DNA from: an uncultured Planctomycetales bacterium
GTDB taxonomy: Bacteria; Omnitrophota; Gorgyraeia; Zapsychrales; JAHFFX01
DNA length: 64,000 bases
Direction: 5' to 3'
NCBI GenBank assembly: GCA_964612665.1
Contig: CAZTCI010000006.1
Coordinates: forward strand, 141,750 to 205,749
The notes beneath the pieces were generated by a model. That model did not search any database. It saw only the letters and a list, made by a program, of their open reading frames with translations, and was not told the origin of the DNA. This document shows positions 1-64,000 of this stretch, one piece after another. The translations under genes and the position numbers were made by a program. Position 1 is the first letter of the stretch; each line of letters opens with the position of its first letter.

Positions 1-155
1 CCATTCGAGCTCAATCCTTTTGCTGCTAGAAATTTTGCCTTAGGTGCCACTCCAATAACGCCGACTGCATTATTTCCGACCGCAGCAATGGTTCCTGCCA
101 CGTGTGAACCATGTTTGTTGTCATCCCATGGTTTATTGTTATTACCAGAAAAATT
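1..155 (-). other. In-frame continuation of the S8 protease after the TGA, containing the catalytic His box HGSHVAGTIAAVGNNAVGVIGVAPKAKFLAAK; runs off the window edge
   Basis: Reverse-strand translation in the same frame as 156-1007 reads NFSGNNNKPWDDNKHGSHVAGTIAAVGNNAVGVIGVAPKAKFLAAKGLSSNG, the canonical subtilase HGTHVAG region. Confidence 0.6.
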
Positions 156-1007
156 TCACCCGTACACATCGTCGACAAACCCGTTATTGTCATCATCAAT
201 CCCATTGTCGGGAATTTCTCCGGGATTGCGCCACATATTGGCGGACAAATCCTCATGATTGTAATCAATCCCCGTGTCGACGATGCCAATGATAATATCC
301 TCGCCTTGTTTGATATCCCATGCTTTATTCGCCTGGATTTTAGCCAGTCCCCATAATTCGCCATAACGAGGATCGTTGGGCGTCATAAAAGCTTTAACCT
401 CATAATCCGGTTGCGCATACTCGACGTGTGGATCATTTTGAAAATCTTTAATGGCGGTTTGAAGATCGGTTGGGTCGGAAATTTCGACGGAATAAACGCT
501 TGTCAAGTCAGGCACAGCAGTGTTCGGAGCTATTCTTTTGGTCCGTTGGGAAAATTTATTTTTAATTAATTGGAGTCGTTTCTGAAAATGATCCTTGGCT
601 TGAAATGTGTCTATACCATTACGGTCTTCAAAAACCGCCTTGGCGGAATGCAATTTATGCTTGGCGTGCAAACGGTCCAGCGAATCAGACTGATCGGCCG
701 TTGCTGATTTAAAGGCCTGATTCTTCTCTAATAATGTTTGAACGGATTGGGTGACGGCATAATTTCCGTCGCTTTTAAATTTAATGATAATTCTAGTCGG
801 AGCTTTATTGGCAGAGTTCGTATTTAAAGAGGAAGATGCTTGAGAAATCGTTGTGTTCGGATCAGATGTTAATGGGGAAACGGGTAAACCGTTAGGAAGA
901 AATTTAGGCTGAGGATCTGACCCTGTCGAAGCGAAGCAAGGGGACGTAAAGCTGAGAATTAAAATAAAAGATAATCCAACATATTTTTCAAACAAAACGG
1001 ATTTCAT
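156..1007 (-). CDS. Subtilisin-like serine protease (peptidase S8), N-terminal part: signal peptide, I9-like propeptide, Asp-box GIVDTGIDYNHEDL; reading frame terminated by an in-frame TGA at 156-158
   Basis: ORF translation has signal peptide MKSVLFEKYVGLSFILILSFTSPCFA, the subtilase Asp motif VDTGID and GFVDDVYG immediately before the stop. The same frame continues downstream as NFSGNNNKPWDDNKHGSHVAGTIAA. Confidence 0.8.
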   Translation of the reverse strand: MKSVLFEKYVGLSFILILSFTSPCFASTGSDPQPKFLPNGLPVSPLTSDPNTTISQASSSLNTNSANKAPTRIIIKFKSDGNYAVTQSVQTLLEKNQAFKSATADQSDSLDRLHAKHKLHSAKAVFEDRNGIDTFQAKDHFQKRLQLIKNKFSQRTKRIAPNTAVPDLTSVYSVEISDPTDLQTAIKDFQNDPHVEYAQPDYEVKAFMTPNDPRYGELWGLAKIQANKAWDIKQGEDIIIGIVDTGIDYNHEDLSANMWRNPGEIPDNGIDDDNNGFVDDVYG

Positions 1008-1231
1008 ATAAGCCTCCTTAGAATCATCTAAAGGTTACCATGAGATGAATAGACCGCAAGATGGGGGGGCCGAATATAAGAAAACGCTTCCGGAAGAATT
1101 TGGCCTGCCTTGACAACCGCTCGATTTACCGGACATACTTTAACAGGAGCTAAACAGGAGAATCAGGCAATTCGGGATATAAAGGTAATACGGGTAAAAC
1201 CTAAAAAGGCGGCAAAAAGGGAGAACAAAAT

Positions 1232-1597
1232 ATGAAAAGAATATTATTGGTTGATGATGACCGGGACATGGCGAATTTGACAAAGCTCACGCTGACTATA
1301 GAAGGTCATGAGGTTATTGTGTGTCATGATGCTTCATGTGCGCTTGAGCAAACAAGGAAGGAAATTCCAGACATGATATTAATGGATGTAATGCTTCCTA
1401 ATATGAGCGGCGCGGATGCGGTTGTTAAATTAAGAGAGATCCCTGGTGTCTCCCATATTCCGATTGTTTTTCTGACCGCGCTGGTTTCAACGGAAGAAGA
1501 AAGAGGCATCAATATCAACGGACAGAATTATAAAACATTAGGAAAGCCGTATGACATTGATCAATTATTAAAAGTAGTCGACAATTTTAGTTATTGA
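1232..1597 (+). CDS. Single-domain response regulator (CheY-like receiver)
   Basis: MKRILLVDDD...ILMDVMLPNMSGADA... receiver signature with conserved DD, phospho-acceptor D and the T/K region. Confidence 0.85.
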   Translation: MKRILLVDDDRDMANLTKLTLTIEGHEVIVCHDASCALEQTRKEIPDMILMDVMLPNMSGADAVVKLREIPGVSHIPIVFLTALVSTEEERGININGQNYKTLGKPYDIDQLLKVVDNFSY

Positions 1598-1604
1598 GGT
1601 TGAG

Positions 1605-2201
1605 ATGATTAAAAAGACTTTAACAACATATGGTATCGCTGATCATTGCCAGGTCACGCCGCGCACGGTGATTCAATGGATCATCGAAGGAAAATTAAAG
1701 GCGTATCGCACGCCGGGAAATCACAGCCGCGTGAGCGTTGAAGATTTTGTGGATTTCCTAACGAAATACAATATGCCTGTTCCCGACGAGATAGCTTCAC
1801 AAAACTCCCGGGGGAAGAAACGCATACTTATTGTTGACGACGATCAAGGTATGGTTAGTTCTATTGAACGGTTTCTGATCAGAGAGAAAATTTATGATTT
1901 GGAAGTGGCTTACGATGGTTTTGAAGCTGGTCAGAAATTTTCGGCCTTCAAACCAGATTTAATTATTCTGGATATTAAGATGCCAGGCGTGAATGGGTAT
2001 AAATTGTGCGCTAATGTTCGAAGTAATCCCGCGAATAAGAATGTGAAAATTATTTTGATGTCGGGAATGGCTGATAAATATGAATTAGAGCGGATAGAGA
2101 AATTGGGAGCAGACGCTTACCTTGCCAAGCCTTTTAAGATTCAGGCGTTGAAAGAAAAAATTCAAATGTTTCTGGAAAATACTTATGCGAATAAAAAATA
2201 A
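1605..2201 (+). CDS. Response regulator with N-terminal excisionase/MerR-type HTH and C-terminal receiver domain
   Basis: N-terminus TTYGIADHCQVTPRTVIQWIIEGKLKAYRTPGNHSRV is an HTH_17/excisionase-like DNA-binding domain. C-terminus KRILIVDDDQGMV...LIILDIKMPGVNG is a REC domain. Confidence 0.8.
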   Translation: MIKKTLTTYGIADHCQVTPRTVIQWIIEGKLKAYRTPGNHSRVSVEDFVDFLTKYNMPVPDEIASQNSRGKKRILIVDDDQGMVSSIERFLIREKIYDLEVAYDGFEAGQKFSAFKPDLIILDIKMPGVNGYKLCANVRSNPANKNVKIILMSGMADKYELERIEKLGADAYLAKPFKIQALKEKIQMFLENTYANKK

Positions 2202-2808
2202 TTCCATATATGGAACCATAGCGGCGTTGGTTGCCTGGCTATTTATTATTGGAATAGGATGGACGATGCTTTCCCGGTATGAAAATACGCCGGGCCAGGC
2301 GGAAGCCGCGCCGCAGCGCTGGCCGTTGACGAGCCAAATGCCTCGTATACCCCATTTCAGTACCTTGCTTATGTTTGTCCATCCGCATTGTCCTTGTACT
2401 CGGGCGAGCCTCGAAGAACTTGCTTTAATCGAAACGCATTGCCAGCACAAGGCGAAGACACAGGTGATTTTTGTAAGACCAGAGAACGTTTCTAAAGACT
2501 GGATCAATACTGATCTTTGGCGAAGTGCTATGGCCATTCCTGGCGTTGATGTGTTGGTGGATGATAATGGAAAAGAGGCGGACATTTTTCACGCGGCTGT
2601 TTCAGGTCAAGTGATGTTATATGATGCTCAAGGGAATTTAGTTTTTAGCGGCGGCATCACTTCTTCACGGGGACACTCAGGAGATAACGACGGGCGGGAC
2701 GCAATTGAGGCTTTTTTAAATAAGGGAACGGTTCCGGTCAAGGGCACGTCATTTTTCGGATGCCTGTTGCTTAACCGTGAGTCCAATAAAGCTCAAGGGG
2801 GTAAATAA
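2185..2808 (+). CDS. Membrane-anchored thioredoxin-fold protein with a CPC redox motif
   Basis: N-terminal TM helix IAALVAWLFIIGIGW, then FVHPHCPCTRASLEEL... and ...GQVMLYDAQGNLVFSGG typical of TlpA/redoxin-like folds. 17-nt overlap with the upstream gene and ATGG overlap with the downstream kinase, consistent with translational coupling. Confidence 0.5.
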   Translation: MRIKNNSIYGTIAALVAWLFIIGIGWTMLSRYENTPGQAEAAPQRWPLTSQMPRIPHFSTLLMFVHPHCPCTRASLEELALIETHCQHKAKTQVIFVRPENVSKDWINTDLWRSAMAIPGVDVLVDDNGKEADIFHAAVSGQVMLYDAQGNLVFSGGITSSRGHSGDNDGRDAIEAFLNKGTVPVKGTSFFGCLLLNRESNKAQGGK

Positions 2809-4397
2809 TGGAAGCGTTAAGAGATTTAATAACACAACGATCGCATGAATTATTCTTAAATCATCGCCAAAATATTTTTAAACAAACCGATCGTTTATTT
2901 GTCGGCCTGATGGCGTTCCAATGGGTCGCGGGAATTGTGATCGCTTTGATTGTGTCACCCAAAACCTGGATAGGCACCGTAAGTCTGACGCACACGCATG
3001 TCTGGGCCGCGGTCTTTTTAGGCGGCGCGATCGCGGCTTTGCCGATCGCGTTGGGAATTTTTATGCCAGGACATGTGATTACCCGCAATGTCGTCGCGGT
3101 CGCGCAAATGTTATTTTCTGCGTTACTCATACATTTGACCGGGGGCCGGATTGAAACGCATTTTCATGTTTTCGGTTCGTTGGCTTTTTTGGCGTTCTAC
3201 CGCGACTGGAAGATTCTTATTCCCGCGACGATCGTGGTGGCTTTAGACCATTTTGTGCGGGGCGTTTTTTGGCCGCAATCTGTTTTCGGAATTTTGACCG
3301 CAAGTCCCTGGCGTTGGATAGAACACTCCGCGTGGGTTGTTTTTGAAGATCTTTTCTTGATTTCTTCCTGCCGTAGAAGCGTTGAGGAAATGAAAAATAT
3401 CGCCGACAGAACGGCCCAGTTAGAGGCGCATAACCGGCTCGTCGAAGTTAAGGTCAAAGAGCGCACCCAGGAATTATTCAGATCCAAAGAAATTCTCGCC
3501 ACGGAAATCAGCGAACGCAAAAAATTGGAAACCATGATTTTTCACGCTGAAAAGATGGCCGCTGTCGGTCAGCTCGCGGCCGGCGTGGCGCATGAAATCA
3601 ATAATCCCGTCGGATTTATCAGCAATAATTTGGAAATGCTTGAACAATATGTTGGTGACTATGCCAAAATTTTAAGAATGGTGGAGAATCTAAAGAAAGG
3701 CATTGAAGAAGACAATTTAGAAAAGATAAAGCACATTCTTAAAGATATCAGTGCATTTGAAAAAGAAATTAATCTGGATTACGTCATTAATGATCTCAGC
3801 AAATTATTGCAGCATACTCAACGGGGCATTGAACGAATCCAGAAGATCGTTTTAGATTTACGCACCTTTGCCAGGGAGGACAACGATACCGTCGAGTTTG
3901 TAAAGATTGAAGAGGTCATCGATAATATTCTAAACATTGTGTACAACGAAATTAAATACAAAGCAGAATTAAAGAAGAATTACGGCGACACGCCCTTGGT
4001 CAAAGGCAACACGCAAAGATTAGGGCAGGTTTTTATTAATTTGCTTGTTAATGCCGTGCAGGCTATTGAAGATAAAGGTGTCATTGAGATCGCGACCTAT
4101 CAACAGGGCCGCCATGTTTGCGTTGAAGTATCTGACACCGGCAAAGGGATTAGCCAAGAACATTTGAAAAAAATATTCGATCCATTTTTTACGACCAAAC
4201 CCATTGGCCAGGGCACGGGGCTCGGCCTAAGCGTCAGTTATGAAATTCTTAAGAAACATGGTGGAGAAATGAAGGTCCAATCGAAAGTCGGACAAGGAAC
4301 TGTGTTTACCGTTGTGCTTCCCTTGTCTGAAGGAGGTTACAATGATCGATTTAAAGATCGAAAAACTCGAGCAACGATTAAAGAGTATGAAGGCTAG
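2808..4397 (+). CDS. Sensor histidine kinase with polytopic N-terminal membrane sensor domain, HisKA and HATPase_c
   Basis: About 190 aa of TM helices rich in His (HFHVFGSLAFLAFY, DHFVRG), a coiled linker, H-box AAGVAHEINNPVGFI, and N/G-boxes DTGKGI...GTGLGLSVSYEIL. Confidence 0.85.
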   Translation: MEALRDLITQRSHELFLNHRQNIFKQTDRLFVGLMAFQWVAGIVIALIVSPKTWIGTVSLTHTHVWAAVFLGGAIAALPIALGIFMPGHVITRNVVAVAQMLFSALLIHLTGGRIETHFHVFGSLAFLAFYRDWKILIPATIVVALDHFVRGVFWPQSVFGILTASPWRWIEHSAWVVFEDLFLISSCRRSVEEMKNIADRTAQLEAHNRLVEVKVKERTQELFRSKEILATEISERKKLETMIFHAEKMAAVGQLAAGVAHEINNPVGFISNNLEMLEQYVGDYAKILRMVENLKKGIEEDNLEKIKHILKDISAFEKEINLDYVINDLSKLLQHTQRGIERIQKIVLDLRTFAREDNDTVEFVKIEEVIDNILNIVYNEIKYKAELKKNYGDTPLVKGNTQRLGQVFINLLVNAVQAIEDKGVIEIATYQQGRHVCVEVSDTGKGISQEHLKKIFDPFFTTKPIGQGTGLGLSVSYEILKKHGGEMKVQSKVGQGTVFTVVLPLSEGGYNDRFKDRKTRATIKEYEG

Positions 4398-4809
4398 AGA
4401 TGTGATGTCGCGTTTTGCCATCACCATCAAAGAACACGAGACAACAACCAGTCTGGCTCATTTGATGATGCGGTTTAAAATCAGCGGCGTGCCGGTGATT
4501 GATAAAAACGGCGAAATCTGTGGGATCGCCACAGCGACGGATCTTTTTGACTTAATGAAAAGCATTATTAAAGATATTGATCAAGGAGCTGATTTAAAAC
4601 AGCATGTTAACCAAAAAGTCGAAATGCTGATGACCCGGAATGTGGTGACAATCACCGAGGAAACGAGTTTATATGAGATCATGAAGATCATGTGCGAAAG
4701 AAATATTCATACCTTGCCGGTCATGGTTGTCGCCAAGAAAGAAATCGTCGGTGTGATCGGAAGGCGGGATATTCTCAACGCCTTTTATTCAGGAGGTGAA
4801 TTAGAATGA
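4342..4809 (+). CDS. CBS-pair domain protein
   Basis: Two CBS motifs (VMSRFAITIKEHETT...GVPVIDKNGEICGIATATDL and LMTRNVVTITEE...TLPVMVVAKKEIVGVIGRRDIL). Start chosen at the ATG with GGAGG 7 nt upstream; the ORF track begins at 4312. Confidence 0.75.
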   Translation: MIDLKIEKLEQRLKSMKARDVMSRFAITIKEHETTTSLAHLMMRFKISGVPVIDKNGEICGIATATDLFDLMKSIIKDIDQGADLKQHVNQKVEMLMTRNVVTITEETSLYEIMKIMCERNIHTLPVMVVAKKEIVGVIGRRDILNAFYSGGELE

Positions 4810-5948
4810 ACAAAGAGATCCAGGTTCTTTTTTTAGATGATGAGCCGAGCATCATTGACGGGCTGCAGCGGTTATTCATGCGCGAAGATTATGGTATTTT
4901 TGTGACGACAAGTCCGGCCAAGGCCCGGGAAATGCTTAAGCAGGAAAAAATAAAAGTCATGGTCAGCGACTACCGCATGCCGGAAATCTCAGGCGTTAAG
5001 TTTTTGAGGGAAGTCAAAGAACAATATCCGCCGATTGTAAAAATTCTTTTTACCGGCTTCACTGATTTTTCAGCCGCCGAGGAGGCAATTAATATCGGAG
5101 AGGTTTATCGGTTTATAAGCAAACCATGGAAGACTGCTGAATTATTATCGACAATCCGTCAATCGATTGAACATTATGATCTCGTGCTTGAGGCAAAAAC
5201 GAAAAAAGAGGAACTGGAAGCCACCAACAAACAATTACAGGTCATGTATGAAATGCAAAAAGAATTTACCTCAACGGTATCGCACGAACTGCGAACACCA
5301 CTGGCTTCAATTAAAACCGCAATTGATTTAGTTGTCAGAAGAATGGTGGGTGACATTACGAAAGAGCAGGAAGATGTTCTCGGACGGGCCAAGAAAAATG
5401 TCGACCGCTTAAAGCGGTTGATCGACGATATTTTAGATTTAACCAAGATGGAAGCGGGTAAAGTGCAGATGAATTTAATCACCAATGATATCAACAAGGT
5501 GATCAAGGAAGTTGTCGAGGCTCAAAAAGACGTCGCTGCTAACCGGGGATTGTCGCTTAAAATGGAACTGGCTGAATCTATGCCGCCGGTGCCTTTCGAT
5601 AGTGATAGGATCACTCAGGTCATGAATAATCTTTTAAGTAACGCTCTTAAATTTACAAGACAAGGAGGTGTCACTATAACGAGTATTAATAATGCCGAGC
5701 GTAATCACATTATCGTCCACATCAAAGATACCGGCCCGGGGATTGCGGAACAAAATTTACTAAAAGTTTTTGAAAAATTCCAACAAGTTGAATCAGCTGA
5801 CAGGAATGAAGAGGGCGGAACGGGATTAGGACTTGCGATTTGCCGTCAGATTATAGAGCGGCATCGCGGCAAAATTTGGGTGGAATCCAAGTTAGGTGAA
5901 GGCGCGGCGTTTAGTTTCATCCTTCCCATCCAGGAAAGAAGGAGTTAA
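4806..5948 (+). CDS. Hybrid response-regulator / histidine kinase (REC-HisKA-HATPase_c)
   Basis: N-terminal REC (QVLFLDDEP...VMVSDYRMPEISG), H-box SHELRTPL, and ATPase boxes NLLSNALKFT, DTGPGI, GGTGLGLAICRQI. ATGA overlap with the upstream CBS gene. Confidence 0.85.
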   Translation: MNKEIQVLFLDDEPSIIDGLQRLFMREDYGIFVTTSPAKAREMLKQEKIKVMVSDYRMPEISGVKFLREVKEQYPPIVKILFTGFTDFSAAEEAINIGEVYRFISKPWKTAELLSTIRQSIEHYDLVLEAKTKKEELEATNKQLQVMYEMQKEFTSTVSHELRTPLASIKTAIDLVVRRMVGDITKEQEDVLGRAKKNVDRLKRLIDDILDLTKMEAGKVQMNLITNDINKVIKEVVEAQKDVAANRGLSLKMELAESMPPVPFDSDRITQVMNNLLSNALKFTRQGGVTITSINNAERNHIIVHIKDTGPGIAEQNLLKVFEKFQQVESADRNEEGGTGLGLAICRQIIERHRGKIWVESKLGEGAAFSFILPIQERRS

Positions 5949-5950
5949 CT

Positions 5951-6751
5951 ATGAGTGCTGATAAAACGATTCTTCTGATCGATGATGAAACGGATTTACA
6001 AGAGCTGGTCAAGATTACTCTGAAAACACAACAATACAATGTCATCATTGCGCGTAACGGTATCGAAGGGTTGGAAATCCTTAAAACAACGAAGCCCGAT
6101 CTTGTTATCTTGGATTTGAATATGCCCAAAATGGGCGGGCTGGAATTTTATCAGAATATTTGCGATCGCCATGACCGGCCCCGGTATCCCGTTTTAATCC
6201 TGACCGCCCGCGCGAACATGGAGCGCCTTTTCAAGCAATTTAATATTGACGGCTTTATGGCCAAGCCTTTTGAAATTGATGATCTGCTGCGCGAGGTTAA
6301 CATTATTATTGAAAGAAGATCAAACGGCAGCGTCAAGTTATTACCGTCGGGAAATAGAGAGATCAGAAAGGTGTGTATTGTTGAAAATGATCCGGAAATG
6401 CTCAGTCAAATCGGTTCTACTTTCTTAAACGCAGGTTACATCGTTAATCCAGCGCACAGCGGGACCGATGGCATAGAGCGCATCGCCAACACTATGCCAG
6501 ATGTCGCTTTAGTCAAACTAGGGTTGCTTGATATTCCGGGTGACATGGTGATTCTTAAATTAAAATACATGGCGAAAACTCAAGACATCAAATGTATTTT
6601 GTATACGGACAAGAGTGCCGAAAAGGCGGCCATTGCCCAAAAGGTTGGCATTAAAGAAGGGATTGCGCGTTTTGTTGAATTTGTTTATTCCGCTGAACTT
6701 TTAGCCGCCGCAAATGAAATAGTAAGGGAACATGAAGCGGTAAAGGCTTAG
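5951..6751 (+). CDS. Tandem-receiver protein (canonical REC followed by a second, degenerate REC-like domain)
   Basis: TILLIDDETD...LVILDLNMPKMGG...MAKPF is a canonical REC. The C-terminal half KVCIVENDPEMLSQ...VALVKLGLLDIPGDMV resembles a REC without a clear acid pocket. Confidence 0.75.
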   Translation: MSADKTILLIDDETDLQELVKITLKTQQYNVIIARNGIEGLEILKTTKPDLVILDLNMPKMGGLEFYQNICDRHDRPRYPVLILTARANMERLFKQFNIDGFMAKPFEIDDLLREVNIIIERRSNGSVKLLPSGNREIRKVCIVENDPEMLSQIGSTFLNAGYIVNPAHSGTDGIERIANTMPDVALVKLGLLDIPGDMVILKLKYMAKTQDIKCILYTDKSAEKAAIAQKVGIKEGIARFVEFVYSAELLAAANEIVREHEAVKA

Positions 6752-6774
6752 CGGTTTTAAATCTTTAACAAAAA

Positions 6775-6808
6775 AGCCATGATTGCAAATGCAGTCATGG
6801 CTTTTTTC
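6775..6808 (+). terminator. Rho-independent terminator after the two-component operon
   Basis: agccatgattgc-aaat-gcagtcatggct stem followed by a TTTTTT run. Confidence 0.6.
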
Positions 6809-7111
6809 TAGAAAAGAAACGGAAAGGTTATGCACGTGTAAAGCTTATTAGAACGTATCGCATAAATAGCCGAAGGCACGGGTTCTGTCACGGCAAACGC
6901 TTGTGGGCCCCTCCGCCCGGCGTGGATCCTCCCACAATCGGCTCACCGTGCCACCCGCTGCCCGCTCAATGCCATTTATGGGATGACTTCTACATAAGCA
7001 TCAAGGAAAAGTTTCCAAAAGTGCAGAAACCCGCGACAAAATGCTAAAAAGCCAGAAGAAAGAATGATAAGTATATTGAGCAAAAACTATTCTCATTGTT
7101 TTGTTGGTTTA

Positions 7112-8338
7112 TTATTCATGTTCTTGTTTCTTTATAGGTCTATTTTTCTGATAATAAGTTTGTTGTTTTAATTTGCCGTTTTGGCCATATTCTTTAACCA
7201 GTCCTTCCAATTGTCCTGCTTTATAATTTTTTAAAATTTTCCATTTTCCGTTATCGTAATATTCTCGATATTCTCCATCAAGAACATCATTCTTATAGGT
7301 AGCAAAGAGAACGATCTGACCATTGGGAAGAAATTTTCTAAAGCCGCCATCCCGTTTTCCGTTTAAACGCCCTTCGAGAGTCATAATTTGACCATTGGGA
7401 TAATATTTTTTAATTATTCCATTTAACTGTTTATCTTGCGCCTCCGTCTTTATAGAATCTTTTTGATTGTCGACTTTCTTAATGGTTTTATCAGGAGAGC
7501 TGACCAATCTGAGTGTTAGAAATATGAAAATAATAAGAGGGAGTAAAAGAAAATACCTTGCGTTCAACGATAAATCTTTTTTAGGCTTTCTAGAATTATT
7601 TCGTGAGTCAAATGCTTCCTGAATGGCCTCCTGGAAAAGCTGTGTTCTGATTTCCATTTCCAAATAAGGCAAGAGGAAACGTTGATAACAGTCTTCCAAA
7701 GCTAACCGAACATGCTGGCCGGCTTCATTATCTTTTTTTATAAATAACTTGTTTAGAATGTTGAAACACCCGTCGGACGGCACATTAATAGATAAGGATA
7801 GAATGCCTTTGCTTTCGGCATCTAAAAGTTCCAAAGCGTGAAAGCATTTTGTTGATAGCGGAATAAAAGAGCCATTTAAGTATTTTTTATAATGAGTAAA
7901 TTCCGGGTGGTTTTCTTTAATAATGGCTATGTTTAATGAACCATGTGATTTTAAAAAAGACTTTAATTCTTTTTTAGCCTCTTTATTTTTTTTTATCCGT
8001 TCTGCAACAATGTCTCTTGCCCCGGCCAACGCCTCCTCTCGAGAATTGACCTTAAGTTTTGGCTCAATAAAAGCTAAAGCATCGTCTTGCGGTTTAACAT
8101 TTTCCTGAGCCCAAAGGATTTTTGCTAAAGGCTCTAATCCTTTTTTTAGGGCAATGAGTCCGCGTGTTTCAGTATGAGAAGCATAGAGGTCATAAAGATC
8201 TTCTAAAAGGGAGGACGCATTGGTTGTGAGTATTCTGACTTTAATCTCTTGAGTAAGTTCTCCATTATGGGCGAGTACGTCCATAATTCTTAACCTTCTT
8301 TGATGCAGAATTCGTAGATTTGCGAAATATTCGGTCAT
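7112..8338 (-). CDS. Membrane protein with Tex N-terminal-like helical domain, one TM helix and C-terminal MORN-variant (YwqK-like) repeats
   Basis: Residues about 60-240 align by eye to the Tex N-terminal domain (LYASHTETRGLIALKKGLEPLAKILW...ALAGARDIVAERI...HYKKYLNGSFIPLSTKCFHALELLD...GILSLSINVP). TM helix YFLLLPLIIFIFLTLRLV. C-terminus has repeated YYPNGQI/FLPNGQI/YYDNGKW/YGQNGKL MORN-type units. Confidence 0.65.
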   Translation of the reverse strand: MTEYFANLRILHQRRLRIMDVLAHNGELTQEIKVRILTTNASSLLEDLYDLYASHTETRGLIALKKGLEPLAKILWAQENVKPQDDALAFIEPKLKVNSREEALAGARDIVAERIKKNKEAKKELKSFLKSHGSLNIAIIKENHPEFTHYKKYLNGSFIPLSTKCFHALELLDAESKGILSLSINVPSDGCFNILNKLFIKKDNEAGQHVRLALEDCYQRFLLPYLEMEIRTQLFQEAIQEAFDSRNNSRKPKKDLSLNARYFLLLPLIIFIFLTLRLVSSPDKTIKKVDNQKDSIKTEAQDKQLNGIIKKYYPNGQIMTLEGRLNGKRDGGFRKFLPNGQIVLFATYKNDVLDGEYREYYDNGKWKILKNYKAGQLEGLVKEYGQNGKLKQQTYYQKNRPIKKQEHE

Positions 8339-8459
8339 GTTAATTTAAATAATTTGACAAAAATGGATTGCTGAATATAATACTAAAAATTCTATTATAG
8401 TATTATAGTTATCATTATCTAGGTGTCAATACCCGCCCATCCTAAAAAGGAGAGTCGCA

Positions 8460-9068
8460 ATGGATAAAGACGCGCAAGTTAAGGAAAAGATATTAAACAT
8501 TGCAGAAAAACGAATGATCAAATTTGGATACCGCAAAGTCACAATGGATGAAATCTCGCAAGATTTATCGATGAGTAAAAATACCATTTACAAGCATTTC
8601 GCCAGCAAAATAGAAATGGCTGAAGCCATCTTTAGACGCTTAGAGAAAGAAATAAATCATGAGCTTTCCCTTATAGAGGAAAGTAGTAAAGACCCGTTAG
8701 AAATTATCTCGAAGAGCATTTTCTTTGTTCAGCACAAATTAGCTCCTTGGTTTGAACATTTTTTAGGGGATATTAAATTTGAACTCCCCGATTTGTGGCA
8801 GCAATTTGCCGATTTTAGAAATGAAAAGATATCGGAAATAAAAAAACTTATCGAAGATGGGATTCAAAAAGGCAAGTTCAGAAAAGTCAATGCTGCCCTG
8901 GCGTTGCAGGTTTACTTGGGAGGCATCAATCAAGTCATCAACCCGGAATTTCTGACTAGAGAGAAGATTTCATTTTCAGATGCCATTGAAGGTGTCTTAA
9001 ATATCTGGTCGACGGGCATCGTAAAGAACAAGGATAAGGGCATGAGTTATGGTAAGAGTAGTTATTGA
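8460..9068 (+). CDS. TetR/AcrR family transcriptional regulator
   Basis: N-terminal HTH KILNIAEKRMIKFGYRKVTMDEISQDLSMSKNTIYKHFASK. Confidence 0.85.
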   Translation: MDKDAQVKEKILNIAEKRMIKFGYRKVTMDEISQDLSMSKNTIYKHFASKIEMAEAIFRRLEKEINHELSLIEESSKDPLEIISKSIFFVQHKLAPWFEHFLGDIKFELPDLWQQFADFRNEKISEIKKLIEDGIQKGKFRKVNAALALQVYLGGINQVINPEFLTREKISFSDAIEGVLNIWSTGIVKNKDKGMSYGKSSY

Positions 9069-9303
9069 TAAGATCAATTATGAAATCAGTGAAAATTCTT
9101 GCTTGGCTGATGTTTGTTACAAAGCAGGCGTTCCCTTTAGCTGTAATTCAGGTGTTTGCGGGAGTTGTCAGATCACAATTGTCAATGGCGCTGAAAATCT
9201 GAATGAGTTAAACCAAGAAGAAAAGGAATTAGGCATGGATCGAATCCGTCGTTTAGGTTGTCAATGCCGAATCATTAAAAGCACAGTGGAAATTACTTTT
9301 TGA
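9049..9303 (+). CDS. 2Fe-2S ferredoxin-like protein
   Basis: Cys pattern CNSGVCGSCQ...GCQC typical of plant-type 2Fe-2S ferredoxin domains. Confidence 0.65.
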   Translation: MVRVVIDKINYEISENSCLADVCYKAGVPFSCNSGVCGSCQITIVNGAENLNELNQEEKELGMDRIRRLGCQCRIIKSTVEITF

Positions 9304-9336
9304 AATAAGCTCAAAAGAACTTAACGAGGAAGAATT

Positions 9337-9777
9337 ATGAATCAACAAGACGAAAATAAGAAAAATTGGATCGTCGACATTATCAAGAATTCTGGATTTG
9401 GTTTTCTAGCTACGGTTGATCCTGATAATCGGCCATACGTAAGGCCCATGATGCCGCATTTAAGCGATGACGGGGTGTTATTACTGGCTGTTCTTCCCCA
9501 TTCCAGAACTTTAAAACATGTTCAGAATAACCCTATGGTTGAGATTTGTTATCTTAACAGTCAAATGACCTATTGCCGTATTTCGGGCAAAGCCCGGATA
9601 AGTTACGATTTGGAAAAAAAGGAACTCGTTTGGAATAATATTGCGATGTTGCGAAATTATTTCGCTAGTCCTCTCGACGAAAAATACCATCTTTTGGAAA
9701 TTGATTCTGAGAGAATCGAGACATTGACTGCATCGCAGACATTCCCTGAGGATTTCTATTTTTGTTTAACTCAATAG
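9337..9777 (+). CDS. Pyridoxamine 5'-phosphate oxidase-like FMN-binding split-barrel protein
   Basis: GFGFLATVDPDNRPYVRPMM...VEICYLNSQ... typical of the PNPOx-like family. Confidence 0.7.
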   Translation: MNQQDENKKNWIVDIIKNSGFGFLATVDPDNRPYVRPMMPHLSDDGVLLLAVLPHSRTLKHVQNNPMVEICYLNSQMTYCRISGKARISYDLEKKELVWNNIAMLRNYFASPLDEKYHLLEIDSERIETLTASQTFPEDFYFCLTQ

Positions 9778-9854
9778 TTTCTTTGGGACGAAGGACCTTA
9801 TAAAAGTTGTTGAGAAGATAAAATCAGTTTTTAACAATTAGTTAGGAGGAAGAG

Positions 9855-11183
9855 ATGAAAATGTTGTTCAAGGGTTCCAAGGTTTTAAAAGCTATGGGAT
9901 TCTTCCTGGCTTTTGGGATTATGCCGGCGTTTGCTGATGATTCGCCAAATAATCCTGAGTTTTCGCAATGGAATTTTAAACTCGCCGGTGAGGAAAGACT
10001 GCGGTATGAATACAAAAATGATTTCGATTTTAATCAAAATCTCAAAGACAATGGCGGCCAGTTGTATCACCGTTTGCGTTTAGGTGGAATGGCCAGTCTT
10101 ACCGATGAATACCTTAAGCCCAAAGTCGATATTTTTATTGAAGGTCTCGACGCGCAAACCGGCGGTTATAGGATCAAAGCGGCTTCTAATCAAGTCGATG
10201 ACTTTGATCTTCATCAAGCTTATGTAAACGTTCATCATATTTTGAATTCAGATTTTGATATTAAAGCCGGCCGCGAGGAATTTAAATATGGTAAAGGACG
10301 GTTGATTGCCGCTCCGACGTGGGCAAACCGCATCCGTGCCTTTGATGGAGGCGTTTTTCATTATCAGAAGAAGGAATTCTGGGCAGATTTTTTATACGGA
10401 CAAGATGTTAAATATGATGACGATAAATTTAATCAATCCCGTTCAGAAGAATTCTTAACTGGTTTTTACAGCGCATATCAAAAACATAAAATGGCCCCAT
10501 TGATTGAGCCTTACTTTTTGGAGATGAAGGACCTTAAAGGAACAACAAACACCCAGCGCTATACCGTCGGAGCGCATCTGCAGCATACGATAGCTGATGG
10601 TACGGTTTTGGATATGGAATTTCCTTATCAATTCGGTCATGTTGGTTCGGCGACTTCAAAGAAAAAGGAAATCAAGGCCTATGCGTTTCATGCCGATGTG
10701 ACTAAAAGTTGGGAAGCTGTTCAATTGAAACCTAAGTTAATGATTTCTTATGACGAGGCCTCCGGTGATAAAGATCCCAATGACAGTGTCAACAATACAT
10801 TCATTCCTTTGTATCAAACCACACATGAACCTTATGGTTTATTGGATTTTTTCCGTTGGGAAAATATGCGCAATCCAGAAATCAGTGCGACATTTTCTCC
10901 GACGGAAAAGCTTAGATTTACACCGCAGACAGATTTTTTCTGGCTGCAGAGCAAATTCGATTCTTGGTATAACTCTTCTGGAACAGCCGTTCGTTCGAAA
11001 ACAAGCGGTGACCGCGGTTATTTTGTCGGCACGGAAATTTCGCTGCGCGTTTATTATGATCTTAATAAATATCTTAAGCTAGAATCCGGCTACGCACATT
11101 TTTTGCCAGGTGTATATGTGAAAGACAGCGGAGCGGATGATGATGTGGATTGGGTTTACTCACAAGTCGCCTTTAAATTCTAA
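9855..11183 (+). CDS. Outer-membrane beta-barrel protein (alginate-export/porin-like), first gene of the molybdate uptake cluster
   Basis: Signal peptide MKMLFKGSKVLKAMGFFLAFGIMPAFA, alternating amphipathic strands, and an aromatic C-terminus VAFKF typical of OMP barrels. Confidence 0.55.
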   Translation: MKMLFKGSKVLKAMGFFLAFGIMPAFADDSPNNPEFSQWNFKLAGEERLRYEYKNDFDFNQNLKDNGGQLYHRLRLGGMASLTDEYLKPKVDIFIEGLDAQTGGYRIKAASNQVDDFDLHQAYVNVHHILNSDFDIKAGREEFKYGKGRLIAAPTWANRIRAFDGGVFHYQKKEFWADFLYGQDVKYDDDKFNQSRSEEFLTGFYSAYQKHKMAPLIEPYFLEMKDLKGTTNTQRYTVGAHLQHTIADGTVLDMEFPYQFGHVGSATSKKKEIKAYAFHADVTKSWEAVQLKPKLMISYDEASGDKDPNDSVNNTFIPLYQTTHEPYGLLDFFRWENMRNPEISATFSPTEKLRFTPQTDFFWLQSKFDSWYNSSGTAVRSKTSGDRGYFVGTEISLRVYYDLNKYLKLESGYAHFLPGVYVKDSGADDDVDWVYSQVAFKF

Positions 11184-11201
11184 ATTAATTGGAGAAAAGT
11201 T

Positions 11202-11960
11202 ATGAAAATGAGATCAATTATATTATCACTTTTACTTGTTTTATTTTCGTCAGTATATGCTTTTGCCGACTTGACCGTTGCGGTGGCGGCGAATGTTCAA
11301 TATACTTTTGAAGAACTCAAAGCCGCGTTTCAAAAAGAGACGGGCATTAATGTCAAACAGATTATCGGTTCGTCGGGAAAATTTACAACTCAAATTGAGA
11401 ACGGTGCGCCGTTTGATGTCTTTCTCTCCGCTGACATGGATTATCCCAAAACACTTGAGAAGGAAGGATTGACATACAACTCACCTAAAATTTATGCTTA
11501 CGGGACGCTGGTTTTGTGGACAATGAATAATGTTGATTTAACGAAAGGCATTGACGCCGTGGCGGACTTGGCGGTCAAAAAAGTGGCGATCGCTTCTCCT
11601 AATACCGCACCGTATGGACGTCAGGCTGTGAATGCGCTTAAACATTATCATTTATACGGTCAGGTCCAGAAAAAATTGGTTTACGGCGAAAGCATCGCGC
11701 AGGCCAATCAATTTATCACAACCAAAGCCGTTGATCTTGGATTCACCGCCCAATCCGTCGTGCTTGCGCCCAATATGAAAGATCAGGGGAAATGGATTGA
11801 AATCGATAAGCAAGCCTACGAACCGATCGCGCAGGGTGTGGTTATCTTGAAACATGTTCAAAAAGAAAATTTGCAAGACGCACAGAAGTTTTTTGATTTT
11901 CTTTTTTCCTTGGAAGCTCACGAGATTTTTAAAAAATACGGTTATGTTTTGCCTGAATAA
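11202..11960 (+). CDS. modA: Molybdate ABC transporter substrate-binding protein
   Basis: Signal peptide, then LTVAVAANVQYTFEELKAAFQKETGINVKQIIGSSGKFTTQIENGAPFDVFLSADMDYP, a ModA signature. Adjacent modB and modC. Confidence 0.85.
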   Translation: MKMRSIILSLLLVLFSSVYAFADLTVAVAANVQYTFEELKAAFQKETGINVKQIIGSSGKFTTQIENGAPFDVFLSADMDYPKTLEKEGLTYNSPKIYAYGTLVLWTMNNVDLTKGIDAVADLAVKKVAIASPNTAPYGRQAVNALKHYHLYGQVQKKLVYGESIAQANQFITTKAVDLGFTAQSVVLAPNMKDQGKWIEIDKQAYEPIAQGVVILKHVQKENLQDAQKFFDFLFSLEAHEIFKKYGYVLPE

Positions 11961-11972
11961 GAAAGGCGGCTT

Positions 11973-12380
11973 ATGAATAAACTAAAAGGAAAAATTTCTG
12001 ATGTCCAATCCTCCGATCATATTTCAATCATTCAGGTGAATGTCGACGGAGATGTCTTTAGCTCCATTGTATTGGAAGGAAAGAAGAGCCCGTTAAGTTA
12101 TAAACCTAAAGACAATGTCACTCTGCTTTTCAAAGAAACTGAAGTTGGTCTTGCTAAAGATTTGAGCGGCATGATTAGTTTAAGAAACCGGTTTAAAGCC
12201 ACAATCAAGAAAATTGATAAAGGTCCAATTCTGGCCAAGGTTACTCTCCAATACCGAACACACACTATCGAATCGATTATCTCCGCCCAATCCGCCACGC
12301 AAATGAAGCTCAAAGAAAAAGAAGAAGTTGAGTGGCTGGTCAAAACAAATGAAGTGACCTTAATGAAAAATCCCGAATGA
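11973..12380 (+). CDS. mop: Molybdopterin/molybdate-binding protein (tandem TOBE/Mop domains)
   Basis: Two about 65-aa repeats beginning MNKLKGKISDV... and RNRFKATIKKID... characteristic of Mop/ModE C-terminal TOBE domains. Confidence 0.75.
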   Translation: MNKLKGKISDVQSSDHISIIQVNVDGDVFSSIVLEGKKSPLSYKPKDNVTLLFKETEVGLAKDLSGMISLRNRFKATIKKIDKGPILAKVTLQYRTHTIESIISAQSATQMKLKEKEEVEWLVKTNEVTLMKNPE

Positions 12381-12381
12381 T

Positions 12382-13050
12382 ATGGATATCAGTCCATTAC
12401 TCCTCACCTTCAAGTTAGCGTGTCTCACGACGCTAATTCTCATCGTCATCGGCATTCCGCTCGCGTATTGGGTTTCATTTTCCCGCAATCGATTGAAATA
12501 TTTCATTGAACCGCTCATCAGCATGCCGTTGGTTTTGCCGCCGACGGTGTTGGGCTTTTATATTTTGCTTGTCTTCAGCCCGCGGTCCCCCGTTGGTAAT
12601 TTCTTAGAAACAGTTTTTCATCTCAAAGTGGTTTTTACTTTTACCGGATTGGTAATCGGTTCCGTTTTATTCAGTCTGCCTTTTATGGTTAATCCCATTA
12701 AATCCGGATTGCAAAGTTTTCCTCAATCGTTAATTGAGGCCTCCTACGCACTGGGCAAATCAAAAAGAGAAACTCTTTTAAAAGTAATTCTACCCAATAT
12801 TAAACCGGCTTTATTGACGGGAATCGTGATGGCGTTTGCGCACACAGTGGGAGAGTTTGGCGTGGTTTTAATGATCGGCGGCAATATTCCTGGCGAAACA
12901 CGCGTTGCTTCGATTGCGATTTTCGGAGAAGTCGAAGCGTTAAACTATGCCGCCGCAAATTTTTATTCTGCGATTTTATTTTTAATTTCGTTTCTTATCT
13001 TATTTGCTTTAAATATCATCAATAAAAAAGACTATAAGGTCATGCCATGA
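12382..13050 (+). CDS. modB: Molybdate ABC transporter permease
   Basis: Five TM helices and the EAA-like loop IEASYALGKSKRETLLKVILP. Confidence 0.85.
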   Translation: MDISPLLLTFKLACLTTLILIVIGIPLAYWVSFSRNRLKYFIEPLISMPLVLPPTVLGFYILLVFSPRSPVGNFLETVFHLKVVFTFTGLVIGSVLFSLPFMVNPIKSGLQSFPQSLIEASYALGKSKRETLLKVILPNIKPALLTGIVMAFAHTVGEFGVVLMIGGNIPGETRVASIAIFGEVEALNYAAANFYSAILFLISFLILFALNIINKKDYKVMP

Positions 13051-13919
13051 TTCGAGTGAAAGCTAAAAAGAAATTAATCACCAGTCATGGTCCTTTGCAG
13101 CTCGATGTCGATTTTCAAATACAGGACAAAGAATTCATTACATTTTTCGGCCAGTCGGGAGCGGGGAAAACCACGATCCTGCGCATGATTGCCGGGTTAA
13201 CCGATCCAGAAGAAGGATTGATCGAAGTCGATCGCGAAATCTGGTTTGATAGCAACAAAAAAATTAATCTCCCAATTCAAAAAAGAGAAATCAGCCTCGT
13301 TTTCCAGGATTACAATCTCTTCCCTAATATGACGGTCAGGGAGAATTTACAATATGCGCTTAAAGATAAGAAAGATGAGAAACTTATCGACGAGTTTCTG
13401 GAAATGGTGCATTTGAGTGAATTGAAAAGCCGTAAACCCGAAATCCTTTCCGGCGGGCAGAAGCAAAGAGTCGCTTTAGTCCGGGCGTTACTTAGACGTC
13501 CTAAAATATTTTTATTGGATGAACCTTTATCTGCGCTCGATTTAGATTTGCGTTTAAAACTGCAGGACGAAATTTTTGCGCTTTATAACCGGTTTAAGAT
13601 TCCGACGATCTTTGTGACGCATGACTTAAGTGAAATTTTTAAACTCGCCCATCAGATTCTTATGGTTGAAAGAGGACGGATCATCCGCTCGGGTAAGCCG
13701 CCCGATATTTTCGGCGAAGAGATGTTAAGCGGCAAATTTAAATTTGTCGGGCGCATTCTTGCCTTAGAAAAAGAAGATTTCCTTTATATTGTAACCGTAC
13801 AGATTGGAAATAATTTAACAAAGGTTGTGGCGACGGAAAAAGAGGCGGAGGCTTGGCGTGTCGGCGATCGAGTTTTGGTTTCGGCCAAGGCGTTTAATCC
13901 GATTATTTTAAAGATCTAA
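13047..13919 (+). CDS. modC: Molybdate ABC transporter ATP-binding protein with C-terminal TOBE domain
   Basis: Walker A GQSGAGKTT, ABC signature LSGGQKQRVAL, Walker B IFLLDEP, and a C-terminal TOBE region. Confidence 0.85.
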   Translation: MIRVKAKKKLITSHGPLQLDVDFQIQDKEFITFFGQSGAGKTTILRMIAGLTDPEEGLIEVDREIWFDSNKKINLPIQKREISLVFQDYNLFPNMTVRENLQYALKDKKDEKLIDEFLEMVHLSELKSRKPEILSGGQKQRVALVRALLRRPKIFLLDEPLSALDLDLRLKLQDEIFALYNRFKIPTIFVTHDLSEIFKLAHQILMVERGRIIRSGKPPDIFGEEMLSGKFKFVGRILALEKEDFLYIVTVQIGNNLTKVVATEKEAEAWRVGDRVLVSAKAFNPIILKI

Positions 13920-13972
13920 AGATTCTTTCCGTCGGCATTGACAAAAGTAGACTTGCTTGATACCTTAACTTT

Positions 13973-14275
13973 ATGTTTAAAAACAAAATCAATAAATTTG
14001 CGCTTATTCTACTGCTGTTTGCCGTCGCGGGATTCTTGTCAATATCTCTTGGCGGCGAATTTCTTCATAACTGCATTCATCATCACACTGATCAAGCTTC
14101 CACTGATCAATGTTCATTCTCTCTGCTTCAAACCCAGGTCTTCCTCGCCATCCTGGGCTTTATTGCCGCGTTACTTGCCAAAATCGTTCCTTACTTTTCA
14201 GAAACTCCCCCAACTTTTTCTACACATTCCTTTATCAATCTTCCTAATCTCCGCGCTCCGCCAGTCTTTCTCTAA
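13973..14275 (+). CDS. Small two-TM membrane protein with a Cys/His cluster (C-x-HHH-x8-C)
   Basis: Follows a TTGACA -35-like box at 13939-13944. Translation has two hydrophobic helices flanking NCIHHHTDQASTDQC. The overlapping alternative ORF 13938-14315 is less protein-like. Confidence 0.35.
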   Translation: MFKNKINKFALILLLFAVAGFLSISLGGEFLHNCIHHHTDQASTDQCSFSLLQTQVFLAILGFIAALLAKIVPYFSETPPTFSTHSFINLPNLRAPPVFL

Positions 14276-14339
14276 ATTAATAAAAAGGTTTTGTATCCAA
14301 AATTCCGCTGGATAACTTTTATTATTTTGAGGGGGAACT

Positions 14340-15659
14340 ATGAAAAAAATCTATTTTTTGTATCACTTAATAATCTTTCTATTTCTTTTTGGTCTAAGTA
14401 ATGTCAGCGCTGAGTCTACTCTGGAAGATGAGGTTAAGTCGATGAAAACGCAAATGGAATTGATGCAAAAAAAGCTCACGGAATTAGAAGCTAAAGTCCA
14501 GAGTCAAAATTCAGAGATTACAAATCAGAAATCTGCCAAGGAAGTGTACGAAAAGCGAATTACTGATTTAGAAAATCAATTGGCACAGCAGCAGAGAATT
14601 CCTTTATCTGTGGCGGCGGTTAATCGTCCGACGACGGGTAAATGGACTCCGGAAATTGGTGCGGTCGCTGATACTGTATTTACTTCAACGAGTACTAAGG
14701 CCGATCAAAGCGGCGCCAATCGTTTAAGTTTACGGGAGTTAGAATTAGTGCTGGGTAGCAATGTGGACCCTTATTCTCGTCTCGATGCCACGATTTCATT
14801 CTCGGATGAAGATAATCCTTCTTTGGAAGAAGCTTATTTAACGCGTTTTGATTTACCTTTTGAAACGACCGCCCGTCTAGGAAAGTTCAAACCGAAAGTC
14901 GGGAAAGTTCTGGGGACGCACCGGGATAGTTTAGATACGGTTGATGAGCCGATTGTTATCCAGCGTTATTTTGGGACAGAAGGTATGAATAAAAGTGGGC
15001 TAGATTTTACAAAAACATTAAATCTTCCTTGGCCTGTGACACAACAAGTTGCTTTCGGTGTTTTGGAAGGAGGCAACGGTGAGAATGGAACCGCGTTTGG
15101 CACAACCCGACGGGCGCCGACATTGTACGGCCACCTTAAAAATTACATCGATCTTTCTGACACAAGCGGTTTAGAGATTGGTTTTTCACCCATGATTGGT
15201 TCAGGTGGTGATGAACCTGGGTTTGACGCGCAGGTTTTAGGAGCGGACATGACTTTAACGCAGCATGTTGGTCCTATACAAACAGTGAAATGGCAAAATG
15301 AAGTTTTTAATCTTAATCGCCGAAAAACGACAGGTATCGATACGAACAATGATGGGATCCCTGATGTTAAGGTCGATGGGAATTTGTGGGGCGCTTACAG
15401 TCTTTTGGATTATCACTTTCATCCGCAATGGTCAGCGGGCTTTCGTTACGATTATGTGCAACTGGTCAATAATAATCCAACGATCAATCCGCACAATAAT
15501 GATAACGGCGAAACAGGATATCTTACATTTTATCAAAGTGAATTCGCCCGTTGGCGCCTGCAGTATCAGCATCTGCGCTTAGCGACTGGAAAAGATGACA
15601 ATACCGTCTATCTTCAGGGAACATTCGCAATCGGAGATCACAAACATAAATTGCAATAA
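14340..15659 (+). CDS. Outer-membrane porin with N-terminal coiled-coil (phosphate-selective porin O/P-like), first gene of the metal-uptake cluster
   Basis: Signal peptide, heptad-rich segment (MKTQMELMQKKLTELEAKVQ...), then beta-strand-rich body ending ...YLQGTFAIGDHKHKLQ. Confidence 0.5.
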   Translation: MKKIYFLYHLIIFLFLFGLSNVSAESTLEDEVKSMKTQMELMQKKLTELEAKVQSQNSEITNQKSAKEVYEKRITDLENQLAQQQRIPLSVAAVNRPTTGKWTPEIGAVADTVFTSTSTKADQSGANRLSLRELELVLGSNVDPYSRLDATISFSDEDNPSLEEAYLTRFDLPFETTARLGKFKPKVGKVLGTHRDSLDTVDEPIVIQRYFGTEGMNKSGLDFTKTLNLPWPVTQQVAFGVLEGGNGENGTAFGTTRRAPTLYGHLKNYIDLSDTSGLEIGFSPMIGSGGDEPGFDAQVLGADMTLTQHVGPIQTVKWQNEVFNLNRRKTTGIDTNNDGIPDVKVDGNLWGAYSLLDYHFHPQWSAGFRYDYVQLVNNNPTINPHNNDNGETGYLTFYQSEFARWRLQYQHLRLATGKDDNTVYLQGTFAIGDHKHKLQ

Positions 15660-15675
15660 CATGAGAGGAACTTCA

Positions 15676-16584
15676 ATGAGAAAAATATTTTTAACGTTTA
15701 TTGTATTGTTAACAGTTTCTGTTCAATCAAGCTGGGCGGAAAAACCACTTAATGTGGTGACAACGCAAACTCTTTTTGCCGAATTAGTCAGGCACATCGG
15801 TGGAAATAAAGTAAATGTGACTGCTATCGCTTCTCCTAAATACAATATCCATTTTATCCAACCAAAACCAAGCGATGTTCGTAAAGTTGCGCAAGCCGAT
15901 CTTTATGTAAATGGAGGATTGGATTTAGAAGCTTGGTCTGATCCACTTCTTGAAGCCGCCGGGCGGCCTGAACTTTTTAGAAATGGCCGGCGCAACGTCG
16001 ATCTTTCACAAGGTATCCGGCTGCTCAATGTTCCAGATCATCCGTTGTCCCGGGCAGAAGGGGATATCCATGCTTTTGGAAATCCACATTTTCAAATGAA
16101 TCCCGAGAATGCCAAAATTATGGTTCGGACCATTACCGAAAAGTTAAAAGAGTTTGATTCCACTAATGCCAATTATTATGAGGACAACGCCAAGACTTTC
16201 TTAAGTCAACTGGATCACAAAATCAGCGAATGGAAGAATATCTGTAATCAATGTGCGGGAAAAGAAATCATTTCCTATCACGACGAGGTCGCTTATATCA
16301 TTGATTTTTTTGGAATGAAGGACGAGCAATACCTTGAACCTAAACCAGGAATTCCACCAACGCCTAAACACTTAGAATTTTTACAAGAATATGCCAAGAC
16401 AAATCAGATCAAAGCGATTTCGGTTGCGACTTATTTCCCGAGGGATGCGGCCGAGCAATTGGCGAAACGTCTGGGTGTTAAGGTGATAACGATCGCGCAA
16501 GAACCTGGAGAAGTTTCTGGGACGGATGATATTTTTAGTTTTTTTGATTACGACATTAAACAAATTAGTGAAGGGATAAAATAA
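15676..16584 (+). CDS. znuA: Metal (Zn/Mn) ABC transporter substrate-binding protein, ZnuA/TroA family
   Basis: Signal peptide MRKIFLTFIVLLTVSVQSSWA, then NVVTTQTLFAELVRHIGGNKVNVTAIASP...HFIQPKPSD. GAGAGG RBS 7 nt upstream of this ATG. Confidence 0.8.
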   Translation: MRKIFLTFIVLLTVSVQSSWAEKPLNVVTTQTLFAELVRHIGGNKVNVTAIASPKYNIHFIQPKPSDVRKVAQADLYVNGGLDLEAWSDPLLEAAGRPELFRNGRRNVDLSQGIRLLNVPDHPLSRAEGDIHAFGNPHFQMNPENAKIMVRTITEKLKEFDSTNANYYEDNAKTFLSQLDHKISEWKNICNQCAGKEIISYHDEVAYIIDFFGMKDEQYLEPKPGIPPTPKHLEFLQEYAKTNQIKAISVATYFPRDAAEQLAKRLGVKVITIAQEPGEVSGTDDIFSFFDYDIKQISEGIK

Positions 16585-17420
16585 TGCATGAATTTTTAAA
16601 TGTCATGACACTGCCCTTTCTGGCGTGTTTGATTCTAACTGGAATTCATGCGTATTTGGGTTTTCATGTCATTGAGCGCCAGGTTATTTTTGTAGACCTG
16701 GCGCTGGCCCAAATTGCCGCATTGGGAGCCAGTTTTGCTTTGGTCTTAGGGTTCAGTTTAGAAAGTCCGTATGCGTATTGGCTATCGTTAGGATTTACCA
16801 TTTTAGGCGCAGGCATTTTTTCTTTGACGCGTTTTAAAAAACAACGCATTCCGCAAGAAGCCATTATTGGTATTACCTATGCAGTTTCGGCAGCTTTATT
16901 AATACTGGTGCTTAGCCGTTCGGGGGAAGGCGATGAACACATTCGCCAGGCGTTGGTTGGCAATATTTTGCTTGTCAGTAAGATGGACATTATCAAAATG
17001 TTTATTATTTACTCGATCATCGGCGTTGTCCATTTTATTTTTCGTAGTCAATTTCTAATGATTTCACAAAATCCGCAAGCTTGTTTTCAGAAAGGCCTGA
17101 AGGTCAGGTTTTGGGACTTTCTTTTTTACGTTTCTTTTGGTTTTGTTGTGACAAGTTCAGTGAAAATCGCTGGTGTATTGTTGGTTTTTTCTTTTCTAAT
17201 TGTCCCACCTGTATGTGCCATGCTCTTCTCTAATATACTCCATATACGCCTGATCTTGGGTTGGGCCATAGGATTTTTGGCAAGTGTGCTAGGAATGACC
17301 ATTTCTTATTATTGGGATTTCCCGACCGGCGCCAGTGTGGTATGTGTTTTTGGTCTTATTTTGACACTAATGGCATTGATGAAATTTGCTCAAAATGCAT
17401 TCGGGGCAAAAAATATTTAA
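16584..17420 (+). CDS. znuB: Metal ABC transporter permease (ZnuB/TroD family)
   Basis: Eight predicted TM helices; ATGA-type overlap with the upstream substrate-binding gene. No ATPase gene adjacent. Confidence 0.8.
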   Translation: MHEFLNVMTLPFLACLILTGIHAYLGFHVIERQVIFVDLALAQIAALGASFALVLGFSLESPYAYWLSLGFTILGAGIFSLTRFKKQRIPQEAIIGITYAVSAALLILVLSRSGEGDEHIRQALVGNILLVSKMDIIKMFIIYSIIGVVHFIFRSQFLMISQNPQACFQKGLKVRFWDFLFYVSFGFVVTSSVKIAGVLLVFSFLIVPPVCAMLFSNILHIRLILGWAIGFLASVLGMTISYYWDFPTGASVVCVFGLILTLMALMKFAQNAFGAKNI

Positions 17421-17823
17421 TTTAGACCGAGTCGATATCTATAAAAAACGTAATTACAAATACTTAGGGAATATAGACTCAAGAAACCGCTCATCTTGAA
17501 AAACGAAAATTCATGTTTTATACTTTAAGAGCGTTATAGAAAGTTTGACGCGATAAAGGCAAACCTGCCGGAAGGCAGCGACCCAGGCTTCGCTGAATTT
17601 CAGCTTCGCCTGGCCTGGCAAAGTTCCAGCACGAAAGTGTTAGAGCAGAGCCGGGGCAAAACTAAAGGGGCCAAAACCAGTTTTTGAAGGAAGGGCCAGC
17701 CAGTTGCCGCACAGCTAGAGTCTATTCATCTGCATTGTACTGCTGCATTGCACTGCGAAATTGCCACCCGCCCTGGTTTTATGCTTTCAAAAATTTGGGA
17801 TGCCTCTAAGAAAGGATCCTGTT

Positions 17824-19737
17824 ATGAAAGCTCCTCGCTTTTTCTCCCGATTCCTTTTCGAAGAAAACATTGCCCTCACGCTTATTAGTGCATTCTTTTT
17901 GCTGTGTATTTTAAATTCGTCAGCTGTGGCGGCTGATTTTTATGTGGCCACCGACGGAAATGATAGTAATGCTGGGACGCAAACGGCACCTTTTAGGACT
18001 ATTGCCAAGGGGTTAGCCGCTGCTTCAGCAGGAGACTCTGTCATTGTTAAAGATGGTACCTATGGGCCAGAGGGAAATTATACGTGCGGCACTGTGTGTA
18101 GCCAGCAAACAGACTATACCACACCTGTTTCGATTTTAAAATCTGGAACAGCGTCCGCGCCAATTACTATTAAAGCTGAGCACAAGTGGGGAGCGGTCCT
18201 GGATTGCGGTCTCCCAGACGGATATGCTGGTGATGGAACGGATGGCGTGCAAGCCTGCGATTCTAATTTTATCCTCGATGGCGATGCCTCCTATATTACG
18301 ATTCAAGATTTTGATATAACCCGAGCTTATTGGGACGGTATCCATATTAATGGCACCGGTAACCACGACATTGTTATTAAAGGTAATCATATCCATCATA
18401 TTGGTAACCGACATTATATTGTTCCATCTGGGGCTGACGTTTTTGGTATAGATGGCGTATTTGCCGGAACAAGAACAAGCAATATTACGTTTGATGGCAA
18501 TGTTTTTAACAATATCGGCCGTCTGCCAACATCAGGTCAAAGCACGACCGATTATAATCACGATCACGGCATCTACATCTATAATGGCCCCTACAGCATC
18601 ACAAATAATATTTTTTACAACAATAAAGCAGGGTGGGGCATTCAAATATCACCGGGCACCCACGACACATATATTTACAATAATACGTTTTTCGGGGCGA
18701 ACCCGAACCGCGATGGTCAAATTACGCTTTGGGCAGATAGTAGCCATCCGCACACTAATATAAAAATAGCAAATAATATCTTTTATAATCCTCGTAACTT
18801 CGCAATCACCAGTTATCAGGACACAGAAAATGACAGCCTGATTACTAACAATATCGTCTGTTGCTCCGGAGTTGATGTCGTGAACACAGGTAGTATAGGC
18901 GGTAGTCTAACTGTTACGGATAATAAAACAAATACCGACCCCAGTTTTGTTAATGTAACTGCATATGACTTCCATTTAAATTCTTCCAGTCTTGCGAAAG
19001 GTGTTGGCATTGCCACTTCACCTGAAGTCCCAACTGATCTGGATGGAAATCTTCGCTCTTTACCTCTTGATCTTGGTGCTTATGAGGTGAAAGATACCAC
19101 TCAACCCGTTACGCCGTCGCCGAGTACCACTCTTGCTGATACAACACCTCCTACCGTTTTAATTACAGTACCGGCGAGCGACACCCAGGTTTCTGGAACG
19201 ATTACAATTAGTGCCACCGCTTCTGATGATATTCGAGTCGCGGGTGTTCAGTTTAAGGTCGATGACAAACCCGTTGGTGTTGAGCTGACAGCGGAACCAT
19301 ACAATTTTAGTCTCGACACCAAGACCTTAACTAATGCGACTCATGTAGTCACGGCCGTAGCGCGTGATACATCGAATAACATTTCGGTGTCAGCTCCTGT
19401 GAATATAAGAGTACAAAATGTAACACCTATCGTAATTTTAGATAATGTTCCGCCGACAATTTCCAATGTTCAAGTCTCAAATATCACTCCTTATTCTGCC
19501 ATAATTAGCTGGATCACCAATGAATTGTCTAATTCAGCGGCAGCCTATGGAACTATCGCCACGGATAAATCAGTTGTTAATGGACTTTTGGTTACGGTTC
19601 ACTCGGTTAGTTTAACAAACTTAAAACCAAAGACAGTGTATTCTTTCCAAGTAAGCTCCCGGGATGCTAGTCAAAATACGACTACTTCTGCGGTCATGAC
19701 TTTTCAGACACGGAGATCATACTACCGTTATCGATAG
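17824..19737 (+). CDS. Secreted right-handed parallel beta-helix (pectate-lyase fold) protein with C-terminal Ig-like (Big) and fibronectin-III domains
   Basis: Signal peptide, FYVATDGNDSNAGTQTAPFRTIAKGLAAASAGDSVIVKDGTY beta-helix cap, repeated NN(I/V)F(Y/F)NN coils, Big-like segment TPPTVLITVPASDTQVSGTITISATASDDIRVAGVQFKVDD, and an FN3-like end. Confidence 0.7.
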   Translation: MKAPRFFSRFLFEENIALTLISAFFLLCILNSSAVAADFYVATDGNDSNAGTQTAPFRTIAKGLAAASAGDSVIVKDGTYGPEGNYTCGTVCSQQTDYTTPVSILKSGTASAPITIKAEHKWGAVLDCGLPDGYAGDGTDGVQACDSNFILDGDASYITIQDFDITRAYWDGIHINGTGNHDIVIKGNHIHHIGNRHYIVPSGADVFGIDGVFAGTRTSNITFDGNVFNNIGRLPTSGQSTTDYNHDHGIYIYNGPYSITNNIFYNNKAGWGIQISPGTHDTYIYNNTFFGANPNRDGQITLWADSSHPHTNIKIANNIFYNPRNFAITSYQDTENDSLITNNIVCCSGVDVVNTGSIGGSLTVTDNKTNTDPSFVNVTAYDFHLNSSSLAKGVGIATSPEVPTDLDGNLRSLPLDLGAYEVKDTTQPVTPSPSTTLADTTPPTVLITVPASDTQVSGTITISATASDDIRVAGVQFKVDDKPVGVELTAEPYNFSLDTKTLTNATHVVTAVARDTSNNISVSAPVNIRVQNVTPIVILDNVPPTISNVQVSNITPYSAIISWITNELSNSAAAYGTIATDKSVVNGLLVTVHSVSLTNLKPKTVYSFQVSSRDASQNTTTSAVMTFQTRRSYYRYR

Positions 19738-19771
19738 TAATACGTTTATATACATAATACCAGTTTGTTTA

Positions 19772-19807
19772 GCCGCCGCGAATCCCAATCTCGCGGCGGT
19801 TTTTTTA
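19772..19807 (+). terminator. Rho-independent terminator
   Basis: gccgccgcga / tcgcggcgg 9-bp GC stem with a 9-nt loop, followed by TTTTTTT. Confidence 0.65.
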
Positions 19808-19989
19808 GTATCATTTTTTTAAAGAGAATTTTTCTGCACGGCTTTTCAATTTATCAGTGAGAAAAATACCTTTCTAATAAAAATTTTTTGAGGGCATAGC
19901 CTTAATTTTTTTGCTTTCGATAAAATAATATGTTAAAATTCTCGAGTCTTTGGATGGCAAGGGAAAGTGACTAAGCAAGGGAAAACTGT

Positions 19990-20289
19990 ATGGTCAAAAG
20001 AATTCTAATACTAACCTTGATCCTTTTAACGCTACTTTACACGAGAATTTTCGCCGCGGTTAAAGTTAACCCGCTGGATGTAGCTTCAAAGGATAAAGTC
20101 TCTGGAAATAAACAAAAAAATGATGATTCAAAAGAAACACGGGGTGAGGTTTCCACAACTACATCCCCTAAAAATGCCGAAAATTCGGCTACCCCATATA
20201 TCCCTCCATCCATACCTGATCCAACTGACGTTGAGAAAGAGATCTTAGATGATGAAGCTGTGCAAGACATCAGTCCTATTGGTCGGTAG
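19990..20289 (+). CDS. Small secreted low-complexity protein
   Basis: Signal peptide MVKRILILTLILLTLLYTRIFA; the remainder is Ser/Thr/Pro/Asp-rich. Confidence 0.4.
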   Translation: MVKRILILTLILLTLLYTRIFAAVKVNPLDVASKDKVSGNKQKNDDSKETRGEVSTTTSPKNAENSATPYIPPSIPDPTDVEKEILDDEAVQDISPIGR

Positions 20290-20314
20290 CGTTAATCGTT
20301 AATCCCATAAAAAT

Positions 20315-21544
20315 TTGGACATACTTATGAAGAAATCAACAACAGCTTTGGCTTTTTTAACGCTATTATTTTTCACCCGCAACGCCTTTTCAGATATATC
20401 AATCAGAGAAGAGAGTCTCGAACTCCGCCAGCGCGAATTCCAAGATATTAAAGGAATCCGGATTGGAGACTCCGCCCGCCTAAAAGCAATGCTCTCCGAA
20501 GAAGGACAATATGAGAGCAACATCTTCTTAACTTCAAACAATAAAAAGCACGATTATATCAGTATCACTAGCCCCAAATTTCTTCTCGATGTGCCCATGG
20601 GAACCGAAGCCCGTCATCTTTTTCAGTTAATGTATGCGGCTGATATCGGTTCTTTCGCCAATTTTAAAAGCCAGAATTATGTCAACCAGAATGTCCTTGC
20701 CAGCGCTAACGGGGAACTTCCTTTTGGATATTTTGATATTCAAGACGATTTCAAAGATACCGTGGACCGTTCGTTCACCGAATTTACCGAACGGGTTCGC
20801 AGGGATGAGAACTTTGCCCAAGCCGTTTTAGGCGTGGAAGCGAACAGACTCACCTACGAAATCGGTTATTCTAACTTCCTCCGCAAATACCTTGATGAAC
20901 AATTTGATGATTTAAGTTATTCTGAGAATTTTTTGTCAGCCACTGTCTTTTATCAGCTTTTCCCCAAAACAAAAACGCTTCTTGAATATGATTACGGGTT
21001 CTTGGATTATCTTAATGATTCAACGCGCGACGGGGATTATAACCAGATCCGCACCGGTTTCAAATATGACTTAACTGGAAAGACAACTGGGATTGTAAAG
21101 TTGGGGTATCAACAGAGAAGTTACGATACACAGGGGCCTTCTGGCTTCAATGGATTTGTTTCCGAGGCCGAGTTGACAACGCATCTTTCAGAGAACACGA
21201 CGATAGATTTGAAACACCTTAATATAGCGGTTGAATCAATTGATGCTAGCAATAATTATTTTCATTTAATTTCCACCATGTTAAATGTGACCCAGAAAAT
21301 CAGGGGTCATTTTAGTATTTTAAGTACTTCCCGGTTCGACCGGCGGAATTATCCAGAGCAGGACGTAAGTTTGGGCAAAAAACGCCGGGATTCGGTTGTG
21401 TCACAAGAGATCAGTTTGCAATACGACATTAAAGAACGTGCTCAAATTAATCTGGGCTACCAATATACGGACGATATGTCAAATATCGACGTGAATGATT
21501 ATAATGATCACCTGATTTCCTTACGTTTTAATTTTTTACTGTAA
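20315..21544 (+). CDS. Outer-membrane beta-barrel protein of the polysaccharide export locus (BBP2/EpsL-like)
   Basis: Signal peptide MKKSTTALAFLTLLFFTRNAFS, alternating hydrophobic beta-strands with frequent Y/F, terminal ISLRFNFLL. Confidence 0.5.
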   Translation: MDILMKKSTTALAFLTLLFFTRNAFSDISIREESLELRQREFQDIKGIRIGDSARLKAMLSEEGQYESNIFLTSNNKKHDYISITSPKFLLDVPMGTEARHLFQLMYAADIGSFANFKSQNYVNQNVLASANGELPFGYFDIQDDFKDTVDRSFTEFTERVRRDENFAQAVLGVEANRLTYEIGYSNFLRKYLDEQFDDLSYSENFLSATVFYQLFPKTKTLLEYDYGFLDYLNDSTRDGDYNQIRTGFKYDLTGKTTGIVKLGYQQRSYDTQGPSGFNGFVSEAELTTHLSENTTIDLKHLNIAVESIDASNNYFHLISTMLNVTQKIRGHFSILSTSRFDRRNYPEQDVSLGKKRRDSVVSQEISLQYDIKERAQINLGYQYTDDMSNIDVNDYNDHLISLRFNFLL

Positions 21545-21550
21545 GCAACT

Positions 21551-22231
21551 TTGGTCCGACAAATGAAAAAAATTCACTATACATTCTTTATATTTCTTTT
21601 TTTCAGCTTTGTGGCCGCTGGCCAAGTGTTCTCCCAGGACAAGACTGCAATGGCACCGCTCCAAGATATTTCGATTCTTACCTCTTCCCATACCACTCCT
21701 AACAAATTAGATTCTTTTGATTCCCATAGTGCCGAATACACCATAGGTCCAGAGAATGTTCTACAAATCGATGTCTATTACGGCAAAGGAGACAAGATAT
21801 CGCAGAAAGTCCGCGTTTCTTCGCAAGGAACAATTGATTTCCCACTCGTTGGACAAGTAGAGGCCGGCGGCCTGACCGTTGCTCGCTTTCAGGAAAAGTT
21901 AAGAAAGTTATTAGAAAAAGACTTTCTCGTCGACCCGCAGGTCACGGTTTTCATAGAAGAATATAGTACTGTGTCAATAATGGGGGAAGTCAAGAAACCC
22001 GGCGTCTATCCGATTAAAGGCCGGTTGACGGTCGTAGAATTGATTTCTCTGGCGGAAGGATTTACAAAAATTGCTGCCCAAAACAAGGTAAAAGTCATTC
22101 ACACGAAGCCCGATGGGCAGAAAGAACAAATGGTGGCGCGTGTTTATGACTTCATGAACAAAAATGACGACCAAGCCAATGTCGTTTTATCTTCCGGTGA
22201 CGTTGTTATTGTCCCGGAAAGTTTATTTTAA
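21551..22231 (+). CDS. Polysaccharide export protein, Wza-like (Poly_export + SLBB domains)
   Basis: YTIGPENVLQIDVYYG...GTIDFPLVGQVEAGGLTVARFQEKL...VSIMGEVKKPGVYPIKGRLTVVELISLAEG. Confidence 0.8.
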   Translation: MVRQMKKIHYTFFIFLFFSFVAAGQVFSQDKTAMAPLQDISILTSSHTTPNKLDSFDSHSAEYTIGPENVLQIDVYYGKGDKISQKVRVSSQGTIDFPLVGQVEAGGLTVARFQEKLRKLLEKDFLVDPQVTVFIEEYSTVSIMGEVKKPGVYPIKGRLTVVELISLAEGFTKIAAQNKVKVIHTKPDGQKEQMVARVYDFMNKNDDQANVVLSSGDVVIVPESLF

Positions 22232-22241
22232 GGAATAAATT

Positions 22242-25200
22242 ATGCCTGATTTACATCCATCTGCACATGATCTTATCGAAATTGATTTTCAGGAAATCCC
22301 TAGAAAATTAGTAAAACACCGCAAAAAGATTATTTCAATTGTGGCCACGTGTGTGGTCTTGGCGGCGATCTTTTCTTTTAAGCAGACGCCAATCTACCGC
22401 GCGACGAGCCGAATCATGGTAGACAGTCAACCACCAAAGATTGTGAAGGTGGAAGAAGTTGTCCTGCCCGATTTTGCCGATCGCCCCAATTTTTTTAATT
22501 CCCAAATCGAAATCCTAAAAAGTCATACTTTGGCTGAGTTGGTTTTTCAAGATCTGGGCGGCTATGAGCCTTTAGATCGACGGGGAAAACCCGCAAACAA
22601 ACTTAAACCCATTACAACAGATGAGCGCATTGAGGCCCTCTTAAAACAAGTTAAGATTGCTCCAGTAAGAATGACGCAAATCATTGCTGTCAGTGTCGAA
22701 GACCCAGATCCGAAATTGGCGGCCAGCATTGCCAATAAATGGAGCCAGGCTTATGTGTTTTTTTCATCAGTTGATCAATTAATTCAACGACGCAGTGAAT
22801 TAGAATCGGATCTTAGTCAGCAATTAAAATTTTTGAAGAAGATGCATCCAGTTATTTTAGGGTTACAGAATCAAATCCAGATACTTAATGAAAAAATTGA
22901 CAACGAACGCAAGCGTTTGAGCAAGCAAGAAAATGTTTCGTATAATTCAATGTCATCCAGCGAAATTACGAACGTCAAAATTTTAGACCGCGCTCAAATT
23001 CCACTTAAACCTGTACGGCCTCAAAAAGCGCTCAATATTCTGTTGGGACTTATTTTTGGCGGATTCTTTGGTTTTGCCCTGGTGTTTTTATTGGAATCGT
23101 TCGATCAAACTTTCAAGACAGCCTCTGAGATCGAAAAGGTTCTCAAGATTTCTTGTCTAGCCTCTATTCCTTTAAAGAATGATAACTTTCCGGCGGAACA
23201 TGTTTCATCGAGGATTCGGGATTCCGGTTTCGCTGAATCGTTCCGGGGTTTAAGAACACGCATTATCTTTAGCGAACCTAACCTTTCGAAAAGGACATTT
23301 GTTGTGACGAGTGCTTCTCCGGGTGAAGGTAAAACTAGTGTGGCGGTCAATCTGGCCACGGTTTTCGCTCAAGCCAATGAACGCGTCTTACTTGTCGATG
23401 CCGACATGCGAAATCCAAGGGTGCATAAAGTTTTTAAAATGAAACGGTCAAAAGGAATCGCCGACATTCTGGCGAATCATAAAGAAGATATAGAATCGTT
23501 CATTCATGAAACTGATATCCCAGGATTAGAAATTTTAACCTGCGGAGAAGTGCTGTCGAATCCTTCTGAACTCCTTAGTTCGAAAAGGCTGAAAGATTTC
23601 ATAAACATATTATTGACAAGATATGACCGCATCATTTTCGATACACCACCGGTATTGGCAGCCACTGACGCGGTCGTTCTCGCGACCCGGGTAGACACAA
23701 CAATTTTAGTGATCAGCTCGGACATTACAACCCGTCAAGCGGCTATACGCTCTAAAGAGGCACTAACCTCTGTGCATGCGCCGATTTTAGGCGCTGTTTT
23801 TAATATGGTGAAGATGGATATGCACGGATACGATGCTTACAATTATTTTTATGAAGCTAATCTTCAAAAACAGACGGAGAAGAAACGGTTTACAGTTATT
23901 AAGGAAGGGACGTCTTTTATTCTTTTTCTGGCCGCTATGATGGCCGCCCCCTTGATGTACGGTTCTGTACATATGACTTCTCAACTAATCGTATCGCTTC
24001 TGGCTTTGCTGAGTTTTTATTTTATCCTCATGGCCAGGCCAAAGGCATTAAAGTCCGTGATGAATTCTTTTTTAACAATGTTAGGAATAGGTTTATTTAC
24101 TTTTGCGCTTTGTCAATTGATACCAATTCCATTAAATATAATTAAATTTCTCTCGCCGGCAGCCCATGATATTTACAATCGGTATTTGCCGGGAGGAGTT
24201 CAATCTAAACAATTAGTAACATTCTCTCTTTATCCTTCAGACACGTTGCGTGGCATTCTTCAATTTGTGCTTTACGCGTTGGTCTATATCATCACAAGAT
24301 TGTTTCTTTGGACAGATGAGAAAGATTTTCCATCAGTTCGTACCAAAATTCTCGAGCAAGCAAGATATTTAAAACTAAGCTGTTTGATCGGCGTTTTGTC
24401 GCTTCTTTTTCACAGCCTTTATGATTTCAACCTTCACATTCCTGCTAACGGAATGTTTTTTATGTTTCTGTTGGCCATTGCAACCGGAGGTCCAACGGAA
24501 AATTATGACCATGTCTTTTTCCGGCGGGCTGTGCATTTTATTGTCTTTTTTGGTTTTTCAATGGCTGTATTTGCCATTGTGCAGAGTTGGCTGTTTAACG
24601 GACACATATTTTGGGTCGGCATGCCGGCGCCCCACCCGGTAGGATCGTATTACAATTATGATCACTTCGCCGGTTTCATGGAACTGTGCAGCGCGGTCGC
24701 CGTTGGCATGTTCTTTGCGTCTTTTCTCTATATATCGTTTCCATCGAAGCGGAATAAAAATAAGATAAGTTGGCGGAACGCTCGGGAGCTTTATGTTTTT
24801 CTCGGATATTTATTAATGGCTTCCGTCATGATTTCGACGATTTTTCTCTCCACATCCCGCGGCGGCATCATGAGTTTTCTTTTAAGTCAGATTATTTTTC
24901 TTTTTTTGATATTTATAGCGGAAGGGGAAGCCAGTCGAAGGGCAAAGACCATAACGGCTATTGCAACGGTCATAGCGTTGAGCGCAGTGATTGTGGTTTG
25001 GCTGGGGCCCCAGGCCTTTTTGGAACGGTTTCATCTTTTATCTATACAAAACATTGTAAAAATGGAAGGACCTATTAATCCACGGTTAGCTTTTTATCAT
25101 GATACTCTGCGGGTTATTAAGGATTTTCCGATTTTTGGAAGCGGGTTGAACACTTTTGCCACGAACTTCACGCATTACCGTACATTTGATTACACGCCTA

Positions 25201-25334
25201 ATTTTTTGCGCTATACCCATAATGATTATCTTCAACTTGTTTCCGAAACCGGATTGGCAGGCATGATTTTTCTTTTTGCCTTTTTATTTTACTTCGTTTC
25301 ATGCACTCGCCGAGTGGTTAGAGAAATAAAATGA
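22242..25334 (+). CDS. Fusion protein: Wzz/GumC-type chain-length determinant + BY-kinase (Wzc-like, with C-terminal Tyr cluster) fused to a Wzy/O-antigen-ligase-like polytopic membrane domain
   Basis: Single uninterrupted 1030-codon ORF. Residues 1-540 have the Wzz TM helix, coiled region, second TM helix, Walker A SPGEGKTS, A' VDADMRNP, B IIFDTPPV and a Tyr cluster YDAYNYFYE. Residues about 560-1030 have about 10 TM helices and Wzy_C motifs TSRGG and HNDYLQLVSETGLAGM. Confidence 0.8.
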   Translation: MPDLHPSAHDLIEIDFQEIPRKLVKHRKKIISIVATCVVLAAIFSFKQTPIYRATSRIMVDSQPPKIVKVEEVVLPDFADRPNFFNSQIEILKSHTLAELVFQDLGGYEPLDRRGKPANKLKPITTDERIEALLKQVKIAPVRMTQIIAVSVEDPDPKLAASIANKWSQAYVFFSSVDQLIQRRSELESDLSQQLKFLKKMHPVILGLQNQIQILNEKIDNERKRLSKQENVSYNSMSSSEITNVKILDRAQIPLKPVRPQKALNILLGLIFGGFFGFALVFLLESFDQTFKTASEIEKVLKISCLASIPLKNDNFPAEHVSSRIRDSGFAESFRGLRTRIIFSEPNLSKRTFVVTSASPGEGKTSVAVNLATVFAQANERVLLVDADMRNPRVHKVFKMKRSKGIADILANHKEDIESFIHETDIPGLEILTCGEVLSNPSELLSSKRLKDFINILLTRYDRIIFDTPPVLAATDAVVLATRVDTTILVISSDITTRQAAIRSKEALTSVHAPILGAVFNMVKMDMHGYDAYNYFYEANLQKQTEKKRFTVIKEGTSFILFLAAMMAAPLMYGSVHMTSQLIVSLLALLSFYFILMARPKALKSVMNSFLTMLGIGLFTFALCQLIPIPLNIIKFLSPAAHDIYNRYLPGGVQSKQLVTFSLYPSDTLRGILQFVLYALVYIITRLFLWTDEKDFPSVRTKILEQARYLKLSCLIGVLSLLFHSLYDFNLHIPANGMFFMFLLAIATGGPTENYDHVFFRRAVHFIVFFGFSMAVFAIVQSWLFNGHIFWVGMPAPHPVGSYYNYDHFAGFMELCSAVAVGMFFASFLYISFPSKRNKNKISWRNARELYVFLGYLLMASVMISTIFLSTSRGGIMSFLLSQIIFLFLIFIAEGEASRRAKTITAIATVIALSAVIVVWLGPQAFLERFHLLSIQNIVKMEGPINPRLAFYHDTLRVIKDFPIFGSGLNTFATNFTHYRTFDYTPNFLRYTHNDYLQLVSETGLAGMIFLFAFLFYFVSCTRRVVREIK

Positions 25335-25735
25335 AGACAATGGTTGTACTTGTCAGTCTTATTTATTTTTTTGTTTTAATTTGTGTCGGCGCAGCAGAAA
25401 TAATTTCCAAACGAGCGGTAGCATCTCACGATATCCATCTTCTTAACGTCGCCCAACGGTTATACCCTTTTGTATCGGATTATTTTTATGCCGAATACCG
25501 TCTTAATGGCAATCTCAGCGCCCTAGTTCATGCGATGTCCCTTGAGCCTACGAAGCCGGCGTATCATATGTATTATGGACTGGCCCTTTTAAAACGTTTG
25601 CCGAGAAGACAAGCAACCGACCAAGAGGCCGTTACCGAAATTTGTAAGGCTGCTCAGTTGAAACCTTATAGCCAAGTTTATCGTTCAGCTTGCGAACAGT
25701 ATCGCGCCGCGATTCCGATTTCAACAGTTTTCTAA
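25331..25735 (+). CDS. Hypothetical secreted/membrane-anchored protein
   Basis: N-terminal hydrophobic helix MKTMVVLVSLIYFFVLICVGAA; no recognisable domain. Confidence 0.4.
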   Translation: MKTMVVLVSLIYFFVLICVGAAEIISKRAVASHDIHLLNVAQRLYPFVSDYFYAEYRLNGNLSALVHAMSLEPTKPAYHMYYGLALLKRLPRRQATDQEAVTEICKAAQLKPYSQVYRSACEQYRAAIPISTVF

Positions 25736-25746
25736 TTGAGAATATT

Positions 25747-27087
25747 ATGCCAATTAAGAGACTTAAGAAAATTCAGGAAAAATTTATTCCAAAAGGTTCT
25801 TTTAAAGCCAACGTGCTGATTTTGATGATAGGAACAGCTGTATCGCAAGTGATGTTGATTGCAATATCACCGATTTTGTCCCGTATCTTTTCTCCAGAGG
25901 ATTTTGGTATTTATGGTGTTTATGCCGGGATTATCGCGATTGTCTCGTCGGTAGTTGCTTTAAATTATGAGTTGGCCATCCTTCTGCCGAAACATGATGA
26001 AGAGGCGATCAATTTAGTGGCCTTATCGGTTATCGCCTGTCTTGGCATGGCTGTTCTGAGCGGATTAATTGTGTGGGTTGTTCCTTTTAAATTTATTTAT
26101 CCTGAAAATCCAAAAGCAATTTCATCATGGATATGGATACTACCTGTATCCGTGATCACCTTAGGTATATTGGCGATATTAGAGGCATGGTGCACGAGGA
26201 AAAAACTTTTCCAACAATCGAGTTGGGCAAAAATTCTGCGCTCATTCGTCACGGGTGGTTATCAGATTTTTTCCGGTTATAAAGACGGCGGATCTTTAGG
26301 GCTGATTTTTGGAGCGGTTTTGGGAACCATTGTTGCCTCCGTCGGAGTTGTTGTATTGGTGATGCAGCAGAATTTTAAGACTTATCTGCAGTCGCTTCGA
26401 TGGAAAAAGATCCGTTCTCTAGCAAAAAGATATATTGATTTCCCGGTTTATTCATCTTCACAGAATCTGTTAAACGCGGTGTCGATCAGCGCTCCAGCGT
26501 TTTTCTTGACCTATTTTTATGGAGTCAAGATCGCCGGGTTTTATCTTTTGGGTATCAAATTGATACAGGTTCCGGCTGATTTAGTGTCGCGTTCTTTTCG
26601 GCAAGTGTTTTATCAAAAAGCGGCCGAGGTCCATAATGAGCAAGGAGACCTTTATCAAATTTTTAAAAGATCAACGATCCATTTGTTAATGATTGCGATT
26701 GTGCCGTCGCTCATCATATTCTTTTTTGCACCGATGATATTCAAAATTTTCTTGGGGCAAAATTGGGAGACGGCCGGCGAGTATTCCAGGTGGCTCGTCG
26801 TTTGGATCTACGTTAATTTTGCCAATGTTCCAGCCATTTGCTGTTACCGGATTCTTAATCTTCAATCGCGTTTGTTTCAAATTTATTTCTTCTATCTTAT
26901 TTTCAGGGTTTCAGCTTTATTGCTGGGCGGGTTTTTCTTTTCAGCTCAAACTTCAATTGTTTTATTCTCTGCGGTTGGATTATTTTTTAACATCTTTATC
27001 ATTCTTTATATTTGGAAACATTTGGATAAGACCATCGTAAAAGATCTACATGCTACAAACAAATTGGCATTAGCTAATCTTGAATGA
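25747..27087 (+). CDS. Polysaccharide flippase, Wzx-like (MOP/oligosaccharide flippase family)
   Basis: About 12 predicted TM helices; N-terminus ANVLILMIGTAVSQVMLIAISPILSRIFSPEDFGIYGV typical of Wzx/RfbX. Confidence 0.75.
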   Translation: MPIKRLKKIQEKFIPKGSFKANVLILMIGTAVSQVMLIAISPILSRIFSPEDFGIYGVYAGIIAIVSSVVALNYELAILLPKHDEEAINLVALSVIACLGMAVLSGLIVWVVPFKFIYPENPKAISSWIWILPVSVITLGILAILEAWCTRKKLFQQSSWAKILRSFVTGGYQIFSGYKDGGSLGLIFGAVLGTIVASVGVVVLVMQQNFKTYLQSLRWKKIRSLAKRYIDFPVYSSSQNLLNAVSISAPAFFLTYFYGVKIAGFYLLGIKLIQVPADLVSRSFRQVFYQKAAEVHNEQGDLYQIFKRSTIHLLMIAIVPSLIIFFFAPMIFKIFLGQNWETAGEYSRWLVVWIYVNFANVPAICCYRILNLQSRLFQIYFFYLIFRVSALLLGGFFFSAQTSIVLFSAVGLFFNIFIILYIWKHLDKTIVKDLHATNKLALANLE

Positions 27088-27093
27088 AGGAAT

Positions 27094-28239
27094 TTGATGA
27101 AACGATTCTTCTGGGACAGCATATTTTTTCTTTTAATTATCACTTCATTTACGTTGAGTGCGATTAAAGGTTTCTCCAGCCTTTCAATCGTTTTTACGAT
27201 TCTTTTTTTGTTTGGAATGTTTGAGGGCAGAAAATTAATTTTTTATAGAGGTTTGATTTGGCCGACGATATTCTTAGTTTTTAATGCTTTATCTTTGTTA
27301 TGGGGCGGCGATTTGGAGGAAGTAAGCAAGGTCAGTTCAGCTGTCTTATTCGGGGTAGCTATCTTTATGGGATTAAAAACCGGAAAGAGGGTTCCGGTTT
27401 TAGTGGCGGCGTTGACGGTAAGCGCCATTGCCAATATTGTTCTTTCTTATGGGAACATGGCTGACTTTCAAGTGGATGAAGAAAGCCGGGTTTCGGGTTT
27501 ATTCGGCAATGCCAATGACGTGGCGGTTTTCTTATCCTTAGCGGCGTTTACTATTTATTTTTTGAGCAGCAAAAGAACATTGTTGATTAAGCTGATGACA
27601 TTTTCCATTTTGGCCTTTGTCTTTTTTTATACGGGCAGCCGGCAAGGATTATTTTTAGTTGTGTTTATCCTCGGAGCCATTTTCATTAATTATTACCGTG
27701 GGTTAAACACGGTGACTAAATTTTGGTTTTTACCGGTTTTTTTAGCTGTTCTATTGTGTTCGATGACTCTTTTACAGGTCGTTCAGAATTATTCAGAAGA
27801 TGTTATTGTCCTCAAGAGACTCGACACATTTTTAAGCGGTACTGAAAAAGGATCGGCCCAGACCCGTTCATTTATGATCGAGAAGGGGTTAACGCTGTGG
27901 CACGAAAAACCAATTTTAGGATGGGGCGCGGGAGGGTTCGCTCACAATAGTTATTTTGGTGTGTATTCGCATAATACGTATGTTGAACTATTAGTTAATT
28001 ATGGATTAGTCGGGTTTTGCCTTTATTTTGCTTTTTCGATTTACTTATTCATTAAGGGATGGGAAACGAGGCCAAATTCTTTTGCAAGCATCGGAATCCC
28101 TATTATTCTAATGCTTCTTGTTGTCGGCATGTGGGCGGTGATGTTTCGATCCAAGACGGGTTGGTTGTTTTTAGGAATAGCGGCGTATTGTGTGTCTTTG
28201 CGTGACAGTATGGTCACTGAAGCAAGGAGAATCGAGTGA
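27094..28239 (+). CDS. O-antigen polymerase/ligase family membrane protein (Wzy_C domain)
   Basis: Polytopic; YTGSRQG and AHNSYFGVYSHNTYVELLVNYGLVGF match the Wzy_C signature. Confidence 0.7.
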   Translation: MMKRFFWDSIFFLLIITSFTLSAIKGFSSLSIVFTILFLFGMFEGRKLIFYRGLIWPTIFLVFNALSLLWGGDLEEVSKVSSAVLFGVAIFMGLKTGKRVPVLVAALTVSAIANIVLSYGNMADFQVDEESRVSGLFGNANDVAVFLSLAAFTIYFLSSKRTLLIKLMTFSILAFVFFYTGSRQGLFLVVFILGAIFINYYRGLNTVTKFWFLPVFLAVLLCSMTLLQVVQNYSEDVIVLKRLDTFLSGTEKGSAQTRSFMIEKGLTLWHEKPILGWGAGGFAHNSYFGVYSHNTYVELLVNYGLVGFCLYFAFSIYLFIKGWETRPNSFASIGIPIILMLLVVGMWAVMFRSKTGWLFLGIAAYCVSLRDSMVTEARRIE

Positions 28240-29366
28240 AGATCTCATTAGTTTTACCTGATTTTGCCGGCGGCGGAGCCGAAAGAGTTTTTACAACCTT
28301 GGCCAGAGAATTTGTCGAACGTGGCCATGATGTTGATTTGGTGATTGCTAATAATAACAATCCCGCGTATCTGCATTTGATTCCAGCGCAGGTGCGCATT
28401 ATTGATCTGAAAGCCGCGCGCATGCGGCAAAGTCTTTCTTCATTAATCAAATATTTCCGTCAGCATCAACCGGATGTTGTCATGGCGACCCGGCTTCATT
28501 CGTGTTGTTTTGTTGTTTTAGCAAAAATATTTTCCGGTATTAACACCAAAGTGGTGTTAAGAGAAGCTAACACGCCTTCTTCTGATTTAAACAAATATGC
28601 TCGGTCAAAGCGGTTGCTATTAACATCGTTTGTAAGATTTTTATATCCATTGGCAGATGCGATCATTTGTGTTTCACAAGGTGCGGTTAATGACACTAAA
28701 GAATTTATAAAAACTGCCAGCGGGAAAGTCCATTTGATTTATAATCCAGTTTTGACCGAAGACCTTTTTATCGACGCGGCTAAGCCGTGTGAACATCCAT
28801 GGTTTTCTAAAAATACAATTCCAGTGATTGTGAGCGTCGGCAGGTTATCTTCGCAGAAAAGATTTGATGTTCTGATCAAAGCGTTTGCGGTTGTCCACAA
28901 GCGCAGACCTGTACGCCTATTAATATTGGGGGATGGAGGAGATCGTCCAGCCCTTCAATCTTTGATCATGAGTTTGAATTTGCAAGATGATGTCAGTTTA
29001 CCGGGATTTGATTCTAATCCTTTTAGATTTATGGCCAACGCAGATCTTTTTGTTCTTTCATCGGCATGGGAAGGACTGCCCGGTGCTTTGATCCAAGCGC
29101 TGGCTTGTGGCTGCCCGGTTGTCAGCACTGATTGTCCGAGCGGACCGCGGGAAATATTAAAAGCCGGACGTTTAGGTAAACTTGTGCCGGTCAACGATAG
29201 TGAAGCCATGGCCAAGGCGATTGAGGAAACCCTTGACCAAAAACCTCGACGGATTTCTCAAGAAGACCTGAATGAATATACGGTGGACCAGGCCATCGAC
29301 CGCTATCTACGCATTTTTGGTTTGTCTAACAGGGAGATGGCACCATGCGCGATATCAAAGAGTTAG
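28236..29366 (+). CDS. Glycosyltransferase family 4
   Basis: MKISLVLPDFAGGGAERVF... N-terminus and C-terminal EGLPGALIQALACGCPVVSTD (Glycos_transf_1). Confidence 0.85.
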   Translation: MKISLVLPDFAGGGAERVFTTLAREFVERGHDVDLVIANNNNPAYLHLIPAQVRIIDLKAARMRQSLSSLIKYFRQHQPDVVMATRLHSCCFVVLAKIFSGINTKVVLREANTPSSDLNKYARSKRLLLTSFVRFLYPLADAIICVSQGAVNDTKEFIKTASGKVHLIYNPVLTEDLFIDAAKPCEHPWFSKNTIPVIVSVGRLSSQKRFDVLIKAFAVVHKRRPVRLLILGDGGDRPALQSLIMSLNLQDDVSLPGFDSNPFRFMANADLFVLSSAWEGLPGALIQALACGCPVVSTDCPSGPREILKAGRLGKLVPVNDSEAMAKAIEETLDQKPRRISQEDLNEYTVDQAIDRYLRIFGLSNREMAPCAISKS

Positions 29367-30319
29367 TTGTTCTTTCCAAAGATTTCTTGAAATTTGTAAG
29401 CGGTAAAGATTATTCGCGTCAGCCGCAGCCTTTGGGAAAATATTTTGAAGATCCGCGCTGTTATTACAACGATTTACGCGGTAAATCAGTTTGGAGAGGA
29501 TCAGTTATCGACGGCGTTCCCGCTTTAAAACTAGCTTCGACGGGTGGATTATTATTATTTCCCATTGACATATTTTTGTATGGACTCGGGAGCCTGGACC
29601 GCTATTTCTTTGATAAAGATTCTTCTGTAATGGAAAGAATCACCACTGTGGCAGTTTGGATGACGAATGCTATTGGTGCAGACGGAAGCTTTGATGAAAA
29701 GTGGAAGGAGATGAGTCCGCATCAAGAATTTTATTCGAATAACAGCGGCATGGGCCAAGGATTAGCTTTGTCTTTTGCGATAAGAGTTGTGAAATACAAT
29801 CTCTGCAGCGCAGAAGTAAAAACTCGCCTTGAAGACGTCATTGAGAGAGTAAAAAATAACATGTTGCTGCCCGTTGCGCAAGGCGGCACACGTTTTGATA
29901 CAAGTACGAGAGGCGTTGCTTTCTTGGAATTCCCCCGCAAAGATGGGAATATTGTTTTGAACGGATGGATTTTTGCGGTCTTTGGGCTTTATGATTATTT
30001 AAACTATAAAAAAGATTCTGAAGTGGAAAAAGTATACCAGTTAACGCTTAACACCATGGAAGCCATGCTGCCTGACTACCATCTGCCGAACGGGTGGGCC
30101 ATTTATGACAACATGAACAGGATTTGTTCTCCTTTTTATCAAGATCTTCATATTTCTTTAATAGAGGCCATGTATAAAATCACTAATAAAGAAATCTTCG
30201 GCCAATATCTGGAAAAAGCCAGAAAAGCGAACACCGCGGTTAATCGTTTGTATTTCACCTCAAATAAGATTATGGAGAAATTGTTTAAAGATAAAGAAGC
30301 TTATGTCAGCGCTGAATGA
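29345..30319 (+). CDS. D-glucuronyl C5-epimerase C-terminal-domain-like ((alpha/alpha)6 toroid) protein
   Basis: Segments NNSGMGQGLALSFAIRV and IVLNGWIFAVFGLYDYLNY resemble the SAMGQGQA... and ...VLNGFMYSLIGLYDL... blocks of animal glucuronyl C5-epimerase as I recall them. Confidence 0.4.
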   Translation: MRDIKELVVLSKDFLKFVSGKDYSRQPQPLGKYFEDPRCYYNDLRGKSVWRGSVIDGVPALKLASTGGLLLFPIDIFLYGLGSLDRYFFDKDSSVMERITTVAVWMTNAIGADGSFDEKWKEMSPHQEFYSNNSGMGQGLALSFAIRVVKYNLCSAEVKTRLEDVIERVKNNMLLPVAQGGTRFDTSTRGVAFLEFPRKDGNIVLNGWIFAVFGLYDYLNYKKDSEVEKVYQLTLNTMEAMLPDYHLPNGWAIYDNMNRICSPFYQDLHISLIEAMYKITNKEIFGQYLEKARKANTAVNRLYFTSNKIMEKLFKDKEAYVSAE

Positions 30320-30356
30320 AATGAATCGGCGCAATTTTAAGCGGGAGGAAGAAGTT

Positions 30357-31556
30357 ATGCAGGAAAAATTACTTGTATACATTACTGCTTTTATCCCATT
30401 TGGGAAAACAGAAAGCTTTGTTCTGGAAGAGGGGTTCGCTCTTAAGAACCTCTATAAGAATTTTTTAATTATCCCTCGCAATCCGCCGAAAGAAATCTTC
30501 CATCAAAAGGGCAAACAGCTTCGCGATAATGCCATTTGGCTGCCGCTTTTTAATTTAAAAATTATATTCAATTTTTTGATGGCTTTGTTTTCACCGCGCG
30601 TTTGGGCTGTGATTGGAGCGATTGTCCGCCATTCGAGAAATTTTAAGACCTGCCTAAAGAATTTTGTGGTTTTGCCAAAGACGCTTTACGTTATTCGTTT
30701 GTTAAAGGAGCGTAATGTGGGACACATTCACGCACACTGGGGAAGTACAACCGCCACTATGGCCTATATTATTCATAGACTGATAGGGATTCCCTATAGC
30801 TTTACTCTCCATCGATGGGATATCTATGAAAATAATATGTTAAGGGAGAAGGTTCAGATGGCCAGTTTCGTTAGATGTATTTCGCAAAAAGGAAAGGATG
30901 ATGTTTTGACTATAGTCGGGCACGATCTGAAAGATAAAGTTCATGTCGTGCATATGGGTGTGGATTTGCCGTCTATTGATCTTCCAGATGAACTGCATAA
31001 GCCGTTCATTATGATGATTCCCGCAAACCTGCTTCCAGTCAAAGGGCACCGATATCTTATTTCGGCATGCCAGCGATTAAAGATCAAAGGTTTTAATTTT
31101 AAATGTTATATCGCCGGCGATGGGCCTTTGGAAACCGAATTGAAAAAAATGGTCCAGGACCGCGGGCTGACAAGTGAGGTTTTGTTTTTAGGGCGCTTGC
31201 CGCATGAGCAGATTATTGAGATGTATAAGGATCATTTGGTCGATATGGTAATTCTTCCTAGTATTAATTCCGATGCTGGAGATATGGAAGGGATTCCGGT
31301 GGCGTTAATCGAGGCAATGTCTTACGGGATCCCGGTTATATCGACGGACACGGGTTCTATTTCAGAATTAATCAGCGATCACTGCGGCATTAAAGTTCCG
31401 GAGAAGAACAGCGAATTGTTAGCGGAAGCTATTGAAAAGCTCGTGAGAGACCCGGAATATTATGGACGGATCAGCGTTGGAGGGCGGAAAAAAGTTGAGA
31501 ATGAATTCCAGCGCTCCTCGATTTCGGCCGCATTAATTAGTTTAATCGGTACTTAA
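30357..31556 (+). CDS. Glycosyltransferase family 4
   Basis: C-terminal EGIPVALIEAMSYGIPVISTDTGSISELI (Glycos_transf_1). GGGAGGAAG RBS upstream of the ATG at 30357; the ORF track starts at 30303. Confidence 0.75.
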   Translation: MQEKLLVYITAFIPFGKTESFVLEEGFALKNLYKNFLIIPRNPPKEIFHQKGKQLRDNAIWLPLFNLKIIFNFLMALFSPRVWAVIGAIVRHSRNFKTCLKNFVVLPKTLYVIRLLKERNVGHIHAHWGSTTATMAYIIHRLIGIPYSFTLHRWDIYENNMLREKVQMASFVRCISQKGKDDVLTIVGHDLKDKVHVVHMGVDLPSIDLPDELHKPFIMMIPANLLPVKGHRYLISACQRLKIKGFNFKCYIAGDGPLETELKKMVQDRGLTSEVLFLGRLPHEQIIEMYKDHLVDMVILPSINSDAGDMEGIPVALIEAMSYGIPVISTDTGSISELISDHCGIKVPEKNSELLAEAIEKLVRDPEYYGRISVGGRKKVENEFQRSSISAALISLIGT

Positions 31557-31557
31557 G

Positions 31558-32421
31558 ATGTCTTTTGAAGAATTTATTAAATCCTTTGCCGGGATTTTTG
31601 TCAGAATCACCGGAATAAGCTTTCTTATGCGTGAGGTCGTCTTAAGGAACAAAAGCTCTATTTTATGTTATCACAATCCGTCGGCCCAGCGTTTTAGACA
31701 GCACTTAAAGTATCTTACGAAAAGATACAACATTATTCCTTTGGAGACTTTGACTGAAGCCATCAAAAGCAAGGATTGGTCAGCCATTCCTCCGAAAAGC
31801 TTAGTGATCACTTTTGATGACGGCTTAAAAGAGAATTACGATTTGGTGGCGGTTCTACGTGAATTTCAAATCCCAGTGACGCTTTATTTGTGCAGCGACA
31901 TTATTAACACCAACCGTCATTATTGGTTTTTAACGGGCGTTTCCAATGTTCAAGAGCTGAAGCGCCGCACGACTGAAGAGCGCTTGGCTGTTTTAAAACA
32001 AACCGTGGATTATGAACCGATGAAGGAATACGCTCATCGTCAGGCTTTGAACTTACAGGAAATCAAAGAGATGACAACTCATTTCAACTTTGGGTCGCAC
32101 ACACGTTTTCATCCGATTCTGCCTAAATGCGGTGATGCGGAAAGTTTAGAAGAAATTAAAGGATCTAAAGAATCTTTAGAAAAAATTTTGAAGCGCCCTG
32201 TTCGGCATTTTTCTTATCCCAACGGTGATTTTGGTGACCGGGAAATTGCTTATGTAAAGCAAAGCGGATATGCGTCGGCTGTTACCATGAAGATGGGATG
32301 CAATGATATTAATTCCAATTTATTGTGTTTAAAAAGAGTCGGTATCTCAGACAGGGCTTCCATAAATGAACTCGCCGCAGAGATGACTTGGCTTTTAACT
32401 TGCTTAAGGCGATTTAATTAG
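31558..32421 (+). CDS. Polysaccharide deacetylase (NodB homology, CE4)
   Basis: LVITFDDGLKENYDLVAVLREFQIPVTLYL; HTRFHP His motif. Confidence 0.75.
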   Translation: MSFEEFIKSFAGIFVRITGISFLMREVVLRNKSSILCYHNPSAQRFRQHLKYLTKRYNIIPLETLTEAIKSKDWSAIPPKSLVITFDDGLKENYDLVAVLREFQIPVTLYLCSDIINTNRHYWFLTGVSNVQELKRRTTEERLAVLKQTVDYEPMKEYAHRQALNLQEIKEMTTHFNFGSHTRFHPILPKCGDAESLEEIKGSKESLEKILKRPVRHFSYPNGDFGDREIAYVKQSGYASAVTMKMGCNDINSNLLCLKRVGISDRASINELAAEMTWLLTCLRRFN

Positions 32422-32435
32422 GATTAGCTGAAACT

Positions 32436-33473
32436 ATGTTCACCAATTACGTTTCTATTATTATTCCTTGCCGCAATGAAGAAAGGCACATTCAAGCGTG
32501 TCTCGATTCGATCCTGGAACAGGACTATCCGAAAGACCAGTTAGAAATTTTGGTGGCTGATGGAATGAGCACGGATAAAACCCGCGACATATTGAAAAGA
32601 TATGCGGCCCAATATCCATTCATCCGGTGGTTTGATAATCCTCAGAAGATTGTTCCCACCGGGCTTAATGTTTTAATCAGAGAGGCCAAAGGAAACATCA
32701 TTATCCGCATGGACGCGCATACCGATTATCTTGAGGATTATGTGTCTCAATGTGTTCATCATCTCATGGAAAGCCAGGTTGATAATGTCGGCGGAATTTG
32801 TGTCACATTGCCTGAATCCAACTCTCCAGTTGCCCAAGCTATTGCATTGGCTTTATCAAGTCCGTTTGGTGTTGGTAATTCTTCTTTTAGAATCGGCGTC
32901 AGTGAGCCGCAGCTCGTCGATACCGTTCCTTTTGGATGTTTTAAACGTGAAGTGTTTGACAGGATTGGGTTGTTTGACGAAGATTTGGTACGCAATCAAG
33001 ATGATGAACTTAACTCGCGTTTAATTAAAAGCGGAGGGAAAATCCTTCTCGTCCCAAAGATTGTTTCAAAATATTACGCGCGTGGTTCTTATAAAAAATT
33101 GTGGAGGATGTATTTTCAATACGGCTATTTTAAACCTTTGACGATCGTGAAACTGGGTGGCGTGATGACTTGGCGGCAGTTGATTCCAGCATTGTTTATC
33201 AGCTCGCTTATATTTTGGGGAATAACATCGTTGTTTTCTCCTTTCTGTCAGTGGCTTTTCTTTTTGGAAGGTGGGTTGTATATCCTCGGGAATTTGGCCG
33301 CTTCACTGGGTCTCGCTCTTCGTCGAGGAATTCTTCTTTTACCTTATTTGATGGCGGCTTTTCTGGTGATACATTTTGGATATGGACTTGGTTATATGAA
33401 AGGAATTTATCATTTTCTCATTCTTAAACGGCATCTAAAAAACAAAGTGAACGATATGGCGCTTAGCCGTTAA
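32436..33473 (+). CDS. Glycosyltransferase family 2 with C-terminal membrane anchor helices
   Basis: VSIIIPCRNEERHIQACLDSILEQDYPKDQLEILVADGMSTD... DxD-type GT-A fold and four C-terminal TM helices. Confidence 0.8.
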   Translation: MFTNYVSIIIPCRNEERHIQACLDSILEQDYPKDQLEILVADGMSTDKTRDILKRYAAQYPFIRWFDNPQKIVPTGLNVLIREAKGNIIIRMDAHTDYLEDYVSQCVHHLMESQVDNVGGICVTLPESNSPVAQAIALALSSPFGVGNSSFRIGVSEPQLVDTVPFGCFKREVFDRIGLFDEDLVRNQDDELNSRLIKSGGKILLVPKIVSKYYARGSYKKLWRMYFQYGYFKPLTIVKLGGVMTWRQLIPALFISSLIFWGITSLFSPFCQWLFFLEGGLYILGNLAASLGLALRRGILLLPYLMAAFLVIHFGYGLGYMKGIYHFLILKRHLKNKVNDMALSR

Positions 33474-33506
33474 CCTTGCGCGAGTTCCCTAGAAAGTACA
33501 GACAAC

Positions 33507-34664
33507 ATGCATCGATTCATCCCATTTCACAGAGGTTACGTAGGCAAAGAGGAAATTAATAATGTCATCGAGGTCATTAAATCCGGATGGCATACGATGG
33601 GGCCGAAAACAGCCCTGTTTGAAGAAGAGTTTAAAAAATATACCGGAGCGAAGTTTGCTATTTCGGTTAACTCCTGTACCGCTGCTTTACATCTGGCGCT
33701 AGAGGCGATCGGCCTTAAAGAAGGGGATGAAGTTTTAGTCCCCGCGATTACATTCACGGCTTCCGCGGAAGTCGTTTGTTATTTTAAGGCCAAGCCGGTT
33801 TTTGTTGATGTCGAACGCGCCACGATGAATATCAACCCCCGAAAGATCGAAGAAAAAATTACGCCCAAAACACGGGCCATCATCACCGTCGATTTTTCCG
33901 GCCAGCCGGTTGATTATGACGAAATCAGGACAATTGCCCGCAAGCATAAACTGTTCACTATCGAAGATGCCGCTCATACACTGCCCTCATCCTATAAGGG
34001 AAAAAGGGTAGGAACGTTGGCGGACATCACTTGTTTTAGCTTTTATGCTACGAAAACCTTAAACACCGGCGAAGGTGGAATGATTACAACCGAAAATCCT
34101 GACTGGGCCGCCCGGATGAAAACGATGCGTCTGCACGGTATGAACAAAGACGCCTGGAAAAGATATACCAAAGAAGGCAGCTGGTTTTATGAGGTCGTCG
34201 GCGCTGGGTTCAAATACAACACAACTGATTTGAACGCCGCTTTGGGTCTTGCTCAGCTTGAGCGTTTAGAATGGATGAGAGAAAAACGCGCCGCGATGGC
34301 TGAAGCTTATACAAAGGCTTTTAGTCCTTTACCAGAAATCATAACGCCGACGGTCAAACCGGACCGCGAGACAAGCTGGCATCTGTATGTAATCAAACTT
34401 GATCTAGAAAGATTAGCAATCGACCGCAATACGTTTATTGAAAAATTATCAGCATGCGGGATTGGAACTAGCGTGCATTTTATTCCGGTTTATCGTCATC
34501 CTTTTTATCGAGACTCTTTTAAATTAAAAGCGAAGGACTGGCCGGATAGCGAATGGGTTTATGGACGGATTCTGTCGCTTCCAATATATCCTGGTCTTAC
34601 CAAGAAAGAGATTCAATATATCATTGCTTCTATGAAGAAACTCGTCGAGGAAAATAGAAAGTAA
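33507..34664 (+). CDS. DegT/DnrJ/EryC1/StrS-family PLP-dependent sugar aminotransferase
   Basis: GWHTMGPKTALFEEEFKKYTGAKFAISVNSCTAALHLAL...; the PLP Lys is in FSFYATKTL. Confidence 0.85.
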   Translation: MHRFIPFHRGYVGKEEINNVIEVIKSGWHTMGPKTALFEEEFKKYTGAKFAISVNSCTAALHLALEAIGLKEGDEVLVPAITFTASAEVVCYFKAKPVFVDVERATMNINPRKIEEKITPKTRAIITVDFSGQPVDYDEIRTIARKHKLFTIEDAAHTLPSSYKGKRVGTLADITCFSFYATKTLNTGEGGMITTENPDWAARMKTMRLHGMNKDAWKRYTKEGSWFYEVVGAGFKYNTTDLNAALGLAQLERLEWMREKRAAMAEAYTKAFSPLPEIITPTVKPDRETSWHLYVIKLDLERLAIDRNTFIEKLSACGIGTSVHFIPVYRHPFYRDSFKLKAKDWPDSEWVYGRILSLPIYPGLTKKEIQYIIASMKKLVEENRK

Positions 34665-34665
34665 T

Positions 34666-35289
34666 ATGATGTACAGAAATTTTGGGAAACGTTTGATGGA
34701 TCTGTGTTTATCTTTGATTGGATTAGTCGTGTCTATTCCGATTTTTGTGATTGTTCCACTGCTGATTAAGGTCGATTCACCGGGCACTGTTTTTTTTCGG
34801 CAAAAAAGAATGGGCCGTGACGGAGGTTTTTTTGATCTGATCAAATTCCGCACCATGGCCGCCGATAAGGAAAGAGAGCGAAATGGTTTTGAACCCGGTT
34901 CGTCTTTACGGGTCACTAGGGTTGGAAAAATTTTACGTAAAACAAAGTTAGATGAAATTCCCCAACTGTTAAATGTTTTTATGGGACAGATGAGTTTTGT
35001 GGGGCCGCGTCCTGAGGTTGCGCGATACAAAGATTTTTATACGGGAAAGTTTGCTCAAGTCTTAAGCGTTCGTCCAGGAATAACAGACCGCGCGTCGATT
35101 AAGTATCGTCATGAAGAAGAAATTTTGGCCCGAAGCAACGATCCGGAAAAAACCTATCGAGAAATCATATTGCCGGACAAGTTAGGGATTGCTTTGTCGT
35201 ACATTAACAATGGCATTAGTCTCGGGGAAGACATTGACATTGTATTTCAAACTCTCCTAGCAATTGGAAAAGGAAAAAATGAACACTAA
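34666..35289 (+). CDS. Initiating phosphoglycosyl (sugar) transferase, small PglC/WbaP-C-like
   Basis: KRLMDLCLSLIGLVVSIPIFVIVPLLIKVDSPGTVFFRQKRMGRDGGFFDLIKFRTM...PQLLNV..GQMSFVGPRP. Confidence 0.85.
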   Translation: MMYRNFGKRLMDLCLSLIGLVVSIPIFVIVPLLIKVDSPGTVFFRQKRMGRDGGFFDLIKFRTMAADKERERNGFEPGSSLRVTRVGKILRKTKLDEIPQLLNVFMGQMSFVGPRPEVARYKDFYTGKFAQVLSVRPGITDRASIKYRHEEEILARSNDPEKTYREIILPDKLGIALSYINNGISLGEDIDIVFQTLLAIGKGKNEH

Positions 35290-37195
35290 AATCAAAGAGA
35301 TTATACTCCGTTATCGAAGGCAGCTGATCATTTTGGTCCATTTTTTTATATTTGTGGCCGCGTATATTTTATCGGTCATGCTGCGGTTCGATTTTGACGT
35401 CCCGGCTTCTGAATTGCCGGGCTTATATAAAGGGTTTCCTTTAATCATTGAAACGCAAATGCTGATTTTTGCGGCGCTCAATCAATATAAAGGATTTTGG
35501 CTCTATGTTTCCGTTAAGGATCTGATTCAGTTGACAAGGGCTAATATTATTGCCTCGCTTATTATTTTCATTGCTTTTCTGGGTTTAGGATGGGAATTTT
35601 TTCCTCGTTCTATTTTTTTGTTAGATTTTATTTTATCTTTGGGAATGACCTGCGCGGTCAGGGTTTTTTGCAAATTTTTAAGAGAAACGTGGCATCGCAG
35701 AAATTTTTCTTCCAAAGACCATAATATTCTTATCGTCGGAGCGGGTTACGCTGGTGTGCGGCTTTTAAAAGAGATACGCCGCAATCCAAGCATGGGCACA
35801 GTGATTGGATTTGTCGACGACGATCCTAAAAAAGCCGGTGAAATAATTCAAGATGTCAGGGTTCTTGGGAACCGAAAAAGAATTCCAGTCATCGTTCAGA
35901 ATGATCAAGTGGACGAAATTATTCTGTCAATTCCTTCTGCCAAGGGTGAAGTGGTTCGGGACATTTTAAGTTATTGTGAACAAACTCCTGCCAAAATCCG
36001 GATTTGCCCGAGTTTAGATAAAGTGATAACCGGAGTCAGCGAAGTTCGGCCGCGTAACGTTTTGCCCGACGATCTTTTGGGCCGTAAGACAGTTCAAATT
36101 AATTCCGATGATATCAAGGGATATATTAAAGACCGGGTTGTTTTGGTGACTGGCGCCGGAGGTTCGATCGGATCTGAAATTTGCCGTCAAGTCGCGGCGT
36201 TTGGTCCTAAGGAACTTATTCTTCTGGATCATCATGAGAATTTTGTTTATTTCTTGACTGTTGAATTCAAAAGCAAATATCCGAATCTTCACGTATCGAC
36301 CGTTATTGGAGACATCCGTGATGTGGGGTTATTAAAAAATCTGTTTATGAAAAAGCGTCCTCAGGTTGTTTTTCACGCCGCAGCACACAAACATGTTCCA
36401 CTTATGGAAGACAGCCCTGTTGCAGCGGTTAAAAACAATATTTTCGGCAGCCGGAACATGATTTATGCTTCAGAACATTACAACGTCGAACGTTTTGTGT
36501 TGATATCGACGGACAAAGCGGTGAACCCAATCAATACGATGGGCATGTCTAAGCGCGTGGCGGAAATCATTCTTCAATCCAGAGCACAAAAGAGTTATAC
36601 GAAATTTATGGTAGTCCGTTTTGGAAATGTTCTAGGGTCGGCGGGGTCGGTGGTTCCGCTCTTTAAAAAACAGATTGAAGAGGGCGGACCGATTACCGTG
36701 ACTCATCCTGACGTGAAGCGATATTTCATGAGCATTAAAGAAGCGGTCTTGCTGGTTTTACAGGCGGGAGCAATCGGCAAAGGTGGAGAACTTTTTATTC
36801 TTGATATGGGTGAACAGATTAAAGTCGTTGAAATCGCGAAAAATCTTTTGGCGCTCTCCGGCTATCGTTTGGATAAAGATATTAAAATCAAATTTACCGG
36901 TCTGCGTCCTGGAGAAAAGCTTGAAGAAGAAATTCTGCTGGATAAAGAAAAAGACCTTGTGACGAAACATAATAAAATTTTTATGAGTCCCAACGGGGTA
37001 GTTATTAACCGTCGAGATTTACACAAGACCCTTAAAAGATTATACCGGATGGCTGAATTGATGGATGAAAAAGGTATTCGTAGTCTTCTAAAAGATATTA
37101 TTAGTATGGGCAATGGAGTCAATTTGCCTCTTGAGAATATCGAAGAGAATTATGTTTCAGCATCGGCCTCTTTAGCTGAAAGTCATCGACAATAA
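35279..37195 (+). CDS. Membrane-bound UDP-GlcNAc 4,6-dehydratase-type polysaccharide biosynthesis protein (PglF/CapD/WbpM family)
   Basis: Four N-terminal TM helices, then Rossmann VLVTGAGGSIGSE and YxxxK-type SDR catalytic region (...NVLGSAGSVVPLF). The ATG at 35279 lies inside the track ORF that starts at 35264. Confidence 0.85.
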   Translation: MNTKIKEIILRYRRQLIILVHFFIFVAAYILSVMLRFDFDVPASELPGLYKGFPLIIETQMLIFAALNQYKGFWLYVSVKDLIQLTRANIIASLIIFIAFLGLGWEFFPRSIFLLDFILSLGMTCAVRVFCKFLRETWHRRNFSSKDHNILIVGAGYAGVRLLKEIRRNPSMGTVIGFVDDDPKKAGEIIQDVRVLGNRKRIPVIVQNDQVDEIILSIPSAKGEVVRDILSYCEQTPAKIRICPSLDKVITGVSEVRPRNVLPDDLLGRKTVQINSDDIKGYIKDRVVLVTGAGGSIGSEICRQVAAFGPKELILLDHHENFVYFLTVEFKSKYPNLHVSTVIGDIRDVGLLKNLFMKKRPQVVFHAAAHKHVPLMEDSPVAAVKNNIFGSRNMIYASEHYNVERFVLISTDKAVNPINTMGMSKRVAEIILQSRAQKSYTKFMVVRFGNVLGSAGSVVPLFKKQIEEGGPITVTHPDVKRYFMSIKEAVLLVLQAGAIGKGGELFILDMGEQIKVVEIAKNLLALSGYRLDKDIKIKFTGLRPGEKLEEEILLDKEKDLVTKHNKIFMSPNGVVINRRDLHKTLKRLYRMAELMDEKGIRSLLKDIISMGNGVNLPLENIEENYVSASASLAESHRQ

Positions 37196-37297
37196 TCATC
37201 GATTTGGAATTCCTACCGACATCTGCAAAGATCTGCAAATGATTTGCCAACCTTCTTTCCTTTAAGTACAATGTGGCAGGTTTGAAAGGAGTTTGTT

Positions 37298-37675
37298 TTG
37301 GTTTTGGACAGACGAGTAACCTGTTTGAATTGCATGGACGGCCGCGTCCAGTTGCCGGTTTTGACTTGGATCAAATCAAATTATCCAGTCGATTTTGTGG
37401 ATGTTATTACAGAAGCCGGTATGGACGGGGTTTTGGCAAAGCAGGATGATATCAGTGAGATTTTGCGCAGTATCGCTGTCTCGGTTAATGTTAATAAATC
37501 CACCCGCTTATTCATCATTGGTCATCACGACTGCCGCGGTAATCCCGTCGACCGCGACACCCACCACGCTCAAATCAAAGAAGCCGTCCGCCGGCTCAAA
37601 CCTTACTGGTCTAAACAGGAAGTTTCCGGGCTCTGGGTCAATAACACTTGGAATGTTGAACTCATCGCAGATTAG
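37298..37675 (+). CDS. Small protein with beta-carbonic-anhydrase-like zinc-ligand motifs (CxDxR ... HxxC)
   Basis: CMDGR near the N-terminus and GHHDCRGN about 63 residues later reproduce the beta-CA CxDxR / HxxC ligand spacing. The protein is only 125 aa. Confidence 0.35.
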   Translation: MVLDRRVTCLNCMDGRVQLPVLTWIKSNYPVDFVDVITEAGMDGVLAKQDDISEILRSIAVSVNVNKSTRLFIIGHHDCRGNPVDRDTHHAQIKEAVRRLKPYWSKQEVSGLWVNNTWNVELIAD

Positions 37676-37735
37676 TAACTTTTTAACAACTCTCACCTGA
37701 ATTTATCAATGAAAAAATTTAAGGAAACCACTTTT

Positions 37736-38047
37736 TTATAAATGCTTCTCACCCCACTGCGTTAACGCCTTTAAAATTTTATCCAAACTTCTGCCAAGCG
37801 GCGTCAAAGAATATTTTACTTTGGGCGGAACTTCTGGATAAACTTTCCGGTGGATCATTTTATCTCTTTCCAATTCCCTTAACTGCTGGGCTAACATTTT
37901 TTCGGTGATTTCTTTTTGAAATCTCCGGATTTCTGAATAACGTTTAGGACCGCTCATAAGAAACCAAAGAATCGGAACCTTCCAGCGTCCGCCAATAATT
38001 TTAATTACATCTTCCGCCGGGCATTTTTCTTCAACCATTTTTGACAC
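37736..38047 (-). CDS. HxlR-family winged-helix transcriptional regulator
   Basis: CPAEDVIKIIGGRWKVPILWFLMSGPKRYSEIRR...KVYPEVPPKVKYSLTPLG. Confidence 0.8.
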   Translation of the reverse strand: MSKMVEEKCPAEDVIKIIGGRWKVPILWFLMSGPKRYSEIRRFQKEITEKMLAQQLRELERDKMIHRKVYPEVPPKVKYSLTPLGRSLDKILKALTQWGEKHL

Positions 38048-38173
38048 TAACCTTTCGGTAAGTAACTGTGAATAAAGTGCGTTCTTGACGGTATTTTGGA
38101 TACGGATTATATTGTGACATGTGATCGGTTTTCGTGAAATAAAATTTATCGAGTTGTCAGAAGGGAGTTATCT

Positions 38174-38902
38174 ATGAAAAATACTTTTAAAAATACGATT
38201 CAAGTAAGACCGGCGGCTGAACGCGGCCACGCGAATCACGGGTGGTTGGACAGTTACCATACATTTTCTTTTGCAAATTATTATGATGAAAAGTATATGG
38301 GTTTTCGTTCATTAAGAGTGATTAACGATGATTGGATTGCGCCGGGCAAGGGATTCGGCGCGCATCCGCACCGCGATATGGAAATTTTTACCTACGTGAT
38401 TGAAGGCGCAGTCGCGCATAAAGACAGCATGGGCCATGAGTCGGTCATTAAAGCGGGTGACGTACAGAAAATTACCGCCGGCACCGGCATTGTTCACAGT
38501 GAATATAATGGATCGCAAAAAGAAAAAGTTCACTTGCTGCAGATTTGGATTGTTCCGGCAAAGCAAAATTTGAAACCGTTTTACCAGGAATTCAGGCTGG
38601 GATCAGTGGATTCAAAAACACCCGTTTCCTTAATCGGTTCTCCACAAGGCGGAGAGAATGTGATGCAATTTAATCAGGATGTCTACATCTATAAAGGTGC
38701 GCTCAAATCCGGCGAGTCCTATCAGCATGATTTAAAATCCGGCCGCGGCGTTTGGCTTCAAATGATTAAAGGCGAAGTTCAGGTGAACGGAGTGAATGGT
38801 CAAAAGCTCGTCGAAGGAGACGGCGCGGCGGTTGAAAACGTCAATCAAATCGCTGTAGCCGTGAAAAAAGATGCTGAGTTTCTTTTAATGGATTTAGCTT
38901 AA
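38174..38902 (+). CDS. Pirin-family cupin protein
   Basis: GFGAHPHRDMEIFTYVIEGAVAHKDSMG...; divergent from the HxlR gene. Confidence 0.85.
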   Translation: MKNTFKNTIQVRPAAERGHANHGWLDSYHTFSFANYYDEKYMGFRSLRVINDDWIAPGKGFGAHPHRDMEIFTYVIEGAVAHKDSMGHESVIKAGDVQKITAGTGIVHSEYNGSQKEKVHLLQIWIVPAKQNLKPFYQEFRLGSVDSKTPVSLIGSPQGGENVMQFNQDVYIYKGALKSGESYQHDLKSGRGVWLQMIKGEVQVNGVNGQKLVEGDGAAVENVNQIAVAVKKDAEFLLMDLA

Positions 38903-38923
38903 GAATTCGCCTTCAGTTGCATG

Positions 38924-38967
38924 AAATAAGCCATGGTTATATTTGATAGCCATGGCTTATTTATTTT
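38924..38967 (+). terminator. Rho-independent terminator after the pirin gene
   Basis: ataagccatgg / ccatggcttat stem followed by a T-rich tract. Confidence 0.55.
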
Positions 38968-39099
38968 GTCGATGAATTTTTTCCAAATTCAATCTTTCTC
39001 AACTTGCCGTTAATCGATATAATAGATATAAACATTCTTCCGAAAAAAATCCATTTATCTATTGAAGTTATTGGGCGTCGGTATTAAGCTTTTACAATC

Positions 39100-39453
39100 A
39101 TGTTAGAGTACATCGCAATTATATTTGCCTTTCTATTTGCCTTAGGGATTGCGGCGTTTTTGTTGACGTTGCCTAAATTGCTGAGTCCCAAACGTCCTAG
39201 CGAGGCCAAATCTAAAATATTCGAATGCGGAAAAGAACCGCTGTCCTTGCCGCGTGGGCAGATTCCTGTTCATTTTTATATTGTCGCCATGCTTTTTATT
39301 GTATTTGACGTCGAGATGGTCTTTCTTTTTCCCTGGGCGGTGACGTTCCGAGATATGGGCGTTTTTGGATTGGTTGAGATGGCGATTTTTTTGGGCTTTG
39401 TAATTTTGGGATATGCTTACGCCTGGAAAAAAGGGGCGTTAGAGTGTGAGTAG
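39100..39453 (+). CDS. nuoA: NADH-quinone oxidoreductase subunit A
   Basis: Three-TM protein with FECGKEP...FDVEMVFLFPWA signature. Confidence 0.9.
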   Translation: MLEYIAIIFAFLFALGIAAFLLTLPKLLSPKRPSEAKSKIFECGKEPLSLPRGQIPVHFYIVAMLFIVFDVEMVFLFPWAVTFRDMGVFGLVEMAIFLGFVILGYAYAWKKGALECE

Positions 39454-39457
39454 TTTA

Positions 39458-39536
39458 AACGCGAATACTCGCGAATTGCACACCAATTAACGCGAATTCG
39501 CGAGATTCGAGTGTAATTCGCGAGTATTCGCGTTTA
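39458..39536. repeat. Intercistronic perfect 21-bp inverted repeat (nuoA-nuoB) enclosing the self-complementary dodecamer CGCGAATTCGCG
   Basis: aaacgcgaatactcgcgaatt at 39458-39478 is the exact reverse complement of aattcgcgagtattcgcgttt at 39516-39536; cgcgaattcgcg lies at 39491-39502. Confidence 0.8.
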
Positions 39537-39554
39537 AAAAAAAAGGAACTAACA

Positions 39555-40118
39555 ATGTCCTTCATGAGTTCAGCCACAAATTTTTTCACATCCAAAATGA
39601 ACGACGCGCTGGGCTGGGCGCGCAAATATTCTATTTTTCAATATCCTTTCGTAACGGCGTGCTGCGGCATGGAATATATGTCAACCGCGGCCGGTCATTA
39701 TGATGTCGACCGTTTCGGCGCCGGCTTCCCCCGTTTTTCCCCTAGGCAATCCGATGTCCTTTTTGTCGTCGGAACAATCAGCCATAAAATGGCACCCGTC
39801 CTTAAAACTGTTTATGACCAAATGTGTGAACCGAAATGGGTTGTCGCTTTCGGCGTCTGTACTTGTACCGGCGGATTTTATGATAATTACGCGACGGTAA
39901 TGGGCATCGATACGATTATTCCCGTTGATATTTATATTCCCGGCTGTCCGCCCCGTCCGGAAAATGTTTTGGATGGTCTTATGAAGCTTCAAAATAAAAT
40001 TCAGCGTGGGGAACAATCCCGGACGCTTTATGATCCCCGGACAAAAATTGGCAGGCCTGCCGAATTACAGCAAGGTTATTCCGTCCAGCAGCACATAAAA
40101 CATATAGAATCCACATGA
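39555..40118 (+). CDS. nuoB: NADH-quinone oxidoreductase subunit B
   Basis: CCGMEYM, GVCTCTGG, PGCPP cluster N2 ligands. Confidence 0.9.
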   Translation: MSFMSSATNFFTSKMNDALGWARKYSIFQYPFVTACCGMEYMSTAAGHYDVDRFGAGFPRFSPRQSDVLFVVGTISHKMAPVLKTVYDQMCEPKWVVAFGVCTCTGGFYDNYATVMGIDTIIPVDIYIPGCPPRPENVLDGLMKLQNKIQRGEQSRTLYDPRTKIGRPAELQQGYSVQQHIKHIEST

Positions 40119-40609
40119 CACCTCTACAATACGTTCAAGAAAAATTTCCGCAAGACGTGATCGAAACACACAGCTTTAGGGGCGATGAAACCGTTATCAT
40201 CCGGCCGGGCGCTTTACGCACGATTGCCAAATCTTTAAAAGAAACGCCAGAACTTGATTTTAATTTCCTCATGGACTTAACTGCAGTCGATTATCTTTTT
40301 TTCGCGGGCGGAAGGATTCCAAAAGAATTTAGGTTTGAAGTTGTTTATCATTTTTATTCGTTGAAACATAATCACCGGTTGCGGATCAAGGTTCCCGTCG
40401 GTGAAGATAATCCGGAAGTTGATTCACTTATAACTCTCTGGCCATCGGCCAATTGGTATGAGAGAGAAGTTTGGGATATGTTCGGTATCCGGTTTAACGG
40501 CCATCCGAATTTAAAAAGAATTTTGATGTACGATGAGTTTAAAGGCCATGCGTTGCGGAAGGATTATCCGTTTAATAAACGGCAACCCCTCATCGGACCC
40601 AATAATTAA
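40115..40609 (+). CDS. nuoC: NADH-quinone oxidoreductase subunit C
   Basis: 30 kDa subunit signature EREVWDMFGIRFNGHPNLKRIL. Confidence 0.85.
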   Translation: MTPLQYVQEKFPQDVIETHSFRGDETVIIRPGALRTIAKSLKETPELDFNFLMDLTAVDYLFFAGGRIPKEFRFEVVYHFYSLKHNHRLRIKVPVGEDNPEVDSLITLWPSANWYEREVWDMFGIRFNGHPNLKRILMYDEFKGHALRKDYPFNKRQPLIGPNN

Positions 40610-40613
40610 AATG

Positions 40614-40730
40614 ACCAATAACCAAGATACAAACACCAAACAAATTCCAATATCCAAATTCGAATCTTCATTGGTTTGTGAATTGAATATTGAAATTTGG
40701 TAATTGTTTGGTGTTTGTATCTTGGTTATT
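40614..40730. repeat. 117-nt near-perfect palindromic element between nuoC and nuoD
   Basis: accaataaccaagatacaaacaccaaacaa at 40614-40643 versus aattgtttggtgtttgtatcttggttatt at 40702-40730, with a second nested inverted repeat (ccaaattc / gaaatttgg) in the loop. Confidence 0.75.
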
Positions 40731-40745
40731 AAATATTCTAAAGAT

Positions 40746-42068
40746 ATGTCTGAATCCCGCACAATGATGTTAAATGTAGGTCCTTCGCACCCGGCGATGC
40801 ATGGTGTTATCCGGCTGATTATGGAGCTGGAGGGGGAGAAAATTAAAAATGTCGACGTGGAGATCGGCTATCTTCACCGCGCTTTTGAGAAAATGTGCGA
40901 AACGGTCATGTACGCGCAGTGTTTTCCTTATACTGATCGGTTGAATTATGTTTCGCCACTCATCAATAATGTCGGCTTTGCGTTGGCGGTTGAACAACTT
41001 TTGGGGATTGATATTCCGGAACGGGCGAAATATATCCGGGTCATCATGAGTGAAATTTCGCGCGTGACCGACCATCTGACTTGCATCGGCGCCTCCGCCA
41101 TGGAATTGGGCGCGATGTCTGCTTTCCTTTATATGATCAAAGCCCGGGAATTTTTGTATGAACTCGTCGAAGAAATCACCGGCGCCCGTTTAACCATTTC
41201 CTATGTCCGTATCGGCGGCGTCAAAGCTGACCTCACGCCCGGTTTCGCGGACAAAGCTTTCAAAAAAATCGCGGATGTGCGCAAAGTCTTGATTGAAGTC
41301 GATGAATTGTTAACGCGTAACCGGATCTTTTTTGACCGGGTCAAAGATATCGGAAAAATTTCCGCTGATGATGCGATCGCCTATGGCATCACCGGTCCAT
41401 TCCTGCGCTCGACGGGCGTTGCGTATGATGTGCGTAAAGCTAATCCCTATTTAATCTATGACCGTTTAAAATTTGAAGTGCCGACCGGAACGAAAGGGGA
41501 TAACCTCGACCGTTATTTTGTCCGTATGGAAGAGATGGAACAGAGTCTGCGGATTGTTGAACAATGTTTAGAACAAATTCCCGATGGGCCGATTGCGGGG
41601 AATTTAACCGCAGAAGTGATTCCGGCCGCCGAAATGGTTGATAAAGCCAAGATGGGACAGACCAAAGGTTTGATTGAAGATCAGGTTGATTTGGATCCCA
41701 CGCTTCAAGGCAGCACCAAGAAATTTTATAAAGGTATTAACGCCGAAAGAAAAGATGTTGTTCTTCCGGCCAAGGAAGACACTTACAGTAATATCGAAGG
41801 GTTAATGAATCATTTTAAGCTGGTTATGTATGGTCACGGCATTAAGCCTCCGGTCGGCGAAGCTTATTTTCCCGTCGAGGGGGCGAATGGTGAACTTGGG
41901 TTTTATATTGTCAGTGACGGACGTGATCAACCCTGGCGCGTCCGTGTTCATCCGCCGTGTTTCCCAATCATGGCCGCGTTACCGAAAGTTTTAATTGGAG
42001 ACATGATGGCGGATTTGGTTCCGACGTTTGGGTCGGTGAATATGATCGCCGGGGAGTTAGATCGTTGA
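40746..42068 (+). CDS. nuoD: NADH-quinone oxidoreductase subunit D
   Basis: MSESRTMMLNVGPSHPAMHGVIRL... 49 kDa subunit. Start set at the first ATG after the palindromic element; the track ORF begins at 40704. Confidence 0.9.
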   Translation: MSESRTMMLNVGPSHPAMHGVIRLIMELEGEKIKNVDVEIGYLHRAFEKMCETVMYAQCFPYTDRLNYVSPLINNVGFALAVEQLLGIDIPERAKYIRVIMSEISRVTDHLTCIGASAMELGAMSAFLYMIKAREFLYELVEEITGARLTISYVRIGGVKADLTPGFADKAFKKIADVRKVLIEVDELLTRNRIFFDRVKDIGKISADDAIAYGITGPFLRSTGVAYDVRKANPYLIYDRLKFEVPTGTKGDNLDRYFVRMEEMEQSLRIVEQCLEQIPDGPIAGNLTAEVIPAAEMVDKAKMGQTKGLIEDQVDLDPTLQGSTKKFYKGINAERKDVVLPAKEDTYSNIEGLMNHFKLVMYGHGIKPPVGEAYFPVEGANGELGFYIVSDGRDQPWRVRVHPPCFPIMAALPKVLIGDMMADLVPTFGSVNMIAGELDR

Positions 42069-42176
42069 TAGACGAATAGACACAAGTAGAAATTCTAACG
42101 TGTGTCATGTGTCTGGCGTCTTGTGTCCTTAAAAGTTTAGGAGGCTTTTATTTCTACGAAGACTCTAATTCCAGAA

Positions 42177-42617
42177 ATGGATAAAATCACAAGCCAGTAC
42201 GAAAGCAAACGCGCGGCATTGCTTCCTTTATTGCATTTGGTTCAGGAAAAACAAGGCATTATCTCGCCGGAAGCGGAAAAAGAAATAGCGGAATATCTTG
42301 GCATTGCGGTGTCGCACGTGCATGAAGTTATTTCGTTTTATCACTTGTTCCATCAGAAACCTCAGGGTAAATGTCATTTCTCTGTTTGCCAAACAACCGC
42401 TTGTTCTTTATTGGGCGGAGAAGAAATCATTGGTCATATTAAGAAAAGATTAAACATTAAAGCCGGCGAGACCACTCCCGACGGTAAATTCAGTCTGGGG
42501 GTTGTCGAATGCCTGGGCGCCTGCGAACTCGCGCCGATGATGCAGTGCAATAAAGATTATATCGGTTTCTTAAACAATAAAAAAGTTGATGAATTAATCG
42601 AGCAGAATTCTAAATAA
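42177..42617 (+). CDS. nuoE: NADH-quinone oxidoreductase subunit E (2Fe-2S)
   Basis: CQTTACSL ... CLGACELAP cysteine motifs. Confidence 0.9.
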   Translation: MDKITSQYESKRAALLPLLHLVQEKQGIISPEAEKEIAEYLGIAVSHVHEVISFYHLFHQKPQGKCHFSVCQTTACSLLGGEEIIGHIKKRLNIKAGETTPDGKFSLGVVECLGACELAPMMQCNKDYIGFLNNKKVDELIEQNSK

Positions 42618-42621
42618 ACCT

Positions 42622-43935
42622 ATGGAAAAAATAGTCACCCGACATTTTGATCAGCCTGAATCATACCGGATTGATTCCTATTTAAAAGATAAAGGCTACG
42701 AAGGCGCGCGTAAAGCACTGACCCAAATGACGCCCGCTCAGGTTATTGATGAGGTTAAGAAATCGAATTTGCGCGGGCTTGGCGGCGCAGGGTTCGCGAC
42801 GGGCATGAAATGGAGTTTTATTCCGAAAGACAACCCAAAACCCAAATATCTCGTCGTCAACGGTGATGAAGGCGAGCCAGGGACGTTTAAAGACAAATAC
42901 ATTTTGGAACTAGATCCGCACGCGTTGATCGAAGGGATGATTATTACCTGCTACGCGATTGGAAGCCATAAAGGTTATGTTTATATTCGCGGCGAATATT
43001 TAAAACAGATTGAAAGACTGCGCGCTGCGATCGCGGAAGCTTATCAAAAAGGATTTCTCGGTAAAAATATTATGGGAACGGGTTTCGATTTGGACATTGT
43101 TGTTCACCAAGGCGCCGGCGCTTATATCTGCGGTGAAGAAACCGCGCTCATTGAATCGCTCGAAGGGAAAAAAGGGTTCCCGCGTCTTAAACCGCCTTTC
43201 CCGGCGGTCGTTGGATTGTTCGGCTGCCCGACGGTGATTAATAACGTTGAAACCTTGGCGTGCGTTCCTCCGATTATTATGAATGGCGCGGAGTGGTATG
43301 CGAAATTGGGTTGCGAAAAAAACGGTGGGAACAGATTGTTTTGTATCAGCGGTCATGTGAATAGACCCGGAATCTATGAACTTCCCAATGGAACAACTTT
43401 GCGCGAAATTATTTATCAGCACGCCGGAGGCATTCGTAACGGCCGTCAGCTTAAAGCTGTCATTCCCGGCGGCATTTCAGCGCCGCTTTTAATACCCGAT
43501 CAGCTCGACGTGAAAATGGATTTCGATTCCCTCAAAGCGATTGGTTCAATGGCCGGTTCCGGCGGAATTATTGTTATGGATGAAACCACGTGCATGGTTC
43601 GTGCCGCCATGATTGCCGCACGGTTTTTTGCGCATGAATCCTGCGGCCAGTGTTCGCCGTGCCGTGAAGGGAGCGGATGGGTCTACCGCAATGTCAAACG
43701 CATTTTCGACGGAGAAGGACGTCCGTTGGATTTACAAAATTTACCCGGTATTGTGGGGAATATCGGCGGCAACACGATCTGCGCGTTCGGGGATGCGGTC
43801 ACAATGTCCATCGGCAGTTACGTCCAAAAATTCCGCCATGAATTTGAACAGCATGTGAAAGACAAACGCTGTGGGCTTACAACCAATTTAAACTCGCCAG
43901 AGGCTGTGAAGGAATATGCCAAAGCTAACCATTGA
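42622..43935 (+). CDS. nuoF: NADH-quinone oxidoreductase subunit F (FMN, NADH-binding, 4Fe-4S)
   Basis: GLGGAGFATGMKW, GAGAYICGEETALIESLEG, ESCGQCSPCREG. Confidence 0.9.
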   Translation: MEKIVTRHFDQPESYRIDSYLKDKGYEGARKALTQMTPAQVIDEVKKSNLRGLGGAGFATGMKWSFIPKDNPKPKYLVVNGDEGEPGTFKDKYILELDPHALIEGMIITCYAIGSHKGYVYIRGEYLKQIERLRAAIAEAYQKGFLGKNIMGTGFDLDIVVHQGAGAYICGEETALIESLEGKKGFPRLKPPFPAVVGLFGCPTVINNVETLACVPPIIMNGAEWYAKLGCEKNGGNRLFCISGHVNRPGIYELPNGTTLREIIYQHAGGIRNGRQLKAVIPGGISAPLLIPDQLDVKMDFDSLKAIGSMAGSGGIIVMDETTCMVRAAMIAARFFAHESCGQCSPCREGSGWVYRNVKRIFDGEGRPLDLQNLPGIVGNIGGNTICAFGDAVTMSIGSYVQKFRHEFEQHVKDKRCGLTTNLNSPEAVKEYAKANH

Positions 43936-45505
43936 TGGACAAGAAATAGAAGTCCCGGCCGGCACAACCGTGATTCAGGCCGCGGAAAAATTGGGCATTA
44001 ATATTCCGCGCTACTGTTATCATCCGGCGCTGCCGATCGCCGGAAATTGCCGCATCTGCATGGTTGAAATTGAAAAACAACCCAAACTTCAGATCGCCTG
44101 CTACACGCAGGTCGCTGAAGGTATGGTTGTGAAAACCAATTCACCTAAAGTTCTTGAAACTCGGAAAACCGTTTTGGAATTTTTGCTCGTCAATCATCCG
44201 GTTGATTGCCCGGTCTGCGATCAGGCGGGCGAATGCAAGCTTCAAGATTATTACATGGAACACGGCAAATATAACAGCCGTTTGGAAGACGTTAAAGTCA
44301 AGAAACACAAAAAAGCTTTTTCAATCGGCCCGACGGTCATGCTGGATCAGGAACGCTGTATCCTTTGCACGCGCTGCGTTCGGTTTGCGGATAATATTAC
44401 GAAGACAAGTGAATTCGGTGTTTTTAACCGTGGTGATCATTCGGAACTTGATGTGACACCGGGTAAACAGTTTGATAATAATTATTCCGGAAACGTCGTC
44501 GACATTTGTCCAGTCGGCGCGTTGACCGATAAAGATTTCCGTTTCAAATGCCGTGTTTGGTATTTGAGTAATACTAAATCCGTGTGCCCAGGCTGCAGCG
44601 CGGGATGCAATATTAATATCGATTGGGACAAATCGCGTCCGCACCTGCAGAAAAAAGCGCGCGTCATGCGGTTAAAGCCCCGGCATAATCCGGGCGTTAA
44701 TGATTATTGGATCTGTGATGTCGGCCGTTACAATTATCATTTTATCGACGAGAATAGAATTTTTTTTCCTCAGTATAAGAATGACATCGTTTCCTGGGAC
44801 CAGGCGGCTGAGATGGTTGTTCAAACCCTTAAAGCGCTCAAAGATTCGGGCCACAGCGATAGAATCGGTATAATAGCATCCCCTCAATTAACCAACGAAG
44901 ATCTTTTCGCCGTCCGAAAATTATTTAAAGACAATTTGAAAATTGCTAACGTCGATTTCCGAGTCCCTGAACCGCCGGGCAAAGCGGATAACTTCCTTCT
45001 TAAAGCGGACAGAAATCCTAACACCGCCGGCGCCAAAGCGATTTTAGGTCAAGAAGGCAGCGATGCGCAACAGACAATTGAAAAAGCCAAGAAAGGTGAC
45101 ATCGATCTTTTATATGTCTTCGGTCATGACCTGGTCAATCTTTTCGGCAAAGTTGCCGTCGAGGAAATCGCAAAAAAAGTCAGGCTCTTTGTTTTTCAGG
45201 GGAGTAACGTGAATGAAACCTGCAGTTACGCGCATTTGATTTTGCCAAGCGCGGTGTACGCTGAAAAAGACGGAACGTTCACCAATTGCCAAGAGCGTGT
45301 CCAACGGATTTGGCCGGCTTTTATGCCGTTAGGTGAAAGTAAAGGCGACTGGGAAATTCTTTCGACATTGGCCCAGAAATTGGGAATCCAATTGGGATTT
45401 AAAAAGTCCGAGGATATTTTTAAGGAAATCGCAAAGTCCGTCGGGGCGTTTTCTGAAATGAATTACGAAAAAATTGCTGATCAAGGTATGGTGTTGAAAA
45501 AATAA
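43916..45505 (+). CDS. nuoG: NADH-quinone oxidoreductase subunit G (short form)
   Basis: N-terminal 2Fe-2S CYHPALPIAGNCRICMVE, HPVDCPVCDQAGEC, CILCTRCVRF. Confidence 0.85.
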   Translation: MPKLTIDGQEIEVPAGTTVIQAAEKLGINIPRYCYHPALPIAGNCRICMVEIEKQPKLQIACYTQVAEGMVVKTNSPKVLETRKTVLEFLLVNHPVDCPVCDQAGECKLQDYYMEHGKYNSRLEDVKVKKHKKAFSIGPTVMLDQERCILCTRCVRFADNITKTSEFGVFNRGDHSELDVTPGKQFDNNYSGNVVDICPVGALTDKDFRFKCRVWYLSNTKSVCPGCSAGCNINIDWDKSRPHLQKKARVMRLKPRHNPGVNDYWICDVGRYNYHFIDENRIFFPQYKNDIVSWDQAAEMVVQTLKALKDSGHSDRIGIIASPQLTNEDLFAVRKLFKDNLKIANVDFRVPEPPGKADNFLLKADRNPNTAGAKAILGQEGSDAQQTIEKAKKGDIDLLYVFGHDLVNLFGKVAVEEIAKKVRLFVFQGSNVNETCSYAHLILPSAVYAEKDGTFTNCQERVQRIWPAFMPLGESKGDWEILSTLAQKLGIQLGFKKSEDIFKEIAKSVGAFSEMNYEKIADQGMVLKK

Positions 45506-45536
45506 AATTGTTGTAGAAATGTCACTTATCGTTGGT

Positions 45537-45621
45537 CGGTTTCGTAGCTCGTATCGTCTTTCGGTTGTGGTGACGTCCGAACCGTAACCCCAAACGATTA
45601 CCGATACGAGCTACGAAACCG
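45537..45621. repeat. Intercistronic 20-bp inverted repeat between nuoG and nuoH
   Basis: cggtttcgtagctcgtatcg at 45537-45556 versus cgatacgagctacgaaaccg at 45602-45621, with a nested cggtt/aaccg hairpin in the loop. Confidence 0.75.
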
Positions 45622-45656
45622 ATAGTCATTCAACTCAACCTAACATCTAAGCAAAT

Positions 45657-46736
45657 ATGAACGATATCTTAATCAAACTCATCTTAAGCTGCGGCACGAT
45701 ATTTATGATGTTTAATATCGCCGGGCTTTTGACGTGGGTTGAGCGAAAGCAAAGCGCGGTCATGCAGGACCGTATCGGCGCGAACCGTGCGAAAATTTTT
45801 GGATTCAAGGCGATGGGGCTTTTCCATGCGATCGCGGATGTTTTGAAGATGCTTAGCAAAGAAGAGTTTATGCCTAATGGCGCGAATAAATTTTTATTTA
45901 ACCTGGCGCCGTATTTGTCAGTTGTTTTCGCGTTGGTGGGTTTTGCCGCGATTCCCATCGGCGATAGGTTAATCGTGGGCGGCCATGCTATCGAACTTCA
46001 AGCGGCGAACATTAATATTGCGCTGCTTTTTATTTTTGCGATGATGTCGATGGGCGTTTATGGCGTTGTGTTGGCCGGTTTCTCGTCCAATAACAATTAC
46101 GCGTTTCTGGGAGGCTTGCGCGGGGCGGCGCAAATGATTGCTTACGAAATCACAATGGGCGCGGCCATTATGGGTGTGATTATGGTTTTTAATTCGCTCG
46201 ATCTTCAACATCTTGTGCGCGCGCAAGGTGCTTATCTTTTCGGCTGGCTTCCGAAATGGGGTGTTTTCGTTCAACCACTCGCGTTTATTTTATTTTTGAC
46301 CGCTGCAACCGCTGAAACAAAGCGTATTCCATTCGACCTTCCCGAAGGCGAATCCGAAATCATTGGTTATTTTGTGGAATATAGCGGCATGAAGTTCGGC
46401 ATGTTTTTTCTGGCGGATTTGGTTGAAACAGTTTTGGTTTCATCTTTGATGACAACGCTATTTTTAGGCGGCTGGCAGGTGCCGTATCTTTTTCCCGACG
46501 GGTTTCATTTCCCGTGGGGCATGCAGCTCGCGCTTTCGAACTTTACTGTTGTTTTCTTAGGTTTGCTGGCATTTTTTATTAAACTTAGTTTCTTCATTTG
46601 GCTTTTAATGTCGATCCGCTGGACTTTACCGAGATTTCGTTATGATCAGCTCATGTATCTCGGCTGGAAAATTCTTTTGCCGGCTTCTTTAGTGAACATC
46701 GCCATTACGGCTGTCATTATAACGTTACTAAGGTAA
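45657..46736 (+). CDS. nuoH: NADH-quinone oxidoreductase subunit H
   Basis: Eight-TM ND1 homologue: VMQDRIGANRA..., GWLPKWGVF..., ETKRIPFDLPEGESE. Confidence 0.9.
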   Translation: MNDILIKLILSCGTIFMMFNIAGLLTWVERKQSAVMQDRIGANRAKIFGFKAMGLFHAIADVLKMLSKEEFMPNGANKFLFNLAPYLSVVFALVGFAAIPIGDRLIVGGHAIELQAANINIALLFIFAMMSMGVYGVVLAGFSSNNNYAFLGGLRGAAQMIAYEITMGAAIMGVIMVFNSLDLQHLVRAQGAYLFGWLPKWGVFVQPLAFILFLTAATAETKRIPFDLPEGESEIIGYFVEYSGMKFGMFFLADLVETVLVSSLMTTLFLGGWQVPYLFPDGFHFPWGMQLALSNFTVVFLGLLAFFIKLSFFIWLLMSIRWTLPRFRYDQLMYLGWKILLPASLVNIAITAVIITLLR

Positions 46737-46740
46737 TAAA

Positions 46741-47352
46741 ATGGAAAATACAAATACAACTCAAGAACGTCGAAAAGAATTAGAAAAGTATTTTGATGTT
46801 AAGGGCGTCTTTTCATTTTTACGTTTGGCGCAGATGAAACGGGCATGGAGACAAACGAACCGCCGGGAATTGACCTGGTGGGAAAGCACTTATATTCCGT
46901 CGGTGGCGCTGGGTATCTGGATCACTTCAAAACATTTTTTTCGTAATTTGAGCCTACATATTCTTCATCTGTTTGGTCTTTATAAAGATGTTCCCGCTGC
47001 GGTCACTTATCAATATCCCGAACAACCGCGTCCATTGGCCAAACGTTTAAGGACACGCCATCGTTTGATGAAACGTGAAGACGGTTCGCCGCGCTGTGTC
47101 GCTTGCATGATGTGCGAAACCGTCTGTCCGGCACGCTGTATTCAAATCACCGCCGCCGAACATCCTGATCCTAACATTGAAAAATATCCCGCCGAATTCG
47201 TCCTCGATTTAGGTAAATGTGTTTACTGCGGTTTTTGCGTCGAGGTTTGTCCGGAAGACGCGATCCGTATGGATACCGGCAAACTCGATACCTCCGAATA
47301 TTCCCGTGAAAGCATGATTTATAATAAGAAACGGTTGATGGAAGAATCGTAG
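46741..47352 (+). CDS. nuoI: NADH-quinone oxidoreductase subunit I (2x 4Fe-4S) with N-terminal extension
   Basis: CVACMMCETVCP and CVYCGFCVEVCP ferredoxin motifs. Confidence 0.85.
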   Translation: MENTNTTQERRKELEKYFDVKGVFSFLRLAQMKRAWRQTNRRELTWWESTYIPSVALGIWITSKHFFRNLSLHILHLFGLYKDVPAAVTYQYPEQPRPLAKRLRTRHRLMKREDGSPRCVACMMCETVCPARCIQITAAEHPDPNIEKYPAEFVLDLGKCVYCGFCVEVCPEDAIRMDTGKLDTSEYSRESMIYNKKRLMEES

Positions 47353-47392
47353 GGTTCAATTCTAAACCTTTCCAATCGAGCGCATTCAAATC

Positions 47393-48559
47393 ATGTCTGT
47401 TCATTTCACCTCCACAATTGAATTTCAGATCAGTCTCTTATTGTTCGTGGCCATCGTCGGGTATTTGATCGCGACACGCATTAATCAATCGCCGGTTATT
47501 GGCCAGATTTTGGCAGGGATTCTGATCGGCCCTAGTTTGCTCAATCTTATTACGTACACTGATTTCATCAGAAGCATGGCCCAATTGGGCGCGGTCATTT
47601 TGCTTTTTGTGATTGGACTGGAATTTAAATTAAAGGATATTTTTAACGTCCGTTATACCGCGATTGCTTTGGTGGGCGTTATAGTTCCATGGATCGGCGG
47701 ATTTTTAACCGGAAAAGCTTTCGGTTATAGTTTCGACAATGCTGTCTTTATCGGCACAGCGCTTACCGCAACAAGCATCGCTATTACCGCTAATGTTCTT
47801 AAGGAAATGAATAAACTCAAAACCGAAGCGGCCAAAGCGATCATGGGTGCGGCTATCATCGACGATGTTTTGGCACTCTTAGCGCTTTCGTTATCTAAAC
47901 AAGTTGTAAATGGAACATTTTCTCTCGCGGCTGCTATTGTGCCAATTATTAAAGCTCTTTTGTTTTTGGTGGTCGGAATTTATTTGGGACAGAATTTTTT
48001 TAGGAGACTGATTGAACGGGCGGATGAAACAGTCGCTTTGCAAAAATATCCAGAGTTTGTTTTCATTTTTACGATGGCCTTTGCATTTGTTTATGCGATG
48101 GCCGCGGAACTTCTTAATCTATCAGCGATCGTTGGTGCTTTTCTCGCCGGCATTTCGCTTGAGGGGGCGGTCATTTGTAACAGTAAGAATTATAAAGAAG
48201 GTGCGGAATATCTGCGGATTATTTTCGCGTCGATTTTTTTTGTTTCGCTGGGTGTTCTTGTTGATGTGCGGGCGGTGACACAAGCTGTCATATGGTTTGT
48301 TATCGCATTAACCGTTGTTGCGGTTCTGACAAAAGTCATCGGATGTTTTGTGCCGGCGAAGCTGCAGGGGATGTCAACGAAAGACGCAGCTATTGTTGGC
48401 GTCGGTATGTCGCCGCGAGGAGAAGTCGCGATGATTGTTGGGCTTATCGGTCTAAACCAAGGCATTATCCATCAAGAAATTTATGCCGCCATTATTCTTA
48501 TGAGTATAATAACAACCATCCTTACGCCCATCATTCTTCAAAATTGGCTGTATAAATAA
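47393..48559 (+). CDS. Monovalent cation:proton antiporter (CPA/Na+-H+ exchanger family) sited between the two nuo blocks
   Basis: About 12 TM helices; N-terminus SLLLFVAIVGYLIATRINQSPVIGQILAGILIGPSLL typical of Kef/NhaP-type exchangers. Confidence 0.8.
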   Translation: MSVHFTSTIEFQISLLLFVAIVGYLIATRINQSPVIGQILAGILIGPSLLNLITYTDFIRSMAQLGAVILLFVIGLEFKLKDIFNVRYTAIALVGVIVPWIGGFLTGKAFGYSFDNAVFIGTALTATSIAITANVLKEMNKLKTEAAKAIMGAAIIDDVLALLALSLSKQVVNGTFSLAAAIVPIIKALLFLVVGIYLGQNFFRRLIERADETVALQKYPEFVFIFTMAFAFVYAMAAELLNLSAIVGAFLAGISLEGAVICNSKNYKEGAEYLRIIFASIFFVSLGVLVDVRAVTQAVIWFVIALTVVAVLTKVIGCFVPAKLQGMSTKDAAIVGVGMSPRGEVAMIVGLIGLNQGIIHQEIYAAIILMSIITTILTPIILQNWLYK

Positions 48560-48608
48560 TTCAATTTAATAATTTAGGAACAAAGGACAATCAGAAAATT
48601 TTAAGTGA

Positions 48609-50045
48609 TTAGAATATTCCTTTGACAGCCGCAAGCGCGACTTCAAGGAAGGGGCCTTGGAAGATTCCAATACCAATAATTCCAGCGATGGCAACAGCGA
48701 GAATTATCTGGATAGGTAAAGAAACAGCAATGGCAGAAGTGTTTCGAGGCGGATCAACATAGATCCGTTTGACAACGATCAGATAGTAATAAAGCGAAAT
48801 GACGATGTTCATAGCAGCGACGAGCGCCAGCCATAGAAAACCGCTTTTGACAGCGGCCATTAATAACGTAAATTTACCAAAGAATCCCGCCAGCGGTGGA
48901 ATTCCGGCCAATGAAACAAGCGCCAGCAACAACACGACCGCCAAGATTCCCGAACGCTGCGCGAGCCCCGCATAATCTTCAAGCTCATCACTTTTGACCG
49001 CCACAAAAAATAAAACAATCACCGTAAACGCGGCGAGATTCGTAAACAAATATCCCAGCAAATAAAAATTAATCGCCGCAACACCGAGCGTTGACCCGGC
49101 GGCTGCGCCCATCAAAAGATATCCCGCGTGGCCGATGCTGGAATAACCCAGTAACCGTTTAATATTTTTCTGAAACATGGCGGCGCAATTTCCGTAACAC
49201 ATTGTAACCGCCGAAAGAACCGCGAAGACAGGAGCCCAGTGAATATGCCAGGCTGAAAAAACGCCTAAGAAAAGCCGAATCAAAATCACAAAACCTGCGG
49301 CCTTAGACCCGACGGACAATAATGCGGTCACCGGCGTCGGCGCGCCTTGATAAACATCCGGAACCCACAAATGAAACGGCACTGAGGCGATTTTAAAACC
49401 AACCGCGGAAAAAATCATGATTAAAGCAAACAAAATAACCGGACTGGCCGCGTGCGTCATCGCATAGGCGCGGATCGTTTCAAATCCTGTCGTGTGCGTA
49501 ATACCGTAAAGAAAACTAATGCCGTAAAGAAAAAAGCCCGACGACAAAGCACCAAGAATCAAATATTTCATCCCCGCTTCAAGAGAATGATGATCGCTTT
49601 TAAGATAGGCGGTCATGACGTAAAGGGAGATCGTCAGGATTTCAATTGAAATAAAAAGCAGAATAAAATCCGCGGAAGATACAATCAAACACATGCCGAG
49701 CAAAGCCAGCCATAATAAGAGATAGAATTCGTTCTTTGGCTGCTGCGAGGATTTGAAAAACTGCTGGGTCATCACAAAAACAAAAACCATCGCGATAAGA
49801 AAGAAACCTTTAAAGAACCAAGCCATCGGATCCATGATAAACATGCCGCCAAAAGTTTTCCCGGTAACATCGCTTTGGGTTAGCCAAAAACCGAGCATTA
49901 ACAAAAGCGCCGCTAAACTTAGATTCCCGATCCAGTCTTGACGGTTATTTTTGGGCAGAAACATGTCGACGAGAATCAGGATGACAAGCGTGATTGCGAT
50001 CAGTGTTTCTAAGGTGAATAAGTTCCAGTTAATTGTAGGAAACAT
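48609..50045 (-). CDS. nuoN: NADH-quinone oxidoreductase subunit N
   Basis: ND2-like polytopic protein at the distal end of the - strand J-K-L-M-N block. Confidence 0.85.
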   Translation of the reverse strand: MFPTINWNLFTLETLIAITLVILILVDMFLPKNNRQDWIGNLSLAALLLMLGFWLTQSDVTGKTFGGMFIMDPMAWFFKGFFLIAMVFVFVMTQQFFKSSQQPKNEFYLLLWLALLGMCLIVSSADFILLFISIEILTISLYVMTAYLKSDHHSLEAGMKYLILGALSSGFFLYGISFLYGITHTTGFETIRAYAMTHAASPVILFALIMIFSAVGFKIASVPFHLWVPDVYQGAPTPVTALLSVGSKAAGFVILIRLFLGVFSAWHIHWAPVFAVLSAVTMCYGNCAAMFQKNIKRLLGYSSIGHAGYLLMGAAAGSTLGVAAINFYLLGYLFTNLAAFTVIVLFFVAVKSDELEDYAGLAQRSGILAVVLLLALVSLAGIPPLAGFFGKFTLLMAAVKSGFLWLALVAAMNIVISLYYYLIVVKRIYVDPPRNTSAIAVSLPIQIILAVAIAGIIGIGIFQGPFLEVALAAVKGIF

Positions 50046-50089
50046 AGTTTATGCTTTCTTGCTAATCGGCCGAAATTTGGACCAGCTGT

Positions 50090-50197
50090 CTGCTCCCCGG
50101 CCCGCTGTATCCGGCGAAGCCGGGGCGGGCACGCGATCCTGTCTCCGCCTTTTCTTTAAGGGAGGTAGGCGGAGACAGGATCGAAGTTCGCTGACAG
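50090..50197. repeat. Copy A of a roughly 85-110-bp intergenic hairpin element present twice in the window (second copy at 58545-58630)
   Basis: gcgatcctgtctccgcc-ttttctttaagggaggt-aggcggagacaggatcg-aagttcgctgacag; about 80% identical to copy B, with base changes that preserve stem pairing. Confidence 0.75.
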
Positions 50198-50213
50198 TCA
50201 TCCGCAAAAGGCC

Positions 50214-51698
50214 CTACTTCAATTCTATACTTTGCGAAATTATTTTTACCGGTGCTTCAATATTTTTCAAAATAAAAGCCGGCCAGCATCCGGCTAAAAT
50301 TAACGCCGCTAATAACAGAATATATGGTAAGCGTTGTAAAGGTGTTGCCGCATCAACGAGTTTTCTCCACTGGGAATTCAACGGGCCTTGAAATGCCAGC
50401 CTGATTGTCTTAAGCATATAAACAGCGGTGATCACAATCCCTAACACCGCTAATATGGTTTCGGTTCGGTAATAATCCCAAGATCCTAAGAGGACCATGA
50501 TTTCTCCGACGAAGTTGGCGAATCCCGGAACACCGGCGGAAGCGAGCGCCGCCATGGCAAAACAAGTCGCGATAAACGGCATGGATTTGGCGATGCCGCC
50601 TAATTCTTCTAGATTTCGAGTTTTTGTTTGATCTGCCACGGAACCGATTAAAGCAAACGAAAGCGCCGCCATGATTCCGTGCGCAAACATTAAAAAGACA
50701 ACACCGTTTATACCAATAATATCTAAACAAGCCAAACCTAAAAGAATGTAGCCCATATGACTGCAGCTTGAATACCCTAATATATATTTAATATCCTTCT
50801 GAGTGAGCGCGACCAATCCACAAAAAATAATATTGATAGCCGCGAGATCAGCCACAATCGGCATCCAAATGTGAGCGGCCTGCGGCATGAGTTGAATTGC
50901 GAAGCGGAGGATTGCGTAGGCGCCGAGTTTTTTTAAGACTCCGGCGTGGAGCATGCTGATTGAGGTGGGCGCTTCGGCGTATCCGATCGGCGCCCACGTG
51001 TAAAATGGCCAGAGAGTTAATGTGATTCCAAATCCGACGACAATCAGCGGGAAGATCCAATTTTGGAGTTCCAATGGCAAAGGATGCTTAGCCAAATGCT
51101 GTTGGATTTGAATGAAATCAAATGTGTTTAAACCGGTAGAAAGATAAAGGCCGATTAAGCCGATTAGCGCCAACGAAGCGCCAGCGGTCAAATACAGTGT
51201 CAATTTCATGGCCGCATATTCTTTATGGTTGGTTCCCCAAATCGCAATCAGTAAAAACGCCGGGATCGCGGCGACTTCATGAAAGAAATAGAAAAAGAAG
51301 ATATCTAAAGAAAGAAAAGCACCGTAGGTGCCGGCCACAACGAGAAGTAAAAGGATGTAATATTCTTTAACGCGTTCTTTGATGCTGCGTGAAATTAAAA
51401 CCGCAGCCAAAGAACAAATCCCCAAAAGAAGGACGAGCACAGCATTGATACCATCGATCCCTAAATGGTACGAAATCCCAAAAGGTACGACCCAAGGCAT
51501 TTTGTCAATGAATTGGAATCCTCCGGCCGTGTGATCGTAAGCAACAAAAACCCACAATGACAAAAGCGATGACAACAGCGTACCAATCGTTGCAATCTTG
51601 CGGATCAAACAGATTTTTTCCGACGGGACTAATAGAATCAGCCAGGCGGCGGCTACCGGCAATAACAGAATCCAAGTAAGCGGATGAGGAATGCTCAT
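50214..51698 (-). CDS. nuoM: NADH-quinone oxidoreductase subunit M
   Basis: ND4-like; ...WPFYTWAPIGYAEAPT..., HMGYILLG. Confidence 0.85.
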   Translation of the reverse strand: MSIPHPLTWILLLPVAAAWLILLVPSEKICLIRKIATIGTLLSSLLSLWVFVAYDHTAGGFQFIDKMPWVVPFGISYHLGIDGINAVLVLLLGICSLAAVLISRSIKERVKEYYILLLLVVAGTYGAFLSLDIFFFYFFHEVAAIPAFLLIAIWGTNHKEYAAMKLTLYLTAGASLALIGLIGLYLSTGLNTFDFIQIQQHLAKHPLPLELQNWIFPLIVVGFGITLTLWPFYTWAPIGYAEAPTSISMLHAGVLKKLGAYAILRFAIQLMPQAAHIWMPIVADLAAINIIFCGLVALTQKDIKYILGYSSCSHMGYILLGLACLDIIGINGVVFLMFAHGIMAALSFALIGSVADQTKTRNLEELGGIAKSMPFIATCFAMAALASAGVPGFANFVGEIMVLLGSWDYYRTETILAVLGIVITAVYMLKTIRLAFQGPLNSQWRKLVDAATPLQRLPYILLLAALILAGCWPAFILKNIEAPVKIISQSIELK

Positions 51699-51729
51699 AG
51701 TTTAAATTACAAATAATTTAAAATTCAAT

Positions 51730-53571
51730 TTAAAAAACCATTACCAAAATCAACAAAACCACACCCCAAACAAAAACCAACGCATACGACTGGACTAATC
51801 CAGTCTGAAGTCTGCGGAATAATTCGCCGAGCGTTCTCGCCAGATTAATGACACCCCGCATACCAAAGCGGACGATAAAAAAACTTTCAAAATAGGCCAG
51901 CATGTTGGCGAAATTTTGCTGTACAAAATCTACATACCAGCTGTACACGGCATCGAAATAATATTTATTTTTTAAAACCGGATAGATAGCCCCAAGTTTT
52001 GTTTCCAAGGGATCGCTTGCGGGACGTTTGCTGTAAATAAGATATGAAACAGCTAACCCTAAAACCGCTGCGCCCGACGAGATAAACGCGATCTTCATGT
52101 TCATCGGCACATGGGATTCTTCTGGATATAAGAAATGTGGAATACCGATAAAACCTCCAATCACTGAAAGAACGGCTAGAAAAATCAGAGGAATCGTCAT
52201 AATAGCCGGCGATTCATGAACATGATGATCGTGATGCGTATCGTCGTTGCCCCAAAAAGCTGTCCAAAATAACCGTCCCATATAGAAAGCTGTTAAGGCC
52301 CCGGTAATTGTTCCTATCCAATAGAGAAGAACATTATGTTCAGCCGCTAAAGCGAGAATTTCATCTTTGCTCCAAAATCCGCTCAACGGAAAAATGCCGC
52401 AAAGTGCAAGCGTTCCGATAAGAAACGTGAATCCGGTTATCGGCATTGATTTGAGAAGTCCTTTCATTTTCCAAATATTTTGCTCATGATGCATCGCGTA
52501 AATAACACTGCCAGCGCCTAAGAAAAGAAGCGCTTTGAAAAACGCATGAGTCGTTAAATGATACATCCCTTGAAGCGGCCCGGCTAAACCTAAAGCCATG
52601 ACCATATAACCTAATTGGCTCAGTGTTGAATACGCGAGGATTCTTTTAATATCGTTTTCGACGATGGCGAGTGTTGCGGCCATGAAAGCGGTGATGGCGC
52701 CGATGTGCGCGATGATTGTTAACACAGTTGATAACGGCTGAAAAAGGAAAAAGGTTCGCGCCAAAAGATAAATACCTGCGGCAACCATGGTCGCCGCGTG
52801 AATAAGGGCGCTGACGGGCGTCGGCCCTTCCATAGCATCAGCCAGCCAGACGTGAAGCGGGACTTGCGCGGATTTTCCGACGACACCGCAGAAAATCAAA
52901 AGCGCCGCGGTTGTTAATAAATCTGGATGGATATGCGGTACAACGCTCGCTAAGCGCGTAAAAAGAAAACTCCTATCGCCTCCCGCGCCGGAAAGACTCC
53001 ATAACAAAATAATCCCCCAGAGAAATCCGAAATCCGCAACGCGATTAACTACGAAAGCTTTAACTCCGGCATCCGCCGCCGAAGGCTTCGCGTACCAAAA
53101 CCCAATCAAGAGATACGAACTTAAGCCCACGAGTTCCCAAAACATAAATAACTGAACAAAATTATTTGCCAAAACAATTCCAATCATTGAAAACGCGAAA
53201 AGGCTAAGGTAGGCAAAAAACCGCGGCATACTCGGATCATCCGCCATGTATCCTTTAGAGTAAATAAAAATGGCGCTTCCAACACCGGTCACAATCATGA
53301 GCATCATGATCGCCAGCGGATTGATGAGAACCCCGAAATCAATTGTCAGCCCATCAAAATGGATCCAGGATAGAGATTGTTGAACTTGAGCGGGAGGGGT
53401 GGTATTAAAAATTTGAGTGAAGAGTAAGACACAGCAGACAAAAGAGGTTAGAATCCCGGCAATCGCAATCAAGGAACTTAACACTTTTGAACGCAGAAAG
53501 AAAACTGTAATAAGAATGCACGCCACGAGCGGTGAAAACAACGCAATCCAAGCTAATTGTGGATTTACCAT
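51730..53571 (-). CDS. nuoL: NADH-quinone oxidoreductase subunit L
   Basis: ND5-like, 613 aa; LFMFWELVGLSSYLLIGFW, HAFFKALLFLGAGSVI. Confidence 0.9.
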   Translation of the reverse strand: MVNPQLAWIALFSPLVACILITVFFLRSKVLSSLIAIAGILTSFVCCVLLFTQIFNTTPPAQVQQSLSWIHFDGLTIDFGVLINPLAIMMLMIVTGVGSAIFIYSKGYMADDPSMPRFFAYLSLFAFSMIGIVLANNFVQLFMFWELVGLSSYLLIGFWYAKPSAADAGVKAFVVNRVADFGFLWGIILLWSLSGAGGDRSFLFTRLASVVPHIHPDLLTTAALLIFCGVVGKSAQVPLHVWLADAMEGPTPVSALIHAATMVAAGIYLLARTFFLFQPLSTVLTIIAHIGAITAFMAATLAIVENDIKRILAYSTLSQLGYMVMALGLAGPLQGMYHLTTHAFFKALLFLGAGSVIYAMHHEQNIWKMKGLLKSMPITGFTFLIGTLALCGIFPLSGFWSKDEILALAAEHNVLLYWIGTITGALTAFYMGRLFWTAFWGNDDTHHDHHVHESPAIMTIPLIFLAVLSVIGGFIGIPHFLYPEESHVPMNMKIAFISSGAAVLGLAVSYLIYSKRPASDPLETKLGAIYPVLKNKYYFDAVYSWYVDFVQQNFANMLAYFESFFIVRFGMRGVINLARTLGELFRRLQTGLVQSYALVFVWGVVLLILVMVF

Positions 53572-53867
53572 TTTAAGTCCTTTAATTCATCAGCTTGAAT
53601 GGTTGAGAAATGACGGAACATCAAAACAACAATCGCCAGCCCGATCGCAACTTCCGCAGCAGCGACGAGAATCACAAAGAAAACAACCAGCTCTCCGGTG
53701 TAATCGCCGTTAAACCGTGAGAAAGCGACAAAAGAAAGATTCGATGCCGCCAATAAAAGTTCTAAGGAAAGAAGGATCTTAAGCACGTTGCGGCTAGTCA
53801 CGACGCCCATAATGCCGATCGAAAAAAGAACGCCGCTTAAAAGAATATATTGTGAAAGTCCAATCAT
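53565..53867 (-). CDS. nuoK: NADH-quinone oxidoreductase subunit K
   Basis: 100-aa three-TM ND4L homologue with LELLLAASNL... and AAAEVAIGLA. Confidence 0.9.
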   Translation of the reverse strand: MIGLSQYILLSGVLFSIGIMGVVTSRNVLKILLSLELLLAASNLSFVAFSRFNGDYTGELVVFFVILVAAAEVAIGLAIVVLMFRHFSTIQADELKDLKW

Positions 53868-54409
53868 GTGTTTCCTGTCATCTTTTTCATTTCCTGCGCT
53901 TTATCCCAGGCTGTTTCCATGGCGCCTTTGGCCAAAGAAACAATTCCGAATATGGCAATAAATAAGAGAAATGAGGTTAATTCAAAAGGAAGAAGATAAT
54001 TGGTAAAAATAATTTTGCCGATGACTTCAATGGTGCCGCGGATCGAAGACGGCGGCATTGTTTGAGCGGCTAAAAAGCTTTTGGTCAACATGAGAAAGCT
54101 CGACAGAAACATGAGCCCAACAACACCGCCGAGCAATCGAAAACGGGCTTGTTTAATTGTGGTGTGCGCATCCGCGTTTAGATTTAAACACATTACAACA
54201 AAGAGGAAAAATACCAAGACCGCGCCTGCATACACTAATAAAAGAATAATGCCGACGAAGAAAGCCTCCATCTGCATAAATAGAGAAGCAAGGGAAAAGA
54301 TGGCGAGGACCAGCGACAAAACATTATAAAGAGGATTTTTAGAAAGGACGACAGAAAGCGCCGCCAAAATTAAAACAGTCGCAAAAAGATAGAAAAAAGC
54401 AGAAGCCAT
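53864..54409 (-). CDS. nuoJ: NADH-quinone oxidoreductase subunit J
   Basis: ND6-like; ATGA overlap with nuoK. Confidence 0.85.
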   Translation of the reverse strand: MASAFFYLFATVLILAALSVVLSKNPLYNVLSLVLAIFSLASLFMQMEAFFVGIILLLVYAGAVLVFFLFVVMCLNLNADAHTTIKQARFRLLGGVVGLMFLSSFLMLTKSFLAAQTMPPSSIRGTIEVIGKIIFTNYLLPFELTSFLLFIAIFGIVSLAKGAMETAWDKAQEMKKMTGNT

Positions 54410-54605
54410 GCCGATTAAAGTTAAACGGTTAGGTTAAATGGGTTTATAAATAAATTTGTGTATATTAGAGCAGTCATCTTAAAATAAGTCAAGGAAGTGT
54501 CGATTTATTTTTGCATATCATAAAAGTTTTTAAAAAGATAATGGTTAAAAGTTGATTCCATGGTAGCGCCTCAGGGAAACGGGCGGATATTTTTATAAGA
54601 ATACA

Positions 54606-54640
54606 TTGACAATTCAATAGTTGAATGGTAAATATTATAT
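54606..54640 (+). promoter_or_regulatory. Putative sigma70-type promoter with overlapping palindromic MarR operator
   Basis: TTGACA at 54606-54611, 17-nt spacer, then TAAATA; the spacer contains the palindrome attcaa-tag-ttgaat. AGGAG RBS follows before the ATG at 54658. Confidence 0.45.
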
Positions 54641-54657
54641 CGAAAAAGGAGAACCCT

Positions 54658-55143
54658 ATGGAATTCTTAAAAGCCTTCGGGATACAGGATTCAAAAGACA
54701 AGCATCACAAGCAGATCATCTATGGCCTGGCGTTGATTTACAATCTCATTTACGACGCCATGGCTAATTTTTTTCAGGAATATGATTTAACGCCGGGCAA
54801 ATTCAATATTCTGATGGTCATCAAACATCAAGGCAAAGACCAGGGCATTGCGCAAGTTGAAATCGGCAAGCACCTCATCCTAACGCCATCCAATATGACG
54901 AAATTGATTGATAAATTAGAGAAGGAAGGGCTCGTTGAGCGGTCGGCGTTAAAAGGGGATCGAAGAGTTAACTTGACTAAGATTACCAAAAAAGGTTCCG
55001 ATCTCCTGGAACGCGTTTGGGAAGCTTATAACAAAAAATTATTAGCCTTAACCGCTTCGCTTAATAAAGAAGAACAAAAAGCATTGGCCAAATTGCTGGT
55101 CGCGTGGCTTAAAGAGATGAAAGGAGAAGCGGACCTTGGCTAA
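54658..55143 (+). CDS. MarR-family transcriptional regulator
   Basis: PGKFNILMVIKHQGKDQGIAQVEIGKHLILTPSNMTKLIDKLEKEGLVERSALKGDRRVNLTKITKKG winged HTH. Confidence 0.8.
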   Translation: MEFLKAFGIQDSKDKHHKQIIYGLALIYNLIYDAMANFFQEYDLTPGKFNILMVIKHQGKDQGIAQVEIGKHLILTPSNMTKLIDKLEKEGLVERSALKGDRRVNLTKITKKGSDLLERVWEAYNKKLLALTASLNKEEQKALAKLLVAWLKEMKGEADLG

Positions 55144-58100
55144 GAGTTTGAAACAACTGGGATTCAAAGCGCTTTTGGTGACTCAATTCCTCGAAGCCTT
55201 TAACGACAACGCTTTAAAGTTCGTCGTGACTTTTGTGGCGATTGATTATTTTACGAAAAGTAATTTGGGAAATCTTTTCGTGTCTTTGGCCGGCGCTGTT
55301 TTTATTCTTCCCTTTTTATTATTTTCAACCTACGCCGGTTATTTGGCGGACCGGTTTAGTAAAAAGAAAATTCTTGTTACCGCGAAGATCGCTGAACTTT
55401 TCATTCTCACCTTTGGTTTGATTGCGTTCATTCAAATCAATATGACCGGAATGTTGGCAGTTTTATTTTTGATGGGACTGCACAGCGCGTTTTTTAGCCC
55501 GTCGAAGTATGCGATTCTGCCGGAAATTTTGGATAAAGATGATCTCTCCGAAGGTAATGGGCAGATGCAGATGTGGACTTACGCGGCGATTATTTTGGGA
55601 CAGGCGTGCGGCGGTTATCTCTTACAGTTATTTAACGCCGCGCTTTTTAAAACGTATTTTGTTTTTATAGGCATTGCCGTTGTTGGGATTGTTACCAGTT
55701 TATTCATTCCAACCGTTCGCCCGTCGGGATCGAAGCGCCCGATGGCATGGAACTTCCTTAAAGAAATCGCCGGTAATGTTTCTTTCGTAAAGACCAATCG
55801 AACCATATTTCTTTCAATCGTGGCGTTGGTTTATTTTTCTTTTCTAGGCGGAATCTTTCAGCCAAACATTCTTCTGTACGCACGAAACATGATGGGCGTA
55901 GATCCGTTTCTTTCTAGCATTCTGCTGGTGAGTATCTCGTTGGGAATCGGCATCGGAAGTTTAATGGCCGGGCGTTTTTCAGACCAGAAAATTGAATTGG
56001 GATTGGTGCCATTTGGAGCGATTGGCCTCAGTATTTTCTCAATCGTACTTGGATTTAGTTATCATTCTTTTTACAACGTTTTTCTAACCTTGTTTTTACT
56101 TGGTATGTCGAGCGGATTTTACATTGTTCCTTTAAATACACTCGTGCAGTATGAAAGTCCCGCCGATCAACGCGGGCGTATCATTGCGACGAATAATTTC
56201 TTTTCCTTCCTGGCGATTCTTGTCGCATCATTATCGATTTATCTTTTTGGCGAAGTTCTAAAAATCAATCCAGCTAAAACATTTGTTATCTTAGGTGTCG
56301 TCACCATTGGGGGAACGATTTACATCTGTCGTTTACTACCGTATGCGCTGGTACGGTTGTTTGTTTGGCTTTTGACGCACACGCTTTATAAAATCCGTGT
56401 CATCGATAAAAATAATGTCCCGGCGCAGGGCGGCGCGTTGTTGGCTTCCAATCATATTTCTTATCTCGACGCTGTTTTGCTGGTTGTGACCGTACAGCGT
56501 CCGATCCGGTTTTTGATGAGCCGGGAAGTTTATGAGAACAGTATTTTTAAATTTCTTTTTAAAATCGGCCGCGCGATTCCCATTAATTCAACTGATAATC
56601 CCAAAGAAATCATCCGCGCGTTGCACACCGCCAAAGAAGCGTTGAAAGCCGGCGAACTGGTTTGCATTTTTCCCGAAGGCCATTTAACGCGCACTGGAAA
56701 CACTTTGAAGTTTAACGCCGGTGTCGAACACATTGTCAAAGGTGTCGACACGCCGATTATTCCGGTCAATCTCGACCGCATTTGGGGAAGTATTTTCAGC
56801 TGGGAACGCGGCAAATTCCTTTATAAGTGGCCGAAAATTATTCCTTATCCCGTGACGGTTTCGTTTGGAAAGCCACTTCCGTCGACAACGAACGCATTTG
56901 AAATCCGTTCGAAGGTCATGGAATTGGGAGCGGATGCTTTTCAATACCGTTTGGAAGATAAATTAACTTTGCCGGAAAGTTTTTGGCGTGAAGCGCGGAA
57001 ACATCCGCAGAAATTTTGTATCGGCGATTCAACCGGTAAAAAATTGGATTATGGTATGACGCTCGTGTCAGCCGTTGTCATCGCCTCAAAAATTCGCGTC
57101 CGGCTCGATCAAGAGAAAACCGTCGGCATATTAATCCCTCCGTCGGTAGGCGCAGCGCTGGTTAATATCGCAGTTTCTTCTTTAAATAAAGTTCCGGTGA
57201 ATATAAATTACACGTCCTCAAAAGAAGCCATTCAATCAATTGTTAAACAATGCGCCATGCAATACGTGATCACCTCGCGCGTTTTTTTAGAAAAAATCGG
57301 AATTGAAATTACTTGCGAGAAAATTTTTATCGAAGACATTGTGGCAAGCATTTCAAAGATGGATCAACTTAAGGCCTTCGGCGTGGCGTTCGCGTTTCCG
57401 TCGGTATTGTCCCATCGATTAATCTTCGGTCCCAAAGCCTGCCGCGAACATGAGAAGCTCGCCACGATTATGTTCACGAGCGGCAGCACCGGCGAGCCCA
57501 AAGGTGTCATGCTCACTCATGGCAATGTCATCTCCAACTTGGAAGGGCTTTATCAAGTTTTTAATATTCAGAAGAACGACGTGATGGTTGGCATTTTACC
57601 GTTTTTTCATTCGTTTGGTTTTACCGGCACACTGTGGTTTCCTTTGATTACCGGCATTGGCGCTGTTTATCACAACAATCCATTGGATGCGAAAGTCATT
57701 GGAAAATTAATTGCGGAATATAAAGTGACGATTTTAATGACGACACCGACCTTTCTTAGTTCCTATATCCGCCGCTGTGAGCCGAAACAATTTAAAAGTT
57801 TGCGGATGGTGACCGTCGGCGCGGAGAAGTTAAAAGAAAATTTGGCTGAGGAATTTAAAAATAAATTTGGGCTGGAGCCGATGGAAGGTTACGGCTGCAC
57901 GGAACTATCGCCGGTTGTTTCGATCAATTTGCCGGACAACGAACGGGAAGGCTCGTTACAGAAAGCGCACAAGCGCGGCACAATTGGTCTGCCGCTGCCG
58001 GGAATCGCGATTAAAATTCTTGATCAAAATTCCAGCGAGCCGCTAGGAGCAAATCAAAATGGTTTATTGTTTGTCAAGGGACCGAACGTCATGAAAGGTT

Positions 58101-58534
58101 ATTTGAATCAACCGACCAAAACGGATGAAGTCATTAAAGACGGCTGGTATTACACGGGCGACATTGCGCAGATGGATGAGGACGGATTCATAACGATCAC
58201 CGACCGCTCGAGCCGTTTCAGTAAAATCGGCGGAGAAATGGTGCCGCACATCAGGGTCGAAGAAGCGATTCATAAAATCCTTAACGCCTCAGAACAAATC
58301 GCGGTTGTGACTTCAATTCCCGATGATAAAAAAGGAGAACGGCTTGCCGTTTTTTACGCCAAAGATATCGATATGCCTGATTTGATCGCCAAATTAAAAA
58401 ACGACGGCTTGCCGAATCTCTGGATTCCGGACAAAGATTTATTCGCCAAAATCGATGCGCTTCCCTTATTAGGCAGCGGCAAATTGGATTTAGGCACAAT
58501 CAAACGCAAAGCGCAGGAAGTTTTTCTTAACTGA
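55136..58534 (+). CDS. aas: Tri-domain fusion: MFS lysophospholipid transporter (LplT-like) + PlsC-type acyltransferase + acyl-ACP synthetase/AMP-ligase (Aas-like)
   Basis: Residues about 1-400 have 12 TM helices of an MFS transporter. About 400-620 has the PlsC motifs LASNHISYLDAVLL and FPEGHLTRTGN. About 620-1132 has the AMP-binding motifs TSGSTGEPKGVMLTH, YGCTE, and GWYYTGD. Confidence 0.8.
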   Translation: MAKSLKQLGFKALLVTQFLEAFNDNALKFVVTFVAIDYFTKSNLGNLFVSLAGAVFILPFLLFSTYAGYLADRFSKKKILVTAKIAELFILTFGLIAFIQINMTGMLAVLFLMGLHSAFFSPSKYAILPEILDKDDLSEGNGQMQMWTYAAIILGQACGGYLLQLFNAALFKTYFVFIGIAVVGIVTSLFIPTVRPSGSKRPMAWNFLKEIAGNVSFVKTNRTIFLSIVALVYFSFLGGIFQPNILLYARNMMGVDPFLSSILLVSISLGIGIGSLMAGRFSDQKIELGLVPFGAIGLSIFSIVLGFSYHSFYNVFLTLFLLGMSSGFYIVPLNTLVQYESPADQRGRIIATNNFFSFLAILVASLSIYLFGEVLKINPAKTFVILGVVTIGGTIYICRLLPYALVRLFVWLLTHTLYKIRVIDKNNVPAQGGALLASNHISYLDAVLLVVTVQRPIRFLMSREVYENSIFKFLFKIGRAIPINSTDNPKEIIRALHTAKEALKAGELVCIFPEGHLTRTGNTLKFNAGVEHIVKGVDTPIIPVNLDRIWGSIFSWERGKFLYKWPKIIPYPVTVSFGKPLPSTTNAFEIRSKVMELGADAFQYRLEDKLTLPESFWREARKHPQKFCIGDSTGKKLDYGMTLVSAVVIASKIRVRLDQEKTVGILIPPSVGAALVNIAVSSLNKVPVNINYTSSKEAIQSIVKQCAMQYVITSRVFLEKIGIEITCEKIFIEDIVASISKMDQLKAFGVAFAFPSVLSHRLIFGPKACREHEKLATIMFTSGSTGEPKGVMLTHGNVISNLEGLYQVFNIQKNDVMVGILPFFHSFGFTGTLWFPLITGIGAVYHNNPLDAKVIGKLIAEYKVTILMTTPTFLSSYIRRCEPKQFKSLRMVTVGAEKLKENLAEEFKNKFGLEPMEGYGCTELSPVVSINLPDNEREGSLQKAHKRGTIGLPLPGIAIKILDQNSSEPLGANQNGLLFVKGPNVMKGYLNQPTKTDEVIKDGWYYTGDIAQMDEDGFITITDRSSRFSKIGGEMVPHIRVEEAIHKILNASEQIAVVTSIPDDKKGERLAVFYAKDIDMPDLIAKLKNDGLPNLWIPDKDLFAKIDALPLLGSGKLDLGTIKRKAQEVFLN

Positions 58535-58544
58535 CGAACAGACT

Positions 58545-58630
58545 TCCGCGGCCGGCTGTTTACTCAGGCGATCCAGTTCCCGCCTTTCTGTAAAGAAGGT
58601 AGGCGGGAGCTGATCGGAGTTCGTTGACAG
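58545..58630. repeat. Copy B of the intergenic hairpin element (see 50090-50197)
   Basis: gcgatccagttcccgcc-tttctgtaaagaaggt-aggcgggagctgatcgg-agttcgttgacag. Confidence 0.75.
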
Positions 58631-58659
58631 CCACCGTGAAAGTCTTGAGCAGCCTACTA

Positions 58660-59400
58660 ATGACGAACCAAATTGTAAAAACCCTAAAAGCCGCAGATAA
58701 TCACCTTGTCCATTGTGATTTGTACGCTAGAAATTCCGACAAACTAATCATCATCGCCCCAGGATTTTTTAACAGTAAACAAGCGTTGCTCATGAAAGAT
58801 CTGGCCCAAAGTTTGAATGATAACTATGACGCGATGATTGTAGATTTCCGCGGTCATGGGCAAAGTAAAGGATGGTTTTATTGGACGAGCAAAGAATATC
58901 TGGATCTGCTGGCGGTCTTTGAATATGCTAAACAACATTACAAGAAAGTCGGCCTCGTCGGATTTTCTTTGGGTGCGGCGACGAGTTTGATTGCTTTTTC
59001 CAAATCGGACGTTGTTGATTCGGTCATTGCGGTAAGCGCCCCATCGGCATTTGAAAAGATTGAATTTTATTTTTGGCAATTGAATTTCAAATTGGATATC
59101 CAATACAGTCTTTTCAGCGAAGGCCGCATTGGCAAGGGCGTCAGGCCCGGGCCTTTTTGGTTGCCGAAGGAAAAACCGCGGGATGTTGTCGCGATTTTGC
59201 AGCGACCTGTTTTTTACATTCATGGTGCGGACGACTGGCTTATCAAGCCCTGGCATTCTCAATTGTTGTATGAAAAAACCGCCTCCAAAATAAAAAAATT
59301 CGAAATCATCAAAACCGCCCCGCACGCCGAATATATGATGAAAACGCATCGTAAAGAGTTTATAAAGCTGATTCGAGATTGGTTTCAAGAAACGTTATAA
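58660..59400 (+). CDS. Alpha/beta-fold hydrolase
   Basis: GFSLGAATS nucleophile elbow (GxSxG) with Asp/His further downstream. Start set at the first ATG after repeat element B; the track ORF begins at 58624 with TTG. Confidence 0.65.
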   Translation: MTNQIVKTLKAADNHLVHCDLYARNSDKLIIIAPGFFNSKQALLMKDLAQSLNDNYDAMIVDFRGHGQSKGWFYWTSKEYLDLLAVFEYAKQHYKKVGLVGFSLGAATSLIAFSKSDVVDSVIAVSAPSAFEKIEFYFWQLNFKLDIQYSLFSEGRIGKGVRPGPFWLPKEKPRDVVAILQRPVFYIHGADDWLIKPWHSQLLYEKTASKIKKFEIIKTAPHAEYMMKTHRKEFIKLIRDWFQETL

Positions 59401-59476
59401 AAATGTTGAACCTATAGCGCAAAAAATTATGATAATCTACTATAGTGTTCTAAGAGACTTTCATTAGAGGTGAAGA

Positions 59477-59962
59477 ATGCGGATTGCGATCGGTTCGGAT
59501 CACGCCGGATTTGAACTTAAAGAAATTCTAATTAAATTTCTTAAACAAAAAGAATATAAAATCCTCGATGTCGGCGCTTACAACGCCAGGCCCAGCGATT
59601 ATCCGGATTTCGCCGTAAAAATCGGTCGGGCTTTGCTCGACGGAAAAGCGCACCGAGGCATTTTAATTTGCGGCAGCGGTGTTGGCGCCGGCGTTGCAGC
59701 CAACAAAATCCCCGGCATCCGCGCCGGACTTTGCCATGACACTTATTCAGCCCACCAAGGCGTTGAACATGATGATATCAACGTGCTCGTCTTGGGCAGC
59801 CGCGTTATCGGTGTCGAACTTGCTAAAGAATTAGTCTTAACATTTCTTAAAGCTGAATTTTCAAACGAACCGCGGCACAAACGCCGGCTCAAAAAAATTC
59901 ATTTGCTCGAAGACCACCCCAACCCCGGGGGTTGGGGTGGTCTTCGGACACATTTAACTTGA
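59477..59962 (+). CDS. rpiB: Ribose-5-phosphate isomerase B
   Basis: MRIAIGSDHAGFELKE...GILICGSGVGAGVAANK... RpiB/LacAB signature. Confidence 0.85.
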   Translation: MRIAIGSDHAGFELKEILIKFLKQKEYKILDVGAYNARPSDYPDFAVKIGRALLDGKAHRGILICGSGVGAGVAANKIPGIRAGLCHDTYSAHQGVEHDDINVLVLGSRVIGVELAKELVLTFLKAEFSNEPRHKRRLKKIHLLEDHPNPGGWGGLRTHLT

Positions 59963-60032
59963 ATACGACTAGTCGAATTCGCGGCGATTCGTGTATCATT
60001 AGCGGCAATTCGCGTTAATAAGGAGAAATAAA

Positions 60033-60935
60033 ATGCAAATCGGATTCATAGGATTAGGCAAAATGGGCGGCCATATGGTCCGGCGGCTTTTAAAAGACGG
60101 ACATAAGGTCGTTGTTTATGATAAAAGTCCTGAACCCGTTCAGGAATTAGTCAATGAAGGGGCGACGGGCGCGAAGTCGCTTAGTGATTTAGTTAAGAAT
60201 TTGATCTCGCCTAAAGTCGTGTGGTGCATGGTCCCGGCGGGTGAGGTTACACTGCAAACCATCCGTACGCTTAGCGCCGAGCTGTCGAAAGGCGATATCG
60301 TCATCGACGGCGGAAATTCTTTTTACAAAGATTCAAAAAAGACCGCCGAGGAATTGGCTCAAAAAGGAATTCGATTCATCGACGCTGGAACGAGCGGCGG
60401 GATTTGGGGATTGAAGAACGGGTATTGTTTAATGATCGGCGGTGATGCGGAGGTTTTTAAATCGTTGGAACCGATTTTTAAAACCTTGGCGCCCAAAGAC
60501 GGGTACAAACACGTCGGGCCCAGTGGCGCTGGACATTTTGTTAAAATGATTCACAACGGCATCGAGTATGGAATGCTGCAAGCTTATGCGGAAGGTTTTG
60601 AAATTTTAAAATCGTCGGATTATCCTTTAGACTTAGCGGCGATCGCGCATCTTTGGAATCAGGGCAGTGTCGTACGTTCATGGATTCTTGAACTGGCCGA
60701 AAACGCTTTTGGTAAAAATCCAAATCTCGATGGGATTGCGCCTTACGTGTCGGATTCTGGCGAAGGCCGCTGGACAGTGGCGGAGGCCATTGAAAAAAAT
60801 GTTCCGGCACCGGTCATCACACTTTCCTTATTAGAACGCCTGCGTTCGCGCGAAGAAGAATGTTTCAGCGACAAAGTCATCGCCGCGCTGCGGAATGAAT
60901 TTGGCGGGCATAGTGTTAAGAAAGATACTCGATAA
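60033..60935 (+). CDS. gnd: 6-phosphogluconate dehydrogenase (decarboxylating), short about 300-aa form
   Basis: MQIGFIGLGKMGGHMVRRL Rossmann N-terminus, GTSGGIWG, and HFVKMIHNGIEYGMLQAYAEGF. Confidence 0.8.
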   Translation: MQIGFIGLGKMGGHMVRRLLKDGHKVVVYDKSPEPVQELVNEGATGAKSLSDLVKNLISPKVVWCMVPAGEVTLQTIRTLSAELSKGDIVIDGGNSFYKDSKKTAEELAQKGIRFIDAGTSGGIWGLKNGYCLMIGGDAEVFKSLEPIFKTLAPKDGYKHVGPSGAGHFVKMIHNGIEYGMLQAYAEGFEILKSSDYPLDLAAIAHLWNQGSVVRSWILELAENAFGKNPNLDGIAPYVSDSGEGRWTVAEAIEKNVPAPVITLSLLERLRSREEECFSDKVIAALRNEFGGHSVKKDTR

Positions 60936-60943
60936 AGAGGTTT

Positions 60944-60994
60944 TGGGTCTTAGGTTTTAGGTGCTAGTCAAAAATCCTAACACCTAAGACCCAG
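60944..60994 (+). terminator. Long imperfect hairpin after gnd containing taggt(g/t) direct repeats
   Basis: tgggtcttaggt at 60944-60955 pairs with acctaagaccca at 60982-60993; cacctaa is repeated three times downstream. No T-run follows. Confidence 0.4.
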
Positions 60995-61012
60995 CACCTA
61001 ACACCTAAAAGT

Positions 61013-62605
61013 ATGATCAACAAAATTCCCCTAAAAGTCCAAGTCCACTGCGCTGATCCTCACGAAAAACCAATGGATCCATGTGCGATCGTTATTTTCG
61101 GCGCCTCAGGCGATCTTGCGCACCGTAAACTTTTACCGGCGCTATTCGCGCTCTTCTGCGCTAAACGGTTGCCGGATCATTTTTTTATCCTCGGGTTTTC
61201 GCGCAGTCCGTGGAACGACGAGGATTTTCGTAAAGAAGTGAAAGCCACTTTAGAAAAAGAGAGCCCCGCTAATTCTGCGCTGTTAAAAAAATTTCTTCAG
61301 TTCCTTTATTACCGCGTGGCCGACTGGGAAGATAAAAATTCCTTTCGTCATCTGGCCTCCGCGCTCGATGATTTAGAAGCTAAACATAAGACGCGCGGCA
61401 ATGTTCTTTTTTATCTGGCCATTCCGCCGGACGCTTATGGCGGCACAATGACCCATCTCAACCGCGAAAATTTGATTCGACCTTTAAAGTCCGGTCAGCC
61501 GTGGACAAGAATCATTTTTGAAAAACCTTTCGGCCACGATCTGGGATCCGCTCAAAAACTTAATTTGTGTCTTCACAAGTTCCTCGACGAGAAACAAATC
61601 TACCGTATTGATCATTATCTCGGTAAAGAAACAGTTCAAAACATTTTGATGTTCCGTTTCGCGAATTTAATTTTTGAACCGCTTTGGAACCACCAGTATA
61701 TTGATCATATTCAAATCATGGCCTATGAAACACTCGGCGTTGAGCACCGGGCGGCGTATTATGACAAGGCCGGCGCACTGCGCGATATGTTCCAAAATCA
61801 TATGTTCCAGCTTCTAACTTTATGCGCCATGGAACCGCCCGCGCATTTAATCGCTGACCAATATCAAGACGAGAAAGCGCAAGTACTGTCTTCCTTGCGG
61901 CCGATTCCCAAAGGTCAAATCGATCAATTCGTCGTGCGCGGTCAATATGACAGCGGAACGATCGACGGTAAAAAGGTTCCGGCTTACCGGCAGGAAGAAG
62001 GAATCAACCCTAAATCCAAGACCGAAACATTTATCGCGATGAAACTTTTCATCGATAACTGGCGCTGGCACGGTGTTCCGTTTTATTTAAGGTCGGGGAA
62101 GCGTTTGAATTTTCAAGGGACAGAAATTCTCATACAATTCAAACAAATCCCGCATTCGATTTTTCCTTCTTTTAAACACGACCAGTTTGCTTCAAATATT
62201 TTGTGCTTTAGAATCCAGCCGGACGAAGGCATCGCGCTGCGTTTTGAAGCCAAACAGCCCGGGCCAGCGATGAACATTGCTTCGATTAATTTTAATTTTG
62301 ATTATAAAAGTACCTTTCAATCCCAGCTCATGAGTGCGTATGAGCGGCTGCTTTTAGACTGCATGCACGGCGATCAAACACTCTTTATTAGAGAAGACAT
62401 TGTTGAGTTGTCATGGAAATTTATGACGCCGATTTTAAAAGAATGGGAAAAATCACCTTCAAATTCAAAAAAGCTCCCGCTTTACGCCTCAGGCTCCTGG
62501 GGCCCGCCGCAAGCAAAAGCCTTGATTGAACAAGACGGCCGCAAATGGCGCTCCTACGTTCCCAATTACAATTTTCCGACGGATGGGGAAGGTAAGAAGT
62601 TGTAA
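61013..62605 (+). CDS. zwf: Glucose-6-phosphate 1-dehydrogenase
   Basis: IVIFGASGDLAHRKLLPALF, RIDHYLGKE, and the full about 500-aa length. Confidence 0.9.
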   Translation: MINKIPLKVQVHCADPHEKPMDPCAIVIFGASGDLAHRKLLPALFALFCAKRLPDHFFILGFSRSPWNDEDFRKEVKATLEKESPANSALLKKFLQFLYYRVADWEDKNSFRHLASALDDLEAKHKTRGNVLFYLAIPPDAYGGTMTHLNRENLIRPLKSGQPWTRIIFEKPFGHDLGSAQKLNLCLHKFLDEKQIYRIDHYLGKETVQNILMFRFANLIFEPLWNHQYIDHIQIMAYETLGVEHRAAYYDKAGALRDMFQNHMFQLLTLCAMEPPAHLIADQYQDEKAQVLSSLRPIPKGQIDQFVVRGQYDSGTIDGKKVPAYRQEEGINPKSKTETFIAMKLFIDNWRWHGVPFYLRSGKRLNFQGTEILIQFKQIPHSIFPSFKHDQFASNILCFRIQPDEGIALRFEAKQPGPAMNIASINFNFDYKSTFQSQLMSAYERLLLDCMHGDQTLFIREDIVELSWKFMTPILKEWEKSPSNSKKLPLYASGSWGPPQAKALIEQDGRKWRSYVPNYNFPTDGEGKKL

Positions 62606-62711
62606 GAATATAGGGGCAGAGAAGTCTATACAATACCATATACAATTCCTATACAATTATGGTATATTTTATATGGCTTCTTTCAAGATGATTTATGAAA
62701 GCCAGTAAACT

Positions 62712-63722
62712 ATGTTTAATCCACACTACCGTTCAACGCCATACCTTCTTCAGTGTCTGGAAAAAATCGCGGCTCATCTCGCGCTTTTGAAAGCGGCACC
62801 GGCAAAAACGACGTTGCGTTTGAAGATCGAACGTGAGGCGGTCATTCAAAACGTCCATTCTTCAACTTGGATTGAAGGAAATACATTGTCGCTGGAACAG
62901 GTTTCAAATCTTTCGGTGAACAAGGATGTCAATGCGCCTGAGCGTCAAAAACGGGAAGTGTCGAATGCCCTAAAGGCTCTGCGGTGGACCATGAAGAATA
63001 AGACGGCCGCATTGACTGAACAAAAATTATTAAAACTGCATGCGTTGATGACCAACGGGCTTCTATCCCCGACGCGTATTGGCGTTTACCGGAATATCCC
63101 AAATTTTATTGTGGATGGGCGAAACACCGTTATTTATACGCCGCCGGCTGTTCAGCAAGTTGGCAAGCGCATGAAAGATCTTTTTGCCTGGCTCAACAAA
63201 AAGGAAATTGAGCATGGCATTGTCCGTTCGGCTATTTTTCATCACGAATTTGTCGCCGTACATCCGTTTGTGGATGGGAATGGCCGGGTGGCCCGCGCTG
63301 CTAGTCAATGGCTGCTATGGGAAAAAGGGTATGATCCCGTCGTGACATTAGGATTAGATGAATTTTTTGCCTTGGACCGTTCGCGTTATTACGATATGAT
63401 TAAACAAACGCATGAAATGGATGGTGATTACACGCACTGGATTGGATATGTAACCGAAGGAGTTTTGCAAAGTGTTGAACGGACGGTCAAAAGATTCCAA
63501 CATCACAAGCGTTTGGCCAAAGGTGTTAAAATTATTTTGACGCCTAAACAAGAAGAATTGATCGCTTTGCTTAATGACCGCGGCGTTTTAAGCTCGTCGG
63601 AAATTGGAAAGGTCATGAACATCCAGCGCGCGAGGGTCAATCAGCTGATCGCGCCTTTGCTCAAAGCGGGTATTGTCAGTAAAGAAGGCAGTACGCGGGC
63701 CGCGCGTTATCGGCTGGCGTAA
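62712..63722 (+). CDS. Fic-family protein (Fic domain + C-terminal winged HTH)
   Basis: Fic motif HPFVDGNGRVARA; C-terminal wHTH region QEELIALLNDRGVLSSSEIGKVMNIQRARVNQLI. Confidence 0.8.
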   Translation: MFNPHYRSTPYLLQCLEKIAAHLALLKAAPAKTTLRLKIEREAVIQNVHSSTWIEGNTLSLEQVSNLSVNKDVNAPERQKREVSNALKALRWTMKNKTAALTEQKLLKLHALMTNGLLSPTRIGVYRNIPNFIVDGRNTVIYTPPAVQQVGKRMKDLFAWLNKKEIEHGIVRSAIFHHEFVAVHPFVDGNGRVARAASQWLLWEKGYDPVVTLGLDEFFALDRSRYYDMIKQTHEMDGDYTHWIGYVTEGVLQSVERTVKRFQHHKRLAKGVKIILTPKQEELIALLNDRGVLSSSEIGKVMNIQRARVNQLIAPLLKAGIVSKEGSTRAARYRLA

Positions 63723-63785
63723 TGAGTAATGTTTTTTCAAACAAAAGAAAAATTTACTTTTAAGTTTTATTGAAAGGAGTTCACT

Positions 63786-64000
63786 ATGAAAACAGATAAA
63801 AAACAACCAAACACCGGTAAAGCCGCGGCGAAAAAATCTGCACCCGGCGGGGCGCCGGTTGTTCACTGGGAGTTGATGTCAAAAGATCCCGCGAAAGTTT
63901 CCGATTTTTACACAAAAGTTTTTGATTGGAAGATCCAGCACCTTCCCGAGATGAATTACCGTGTCGTTGACACCGGCAGTGAAGCCGGAATCAAAGGCGG
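63786..64000 (+). CDS. VOC/glyoxalase-family protein, 5' partial at the window edge
   Basis: AAAGGAG RBS, then MKTDKKQPNTGKAAAKKSAPGGAPVVHWELMSKDPAKVSDFYTKVFDWKI..., a glyoxalase/bleomycin-resistance-like beta-alpha-beta-beta-beta start. The ORF runs off the end of the window. Confidence 0.5.
   Translation, partial: MKTDKKQPNTGKAAAKKSAPGGAPVVHWELMSKDPAKVSDFYTKVFDWKIQHLPEMNYRVVDTGSEAGIKG

Follow-up and report, generated by a model that had tools for sequence, protein, structure and literature searches.

What is a protein that consists of part of the transcription accessory protein Tex, a membrane helix and a row of MORN_2 repeats, and what might such a protein do? The question is raised by an open reading frame of the 64-kb stretch of DNA analysed here (the window), which encodes 408 amino acids at exactly the bounds listed in Table 1 and which we call the Tex-MORN gene. 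We found no description of this architecture in the literature searched. To our knowledge, the biochemical role of Tex itself is poorly defined, and we know of nothing established for its helical scaffold beyond carrying the S1, HhH and YqgF modules.

The start codon M1 is supported by the sequence as the true start of the protein: an in-frame stop lies two codons 5' of it, and three homologues start at an equivalent ATG that is preceded by a conserved 5' region. The public gene call (P0001) begins at M19 and is 390 residues long.

Table 1. Features of the Tex-MORN locus (positions in the window; residues are those of the Tex-MORN protein).
Feature	Position	Strand	Basis or remark
Tex-MORN gene, complete	7112..8338	-	ORF list; Tex-derived domain (predicted cytoplasmic), TM helix and four MORN_2 repeats
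Tex-like helical scaffold, residues 1-245	7604..8338	-	equivalent to Tex residues ~55-300
Tex_central_region, residues 79-242	7613..8104	-	Pfam PF22706
TM helix (signal-anchor), residues 262-281, YFLLLPLIIFIFLTLRLVSS	7496..7555	-	Kyte-Doolittle mean 2.3 over 19 residues
Linker, charged and poorly conserved, residues 282-306	7421..7495	-	family alignment; pLDDT <50
Four 24-residue MORN_2 repeats, residues 307-402, predicted periplasmic	7133..7420	-	PF07661
LpxL-like lipid A acyltransferase remnant, decayed, downstream of Tex-MORN	6993..7108	-	tblastn
Promoter-like site of divergent TetR gene	8354..8381	+	perfect TTGACA-16-TATAAT; consensus match alone
Promoter-like site of Tex-MORN gene	8402..8429	-	perfect TTGACA-16-TATAAT; consensus match alone
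TetR-family regulator, divergent	8460..9068	+	PF00440

A Tex scaffold fragment joined to a membrane helix and MORN_2 repeats

The homology of the N-terminal part to Tex is far above chance. The Pfam family PF22706 was matched with 52.4 bits (cut-off 27; E=8.3e-14), phmmer against the PDB aligned residues 5-189 with residues 64-248 of P. aeruginosa Tex (3bzc/2oce, E=2e-14), and BLASTP comparisons with more than 100 Tex proteins gave E values of about 1e-34 to 1e-47, pairing residues 1-243 (up to 267) with Tex residues ~55-297 (312). The AF2 model has pLDDT values above 90 across residues ~60-240, and Foldseek returned Tex for it over 251 columns (E=9e-14), with Spt6 next; this part is homologous in both sequence and fold to Tex (PA5201; 3BZC/3BZK/2OCE), which stands with the Spt6 core among the closest known systems. 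A sequence-only reading of this DNA had seen Tex homology over the first ~240 residues, and this is borne out except for the Tex_N head (Tex 5-77), which is absent. Indeed PF09371 (Tex_N), which that reading expected over residues 40-240, was not recovered: neither the full-length protein nor residues 1-84 by themselves gave a match at E<=10. Pfam has since split the region: its current Tex_N spans no more than Tex residues 5-77, the head that bears the motif GG.TVPFI.RYRKE, and the stretch in question is found as PF22706. Since the Tex-MORN protein begins at Tex ~55-60, beyond most of the PF09371 model, that model misses it. The Tex-like part opens with the final helix of Pfam Tex_N, followed by connecting helices and the Tex_central_region; it is a Tex scaffold fragment cut at both ends rather than a 'Tex_N' domain.

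Looking at the 65 positions that are at least 90% conserved in Tex, we found 34 kept, among them the motifs KGLEPLA, EALAGARDIIAE and AxxDxYxRLLxPxxExExR, and EALAGARDIIAE is invariant across all members of the family. The 31 lost positions cluster in LPYRPKRRTRA and PSHRxLAxxRGE, the two most basic conserved motifs of Tex. The first of these, the most basic of all (net +3/+4), is acidic in the Tex-MORN protein; the net charge of the whole Tex-like domain is the same as in Tex proteins and only the local motif charge differs. Family-to-Tex identity is 31%, as compared with 53% between Tex proteins. Also shared with Tex is the long C-terminal spine helix, which spans residues 205-249 in the AF2 model and leads toward the TM helix.

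In contrast to full-length Tex (COG2183-type), the Tex-MORN protein is predicted to be membrane-anchored, is about half as long, and contains neither the YqgF/RuvX-like (PF16921) nor the HhH (PF12836/PF17674) nor the C-terminal S1 (PF00575) domain in Pfam scans, which also set the domain boundaries and which recovered all these domains from a full-length Tex (P0006) used as a control. A tblastn search of the whole window with Tex gave nothing past Tex residue 312, and no YqgF, HhH or S1 match exists there; the membrane helix and the MORN_2 repeats stand where Tex has these modules. Johnson et al. are said to have found in 2008 that the S1 domain is required for nucleic-acid binding by Tex. Together with the missing modules, this requirement suggests that the Tex-derived domain would have lost nucleic-acid binding. 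Against this stands a report of direct promoter binding by PA5201 in which the domain responsible was left unmapped (PMC13340108).

The predicted membrane anchor is a single, strongly hydrophobic helix, which AF2 models as a helix at residues 266-278. The hydrophobicity of this segment is conserved in every family member, its sequence is not, and the protein has no N-terminal signal sequence. The N-side flank holds five K+R and one D+E, the C-side flank four K+R and three D+E; the greater positive charge on the N side fits an N-in/C-out topology. Hydropathy and charge thus predict a cytoplasmic Tex part and periplasmic MORN repeats. Between the helix and the repeats, the linker holds a 21-residue insertion that the family alignment shows in this genome alone.

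The repeats reached 42 bits against PF07661 (MORN_2; cut-off 29.6) in three stretches, and P0002 and P0003 are above the cut-off too. They begin at residues 307, 331, 355 and 379, follow the pattern G-x3-[KE]-x-Y-x2-NG-[QK] and end in a terminal strand, which makes four repeats and a strand where about five had been proposed. AF2 models this part as beta-hairpins at low confidence (pLDDT 35-65), and Foldseek gave weak matches to the SET7/9 N-domain and MORN1. Among MORN_2-only proteins, the nearest relatives (P0123-P0126) start with a signal or lipoprotein peptide and are thus presumably extracytoplasmic as well. Tandem repeats are common to the Tex-MORN protein and other bacterial MORN_2 proteins, of which invasive Fusobacterium has an expanded set (PMC4222103). 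The latter consist of MORN repeats only, usually many more of them, whereas in the Tex-MORN protein the repeats follow a TM helix and a 245-residue Tex-derived domain. A similar layout is found in two putative single genes, P0152 (a TilS PP-loop enzyme) and P0210 (a dynamin-like GTPase), which likewise join a cytoplasmic domain to a hydrophobic segment and MORN_2 repeats, but with other N-terminal domains and many more repeats.

A small family under purifying selection

The domain order had been taken to be specific to one lineage, and the searches agree. In a set of 5.8 billion clusters, P0001-P0004 are the only proteins that combine the two domains. In an exhaustive profile search of 1.84 billion representatives (~15 billion proteins), both halves were matched at 730 bits by the P0002 cluster, at 475 bits by P0004 and by nothing else, the next matches, at no more than 199 bits, having either MORN_2 or Tex sequence alone. 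The family may include two more fragments. A scan of genome contigs with the Tex-MORN protein found one ordinary Tex locus, an unrelated MORN locus and nothing else; a metagenome contig scan with the family alignment, whose search patterns were uninformative, gave no new member. We considered P0088, P0027, P0094 and P0036 as further truncated architectures ('Tex_N + central region only') and rejected them as frameshift artefacts, because the tail of each is read out of frame. Only a handful of related metagenomic genomes, from uncultivated bacteria, carry the architecture.

At least five samples yielded independent assemblies with the gene, and its uninterrupted reading frame recurs at 43-60% protein identity. 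Against three orthologues, NG86 dN/dS is 0.10-0.24 overall, 0.08-0.25 in the Tex part, 0.07-0.21 in the MORN part and 0.3-0.5 in the linker and TM helix. Both halves are therefore under purifying selection, and the values of 0.07-0.25 in both domains mean that the gene is functional and no artefact. The constraint is not absolute, since P0004 has in-frame deletions in both domains, one of 16 residues in the Tex part.

The surroundings of the gene are only partly conserved. A gap of 121 nt separates it from the next upstream gene, a divergent TetR-family regulator, and the two perfect TTGACA-16-TATAAT sites lie back-to-back, with the −35 sequence on the TetR side falling within the Tex-MORN 5' leader. 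This 5' region is kept in L002 and L005, including the motif TTTTGTCAAAT directly upstream of the ATG. An orthologous TetR gene lies divergently beside P0002 in L002, and a MarR gene occupies that place in L003, so that upstream synteny is partial, with TetR at two loci and MarR at one. The TetR neighbour is a possible regulator of the Tex-MORN gene. A 9-bp inverted repeat (8377-8385/8398-8406), which the repeat finder did not report, was considered as its operator and not counted, because it is largely an automatic product of the two divergent TATAAT boxes.

Downstream, tblastn with the intact L010 acyltransferase recovered its residues 2-29 at 7108-7034 (E 0.022) and the segment FGNFSLML at 7019-6993 (E 0.16). 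In L002 and L010 the acyltransferase gene is intact and overlaps the Tex-MORN stop codon by 8 nt; in L003 and L004 it is a frameshifted and internally deleted pseudogene. We infer an ancestral locus with a translationally coupled LpxL-like acyltransferase downstream; in the window this gene has decayed and is nearly deleted. As Tex-MORN is intact both there and in L003/L004, the two genes are not obligate partners. Next to the gene, across the loci, lie regulators of the TetR or MarR type, response regulators and the acyltransferase or its remnant.

Probable origin by fusion and candidate functions

These data point to a fusion origin. The Tex-MORN protein is best explained as a single-pass protein in the inner membrane of a bacterium with two membranes (a diderm), probably a member of Candidatus Omnitrophota. 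It would have arisen by the in-frame fusion of the 5' portion of a tex duplicate to the gene for a secreted MORN_2-repeat protein, whose signal peptide may thereby have become the membrane anchor. P0121, which is 53% identical to the C-terminal module, begins with MRYLILSPLVLLTALAFSQ exactly at the alignment position of the TM helix. We also considered whether strand one of YqgF in Tex gave rise to the helix, as some BLAST alignments run weakly to query residue 267; this origin appears less likely because the signal-peptide-like start of P0121 offers a simpler explanation. In the anatomy and the fusion origin we have high confidence.

The function can be proposed only tentatively. The cytoplasmic Tex-derived domain, which would bind neither RNA nor DNA, may act as a protein-binding scaffold held near the membrane by its spine helix, while the four exported MORN_2 hairpins may bind an envelope component in the periplasm. 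Together, these two putative activities would make the whole protein a tether or adaptor that spans the membrane and acts in some process of the envelope, ancestrally co-translated with the LpxL-family acyltransferase and possibly controlled by the divergent TetR regulator. The membrane-tethered protein-interaction role suggested by the sequence-only reading is plausible, and it fits the loss of the nucleic-acid modules and of the basic motifs. With anatomy, origin and function taken jointly, we consider this the best explanation overall and, balancing high confidence in the first two against low confidence in the function, rate it at about even chances.

Could the Tex part instead be mainly an evolutionary passenger, the anchored periplasmic MORN_2 repeats doing the work and the tex remnant supplying a promoter, a start codon and a tolerated head? 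The loss of nearly half of the Tex-conserved positions, both basic motifs among them, would agree with this, as would the 16-residue deletion in P0004 and the better conservation of the MORN half (69-80% identity, compared with 49-60% for the Tex part). P0121 may moreover be a stand-alone anchored MORN_2 protein, but only 39 nt lie between its start and an end of its 2307-nt contig (ENA ERZ27296333), and it could simply be a truncated family member. Against a passenger, dN/dS in the Tex part is as low as in the MORN part, the invariant EALAGARDIIAE and similar scaffold motifs persist in a domain modelled with high confidence, and a useless domain of 245 residues would be expected, by 50% divergence, to have decayed like the acyltransferase gene beside it. 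We thus regard this alternative as unlikely.

A second possibility is that the protein regulates by trans-membrane signalling, in the manner of ToxR or an anti-sigma factor: an envelope cue would be sensed by the MORN repeats in the periplasm, and the Tex scaffold on the cytoplasmic side would sequester or recruit, at the membrane, a component of transcription (RNA polymerase, canonical Tex or another factor). Proteins of the ToxR/CadC and RseA/RsgI types have a cytoplasmic N-domain, a single TM helix and a periplasmic C-domain. The layout predicted for the Tex-MORN protein is the same as that of such bitopic one-component regulators; its spine helix points to the TM helix, and a TetR regulator is divergently placed with back-to-back consensus promoters. 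Tex and Spt6 are, in addition, associated with transcription, and PA5201 has been reported to bind promoter DNA directly and to repress, the domain involved being unmapped (PMC13340108). However, the cytoplasmic domain is neither a winged helix nor an anti-sigma domain: Pfam and NCBIfam gave no DNA-binding (OmpR/wHTH) or anti-sigma/sigma-binding domain, the NCBIfam matches being sub-threshold noise (Leptospira adhesin, Scm1, ATP synthase b subunit). The Tex_N head, S1 and the basic motifs are lost, and no sigma factor, target gene or conserved partner gene lies alongside. We also know of no Tex-RNAP contact mapped to the region of Tex that is retained here. This reading appears to us decidedly unlikely. 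A related proposal sees in the scaffold fragment a novel membrane-bound regulatory module that, steered by a periplasmic MORN_2 sensor, docks part of the transcription or RNA machinery at the inner membrane, be it RNA polymerase, canonical Tex or an RNA-processing factor; this is a long shot.

Public annotation pipelines give the name YwqK to MORN_2 proteins. A YwqK-type immunity or antitoxin protein would accord with the significant MORN_2 match and with the name 'antitoxin component YwqK' that the fragment P0122 and the relative P0126 bear in their sources, but no toxin-like gene (LXG, deaminase or nuclease) adjoins Tex-MORN in any examined locus, the repeats are predicted to lie in the periplasm rather than in the cytoplasm, where such a protein would act, and PADLOC gave no match, so that this reading is scarcely credible. 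Least of all do we believe in an artefact (a chimeric assembly, two merged adjacent genes or a pseudogene): the L010 fragment, at 1.6x coverage, has a stop codon within the TM region and several truncated database 'Tex' entries are frameshift artefacts, but the frame is intact in independent assemblies of different samples, at the divergence and with the dN/dS well below 1 given above, and the start and 5' region are conserved.

Meaning of a membrane-tied Tex scaffold

The Tex-MORN family would offer a clean example of a gene fusion turning a signal peptide into a membrane anchor. Its practical impact is modest, the family being tiny and its hosts uncultivated bacteria. The long selection on the scaffold alone, tied to the membrane and devoid of the nucleic-acid modules, argues that this scaffold does something in its own right, the simplest possibility being that it binds another protein. 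The N-terminal part of the Tex-MORN protein offers a minimal construct with which such a partner could be sought. Should docking of the transcription or RNA machinery prove true, a protein-protein interaction function would be defined for the first time for the bacterial Tex/Spt6 helical core.

The Tex-derived part of the protein

There is no doubt that the N-terminal ~245 residues of the Tex-MORN product share ancestry with Tex. In a phmmer search of the PDB, P. aeruginosa Tex structures matched at E=2e-14 (query 5-189 against Tex 64-248), and BLASTP comparison with more than 100 full-length Tex proteins (E ~1e-34 to 1e-47) aligned a constant span, query 1-243(267) against Tex ~55-297(312). 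The Pfam scan placed Tex_central_region (PF22706) at residues 79-242, with 52.4 bits for a cut-off of 27 bits. An AlphaFold2 model, whose input alignment joined the Tex-MORN family to 19 trimmed Tex sequences, had a pLDDT >90 across residues ~60-240; submitted to Foldseek, it retrieved Tex first (E=9e-14, 251 columns) and Spt6 cores next. The sequence-only reading had thus recognized Tex correctly, but the domain it named, Tex_N (PF09371), was not matched in Pfam by the whole protein or by residues 1-84 alone. This is because the current model spans only Tex 5-77, mostly upstream of the point, at about Tex residue 55-60, where the Tex-MORN protein starts; when a full-length Tex (P0006) was scanned for comparison, Tex_N covered residues 5-77 and Tex_central_region residues 136-301. 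Nearly all of Tex_N is therefore missing, including the GG.TVPFI.RYRKE motif.

The same reading had YqgF, HhH and S1 replaced by a membrane anchor and MORN repeats, and this was borne out: none of the three was matched within the protein, which carries a TM helix and MORN_2 repeats, and tblastn with Tex found no further Tex pieces elsewhere in the 64 kb window. Tex-MORN does not belong to the Tex family in the functional sense, four of the five defining modules having been looked for and found missing; it is a paralogue derived from the Tex scaffold, of which it keeps a fragment cut short at both ends.

Within the shared region, the mean identity among diverse Tex proteins is 53% (range 44-63%), and the Tex-MORN family is 31% identical to Tex (range 26-37%), which by this measure makes its Tex part a strongly diverged paralogue. 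Among the 65 positions conserved in at least 90% of Tex proteins, 34 are retained, within KGLEPLA, EALAGARDIIAE and AxxDxYxRLLxPxxExExR; the 31 changed positions cluster in LPYRPKRRTRA and PSHRxLAxxRGE. The first of these two motifs (net charge +3/+4 in Tex) now reads D-x-Y-[AS]-S-x-x-x-T-[RK], at a net charge of -1 to -3. With the Tex_N head and its RYRKE motif gone as well, the fragment has shed conserved basic features and retained the helical core. Johnson and co-workers are said to have assigned the nucleic-acid binding of Tex to the S1 domain in 2008. PA5201 is reported to bind a promoter directly, in a 2026 study that left the responsible domain unmapped (PMC13340108).

Membrane helix, repeats and likely origin of the fusion

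The protein has no N-terminal signal sequence and a single hydrophobic helix; all relatives have an equally hydrophobic segment at the same place, poorly conserved in sequence. The 15 residues preceding the helix include five K/R and one D/E, against four K/R and three D/E in the 15 that follow. On hydropathy and flanking charge, the simplest reading is a cytoplasmic Tex part and periplasmic MORN repeats. This predicted topology agrees with the closest MORN_2-only relatives (P0123-P0126), which all start with signal or lipoprotein peptides, and with the MORN_2 fragment P0121, whose start, MRYLILSPLVLLTALAFSQ, sits exactly at the alignment position of the family TM helix. Tex-MORN is a genuine member of the MORN_2 repeat proteins: its C-terminal part scored 42 bits against MORN_2 in Pfam (cut-off 29.6), and in it we counted four repeats plus a terminal strand where about five repeats had been proposed.

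Among 5.8 billion protein clusters, 2841 matches were Tex-like, and PF22706 was joined to MORN_2-like sequence in no more than four proteins: P0001, the public record of the window's own protein, and P0002, P0003 and P0004, with 55%, 51% and 43% identity to it. When a four-member profile was scored against all 1.84 billion representatives of ~15 billion proteins, matches across both halves were limited to the P0002 cluster (730 bits) and to P0004 (475 bits). The next scores (at most 199 bits) belonged to pure MORN_2 or pure Tex proteins, as confirmed with separate N- and C-terminal profiles for the best 150 matches. Literature searches found no published description of the combination. In its essentials the sequence-only observation holds, apart from the domain name and the repeat count. 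P0121 and P0122, a fragment on the metagenomic locus L010, are probably also family members. In L010 (1-381, 1.6x coverage), translation in frame ahead of the 91-aa MORN fragment that had been called gives YFLIILYFLLT, a stop and then the repeats; the stop is either a sequencing error or the mark of a broken member. P0004 has lost, in frame, ~16 residues from the Tex part and about two MORN repeats; it may represent a slimmed-down version or a lineage under relaxed constraint.

It is likely, from these comparisons, that a truncated tex copy was fused in frame to a secreted MORN_2 gene whose signal peptide was kept as an uncleaved anchor. P0121 shares 53% identity with the C-terminal module, and on inspection a plausible signal-peptidase site is lacking in P0002 and P0003 (e.g. 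Pro at +1). Alternatively, P0121 may be a truncated Tex-MORN member, as it starts 39 nt from its contig end. We are highly confident of the anatomy and fusion origin described here. A search of representatives revealed the same layout (cytoplasmic domain, hydrophobic segment, many MORN_2 repeats) in P0152 and P0210. The N-terminal domain is a TilS PP-loop tRNA-lysidine synthase in P0152 (717 aa) and a dynamin-family GTPase in P0210 (889 aa). The P0152 junction resembles a separate signal peptide (MKTACVALLVLLFSFSAPLFAQD) and could thus reflect read-through of two genes.

The gene and its surroundings

Features of the Tex-MORN protein, its gene and the surrounding loci
Feature	Location	Strand	Remarks
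Tex-MORN ORF	window 7112..8338	-	408 codons; ends identical to those of the sequence-only reading
TM helix YFLLLPLIIFIFLTLRLVSS	residues 262-281		Kyte-Doolittle mean 2.3
Four 24-residue MORN_2 repeats	residues 307, 331, 355, 379 (starts)		terminal strand after
P0004	L005 134-1051		contig 1.1 kb; frame open, dN/dS still low
Two back-to-back perfect TTGACA-16-TATAAT	window 8354-8429	one per divergent gene	sigma-70 consensus match; 121-nt intergenic spacer
TetR-led operon	window 8460-13919; L002 1-3244		TetR, porin, binding protein syntenic in L002
Acyltransferase, intact	L002 4496-5215; L010 374-1306		overlaps Tex-MORN stop codon by 8 nt
Acyltransferase, broken	L003 5600-6400		L003/L004 frameshifted, HX4D-motif stretch deleted
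Acyltransferase remnants	window 6993-7108	-	two short pieces: 7108-7034, 7019-6993
Two-component cluster	window 1605-6751	+	dense
nuoD, F, G, H	window 40704-46736	+	
CPA2 cation/proton antiporter gene	window 47393-48559		between two nuo blocks
nuoL, M, N	window 48609-53571	-	

The public call of the protein has 390 aa and starts at M19. The longer reading from M1 is better supported by the sequence, since the frame is closed by a stop only two codons before M1, Tex homology is already present from residue ~5, and an equivalent ATG starts three homologues behind a conserved leader, TTTTGTCAAAT...ATG (L002 and L005 conserve the TTTTGTCAAAT element). Unlike many genes in the window, Tex-MORN lacks a Shine-Dalgarno sequence at its start codon, and the -35 of the TetR promoter falls within the Tex-MORN leader.

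Tex-MORN is the sole minus-strand gene of its neighbourhood, convergent on its 3' side with the histidine-kinase/response-regulator cluster and divergent on its 5' side from a TetR-family gene (8460..9068), orthologous in L002 and replaced in position by a MarR gene in L003. Behind TetR, the operon encodes a 2Fe-2S ferredoxin, a PNPOx-like flavoprotein and an alginate-export-type outer-membrane porin, and continues with molybdate-type ABC transporter genes (SBP_bac_11, TOBE, permease, ATPase), seen in the L001 copy; it may be a TetR-controlled oxyanion uptake unit. Directly downstream of Tex-MORN, L002 and L010 have an LpxL-type lipid A acyltransferase gene (Pfam Lip_A_acyltrans), whose overlap indicates translational coupling. 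The coupled, broken and remnant copies point to Tex-MORN plus acyltransferase as the ancestral unit, from which the sequences indicate that the acyltransferase was lost twice, Tex-MORN staying intact throughout.

The two-component cluster encodes an HTH_17-receiver protein, an unannotated 207-aa ORF, a 529-aa histidine kinase, a hybrid receiver-kinase (380 aa) and a double-receiver protein (266 aa), and its end is convergent on the decayed acyltransferase remnant. The remaining window holds ordinary chromosomal content (nuo genes, zwf, gnd, an exopolysaccharide cluster). Its NuoF protein groups at 90% identity with proteins labelled Candidatus Omnitrophota by NCBI, which makes a diderm bacterium of the Omnitrophota type the most likely host. 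Complex I is encoded in separate blocks (40704-53571); the NuoD ORF (454 aa, TTG start) is ~50-70 residues longer than models and matched in two stretches, suggesting an insertion.

Selection and possible roles

Pairwise Nei-Gojobori dN/dS values, rough because synonymous sites are near saturation, were 0.08-0.25 in the Tex part and 0.07-0.21 in the MORN part, against 0.3-0.5 over the linker and TM segment; purifying selection on both domains is clear nonetheless. Altogether, Tex-MORN is shown to be a conserved, very rare, bitopic-looking protein that joins a piece of the Tex scaffold, shortened at either end, to four MORN_2 repeats, with selection acting on both parts.

The membrane-tethered protein-interaction role first proposed is a reasonable inference. 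The Tex fragment, without nucleic-acid binding, would serve as a cytoplasmic protein-binding scaffold, the MORN hairpins would bind an envelope component in the periplasm, and the protein would so connect cytoplasm and periplasm in a process related to the envelope, which the former coupling to the acyltransferase suggests. We put this function forward tentatively. That the MORN part alone works and the Tex part is a tolerated passenger seems unlikely, given the low dN/dS of the Tex part and its invariant scaffold motifs. A ToxR or anti-sigma-like trans-membrane regulator docking a transcription component would fit the architecture and is less probable still, since a DNA- or sigma-binding domain and a linked target are both absent; the likeness to bitopic regulators is limited to the predicted topology. 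A YwqK-type immunity protein, which would lack a toxin neighbour and lie in the wrong predicted compartment, is very improbable. An artefact is hardly credible, an assembly chimera being excluded as the source of the fusion by members whose assemblies are independent of each other (one NCBI MAG and SRR12313478, two JGI metagenomes, SRR8422477, SRR34148720 and one ENA assembly).

Tex plus MORN_2 is a novel combination of already known parts, which overturns nothing and is confined to a tiny uncultivated lineage. It is also a tidy natural experiment, in which the Tex helical core can persist alone.

Follow-up and report, generated by a model that had tools for sequence, protein, structure and literature searches.

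The gene that begins at 17824 in the 64,000-nucleotide stretch of Omnitrophota DNA analysed here (the window) is preceded by a leader for which a c-di-GMP-I (GEMM-I) riboswitch core had been proposed, and the question raised by this locus is whether the leader really holds such an aptamer and, if so, whether the aptamer could still work. A ZnuB-type ABC permease gene (16584-17420) precedes the leader, and from its end to the ATG of this 637-codon gene there are 403 nt (17421-17823), not the 360 bp given in the original prediction. The source genome has a G+C content of about 42%, and its assignment to Omnitrophota agrees with NuoF of the window, which shares 78-89% identity with proteins of 'Candidatus Omnitrophica bacterium'. 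The identical leader sequence was found in two independent public assemblies, and it is therefore no assembly artefact. All the motifs from which the riboswitch had been read are present where they had been placed: GGCAAACC-TGCC-GGAA-GGCA-GCGAC at 17558-17582, an interrupted hairpin CCAGGCTTCGCTGA-ATT-TCAGCTTCGCCTGG at 17583-17613, a second pair formed by GGGGCAAAAC (17653-62) and GGGCCAAAAC (17668-77), which is direct repeat D4, and tandem 13-mers at 17730-17742 and 17743-17755 (direct repeat D2), 69-94 nt 5' of the ATG at 17824.

When the whole window was scanned with Rfam at gathering thresholds, no matches were obtained. RF01051 (c-di-GMP-I), one of the two families against which the original prediction was to be checked, is nevertheless matched from end to end (model positions 1-87 of 87) by 17548-17711, with 30.4 bits where gathering requires 35 and with an E-value of 4e-4 for the 501-nt region searched and of 0.053 for the whole window. 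In the Infernal alignment the first hairpin has to accommodate 81 nt in its loop, and the score stays just under the Rfam threshold because a pair of hairpins, together 73 nt long, is inserted beside the ligand pocket. We also used a covariance model, R2, built from three compact aptamers alone (L011, L020 and L002, see below), with the window sequence left out. R2 gave a single match in the 64-kb window, at 17631-17715, with 39.8 bits and an E-value of about 1e-9. Local alignments with R1 and R2, in which the 3' strand of the second inserted hairpin (17637-46) serves as a replacement 5' half, were discarded as a local-end artefact, there being no G20 and no P1b hairpin in that segment.

Among full-length homologs of the downstream protein, the closest is P0001, which is 53% identical and is encoded at locus L011 (NCBI GCA_016307145.1, contig JADMIO011019993.1), whose orthology is based on a BBP2_2 porin with 59% identity, a homologous small ORF and an adjacent Poly_export gene. 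Immediately 5' of this homolog lies a compact GEMM-I aptamer (L011:2820-2907), which scores 56.1 bits with RF03167 and 94 bits with model R1. The window sequence corresponds to an aptamer of the L011 type plus 73 extra nucleotides (17583-17655) between '...GGCAG-C-GAC' and 'GC-AAAA...', and, once these are removed in silico, it is colinear with L011, with the metagenomic relative L020 and with the Scalindua GEMM-I aptamer L002. The aptamers of the window and L011 are identical at 68 of 89 positions (76%), whereas identity in the flanking leader is 0.50, against a shuffled background of 0.49 +/- 0.02. On the alignment of these four sequences (the window without 17583-17655, L011, L020 and L002), the GEMM-I structure leaves 89.9% of the cells paired, with two-sided changes in 9 pairs, and neither value was reached by any of 500 shuffles; these covariation figures come from four sequences only, with the structure drawn on that of the window. 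All three pairs of P1a show two-sided changes among the four.

That the leader is unrelated to GEMM-I and resembles it by chance is extremely improbable. The Rfam score below gathering and a whole-window E-value of merely 0.053 would fit such a coincidence, but it is ruled out by the single match of the independent model R2, by the compact aptamer at the same position in the ortholog and by the colinear alignment with 76% identity. As judged from these alignments, the leader holds a true homolog of the c-di-GMP-I aptamer, and to this extent the earlier call was right; its architecture had been misread.

Both other sequences used in the alignment were noted for features of their own. L020:7984-8074, on a metagenome contig, is a compact GEMM-I aptamer with 44.6 bits, above gathering; it has A instead of G20 (AGCACAC, not GGCAAAC) and GCC in place of GAC, a signature that recalls the cGAMP-sensing GEMM-Ib variants, and a membrane-protein-like ORF comes next. 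L002:6772-6861, on the minus strand of a Candidatus Scalindua sequence, is a canonical c-di-GMP-I aptamer with 66.2 bits; a distant homolog of the beta-helix gene (30%) lies some 2.6 kb away on the opposite strand.

The positions of all the features are collected in Table 1, with the nucleotides of the aptamer core numbered as in Vibrio Vc2 via alignment to the Rfam consensus.

Table 1. Features of the interrupted aptamer, its leader and the gene downstream (window coordinates, Vc2 numbering for core nucleotides).
Feature	Position	Strand	Details
Promoter-like TTGAAA-17 nt-TATACT	17496..17524	+	10/12 consensus matches; sole such site in 17300-17950; consensus match, predicted start near 17531
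Whole interrupted c-di-GMP-I aptamer	17548..17711	+	RF01051; colinear with three compact aptamers once 17583-17655 removed
P1a 5' strand GCG	17550..17552	+	pairs with CGC 17708-17710
GGCAAA: G20 = 17558; G21, C22 = 17559-60 (2-bp stem); AAA 17561-63 = 5' side of internal loop	17558..17563	+	alignments
Upper P1b hairpin CUGCC-GGAA-GGCAG, GNRA tetraloop 17570-73	17564..17579	+	-8.3 kcal/mol, z = -2.9
GAC, 3' side of internal loop; C44 = 17582	17580..17582	+	alignment
Insert hairpin A: 6 bp, UUC/UUC internal loop, 5 bp, AUU loop	17583..17613	+	-16.3 kcal/mol, z = -4.7
Insert hairpin B: 6 bp, AAA/AGA internal loop, 4+5 bp (one mismatch), GAAA tetraloop	17614..17655	+	-19.9 kcal/mol, z = -5.3
G45, C46 = 17656-57 (pair with C22, G21), then A-linker	17656..17661	+	alignments, models
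Second arm (P2 of Vc2): AACU/AGUU, GG/CC, GGC/GCC; A82-G83 bulge 17698-99	17660..17705	+	alignments
C92 = 17707, then P1a 3' strand CGC 17708-10	17707..17710	+	alignments
Tandem 13-mers CTGCATTGTACTG and CTGCATTGCACTG	17730..17755	+	direct repeat D2; weak hairpin possible
Candidate switching strand	17773..17807	+	alternative pairings in constrained and unconstrained folds
RBS GAAAGGA 17810-16; start ATG 17824-26	17810..17826	+	gene called from 17824 in public assemblies
Secreted 637-aa protein: right-handed beta-helix, Big_7, fn3	17824..19737	+	domain assignment, AlphaFold
Intrinsic terminator, 11-bp G+C-rich stem, then U7	19771..19808	+	-20.2 kcal/mol, z = -4.85

On its 5' side the insert is bordered by the GAC of the internal loop and on its 3' side by GC-AAA, which places it between C44 and G45. 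What had been called the core is merely the 5' half of a split aptamer, the GC-AAA and the second arm of which follow beyond the 73 nt. The CCAGGC after GAC had been taken, wrongly, for a degenerate counterpart of GCAAAGC; the true GC-AAA is that of the supposedly second GGGGCAAAAC, 73 nt downstream, and the alignment of GCGACCCAGGC to GGGACGCAAAGC was rejected, the comparison with the ortholog placing GC-AAA at 17656-60. The long interrupted hairpin belongs to the insert and is no GEMM helix. This hairpin, A, is a near-perfect 31-nt palindrome that is unique within the window, absent from L011, L020 and L002, and without a further copy in the fetched loci. Hairpin B abuts hairpin A on one side and G45 on the other with zero linker nucleotides, and its layout, GGC-AAA-stem-GNRA-AGA-GCC, is like that of the P1b arm, which hints at a partial duplication, on sequence evidence that is thin. 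The whole insert folds at -36.8 kcal/mol (z = -4.76), and it is to the insert alone that the description of the leader as highly structured applies, whereas the leader as a whole (291 nt) has a z of -0.39. When the GEMM core helices alone were enforced, the rest folded into P1b, A and B with -58.3 kcal/mol; the unconstrained minimum of the isolated aptamer is -63.9 kcal/mol. Since the hairpins abut without linkers, the 2-bp stem G21-C46/C22-G45 can close around them, and the AAA/GAC internal loop would be turned into a four-way junction, with the insert leaving the backbone directly 3' of C44.

Other arrangements were considered and rejected. The placement chosen by Infernal, with the insert in the P1b loop and a long-range stem 17564-68/17650-54, reaches -45.2 kcal/mol versus -58.3 kcal/mol and is not colinear with L011. 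Hairpin B as a full alternative 5' half has no C44 equivalent, and the linker would shift by 6 nt.

The near-perfect palindrome of hairpin A leads to the idea that something palindromic, either a small mobile or repeat element or a site bound by protein at the DNA or RNA level, landed in the leader as the insert and has no riboswitch role, and the genome does contain at least one other long perfect intergenic palindrome (39454-39538). Neither whole nor partial further copies of the insert were found in the 64-kb window or the fetched loci, no target-site duplication or terminal inverted repeats were seen by eye at its boundaries, and hairpin B resembles the aptamer's own P1b arm rather than a foreign element, all of which makes this origin unlikely; it would in any case be compatible with either a functional switch or a relic. 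At 39454-39538, an inverted repeat of about 28 perfect base pairs gives a hairpin of 85 nt (-52.7 kcal/mol, z = -9.7), and an A-run comes next. This palindrome stands between ORF 39100-39453 and ORF 39555-40118, 5' of the nuo genes, gives sub-threshold Rfam 'microRNA' matches on both strands, and may serve as a bidirectional terminator or else belong to a palindromic repeat family.

In the aptamer core, five nucleotides (AUAAA) separate the 5' strand of P1a from G20, which we take to be the same count as from G14 to G20 in Vc2. In the Vc2 structures, A47 stacks between both guanines of the ligand. G20 contacts one of these guanines and C92 forms a Watson-Crick pair with the other, while the long-range pair C44-G83 is needed for folding (PMC11705072). 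Aligned with L011 and with the Rfam consensus, the window sequence has all the ligand-contacting nucleotides, as G 17558, A 17658 and C 17707, and keeps those of the C44-G83 pair as C 17582 and G 17699. The 2-bp stem consists of G21-C46 (17559/17657) and C22-G45 (17560/17656), directly 3' of which the linker AAAA (17658-61) begins with A47; the AAA linker between the arms is nearly invariant in the family, with two exceptions in 322 (PMC1950547). The first hairpin, the most conserved one of the family (PMC1950547), has all of its parts (GC/GC, AAA/GAC, 5 bp plus a C.C mismatch, GGAA), yet it is non-contiguous, because the 3' strand of the 2-bp stem is parted from GAC by the 73 nt. The mismatch, at the basal pair of P1b (17564/17579), occurs in the window only, the other three aptamers having C-G, and the second arm lacks the canonical 11-nt tetraloop receptor. 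As expected for a 5'-UTR element, the aptamer stands between a promoter-like site and the ATG of a lyase-like protein bearing a signal peptide, and its ortholog is placed alike. In sequence terms, then, every nucleotide feature examined is there, what is formally missing being a score above the Rfam threshold and a contiguous first hairpin; the departures of the core amount to the insert and the C.C mismatch alone, with the pocket and tertiary-contact nucleotides conserved.

These same departures could mean that a recent 73-nt insertion broke a compact riboswitch, the core of which has not yet decayed, and that the gene is now without c-di-GMP control or controlled by something else in the leader. 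Such a disabled relic would fit an insert that separates C44 from G45 within the family's best-conserved hairpin and adjoins a residue whose contact with G83 is essential in Vc2 (PMC11705072), as well as a mismatch at the P1b base that is unique to the window, a sub-threshold Rfam match, an insert that is a singleton with no comparative support, and the weak statistics of the expression platform described below. It fits less well with the intact ligand- and tertiary-contact nucleotides, P1a spacing and second arm, or with an aptamer that alone is conserved, the rest of the leader being at background identity. The insert itself, composed of two exactly closed hairpins without linkers, one of them capped by GAAA, has the geometry expected if closure of the junction was preserved. 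We regard loss of function as the main alternative to a working switch, though as the less likely of the two.

Comparative evidence was sought in several ways. A metagenome scan for insert-bearing aptamers with a pattern of the 3' half returned one real relative, which is compact, plus three chance matches in coding regions, and a scan of viral contigs for AAGGCAAAC-N50-80-GACGCAAAGC gave 47 coding-like matches, none with covariance-model support. No close protein relative was found in a scan of genome contigs, the best being that of Scalindua with 32% identity, and no GEMM element was detected in nine other homolog leaders (eight by Rfam scan, L027 by model R1 and by eye). A literature search for GEMM-I with inserted helices, or for GEMM-I in Omnitrophota, yielded nothing relevant. 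A second insert-bearing example, which might have spoken for selection on the insert, was not found in these searches. We consider it improbable that the insert is a functional peripheral domain and the RNA an undescribed four-way-junction form of the c-di-GMP-I aptamer. If it were, hairpin B, P1b-like and capped by GAAA, and the symmetric UUC/UUC hairpin A might tune folding, affinity or kinetics or, alternatively, bind a second factor beside the pocket.

A transcript from the promoter-like site is predicted to start at about 17531, some 19 nt 5' of P1a. As no terminator-like site was found on the + strand within the leader, transcription termination was discarded as the mechanism, and the folds of the leader point instead to a candidate platform acting on translation. 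Folding of 17532-17850 without constraints left the AUG open and paired 17773-17807 with the second arm, at its 5' strand and loop (17666-17699). When the aptamer helices were imposed, 17783-17805 paired with 17813-17831, masking AGGA and the AUG, and the probability of the AUG being unpaired fell from 0.84 to 0.36. The pairing statistics of the anti-aptamer duplex are no better than those of shuffles (z = -0.9), those of the sequestering hairpin are modest (z = -2.3), and the same modelling in L011 gave no change in RBS accessibility. Within the full leader, adopting the aptamer fold takes about 12 kcal/mol in secondary-structure energy, a cost that c-di-GMP binding plus tertiary contacts may, in our judgement, be able to cover.

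The tandem 13-mers between aptamer and platform showed no enrichment elsewhere in the window. An 11-mer inside them, ATTGTACTGCT (17734-17744), is common to the region 3' of the window aptamer and to L011:2798-2808, where it is found in a 9-bp hairpin just 5' of the aptamer. By a rough estimate, two regions of about 400 nt would share such an 11-mer by chance with a probability of about 0.04-0.08, and the 11-mer may be a common protein-binding site.

The nature of the regulated gene was revised in part. The product is indeed a secreted beta-helix protein with a signal-peptide-like N-terminus, as had been proposed, but it is probably no adhesin. Its AlphaFold model (pLDDT 79.8, above 90 over most of the beta-helix) matches the PL9 pectate lyase Pel9A and rhamnogalacturonan lyases, PL6 alginate lyases, chondroitinase B and RbmB of V. 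cholerae, a biofilm-matrix lyase, and many homologs adjoin heparinase II/III-like and UDP-glucose dehydrogenase genes. Because of these matches and neighbours, an enzyme that cleaves or processes polysaccharides appears more likely than an adhesin. In the metagenome loci L013, L015, L025 and L026, heparinase II/III-like genes stand repeatedly alongside the beta-helix homolog, which in the last three also adjoins a UDP-glucose dehydrogenase gene; no GEMM element was found 5' of the homologs in these four loci.

EPS export and synthesis genes follow 3' of the lyase-like gene (BBP2_2 porin, Poly_export/SLBB, a Wzz-GNVR-kinase-Wzy_C fusion, a flippase and glycosyltransferases), and they had been thought to be under the riboswitch as well. 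This does not agree with the strong terminator that intervenes at 19771-19808, which had escaped the consensus scan because its loop is 9 nt long, nor with L011, where the lyase-like gene is inverted relative to the EPS export genes. Given the terminator and the inversion, the riboswitch most likely controls this single gene, and the downstream EPS genes are probably not co-regulated. The fusion is encoded by a single ORF of 1030 aa (22242-25334), in which Wzz/GNVR chain-length-determinant and P-loop tyrosine-kinase-like domains are joined to a C-terminal Wzy_C, an O-antigen ligase/polymerase-like membrane domain; we know of no other polypeptide that combines Wzz/GNVR, kinase-like and Wzy_C domains. 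Elsewhere in the window, sub-threshold Rfam matches of the small-RNA or terminator-like kind were obtained on both strands of 6769-6819, just after a response-regulator gene (5951-6751), and this site is probably a bidirectional terminator hairpin.

Taken together, we favour a c-di-GMP switch that still functions and carries an expansion domain, and put the probability of this reading at roughly 0.55. A transcript from the promoter near 17496-17524 would carry the interrupted aptamer, in which two self-contained hairpins were gained between C44 and G45 and the pocket nucleotides would stay in place, and the RNA would probably still bind c-di-GMP. Binding would stabilise the second arm and free 17783-17805, and the freed strand would pair with the RBS and AUG, lowering translation. 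This direction, an OFF switch, is proposed only tentatively on the basis of the modelled folds and may well turn out to be wrong; repression at high c-di-GMP would make biological sense, since the product is lyase-like.

If the interrupted aptamer does bind c-di-GMP, the backbone between C44 and G45 tolerates a large extra domain beside a tertiary pair that is essential for folding, which bears on how far riboswitch cores can be expanded and on the engineering of GEMM-I-based sensors. It would also mean that threshold-based annotation overlooks real riboswitches with internal insertions, and that c-di-GMP controls an enzyme resembling matrix-polysaccharide lyases in Omnitrophota, a phylum that, to our knowledge, has had no member in pure culture so far. 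Were the aptamer dead, the locus would offer a snapshot of riboswitch loss. The riboswitch family itself is well known, and what is new is the insertion variant alone, of which this is the one sequence.

With regard to known systems, nothing points to a variant of changed ligand or class, since G20 and A47 are canonical. A20 defines the GEMM-Ib class, which senses 3',3'-cGAMP, whereas the window has G at 17558. G47 is the defining feature of the c-di-GMP-I-GGC variant, RF03167. This family is the best model for L011 (56.1 bits, gathering 59) and shares with it a short second arm that lacks the receptor, but its consensus linker is GCGAA where L011 and the window have GCAAA, which suggests, as far as the alignment goes, that they carry the canonical A47 and stand outside the GGC variant. 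Surplus GGCAAA segments, at 17558, 17617 and 17655, recall tandem c-di-GMP-I riboswitches such as those of Bacillus thuringiensis (Bc3-5, PMC4759541). Unlike these, the window has one complete aptamer only, and the arrangement is not a tandem one, because hairpin B has neither its own second arm nor counterparts of G20 and C44.

The nearest counterpart is the L011 aptamer, which has the second arm 'GGGGCC...AGGAAGG..GCCAGCCAGUU' in common with the window and precedes the same gene family next to the same EPS export genes. It differs in having no insert, a GACAA pentaloop instead of GGAA and an intact C-G at the base of the stem, and its gene is divergent from the export genes, whereas that of the window is co-directional with them. 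Compared with Vc2 of Vibrio cholerae (c-di-GMP-I, RF01051), the window departs by the 73-nt two-hairpin insert between C44 and G45, predicted to create a four-way junction, by the C.C mismatch at the base of the 6-bp stem and by a second arm without the canonical 11-nt tetraloop receptor. In all else the order of elements is that of Vc2: P1a, G20, the 2-bp stem, the AAA/GAC loop and the GNRA-capped stem are followed by the AAA linker, the second arm with its A82-G83 bulge, C92 and the 3' strand of P1a. At the positions aligned to G20, A47, C92 and the C44-G83 pair the window has the same nucleotides as Vc2, and, like other c-di-GMP-I riboswitches, the aptamer of the window stands in the 5' UTR before a gene of extracellular function.

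Follow-up and report, generated by a model that had tools for sequence, protein, structure and literature searches.

A natural fusion of a PCP-2a BY-kinase with a WaaL-like Wzy_C-superfamily domain in a Class-3 OPX export locus of uncultivated Omnitrophota

The current model of Wzy-dependent polysaccharide assembly places one Wzy within the PCP octamer (PMC12881504; PMC12819527). For Wzc, this arrangement has been drawn from AlphaFold models and from a WzzE-WzyE complex seen at low resolution. The Wzy_C superfamily also includes O-oligosaccharyltransferases (O-OTases; PMC12800693), and functions have been assigned to the WaaL Arg and His residues (PMC12800693). How the Wzc kinase communicates with a membrane transferase acting on Und-PP-linked glycan is the question on which the gene presented here bears. 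The gene lies in a stretch of 64,000 nucleotides, referred to as the window, from an uncultured bacterium of the Omnitrophota (contig CAZTCI010000006.1). It encodes a PCP-2a BY-kinase joined in one reading frame to a WaaL-like member of the Wzy_C superfamily.

The fused PCP-2a kinase belongs to a Wzx/Wzy-dependent, Class-3-OPX polysaccharide export system. The genes of the locus are the following.

19990..20289 (+): small secreted protein, 99 aa, with a PY(I/T)PP motif and a C-terminal DISP (tblastn, alignment)
20315..21544 (+): outer-membrane beta-barrel, BBP2_2, EpsL-like (PF10082, E 1e-18; weak TIGR03014 match)
21551..22231 (+): short OPX protein of Class-3 type, 226 aa, with Poly_export and one SLBB domain and no outer-membrane helix (Pfam, literature comparison)
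22242..25334 (+): fused PCP-2a BY-kinase and WaaL-like Wzy_C-superfamily gene, 1030 aa, continuous ORF
25331..25735 (+): membrane-anchored periplasmic protein, 134 aa, with two invariant Cys; 4-nt overlap with the stop of the fused gene
25690..27087 (+): Wzx-type flippase (Pfam Polysacc_synt_3, E 1e-20); called gene start 25747, from the gene call in locus L003
27094..28239 (+): free-standing Wzy_C protein, 381 aa, in the variable region (Pfam Wzy_C, E 3.5e-15)
28236..37195 (+): repeat-unit synthesis genes (Pfam), namely GT4, C5-epimerase, GT4, deacetylase, GT2, DegT aminotransferase, Bac_transf priming transferase and Polysacc_synt_2 dehydratase

The combination of short OPX, beta-barrel and PCP-2a is that of a Class-3 OPX system, and this trio is found in every related locus. 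The short OPX proteins, with Poly_export and one SLBB domain, are 194-230 aa long. The fused gene sits between OPX and Wzx, and LPS-core (waa) genes were not found in the scanned parts of the window.

Domain searches and structure prediction agree on a two-part protein. The sequence-only reading had proposed a continuous 1030-codon ORF for a single polypeptide that combines a Wzc-type BY-kinase with a polytopic Wzy_C/O-antigen-ligase domain. It had also quoted signature strings for both parts and a second Wzy_C gene at 27094-28239. All of these are borne out. The ORF begins with ATG and has zero internal stops, and the Wzz, BY-kinase and Wzy_C models all score above their thresholds. Its parts are the following.

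22329..23093 (+): PCP membrane and periplasmic part, with TM1 (aa 30-48), TM2 (aa 266-284) and between them a short periplasmic Wzz/GNVR region of about 215 aa (hydropathy, Pfam)
23235..23849 (+): cytoplasmic BY-kinase domain, aa 332-536 (TIGR01007, motif scan, Foldseek)
23829..23852 (+): tyrosine cluster YDAYNYFY, with Y530, Y533, Y535 and Y537 (motif scan, junction alignment)
23853..23906 (+): basic linker EANLQKQTEKKRFTVIKE between kinase and enzyme domain (junction alignment, AF2)
23907..25331 (+): WaaL-like GT-C(B) enzyme domain with 12 predicted TM helices
24342..24485 (+): TM hairpin with the motif HSxxDFNxHIPxN, aa 701-748 (non-collinear BLASTP against P0188)

By its domain content the N-terminal half is a complete PCP-2a BY-kinase. 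The order is that of PCP-2a proteins: a TM helix, a periplasmic Wzz domain (Pfam, aa 13-105), a Pro/Gly-rich GNVR motif (Pfam, aa 235-283) and a second TM helix. The AF2 helices at 27-47 and 262-287 agree with the hydropathy peaks of TM1 and TM2. The kinase domain matches AAA_31/ParA (aa 350-551; like the two preceding Pfam matches, above the gathering score) and NCBIfam TIGR01007 (aa 332-536; 180.5 bits versus a cut-off of 108). A motif scan places Walker A at 361-365 (GEGKT), Walker A' at 382-390 (VLLVDADMR) and Walker B at 464-470 (IIFDTPP). Foldseek matched the N-terminal half to Wzc (9EXO and 7NHR) with E values of about 1e-26 to 4e-27, and the kinase domain to CapAB and the Wzc kinase domains with a target-normalised TM-score of about 0.9. 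The tyrosine cluster, within the string HGYDAYNYFYEA, is internal rather than C-terminal, with 493 residues after it. Three to six clustered Tyr are retained in all fused and unfused relatives in the junction alignment. The segment at aa 529-541 has a pLDDT below 50, suggesting that it is flexible.

The C-terminal half is a polytopic domain. Pfam Wzy_C (PF04932) covers aa 860-1012 (E 5.5e-18; 65.6 bits versus a cut-off of 31.7), SRGG lies at 872-875 and the string HNDYLQLVSETGLAGM begins at 993. AF2 models of this half have 12 long helices, which is within the 10-14 TM helices of polytopic Wzy_C-superfamily members. The basic linker, judged by the junction alignment, is derived from the basic tail of the kinase, and in the AF2 model it continues as a helix (538-571) into TM1 of the enzyme domain. 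The predicted topology is consistent throughout: the kinase and Tyr cluster would be cytoplasmic, followed by the basic linker and a 12-TM domain with both ends inside the cell. The AF2 model of the whole monomer has a pLDDT of 87.9 and a pTM of 0.62, the latter meaning that the packing of the domains against each other is uncertain.

The fusion is almost certainly real and arose from neighbouring genes. A long ORF of this kind could be an artefact, with the stop codon that parted two genes erased by an error in sequencing or assembly. The two genes abut in the closest unfused relatives and one relative is a single stop codon short of fusion, as would suit such an error. However, the MAG shares this DNA with two independent Logan assemblies: in the region of the fused gene, 9.1 kb from SRR12313479 and 7.3 kb from SRR12313477 are 100% identical to it. 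No frameshift or join is visible in the sequence at 23850-23900, the segment singled out by the sequence-only reading as the place for such a fault. In addition, a database search found three more fused orthologues with the same architecture, a continuous frame and 55-57% identity: P0002 (1028 aa), P0003 (1012 aa; on 6 contigs) and P0004 (1022 aa). They come from unrelated samples (NCBI, Logan, JGI) and share synteny with the window, while the length and sequence of the linker vary across all four proteins. The fused sequences form a single clade for either half, with neighbour-joining bootstrap support of 88.5% in the kinase tree and 100% in the enzyme tree. Against this evidence an artefact is scarcely credible. 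Within the cell, internal translation initiation or proteolysis may part the two halves of the fused protein.

The arrangement of the unfused relatives suggests how the fusion came about. In at least 19 related GTDB Omnitrophota loci the kinase gene adjoins a Wzy_C gene as a separate ORF, and the gap is between -17 and +13 nt in most of them. The two genes overlap as TGATG in one unfused locus (L002). In another (L007) they share a frame and are separated by TAA and one codon. Since the halves are adjacent in unfused relatives, and in one of these in frame with a single TAA between them, the fusion is a derived loss of a stop codon. The stand-alone "O-antigen ligase family" proteins of Omnitrophota, about 480 aa long (for example P0121 and P0126), are orthologues of the C-terminal half. 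They resemble it over their full length (44-54% identity), have the same transposed hairpin and occupy the slot directly 3' of the kinase gene. They differ from it in being separate polypeptides, whose MLLLLAD start falls where the linker runs in frame in the window protein.

The fusion is lineage-specific to a small clade of uncultivated Candidatus Omnitrophota. The fused architecture makes up four 90%-identity clusters, and kinase and enzyme are joined in four lineages. When 1.84 billion cluster representatives were searched exhaustively, the best 150 matches contained a single fused representative. No published description of a Wzc-Wzy_C fusion was found in literature searches, and the architecture is extremely rare in public sequence data and apparently undescribed.

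The enzyme domain has a rearranged fold with a conserved set of candidate catalytic residues. Its helix order is not collinear with that of canonical Wzy_C-superfamily members. BLASTP against the distant relative P0188 aligns query residues 155-182 with 380-407 and the flanking segments with 8-135 and 133-356. In P0188 and in the consensus of alignment A2 the HSxxDFN hairpin comes at the C-terminal end; in the window family it precedes the catalytic core. By these alignments the hairpin has moved from the C terminus, its place in canonical relatives, to lie between TM4 and the catalytic core. The rearrangement could indicate a membrane scaffold without catalytic activity, serving only to anchor or organise the Wzc assembly, and no curated NCBIfam enzyme family matches the C-terminal half (no match to NCBIfam models at E values up to 1). 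However, R873 (in SRGG), R948 (in NPR) and H993, D995 and E1002 (in HNDY...E) are invariant in 41 family members with 33-54% identity to the window, and these include the equivalents of the Und-PP-binding Arg pair and the catalytic His of WaaL. Moreover, the AF2 model of the domain is confident (pLDDT 88.9, pTM 0.91), and 290 of its residues superpose on WaaL. A scaffold role is very unlikely.

Comparison across loci suggests that the fused domain is probably not the main polymerase. The alternative is that it is the Wzy repeat-unit polymerase, wired to its co-polymerase and kinase in such a way that chain-length control and polymerisation reside in one polypeptide. Membership of the Wzy_C family with conserved predicted catalytic Arg and His, the well-documented interaction of PCP and Wzy proteins (PMC12881504; PMC12819527) and the adjacent or overlapping position of the gene pair across the phylum all speak for this. 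The pattern of conservation, however, speaks against it. The core Wzy_C of the fused type has 46-62% identity across five loci, similar to Wza, Wzc and the barrel. This comparison presumes that polymerases follow repeat-unit structure; one that acts on a conserved backbone would show similar conservation. The other Wzy_C gene of the locus, which has counterparts in L001, L005 and L007, co-varies with Wzx and the glycosyltransferases. Its identity across loci is 59%, 30% and 25%, declining to 25-30% in step with these genes, and for Wzx the values are 64%, 42% and no match. Such divergence alongside Wzx and the glycosyltransferases is what is expected of a polymerase, and the gene at 27094-28239 is thus likely to encode the repeat-unit polymerase. 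The fused domain, on the other hand, is neither encoded in the variable region nor co-divergent with it, and it is not the sole candidate of its locus.

Sister loci point in the same direction. L088, L089 and L090 have the barrel, OPX and kinase but not the core Wzy_C, and an EpsG-family polymerase candidate is found among their glycosyltransferases. These loci manage without the core Wzy_C; the sample of loci with long flanks is small, with six that have this gene and three that do not. The 1:1 stoichiometry of the fusion is also at odds with the model of one Wzy per octamer. The polymerase reading is unlikely.

Our favoured reading, at about even odds, is that the fused domain acts as a ligase or terminal transferase tethered to the kinase. 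Among solved structures the family profile matches only WaaL (7TPG/7TPJ; E 6e-19), and R873, R948 and H993 align with R191, R265 and the AHND His of WaaL. Because WaaL is the only superfamily structure matched in the libraries, closeness to WaaL does not separate ligase from polymerase. Two further points weigh against the ligase reading: LPS-core genes do not adjoin the locus, and both of its Wzy_C proteins have the motif set R...GxGxGxF...HNxY. The sequence-only reading had left the domain as a polymerase or a ligase. The ligase part of this label, with WaaL as the sole solved relative, appears to be the better fit, and the polymerase part is disfavoured by the conservation of the core gene and by the sister loci that lack it.

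A special case of the ligase reading is a PglL/TfpO-like O-OTase that transfers glycan or polymer to protein, with the small DISP protein as candidate acceptor. O-OTases fall within the Wzy_C superfamily (PMC12800693). The small protein has a signal peptide, is Ser/Thr/Pro-rich and keeps D-I-S invariant at its C terminus. Its presence strictly follows that of the core Wzy_C: it lies 5' of the barrel in five of five loci that have the core gene and is missing from L088, L089 and L090. However, this co-occurrence is based on five loci with the gene and three without. The small protein is 163-173 aa long in the other loci and 99 aa in the window, where its central domain has been lost, and nothing ties the Ser of DISP to glycosylation. 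The enzyme half matches neither the NCBIfam O-OTase models (TfpM and others) nor TIGR03097, the exosortase-associated O-glycosylation ligase, to which P0188 has a weak match (38 bits against 188). Transfer to protein by an O-OTase is unlikely.

The fused enzyme appears to be part of an accessory trio added onto the conserved barrel/OPX/PCP core. The other candidate members are the periplasmic protein of about 130 aa and the small secreted Ser/Thr/Pro-rich protein. The periplasmic protein is found in six of six loci with the core Wzy_C (43-62% identity) and in none of the three without. It has no Pfam match and a weak TPR-like resemblance (hhalign probability 55%). In the mechanism that we propose, the fused domain would use the Arg/Arg/His set that in WaaL binds Und-PP and catalyses transfer. 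It would receive the Und-PP-linked polymer made within the Wzc assembly and pass it to a conserved, polymer-independent acceptor, either lipid or protein. This transfer would end the chain and either anchor or release it. The covalent tether would subject the transfer step to the oligomerisation of Wzc, and it would leave the phosphorylatable Tyr cluster at the hinge that joins the two domains. A cage that houses a single Wzy in the current model would have no room for eight 12-TM domains, and the enzyme domains would therefore lie at its periphery. A more speculative extension, to which we give a low probability, is a two-enzyme machine with a free Wzy inside the Wzc cage and an outer ring of kinase-tethered WaaL-like transferases. 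These would cap finished chains onto a dedicated acceptor, perhaps the small protein via the Ser of DISP to give a protein-anchored polysaccharide, and phosphorylation of the Tyr cluster would gate termination. If true, this would tie chain length mechanistically to BY-kinase cycling, a connection sought for decades.

A retained natural fusion is independent genetic ("Rosetta stone") evidence that a PCP-2a kinase physically contacts a Wzy_C-superfamily enzyme. It has a 1:1 ratio that the cage model cannot accommodate, and it offers a ready-made stable complex for structural work. The accessory module on the Class-3 OPX cores of Omnitrophota was previously unrecognised, and it hints at a ligation or anchoring step for the exported polysaccharide in a phylum without a cultured model.

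The two halves of the fused protein each have a well-known counterpart. E. coli Wzc (K30 capsule, colanic acid) likewise has two TM helices around Wzz/GNVR, Walker A, A' and B motifs and a Tyr cluster, and it works with an OPX protein and the Wzx/Wzy pathway. In the fused protein, by comparison, the periplasmic domain is about half the size (about 215 aa), and the Tyr cluster is internal and followed by the 12-TM enzyme domain, whereas E. coli Wzy is separate. The ratio of enzyme to PCP is forced to 1:1, while 1:8 has been proposed (PMC12881504). WaaL of Cupriavidus metallidurans (7TPG/7TPJ) shares with the fused domain the SRGG Arg, the RxxxW-type Arg and the AHND His, which align. The fused domain differs in having 14% identity to WaaL, a transposed TM hairpin and an attached kinase, and its gene lies in an EPS export core rather than with LPS-core genes.

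The closest precedents for the coupling and for the locus are other export systems. In WzzE-WzyE (enterobacterial common antigen) and the modelled Wzc-Wzy platform, as in the fusion, a PCP is coupled to a polytopic Und-PP-glycan transferase. In those systems the association is non-covalent, with one polymerase in an octameric cage (PMC12881504), while the fusion places an enzyme on every PCP chain, and this enzyme is probably not the polymerase. The Class-3 OPX pathways of Myxococcus xanthus (EPS, BPS and MASC; PMC9601211, PMC9603273, PMC12819527) resemble the window in having a short OPX protein beside a beta-barrel and a PCP-2a kinase. To this arrangement the Omnitrophota core adds the WaaL-like enzyme, the periplasmic protein of about 130 aa and the small secreted protein.

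The kinase co-polymerase and the Wzy_C domain are encoded by one continuous gene. The sequence-only reading had claimed a single-polypeptide fusion of a Wzc-type BY-kinase with a Wzy_C domain, and this is borne out: there is one 1030-codon ORF, and its Pfam and NCBIfam domains score above their cut-offs, including the Wzz, P-loop kinase and Wzy_C models proposed for checking it. All of the strings quoted from the protein are present. The gene and its domains are as follows.

22242-25334, + strand: fused gene, single ORF with ATG start, 1030 codons
aa 13-105 of the fused protein: Wzz (Pfam, above gathering score)
aa 235-283: GNVR (Pfam, above gathering score)
aa 332-536: BY-kinase domain (NCBIfam TIGR01007, 180.5 bits; cut-off 108)
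aa 350-551: ParA/AAA_31 P-loop domain (Pfam, above gathering score)
aa 860-1012: Wzy_C (Pfam, E 5.5e-18; 65.6 bits; cut-off 31.7)

The kinase motifs are intact: Walker A GEGKT at 361-365, Walker A' VLLVDADMR at 382-390, and Walker B IIFDTPP at 464-470. The tyrosine cluster, YDAYNYFY (Y530, Y533, Y535, and Y537), is internal rather than C-terminal. Apart from this and a short periplasmic domain, the N-terminal half has the features of a PCP-2a BY-kinase. The enzyme domain has 12 predicted helices, and its N-terminal linker and C terminus are basic. In the predicted model the hinge between kinase and enzyme (529-541) has low pLDDT and is followed by a helix entering the membrane. The modeled topology of the fused protein is coherent, with the kinase and the basic tail predicted to be cytoplasmic.

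A sequencing or assembly artefact can be rejected on the basis of independent assemblies and of diverged fused orthologues that form one clade. A frameshift or join near 23850-23900 had been raised as a concern, but the DNA from 23,800 to 24,060 is without irregularity, and base composition is even along 22242-25334. The identical protein was called on four contigs. Runs SRR12313479 and SRR12313477 were assembled independently in Logan, and these assemblies match the window at 100% identity over 9.1 and 7.3 kb. The same continuous architecture is found in three other proteins with 55-57% identity to the fused protein of the window.

P0002: 1028 aa, NCBI MAG GCA_016307145.1, fused
P0003: 1012 aa, six Logan contigs, fused
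P0004: 1022 aa, JGI, fused

The tyrosine cluster is kept in all three, and the linker from this cluster to the first enzyme-domain helix varies in both sequence and length. The four fused sequences group together as a single clade in neighbour-joining trees of either half, with bootstrap values of 88.5% (kinase) and 100% (enzyme). A single clade of diverged orthologues with differing linkers indicates one ancient fusion, kept despite considerable divergence.

The closest relatives of the two halves are encoded by neighboring genes in other Omnitrophota. The nearest unfused kinases are 566-576 aa long with 50-62% identity, and the named ones come from Candidatus Omnitrophota/Omnitrophica MAGs. 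The nearest relatives of the C-terminal half are stand-alone proteins of ~480 aa annotated as O-antigen ligase family, which align over their full length with 44-54% identity; the named ones are from Omnitrophota as well. Kinase and Wzy_C are immediate neighbors on one strand, kinase first, in 19 loci of Omnitrophota species representatives; in most, the gap is -17 to +13 nt. In the unfused locus L002 the two genes overlap at TGATG, which holds the stop of the kinase and the start of Wzy_C. In another unfused locus, L007 (11633-11800), the two genes share a frame and are separated only by TAA and one codon (TTG), so that the junction reads ...SRKS*LMPMSDVLLF... This pair would be one point mutation or stop-codon read-through away from the fused state. 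A profile search of genome contigs found no fusion among ~25 GTDB Omnitrophota species representatives, and a single-protein query of genome contigs gave no match.

The fused architecture is rare and apparently undescribed. A search of 5.8 billion 90%-identity clusters with the full-length protein yielded just four that are fused, including that of the window's own protein. When 1.84 billion 50%-identity representatives were searched exhaustively with phmmer, P0004 was the only fused protein among the best 150 matches, which reach down to ~235 bits; weaker independent fusions may exist below this score. The other long matches differ in architecture: they are Wza-Wzc, Wzc-OmpA, or Wzc-SPOR proteins, or carry an acidic repeat tail. 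All four fused proteins are without a name or accession in their sources. No natural Wzc/Wzz-Wzy (PCP-Wzy) fusion was found in the literature searched, among it a Wzy review from 2025 and a survey of cyanobacterial EPS, in agreement with the sequence-only reading, for which this architecture is not known to have been described. Public data do contain other natural BY-kinase fusions, among these same phmmer matches (P0252, P0289, P0360, and P0291). They are an OPX-PCP fusion with Poly_export, SLBB, Wzz, and kinase in one 820-aa protein, a Wzc-OmpA fusion of 940 aa, a Wzc-SPOR fusion of 973 aa, and a Wzc with an acidic repeat tail of ~490 aa.

The C-terminal half belongs to the Wzy_C superfamily, as judged by its model score, its fold, and its catalytic residues. 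The family profile matches only one solved protein, the WaaL ligase of Cupriavidus (7TPG/7TPJ, E 6e-19). The Arg of the SRGG motif, the RxxxW-type Arg, and the AHND His of the family align with R191, R265, and the AHND His of WaaL, and R873, R948, H993, D995, and E1002 are invariant across 41 family members. The corresponding arginines of WaaL and PglS bind the pyrophosphate of the lipid carrier Und-PP, and catalysis is proposed to use the histidine as base (PMC12800693). Since the WaaL-equivalent residues are invariant, the fused domain looks catalytically competent. Nearness to WaaL alone does not separate a ligase from a polymerase, as the comparison contains no Wzy_C-type polymerase structure. 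A phmmer search of the PDB with the single C-terminal half and a Foldseek search of this half against the PDB gave no match and no significant match, respectively. NCBIfam has no family for this half or for the separate Wzy_C of the window, and the curated O-oligosaccharyltransferase and exosortase-associated ligase models do not match it. An affiliation with exosortase/PEP-CTERM systems was also considered, as the barrel and kinase have sub-threshold matches to EpsL and XrtA-associated models. However, no exosortase and no TIGR03097 match was found, and the locus is therefore not assigned to these systems.

The whole Omnitrophota family of ~480-aa Wzy_C proteins, including the stand-alone P0126 and P0121, is non-collinear with its canonical relatives. 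A transmembrane hairpin with the motif HSxxDFNxHIPxN (24342-24485, aa 701-748) lies between TM4 and the catalytic core; it is C-terminal in the distant relative P0188 and in the wider family consensus. The Omnitrophota protein ends one helix past the HNDY motif. Elsewhere in the superfamily, four proteins of 630-750 aa (P0180, P0181, P0183, and P0190) have an unusual architecture, Wzy_C with an N-terminal DnaJ domain (PF00226); one of them is from Candidatus Methylomirabilis.

Comparative genomics gives the strongest signal on whether the fused enzyme is a polymerase. A second Wzy_C gene, reported earlier at 27094-28239, is confirmed (Pfam E 3.5e-15). Pairwise identities were compared across five loci with long flanks: the window and L001 and L005 (fused), and L007 and L002 (unfused).

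Pairwise identities across the five loci
Outer-membrane barrel: 45-59%
OPX: 59-74%
Kinase: 53-62%
Core Wzy_C (fused domain or its unfused orthologue beside the kinase): 46-62%
Downstream ~130-aa protein: 43-62%
Separate Wzy_C, glycosyltransferase region: 59%, then 30%, then 25%
Wzx: 64%, then 42%, then no match

The core export genes are uniformly conserved, while the separate Wzy_C and Wzx diverge in step, as would be expected of a structure-specific flippase and polymerase pair. In three loci of a sister kinase subclade (L088, L089, and L090), Wzx, glycosyltransferases, and a polymerase candidate of the EpsG family (PF14897) come immediately after barrel, OPX, and kinase. The core Wzy_C, the ~130-aa protein, and the small upstream protein are all missing from these loci. 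Each locus therefore has a polymerase candidate of its own in the variable region, and the core Wzy_C is supernumerary. In both genomic respects compared, divergence in step with Wzx and being the only polymerase candidate of its locus, the fused domain is unlike a repeat-unit polymerase. The sequence-only reading was right about a real and apparently undescribed fusion, but its term polymerase domain is not supported for a domain that is conserved like the export core and accompanied by a separate polymerase candidate. On these comparisons an accessory transferase of the ligase type is a likelier identity for the fused enzyme than the polymerase.

Several other genes accompany the core in the window.

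17761-19737, + strand: 658-aa protein, Pel9A-like/DUF1565 beta-helix with Big_7 and fn3
19990-20289, + strand: small signal-peptide protein upstream of the barrel, 99 aa
20315-22231, + strand: export core, a BBP2_2/EpsL-like beta-barrel, then a 226-aa OPX with one SLBB and no outer-membrane helix
25331-25735, + strand: ~130-aa membrane-anchored periplasmic protein (134 aa), overlapping the fused-gene stop by 4 nt

The 134-aa protein has an N-terminal membrane anchor and two invariant cysteines but no Pfam match. All six loci that have the core Wzy_C also have this protein, and none of the three that lack it does. A weak similarity to the start of the TPR region in Wzy_C-TPR proteins (BLASTP E 0.011, hhalign probability 55%) hints that it might be a detached TPR domain. 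In L002 and on the contig of P0008, both unfused, a Metallophos (calcineurin-like phosphoesterase) gene lies between the core Wzy_C and this protein (L002:10710-11417). The small secreted protein is likewise present in five of five loci with the core Wzy_C and none of three without (relatives at L001:5547-6068, L005:5632-6129, L007:7512-8018, and L002:5150-5641). It has a conserved PY(I/T)PP and an invariant C-terminal D-I-S (DISP), and the window's copy has lost a central domain of ~70 aa (99 aa versus 163-173 aa elsewhere). It is possibly an acceptor or partner of the WaaL-like enzyme. A beta-helix protein of the 658-aa type adjoins the export core both in the window and at L001 (2799-4931, - strand); it may act on the same polymer as a polysaccharide lyase or depolymerase. 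No cognate LMW-PTP/PHP tyrosine phosphatase was seen among the genes scanned in the window or near the kinases of relatives.

In Acidobacteriota the nearest Wzy_C relatives also lie in a conserved core (L083, on chromosome OY970275.1, and ~50 similar loci among L033-L087). In L083 a sensor kinase and a sigma54 response regulator come first, then a TPR protein (4-nt overlap), Wzy_C, OPX, and PCP-2a BY-kinase, so the association of Wzy_C with the kinase recurs across phyla with a different gene order.

From the observed architecture, evolutionary origin, conservation pattern, and WaaL-like fold and catalytic residues, we infer the following mechanism. The locus at ~17.8-37.2 kb appears to encode a complete pathway of the Wzx/Wzy-dependent kind, whose export core of short OPX and outer-membrane barrel is of the Class-3 type. 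Flipped repeat units would be polymerized by the 381-aa separate Wzy_C. The fused domain would carry out ligation or termination, a polymer-independent transfer of Und-PP-linked glycan to a conserved lipid or protein acceptor, and fusion to the kinase would place this step under the control of Wzc assembly. The phosphorylatable tyrosine cluster would have become the hinge that joins kinase and enzyme. In current models a single Wzy sits within the transmembrane cage of the PCP octamer (PMC12881504, PMC12819527). Eight tethered 12-TM domains could not be housed in its lumen, so in the fused proteins either the enzyme domains must be placed outside this cage or a different assembly must form.

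As Rosetta-stone evidence from nature, the fusion speaks for physical coupling, in a 1:1 ratio, of a BY-kinase co-polymerase with a GT-C(B) glycan transferase. It is also useful as a target for structural work, and draws attention to an unrecognized accessory module in the polysaccharide export of Omnitrophota. In contrast to classical WaaL, the fused domain is found without the genomic context of that enzyme. The export core has the same arrangement as the composite OPX/barrel of Myxococcus (Class-3 OPX type) and extends its range to Omnitrophota. Overall the fused protein is a new architectural variant of known components rather than a categorically new system.
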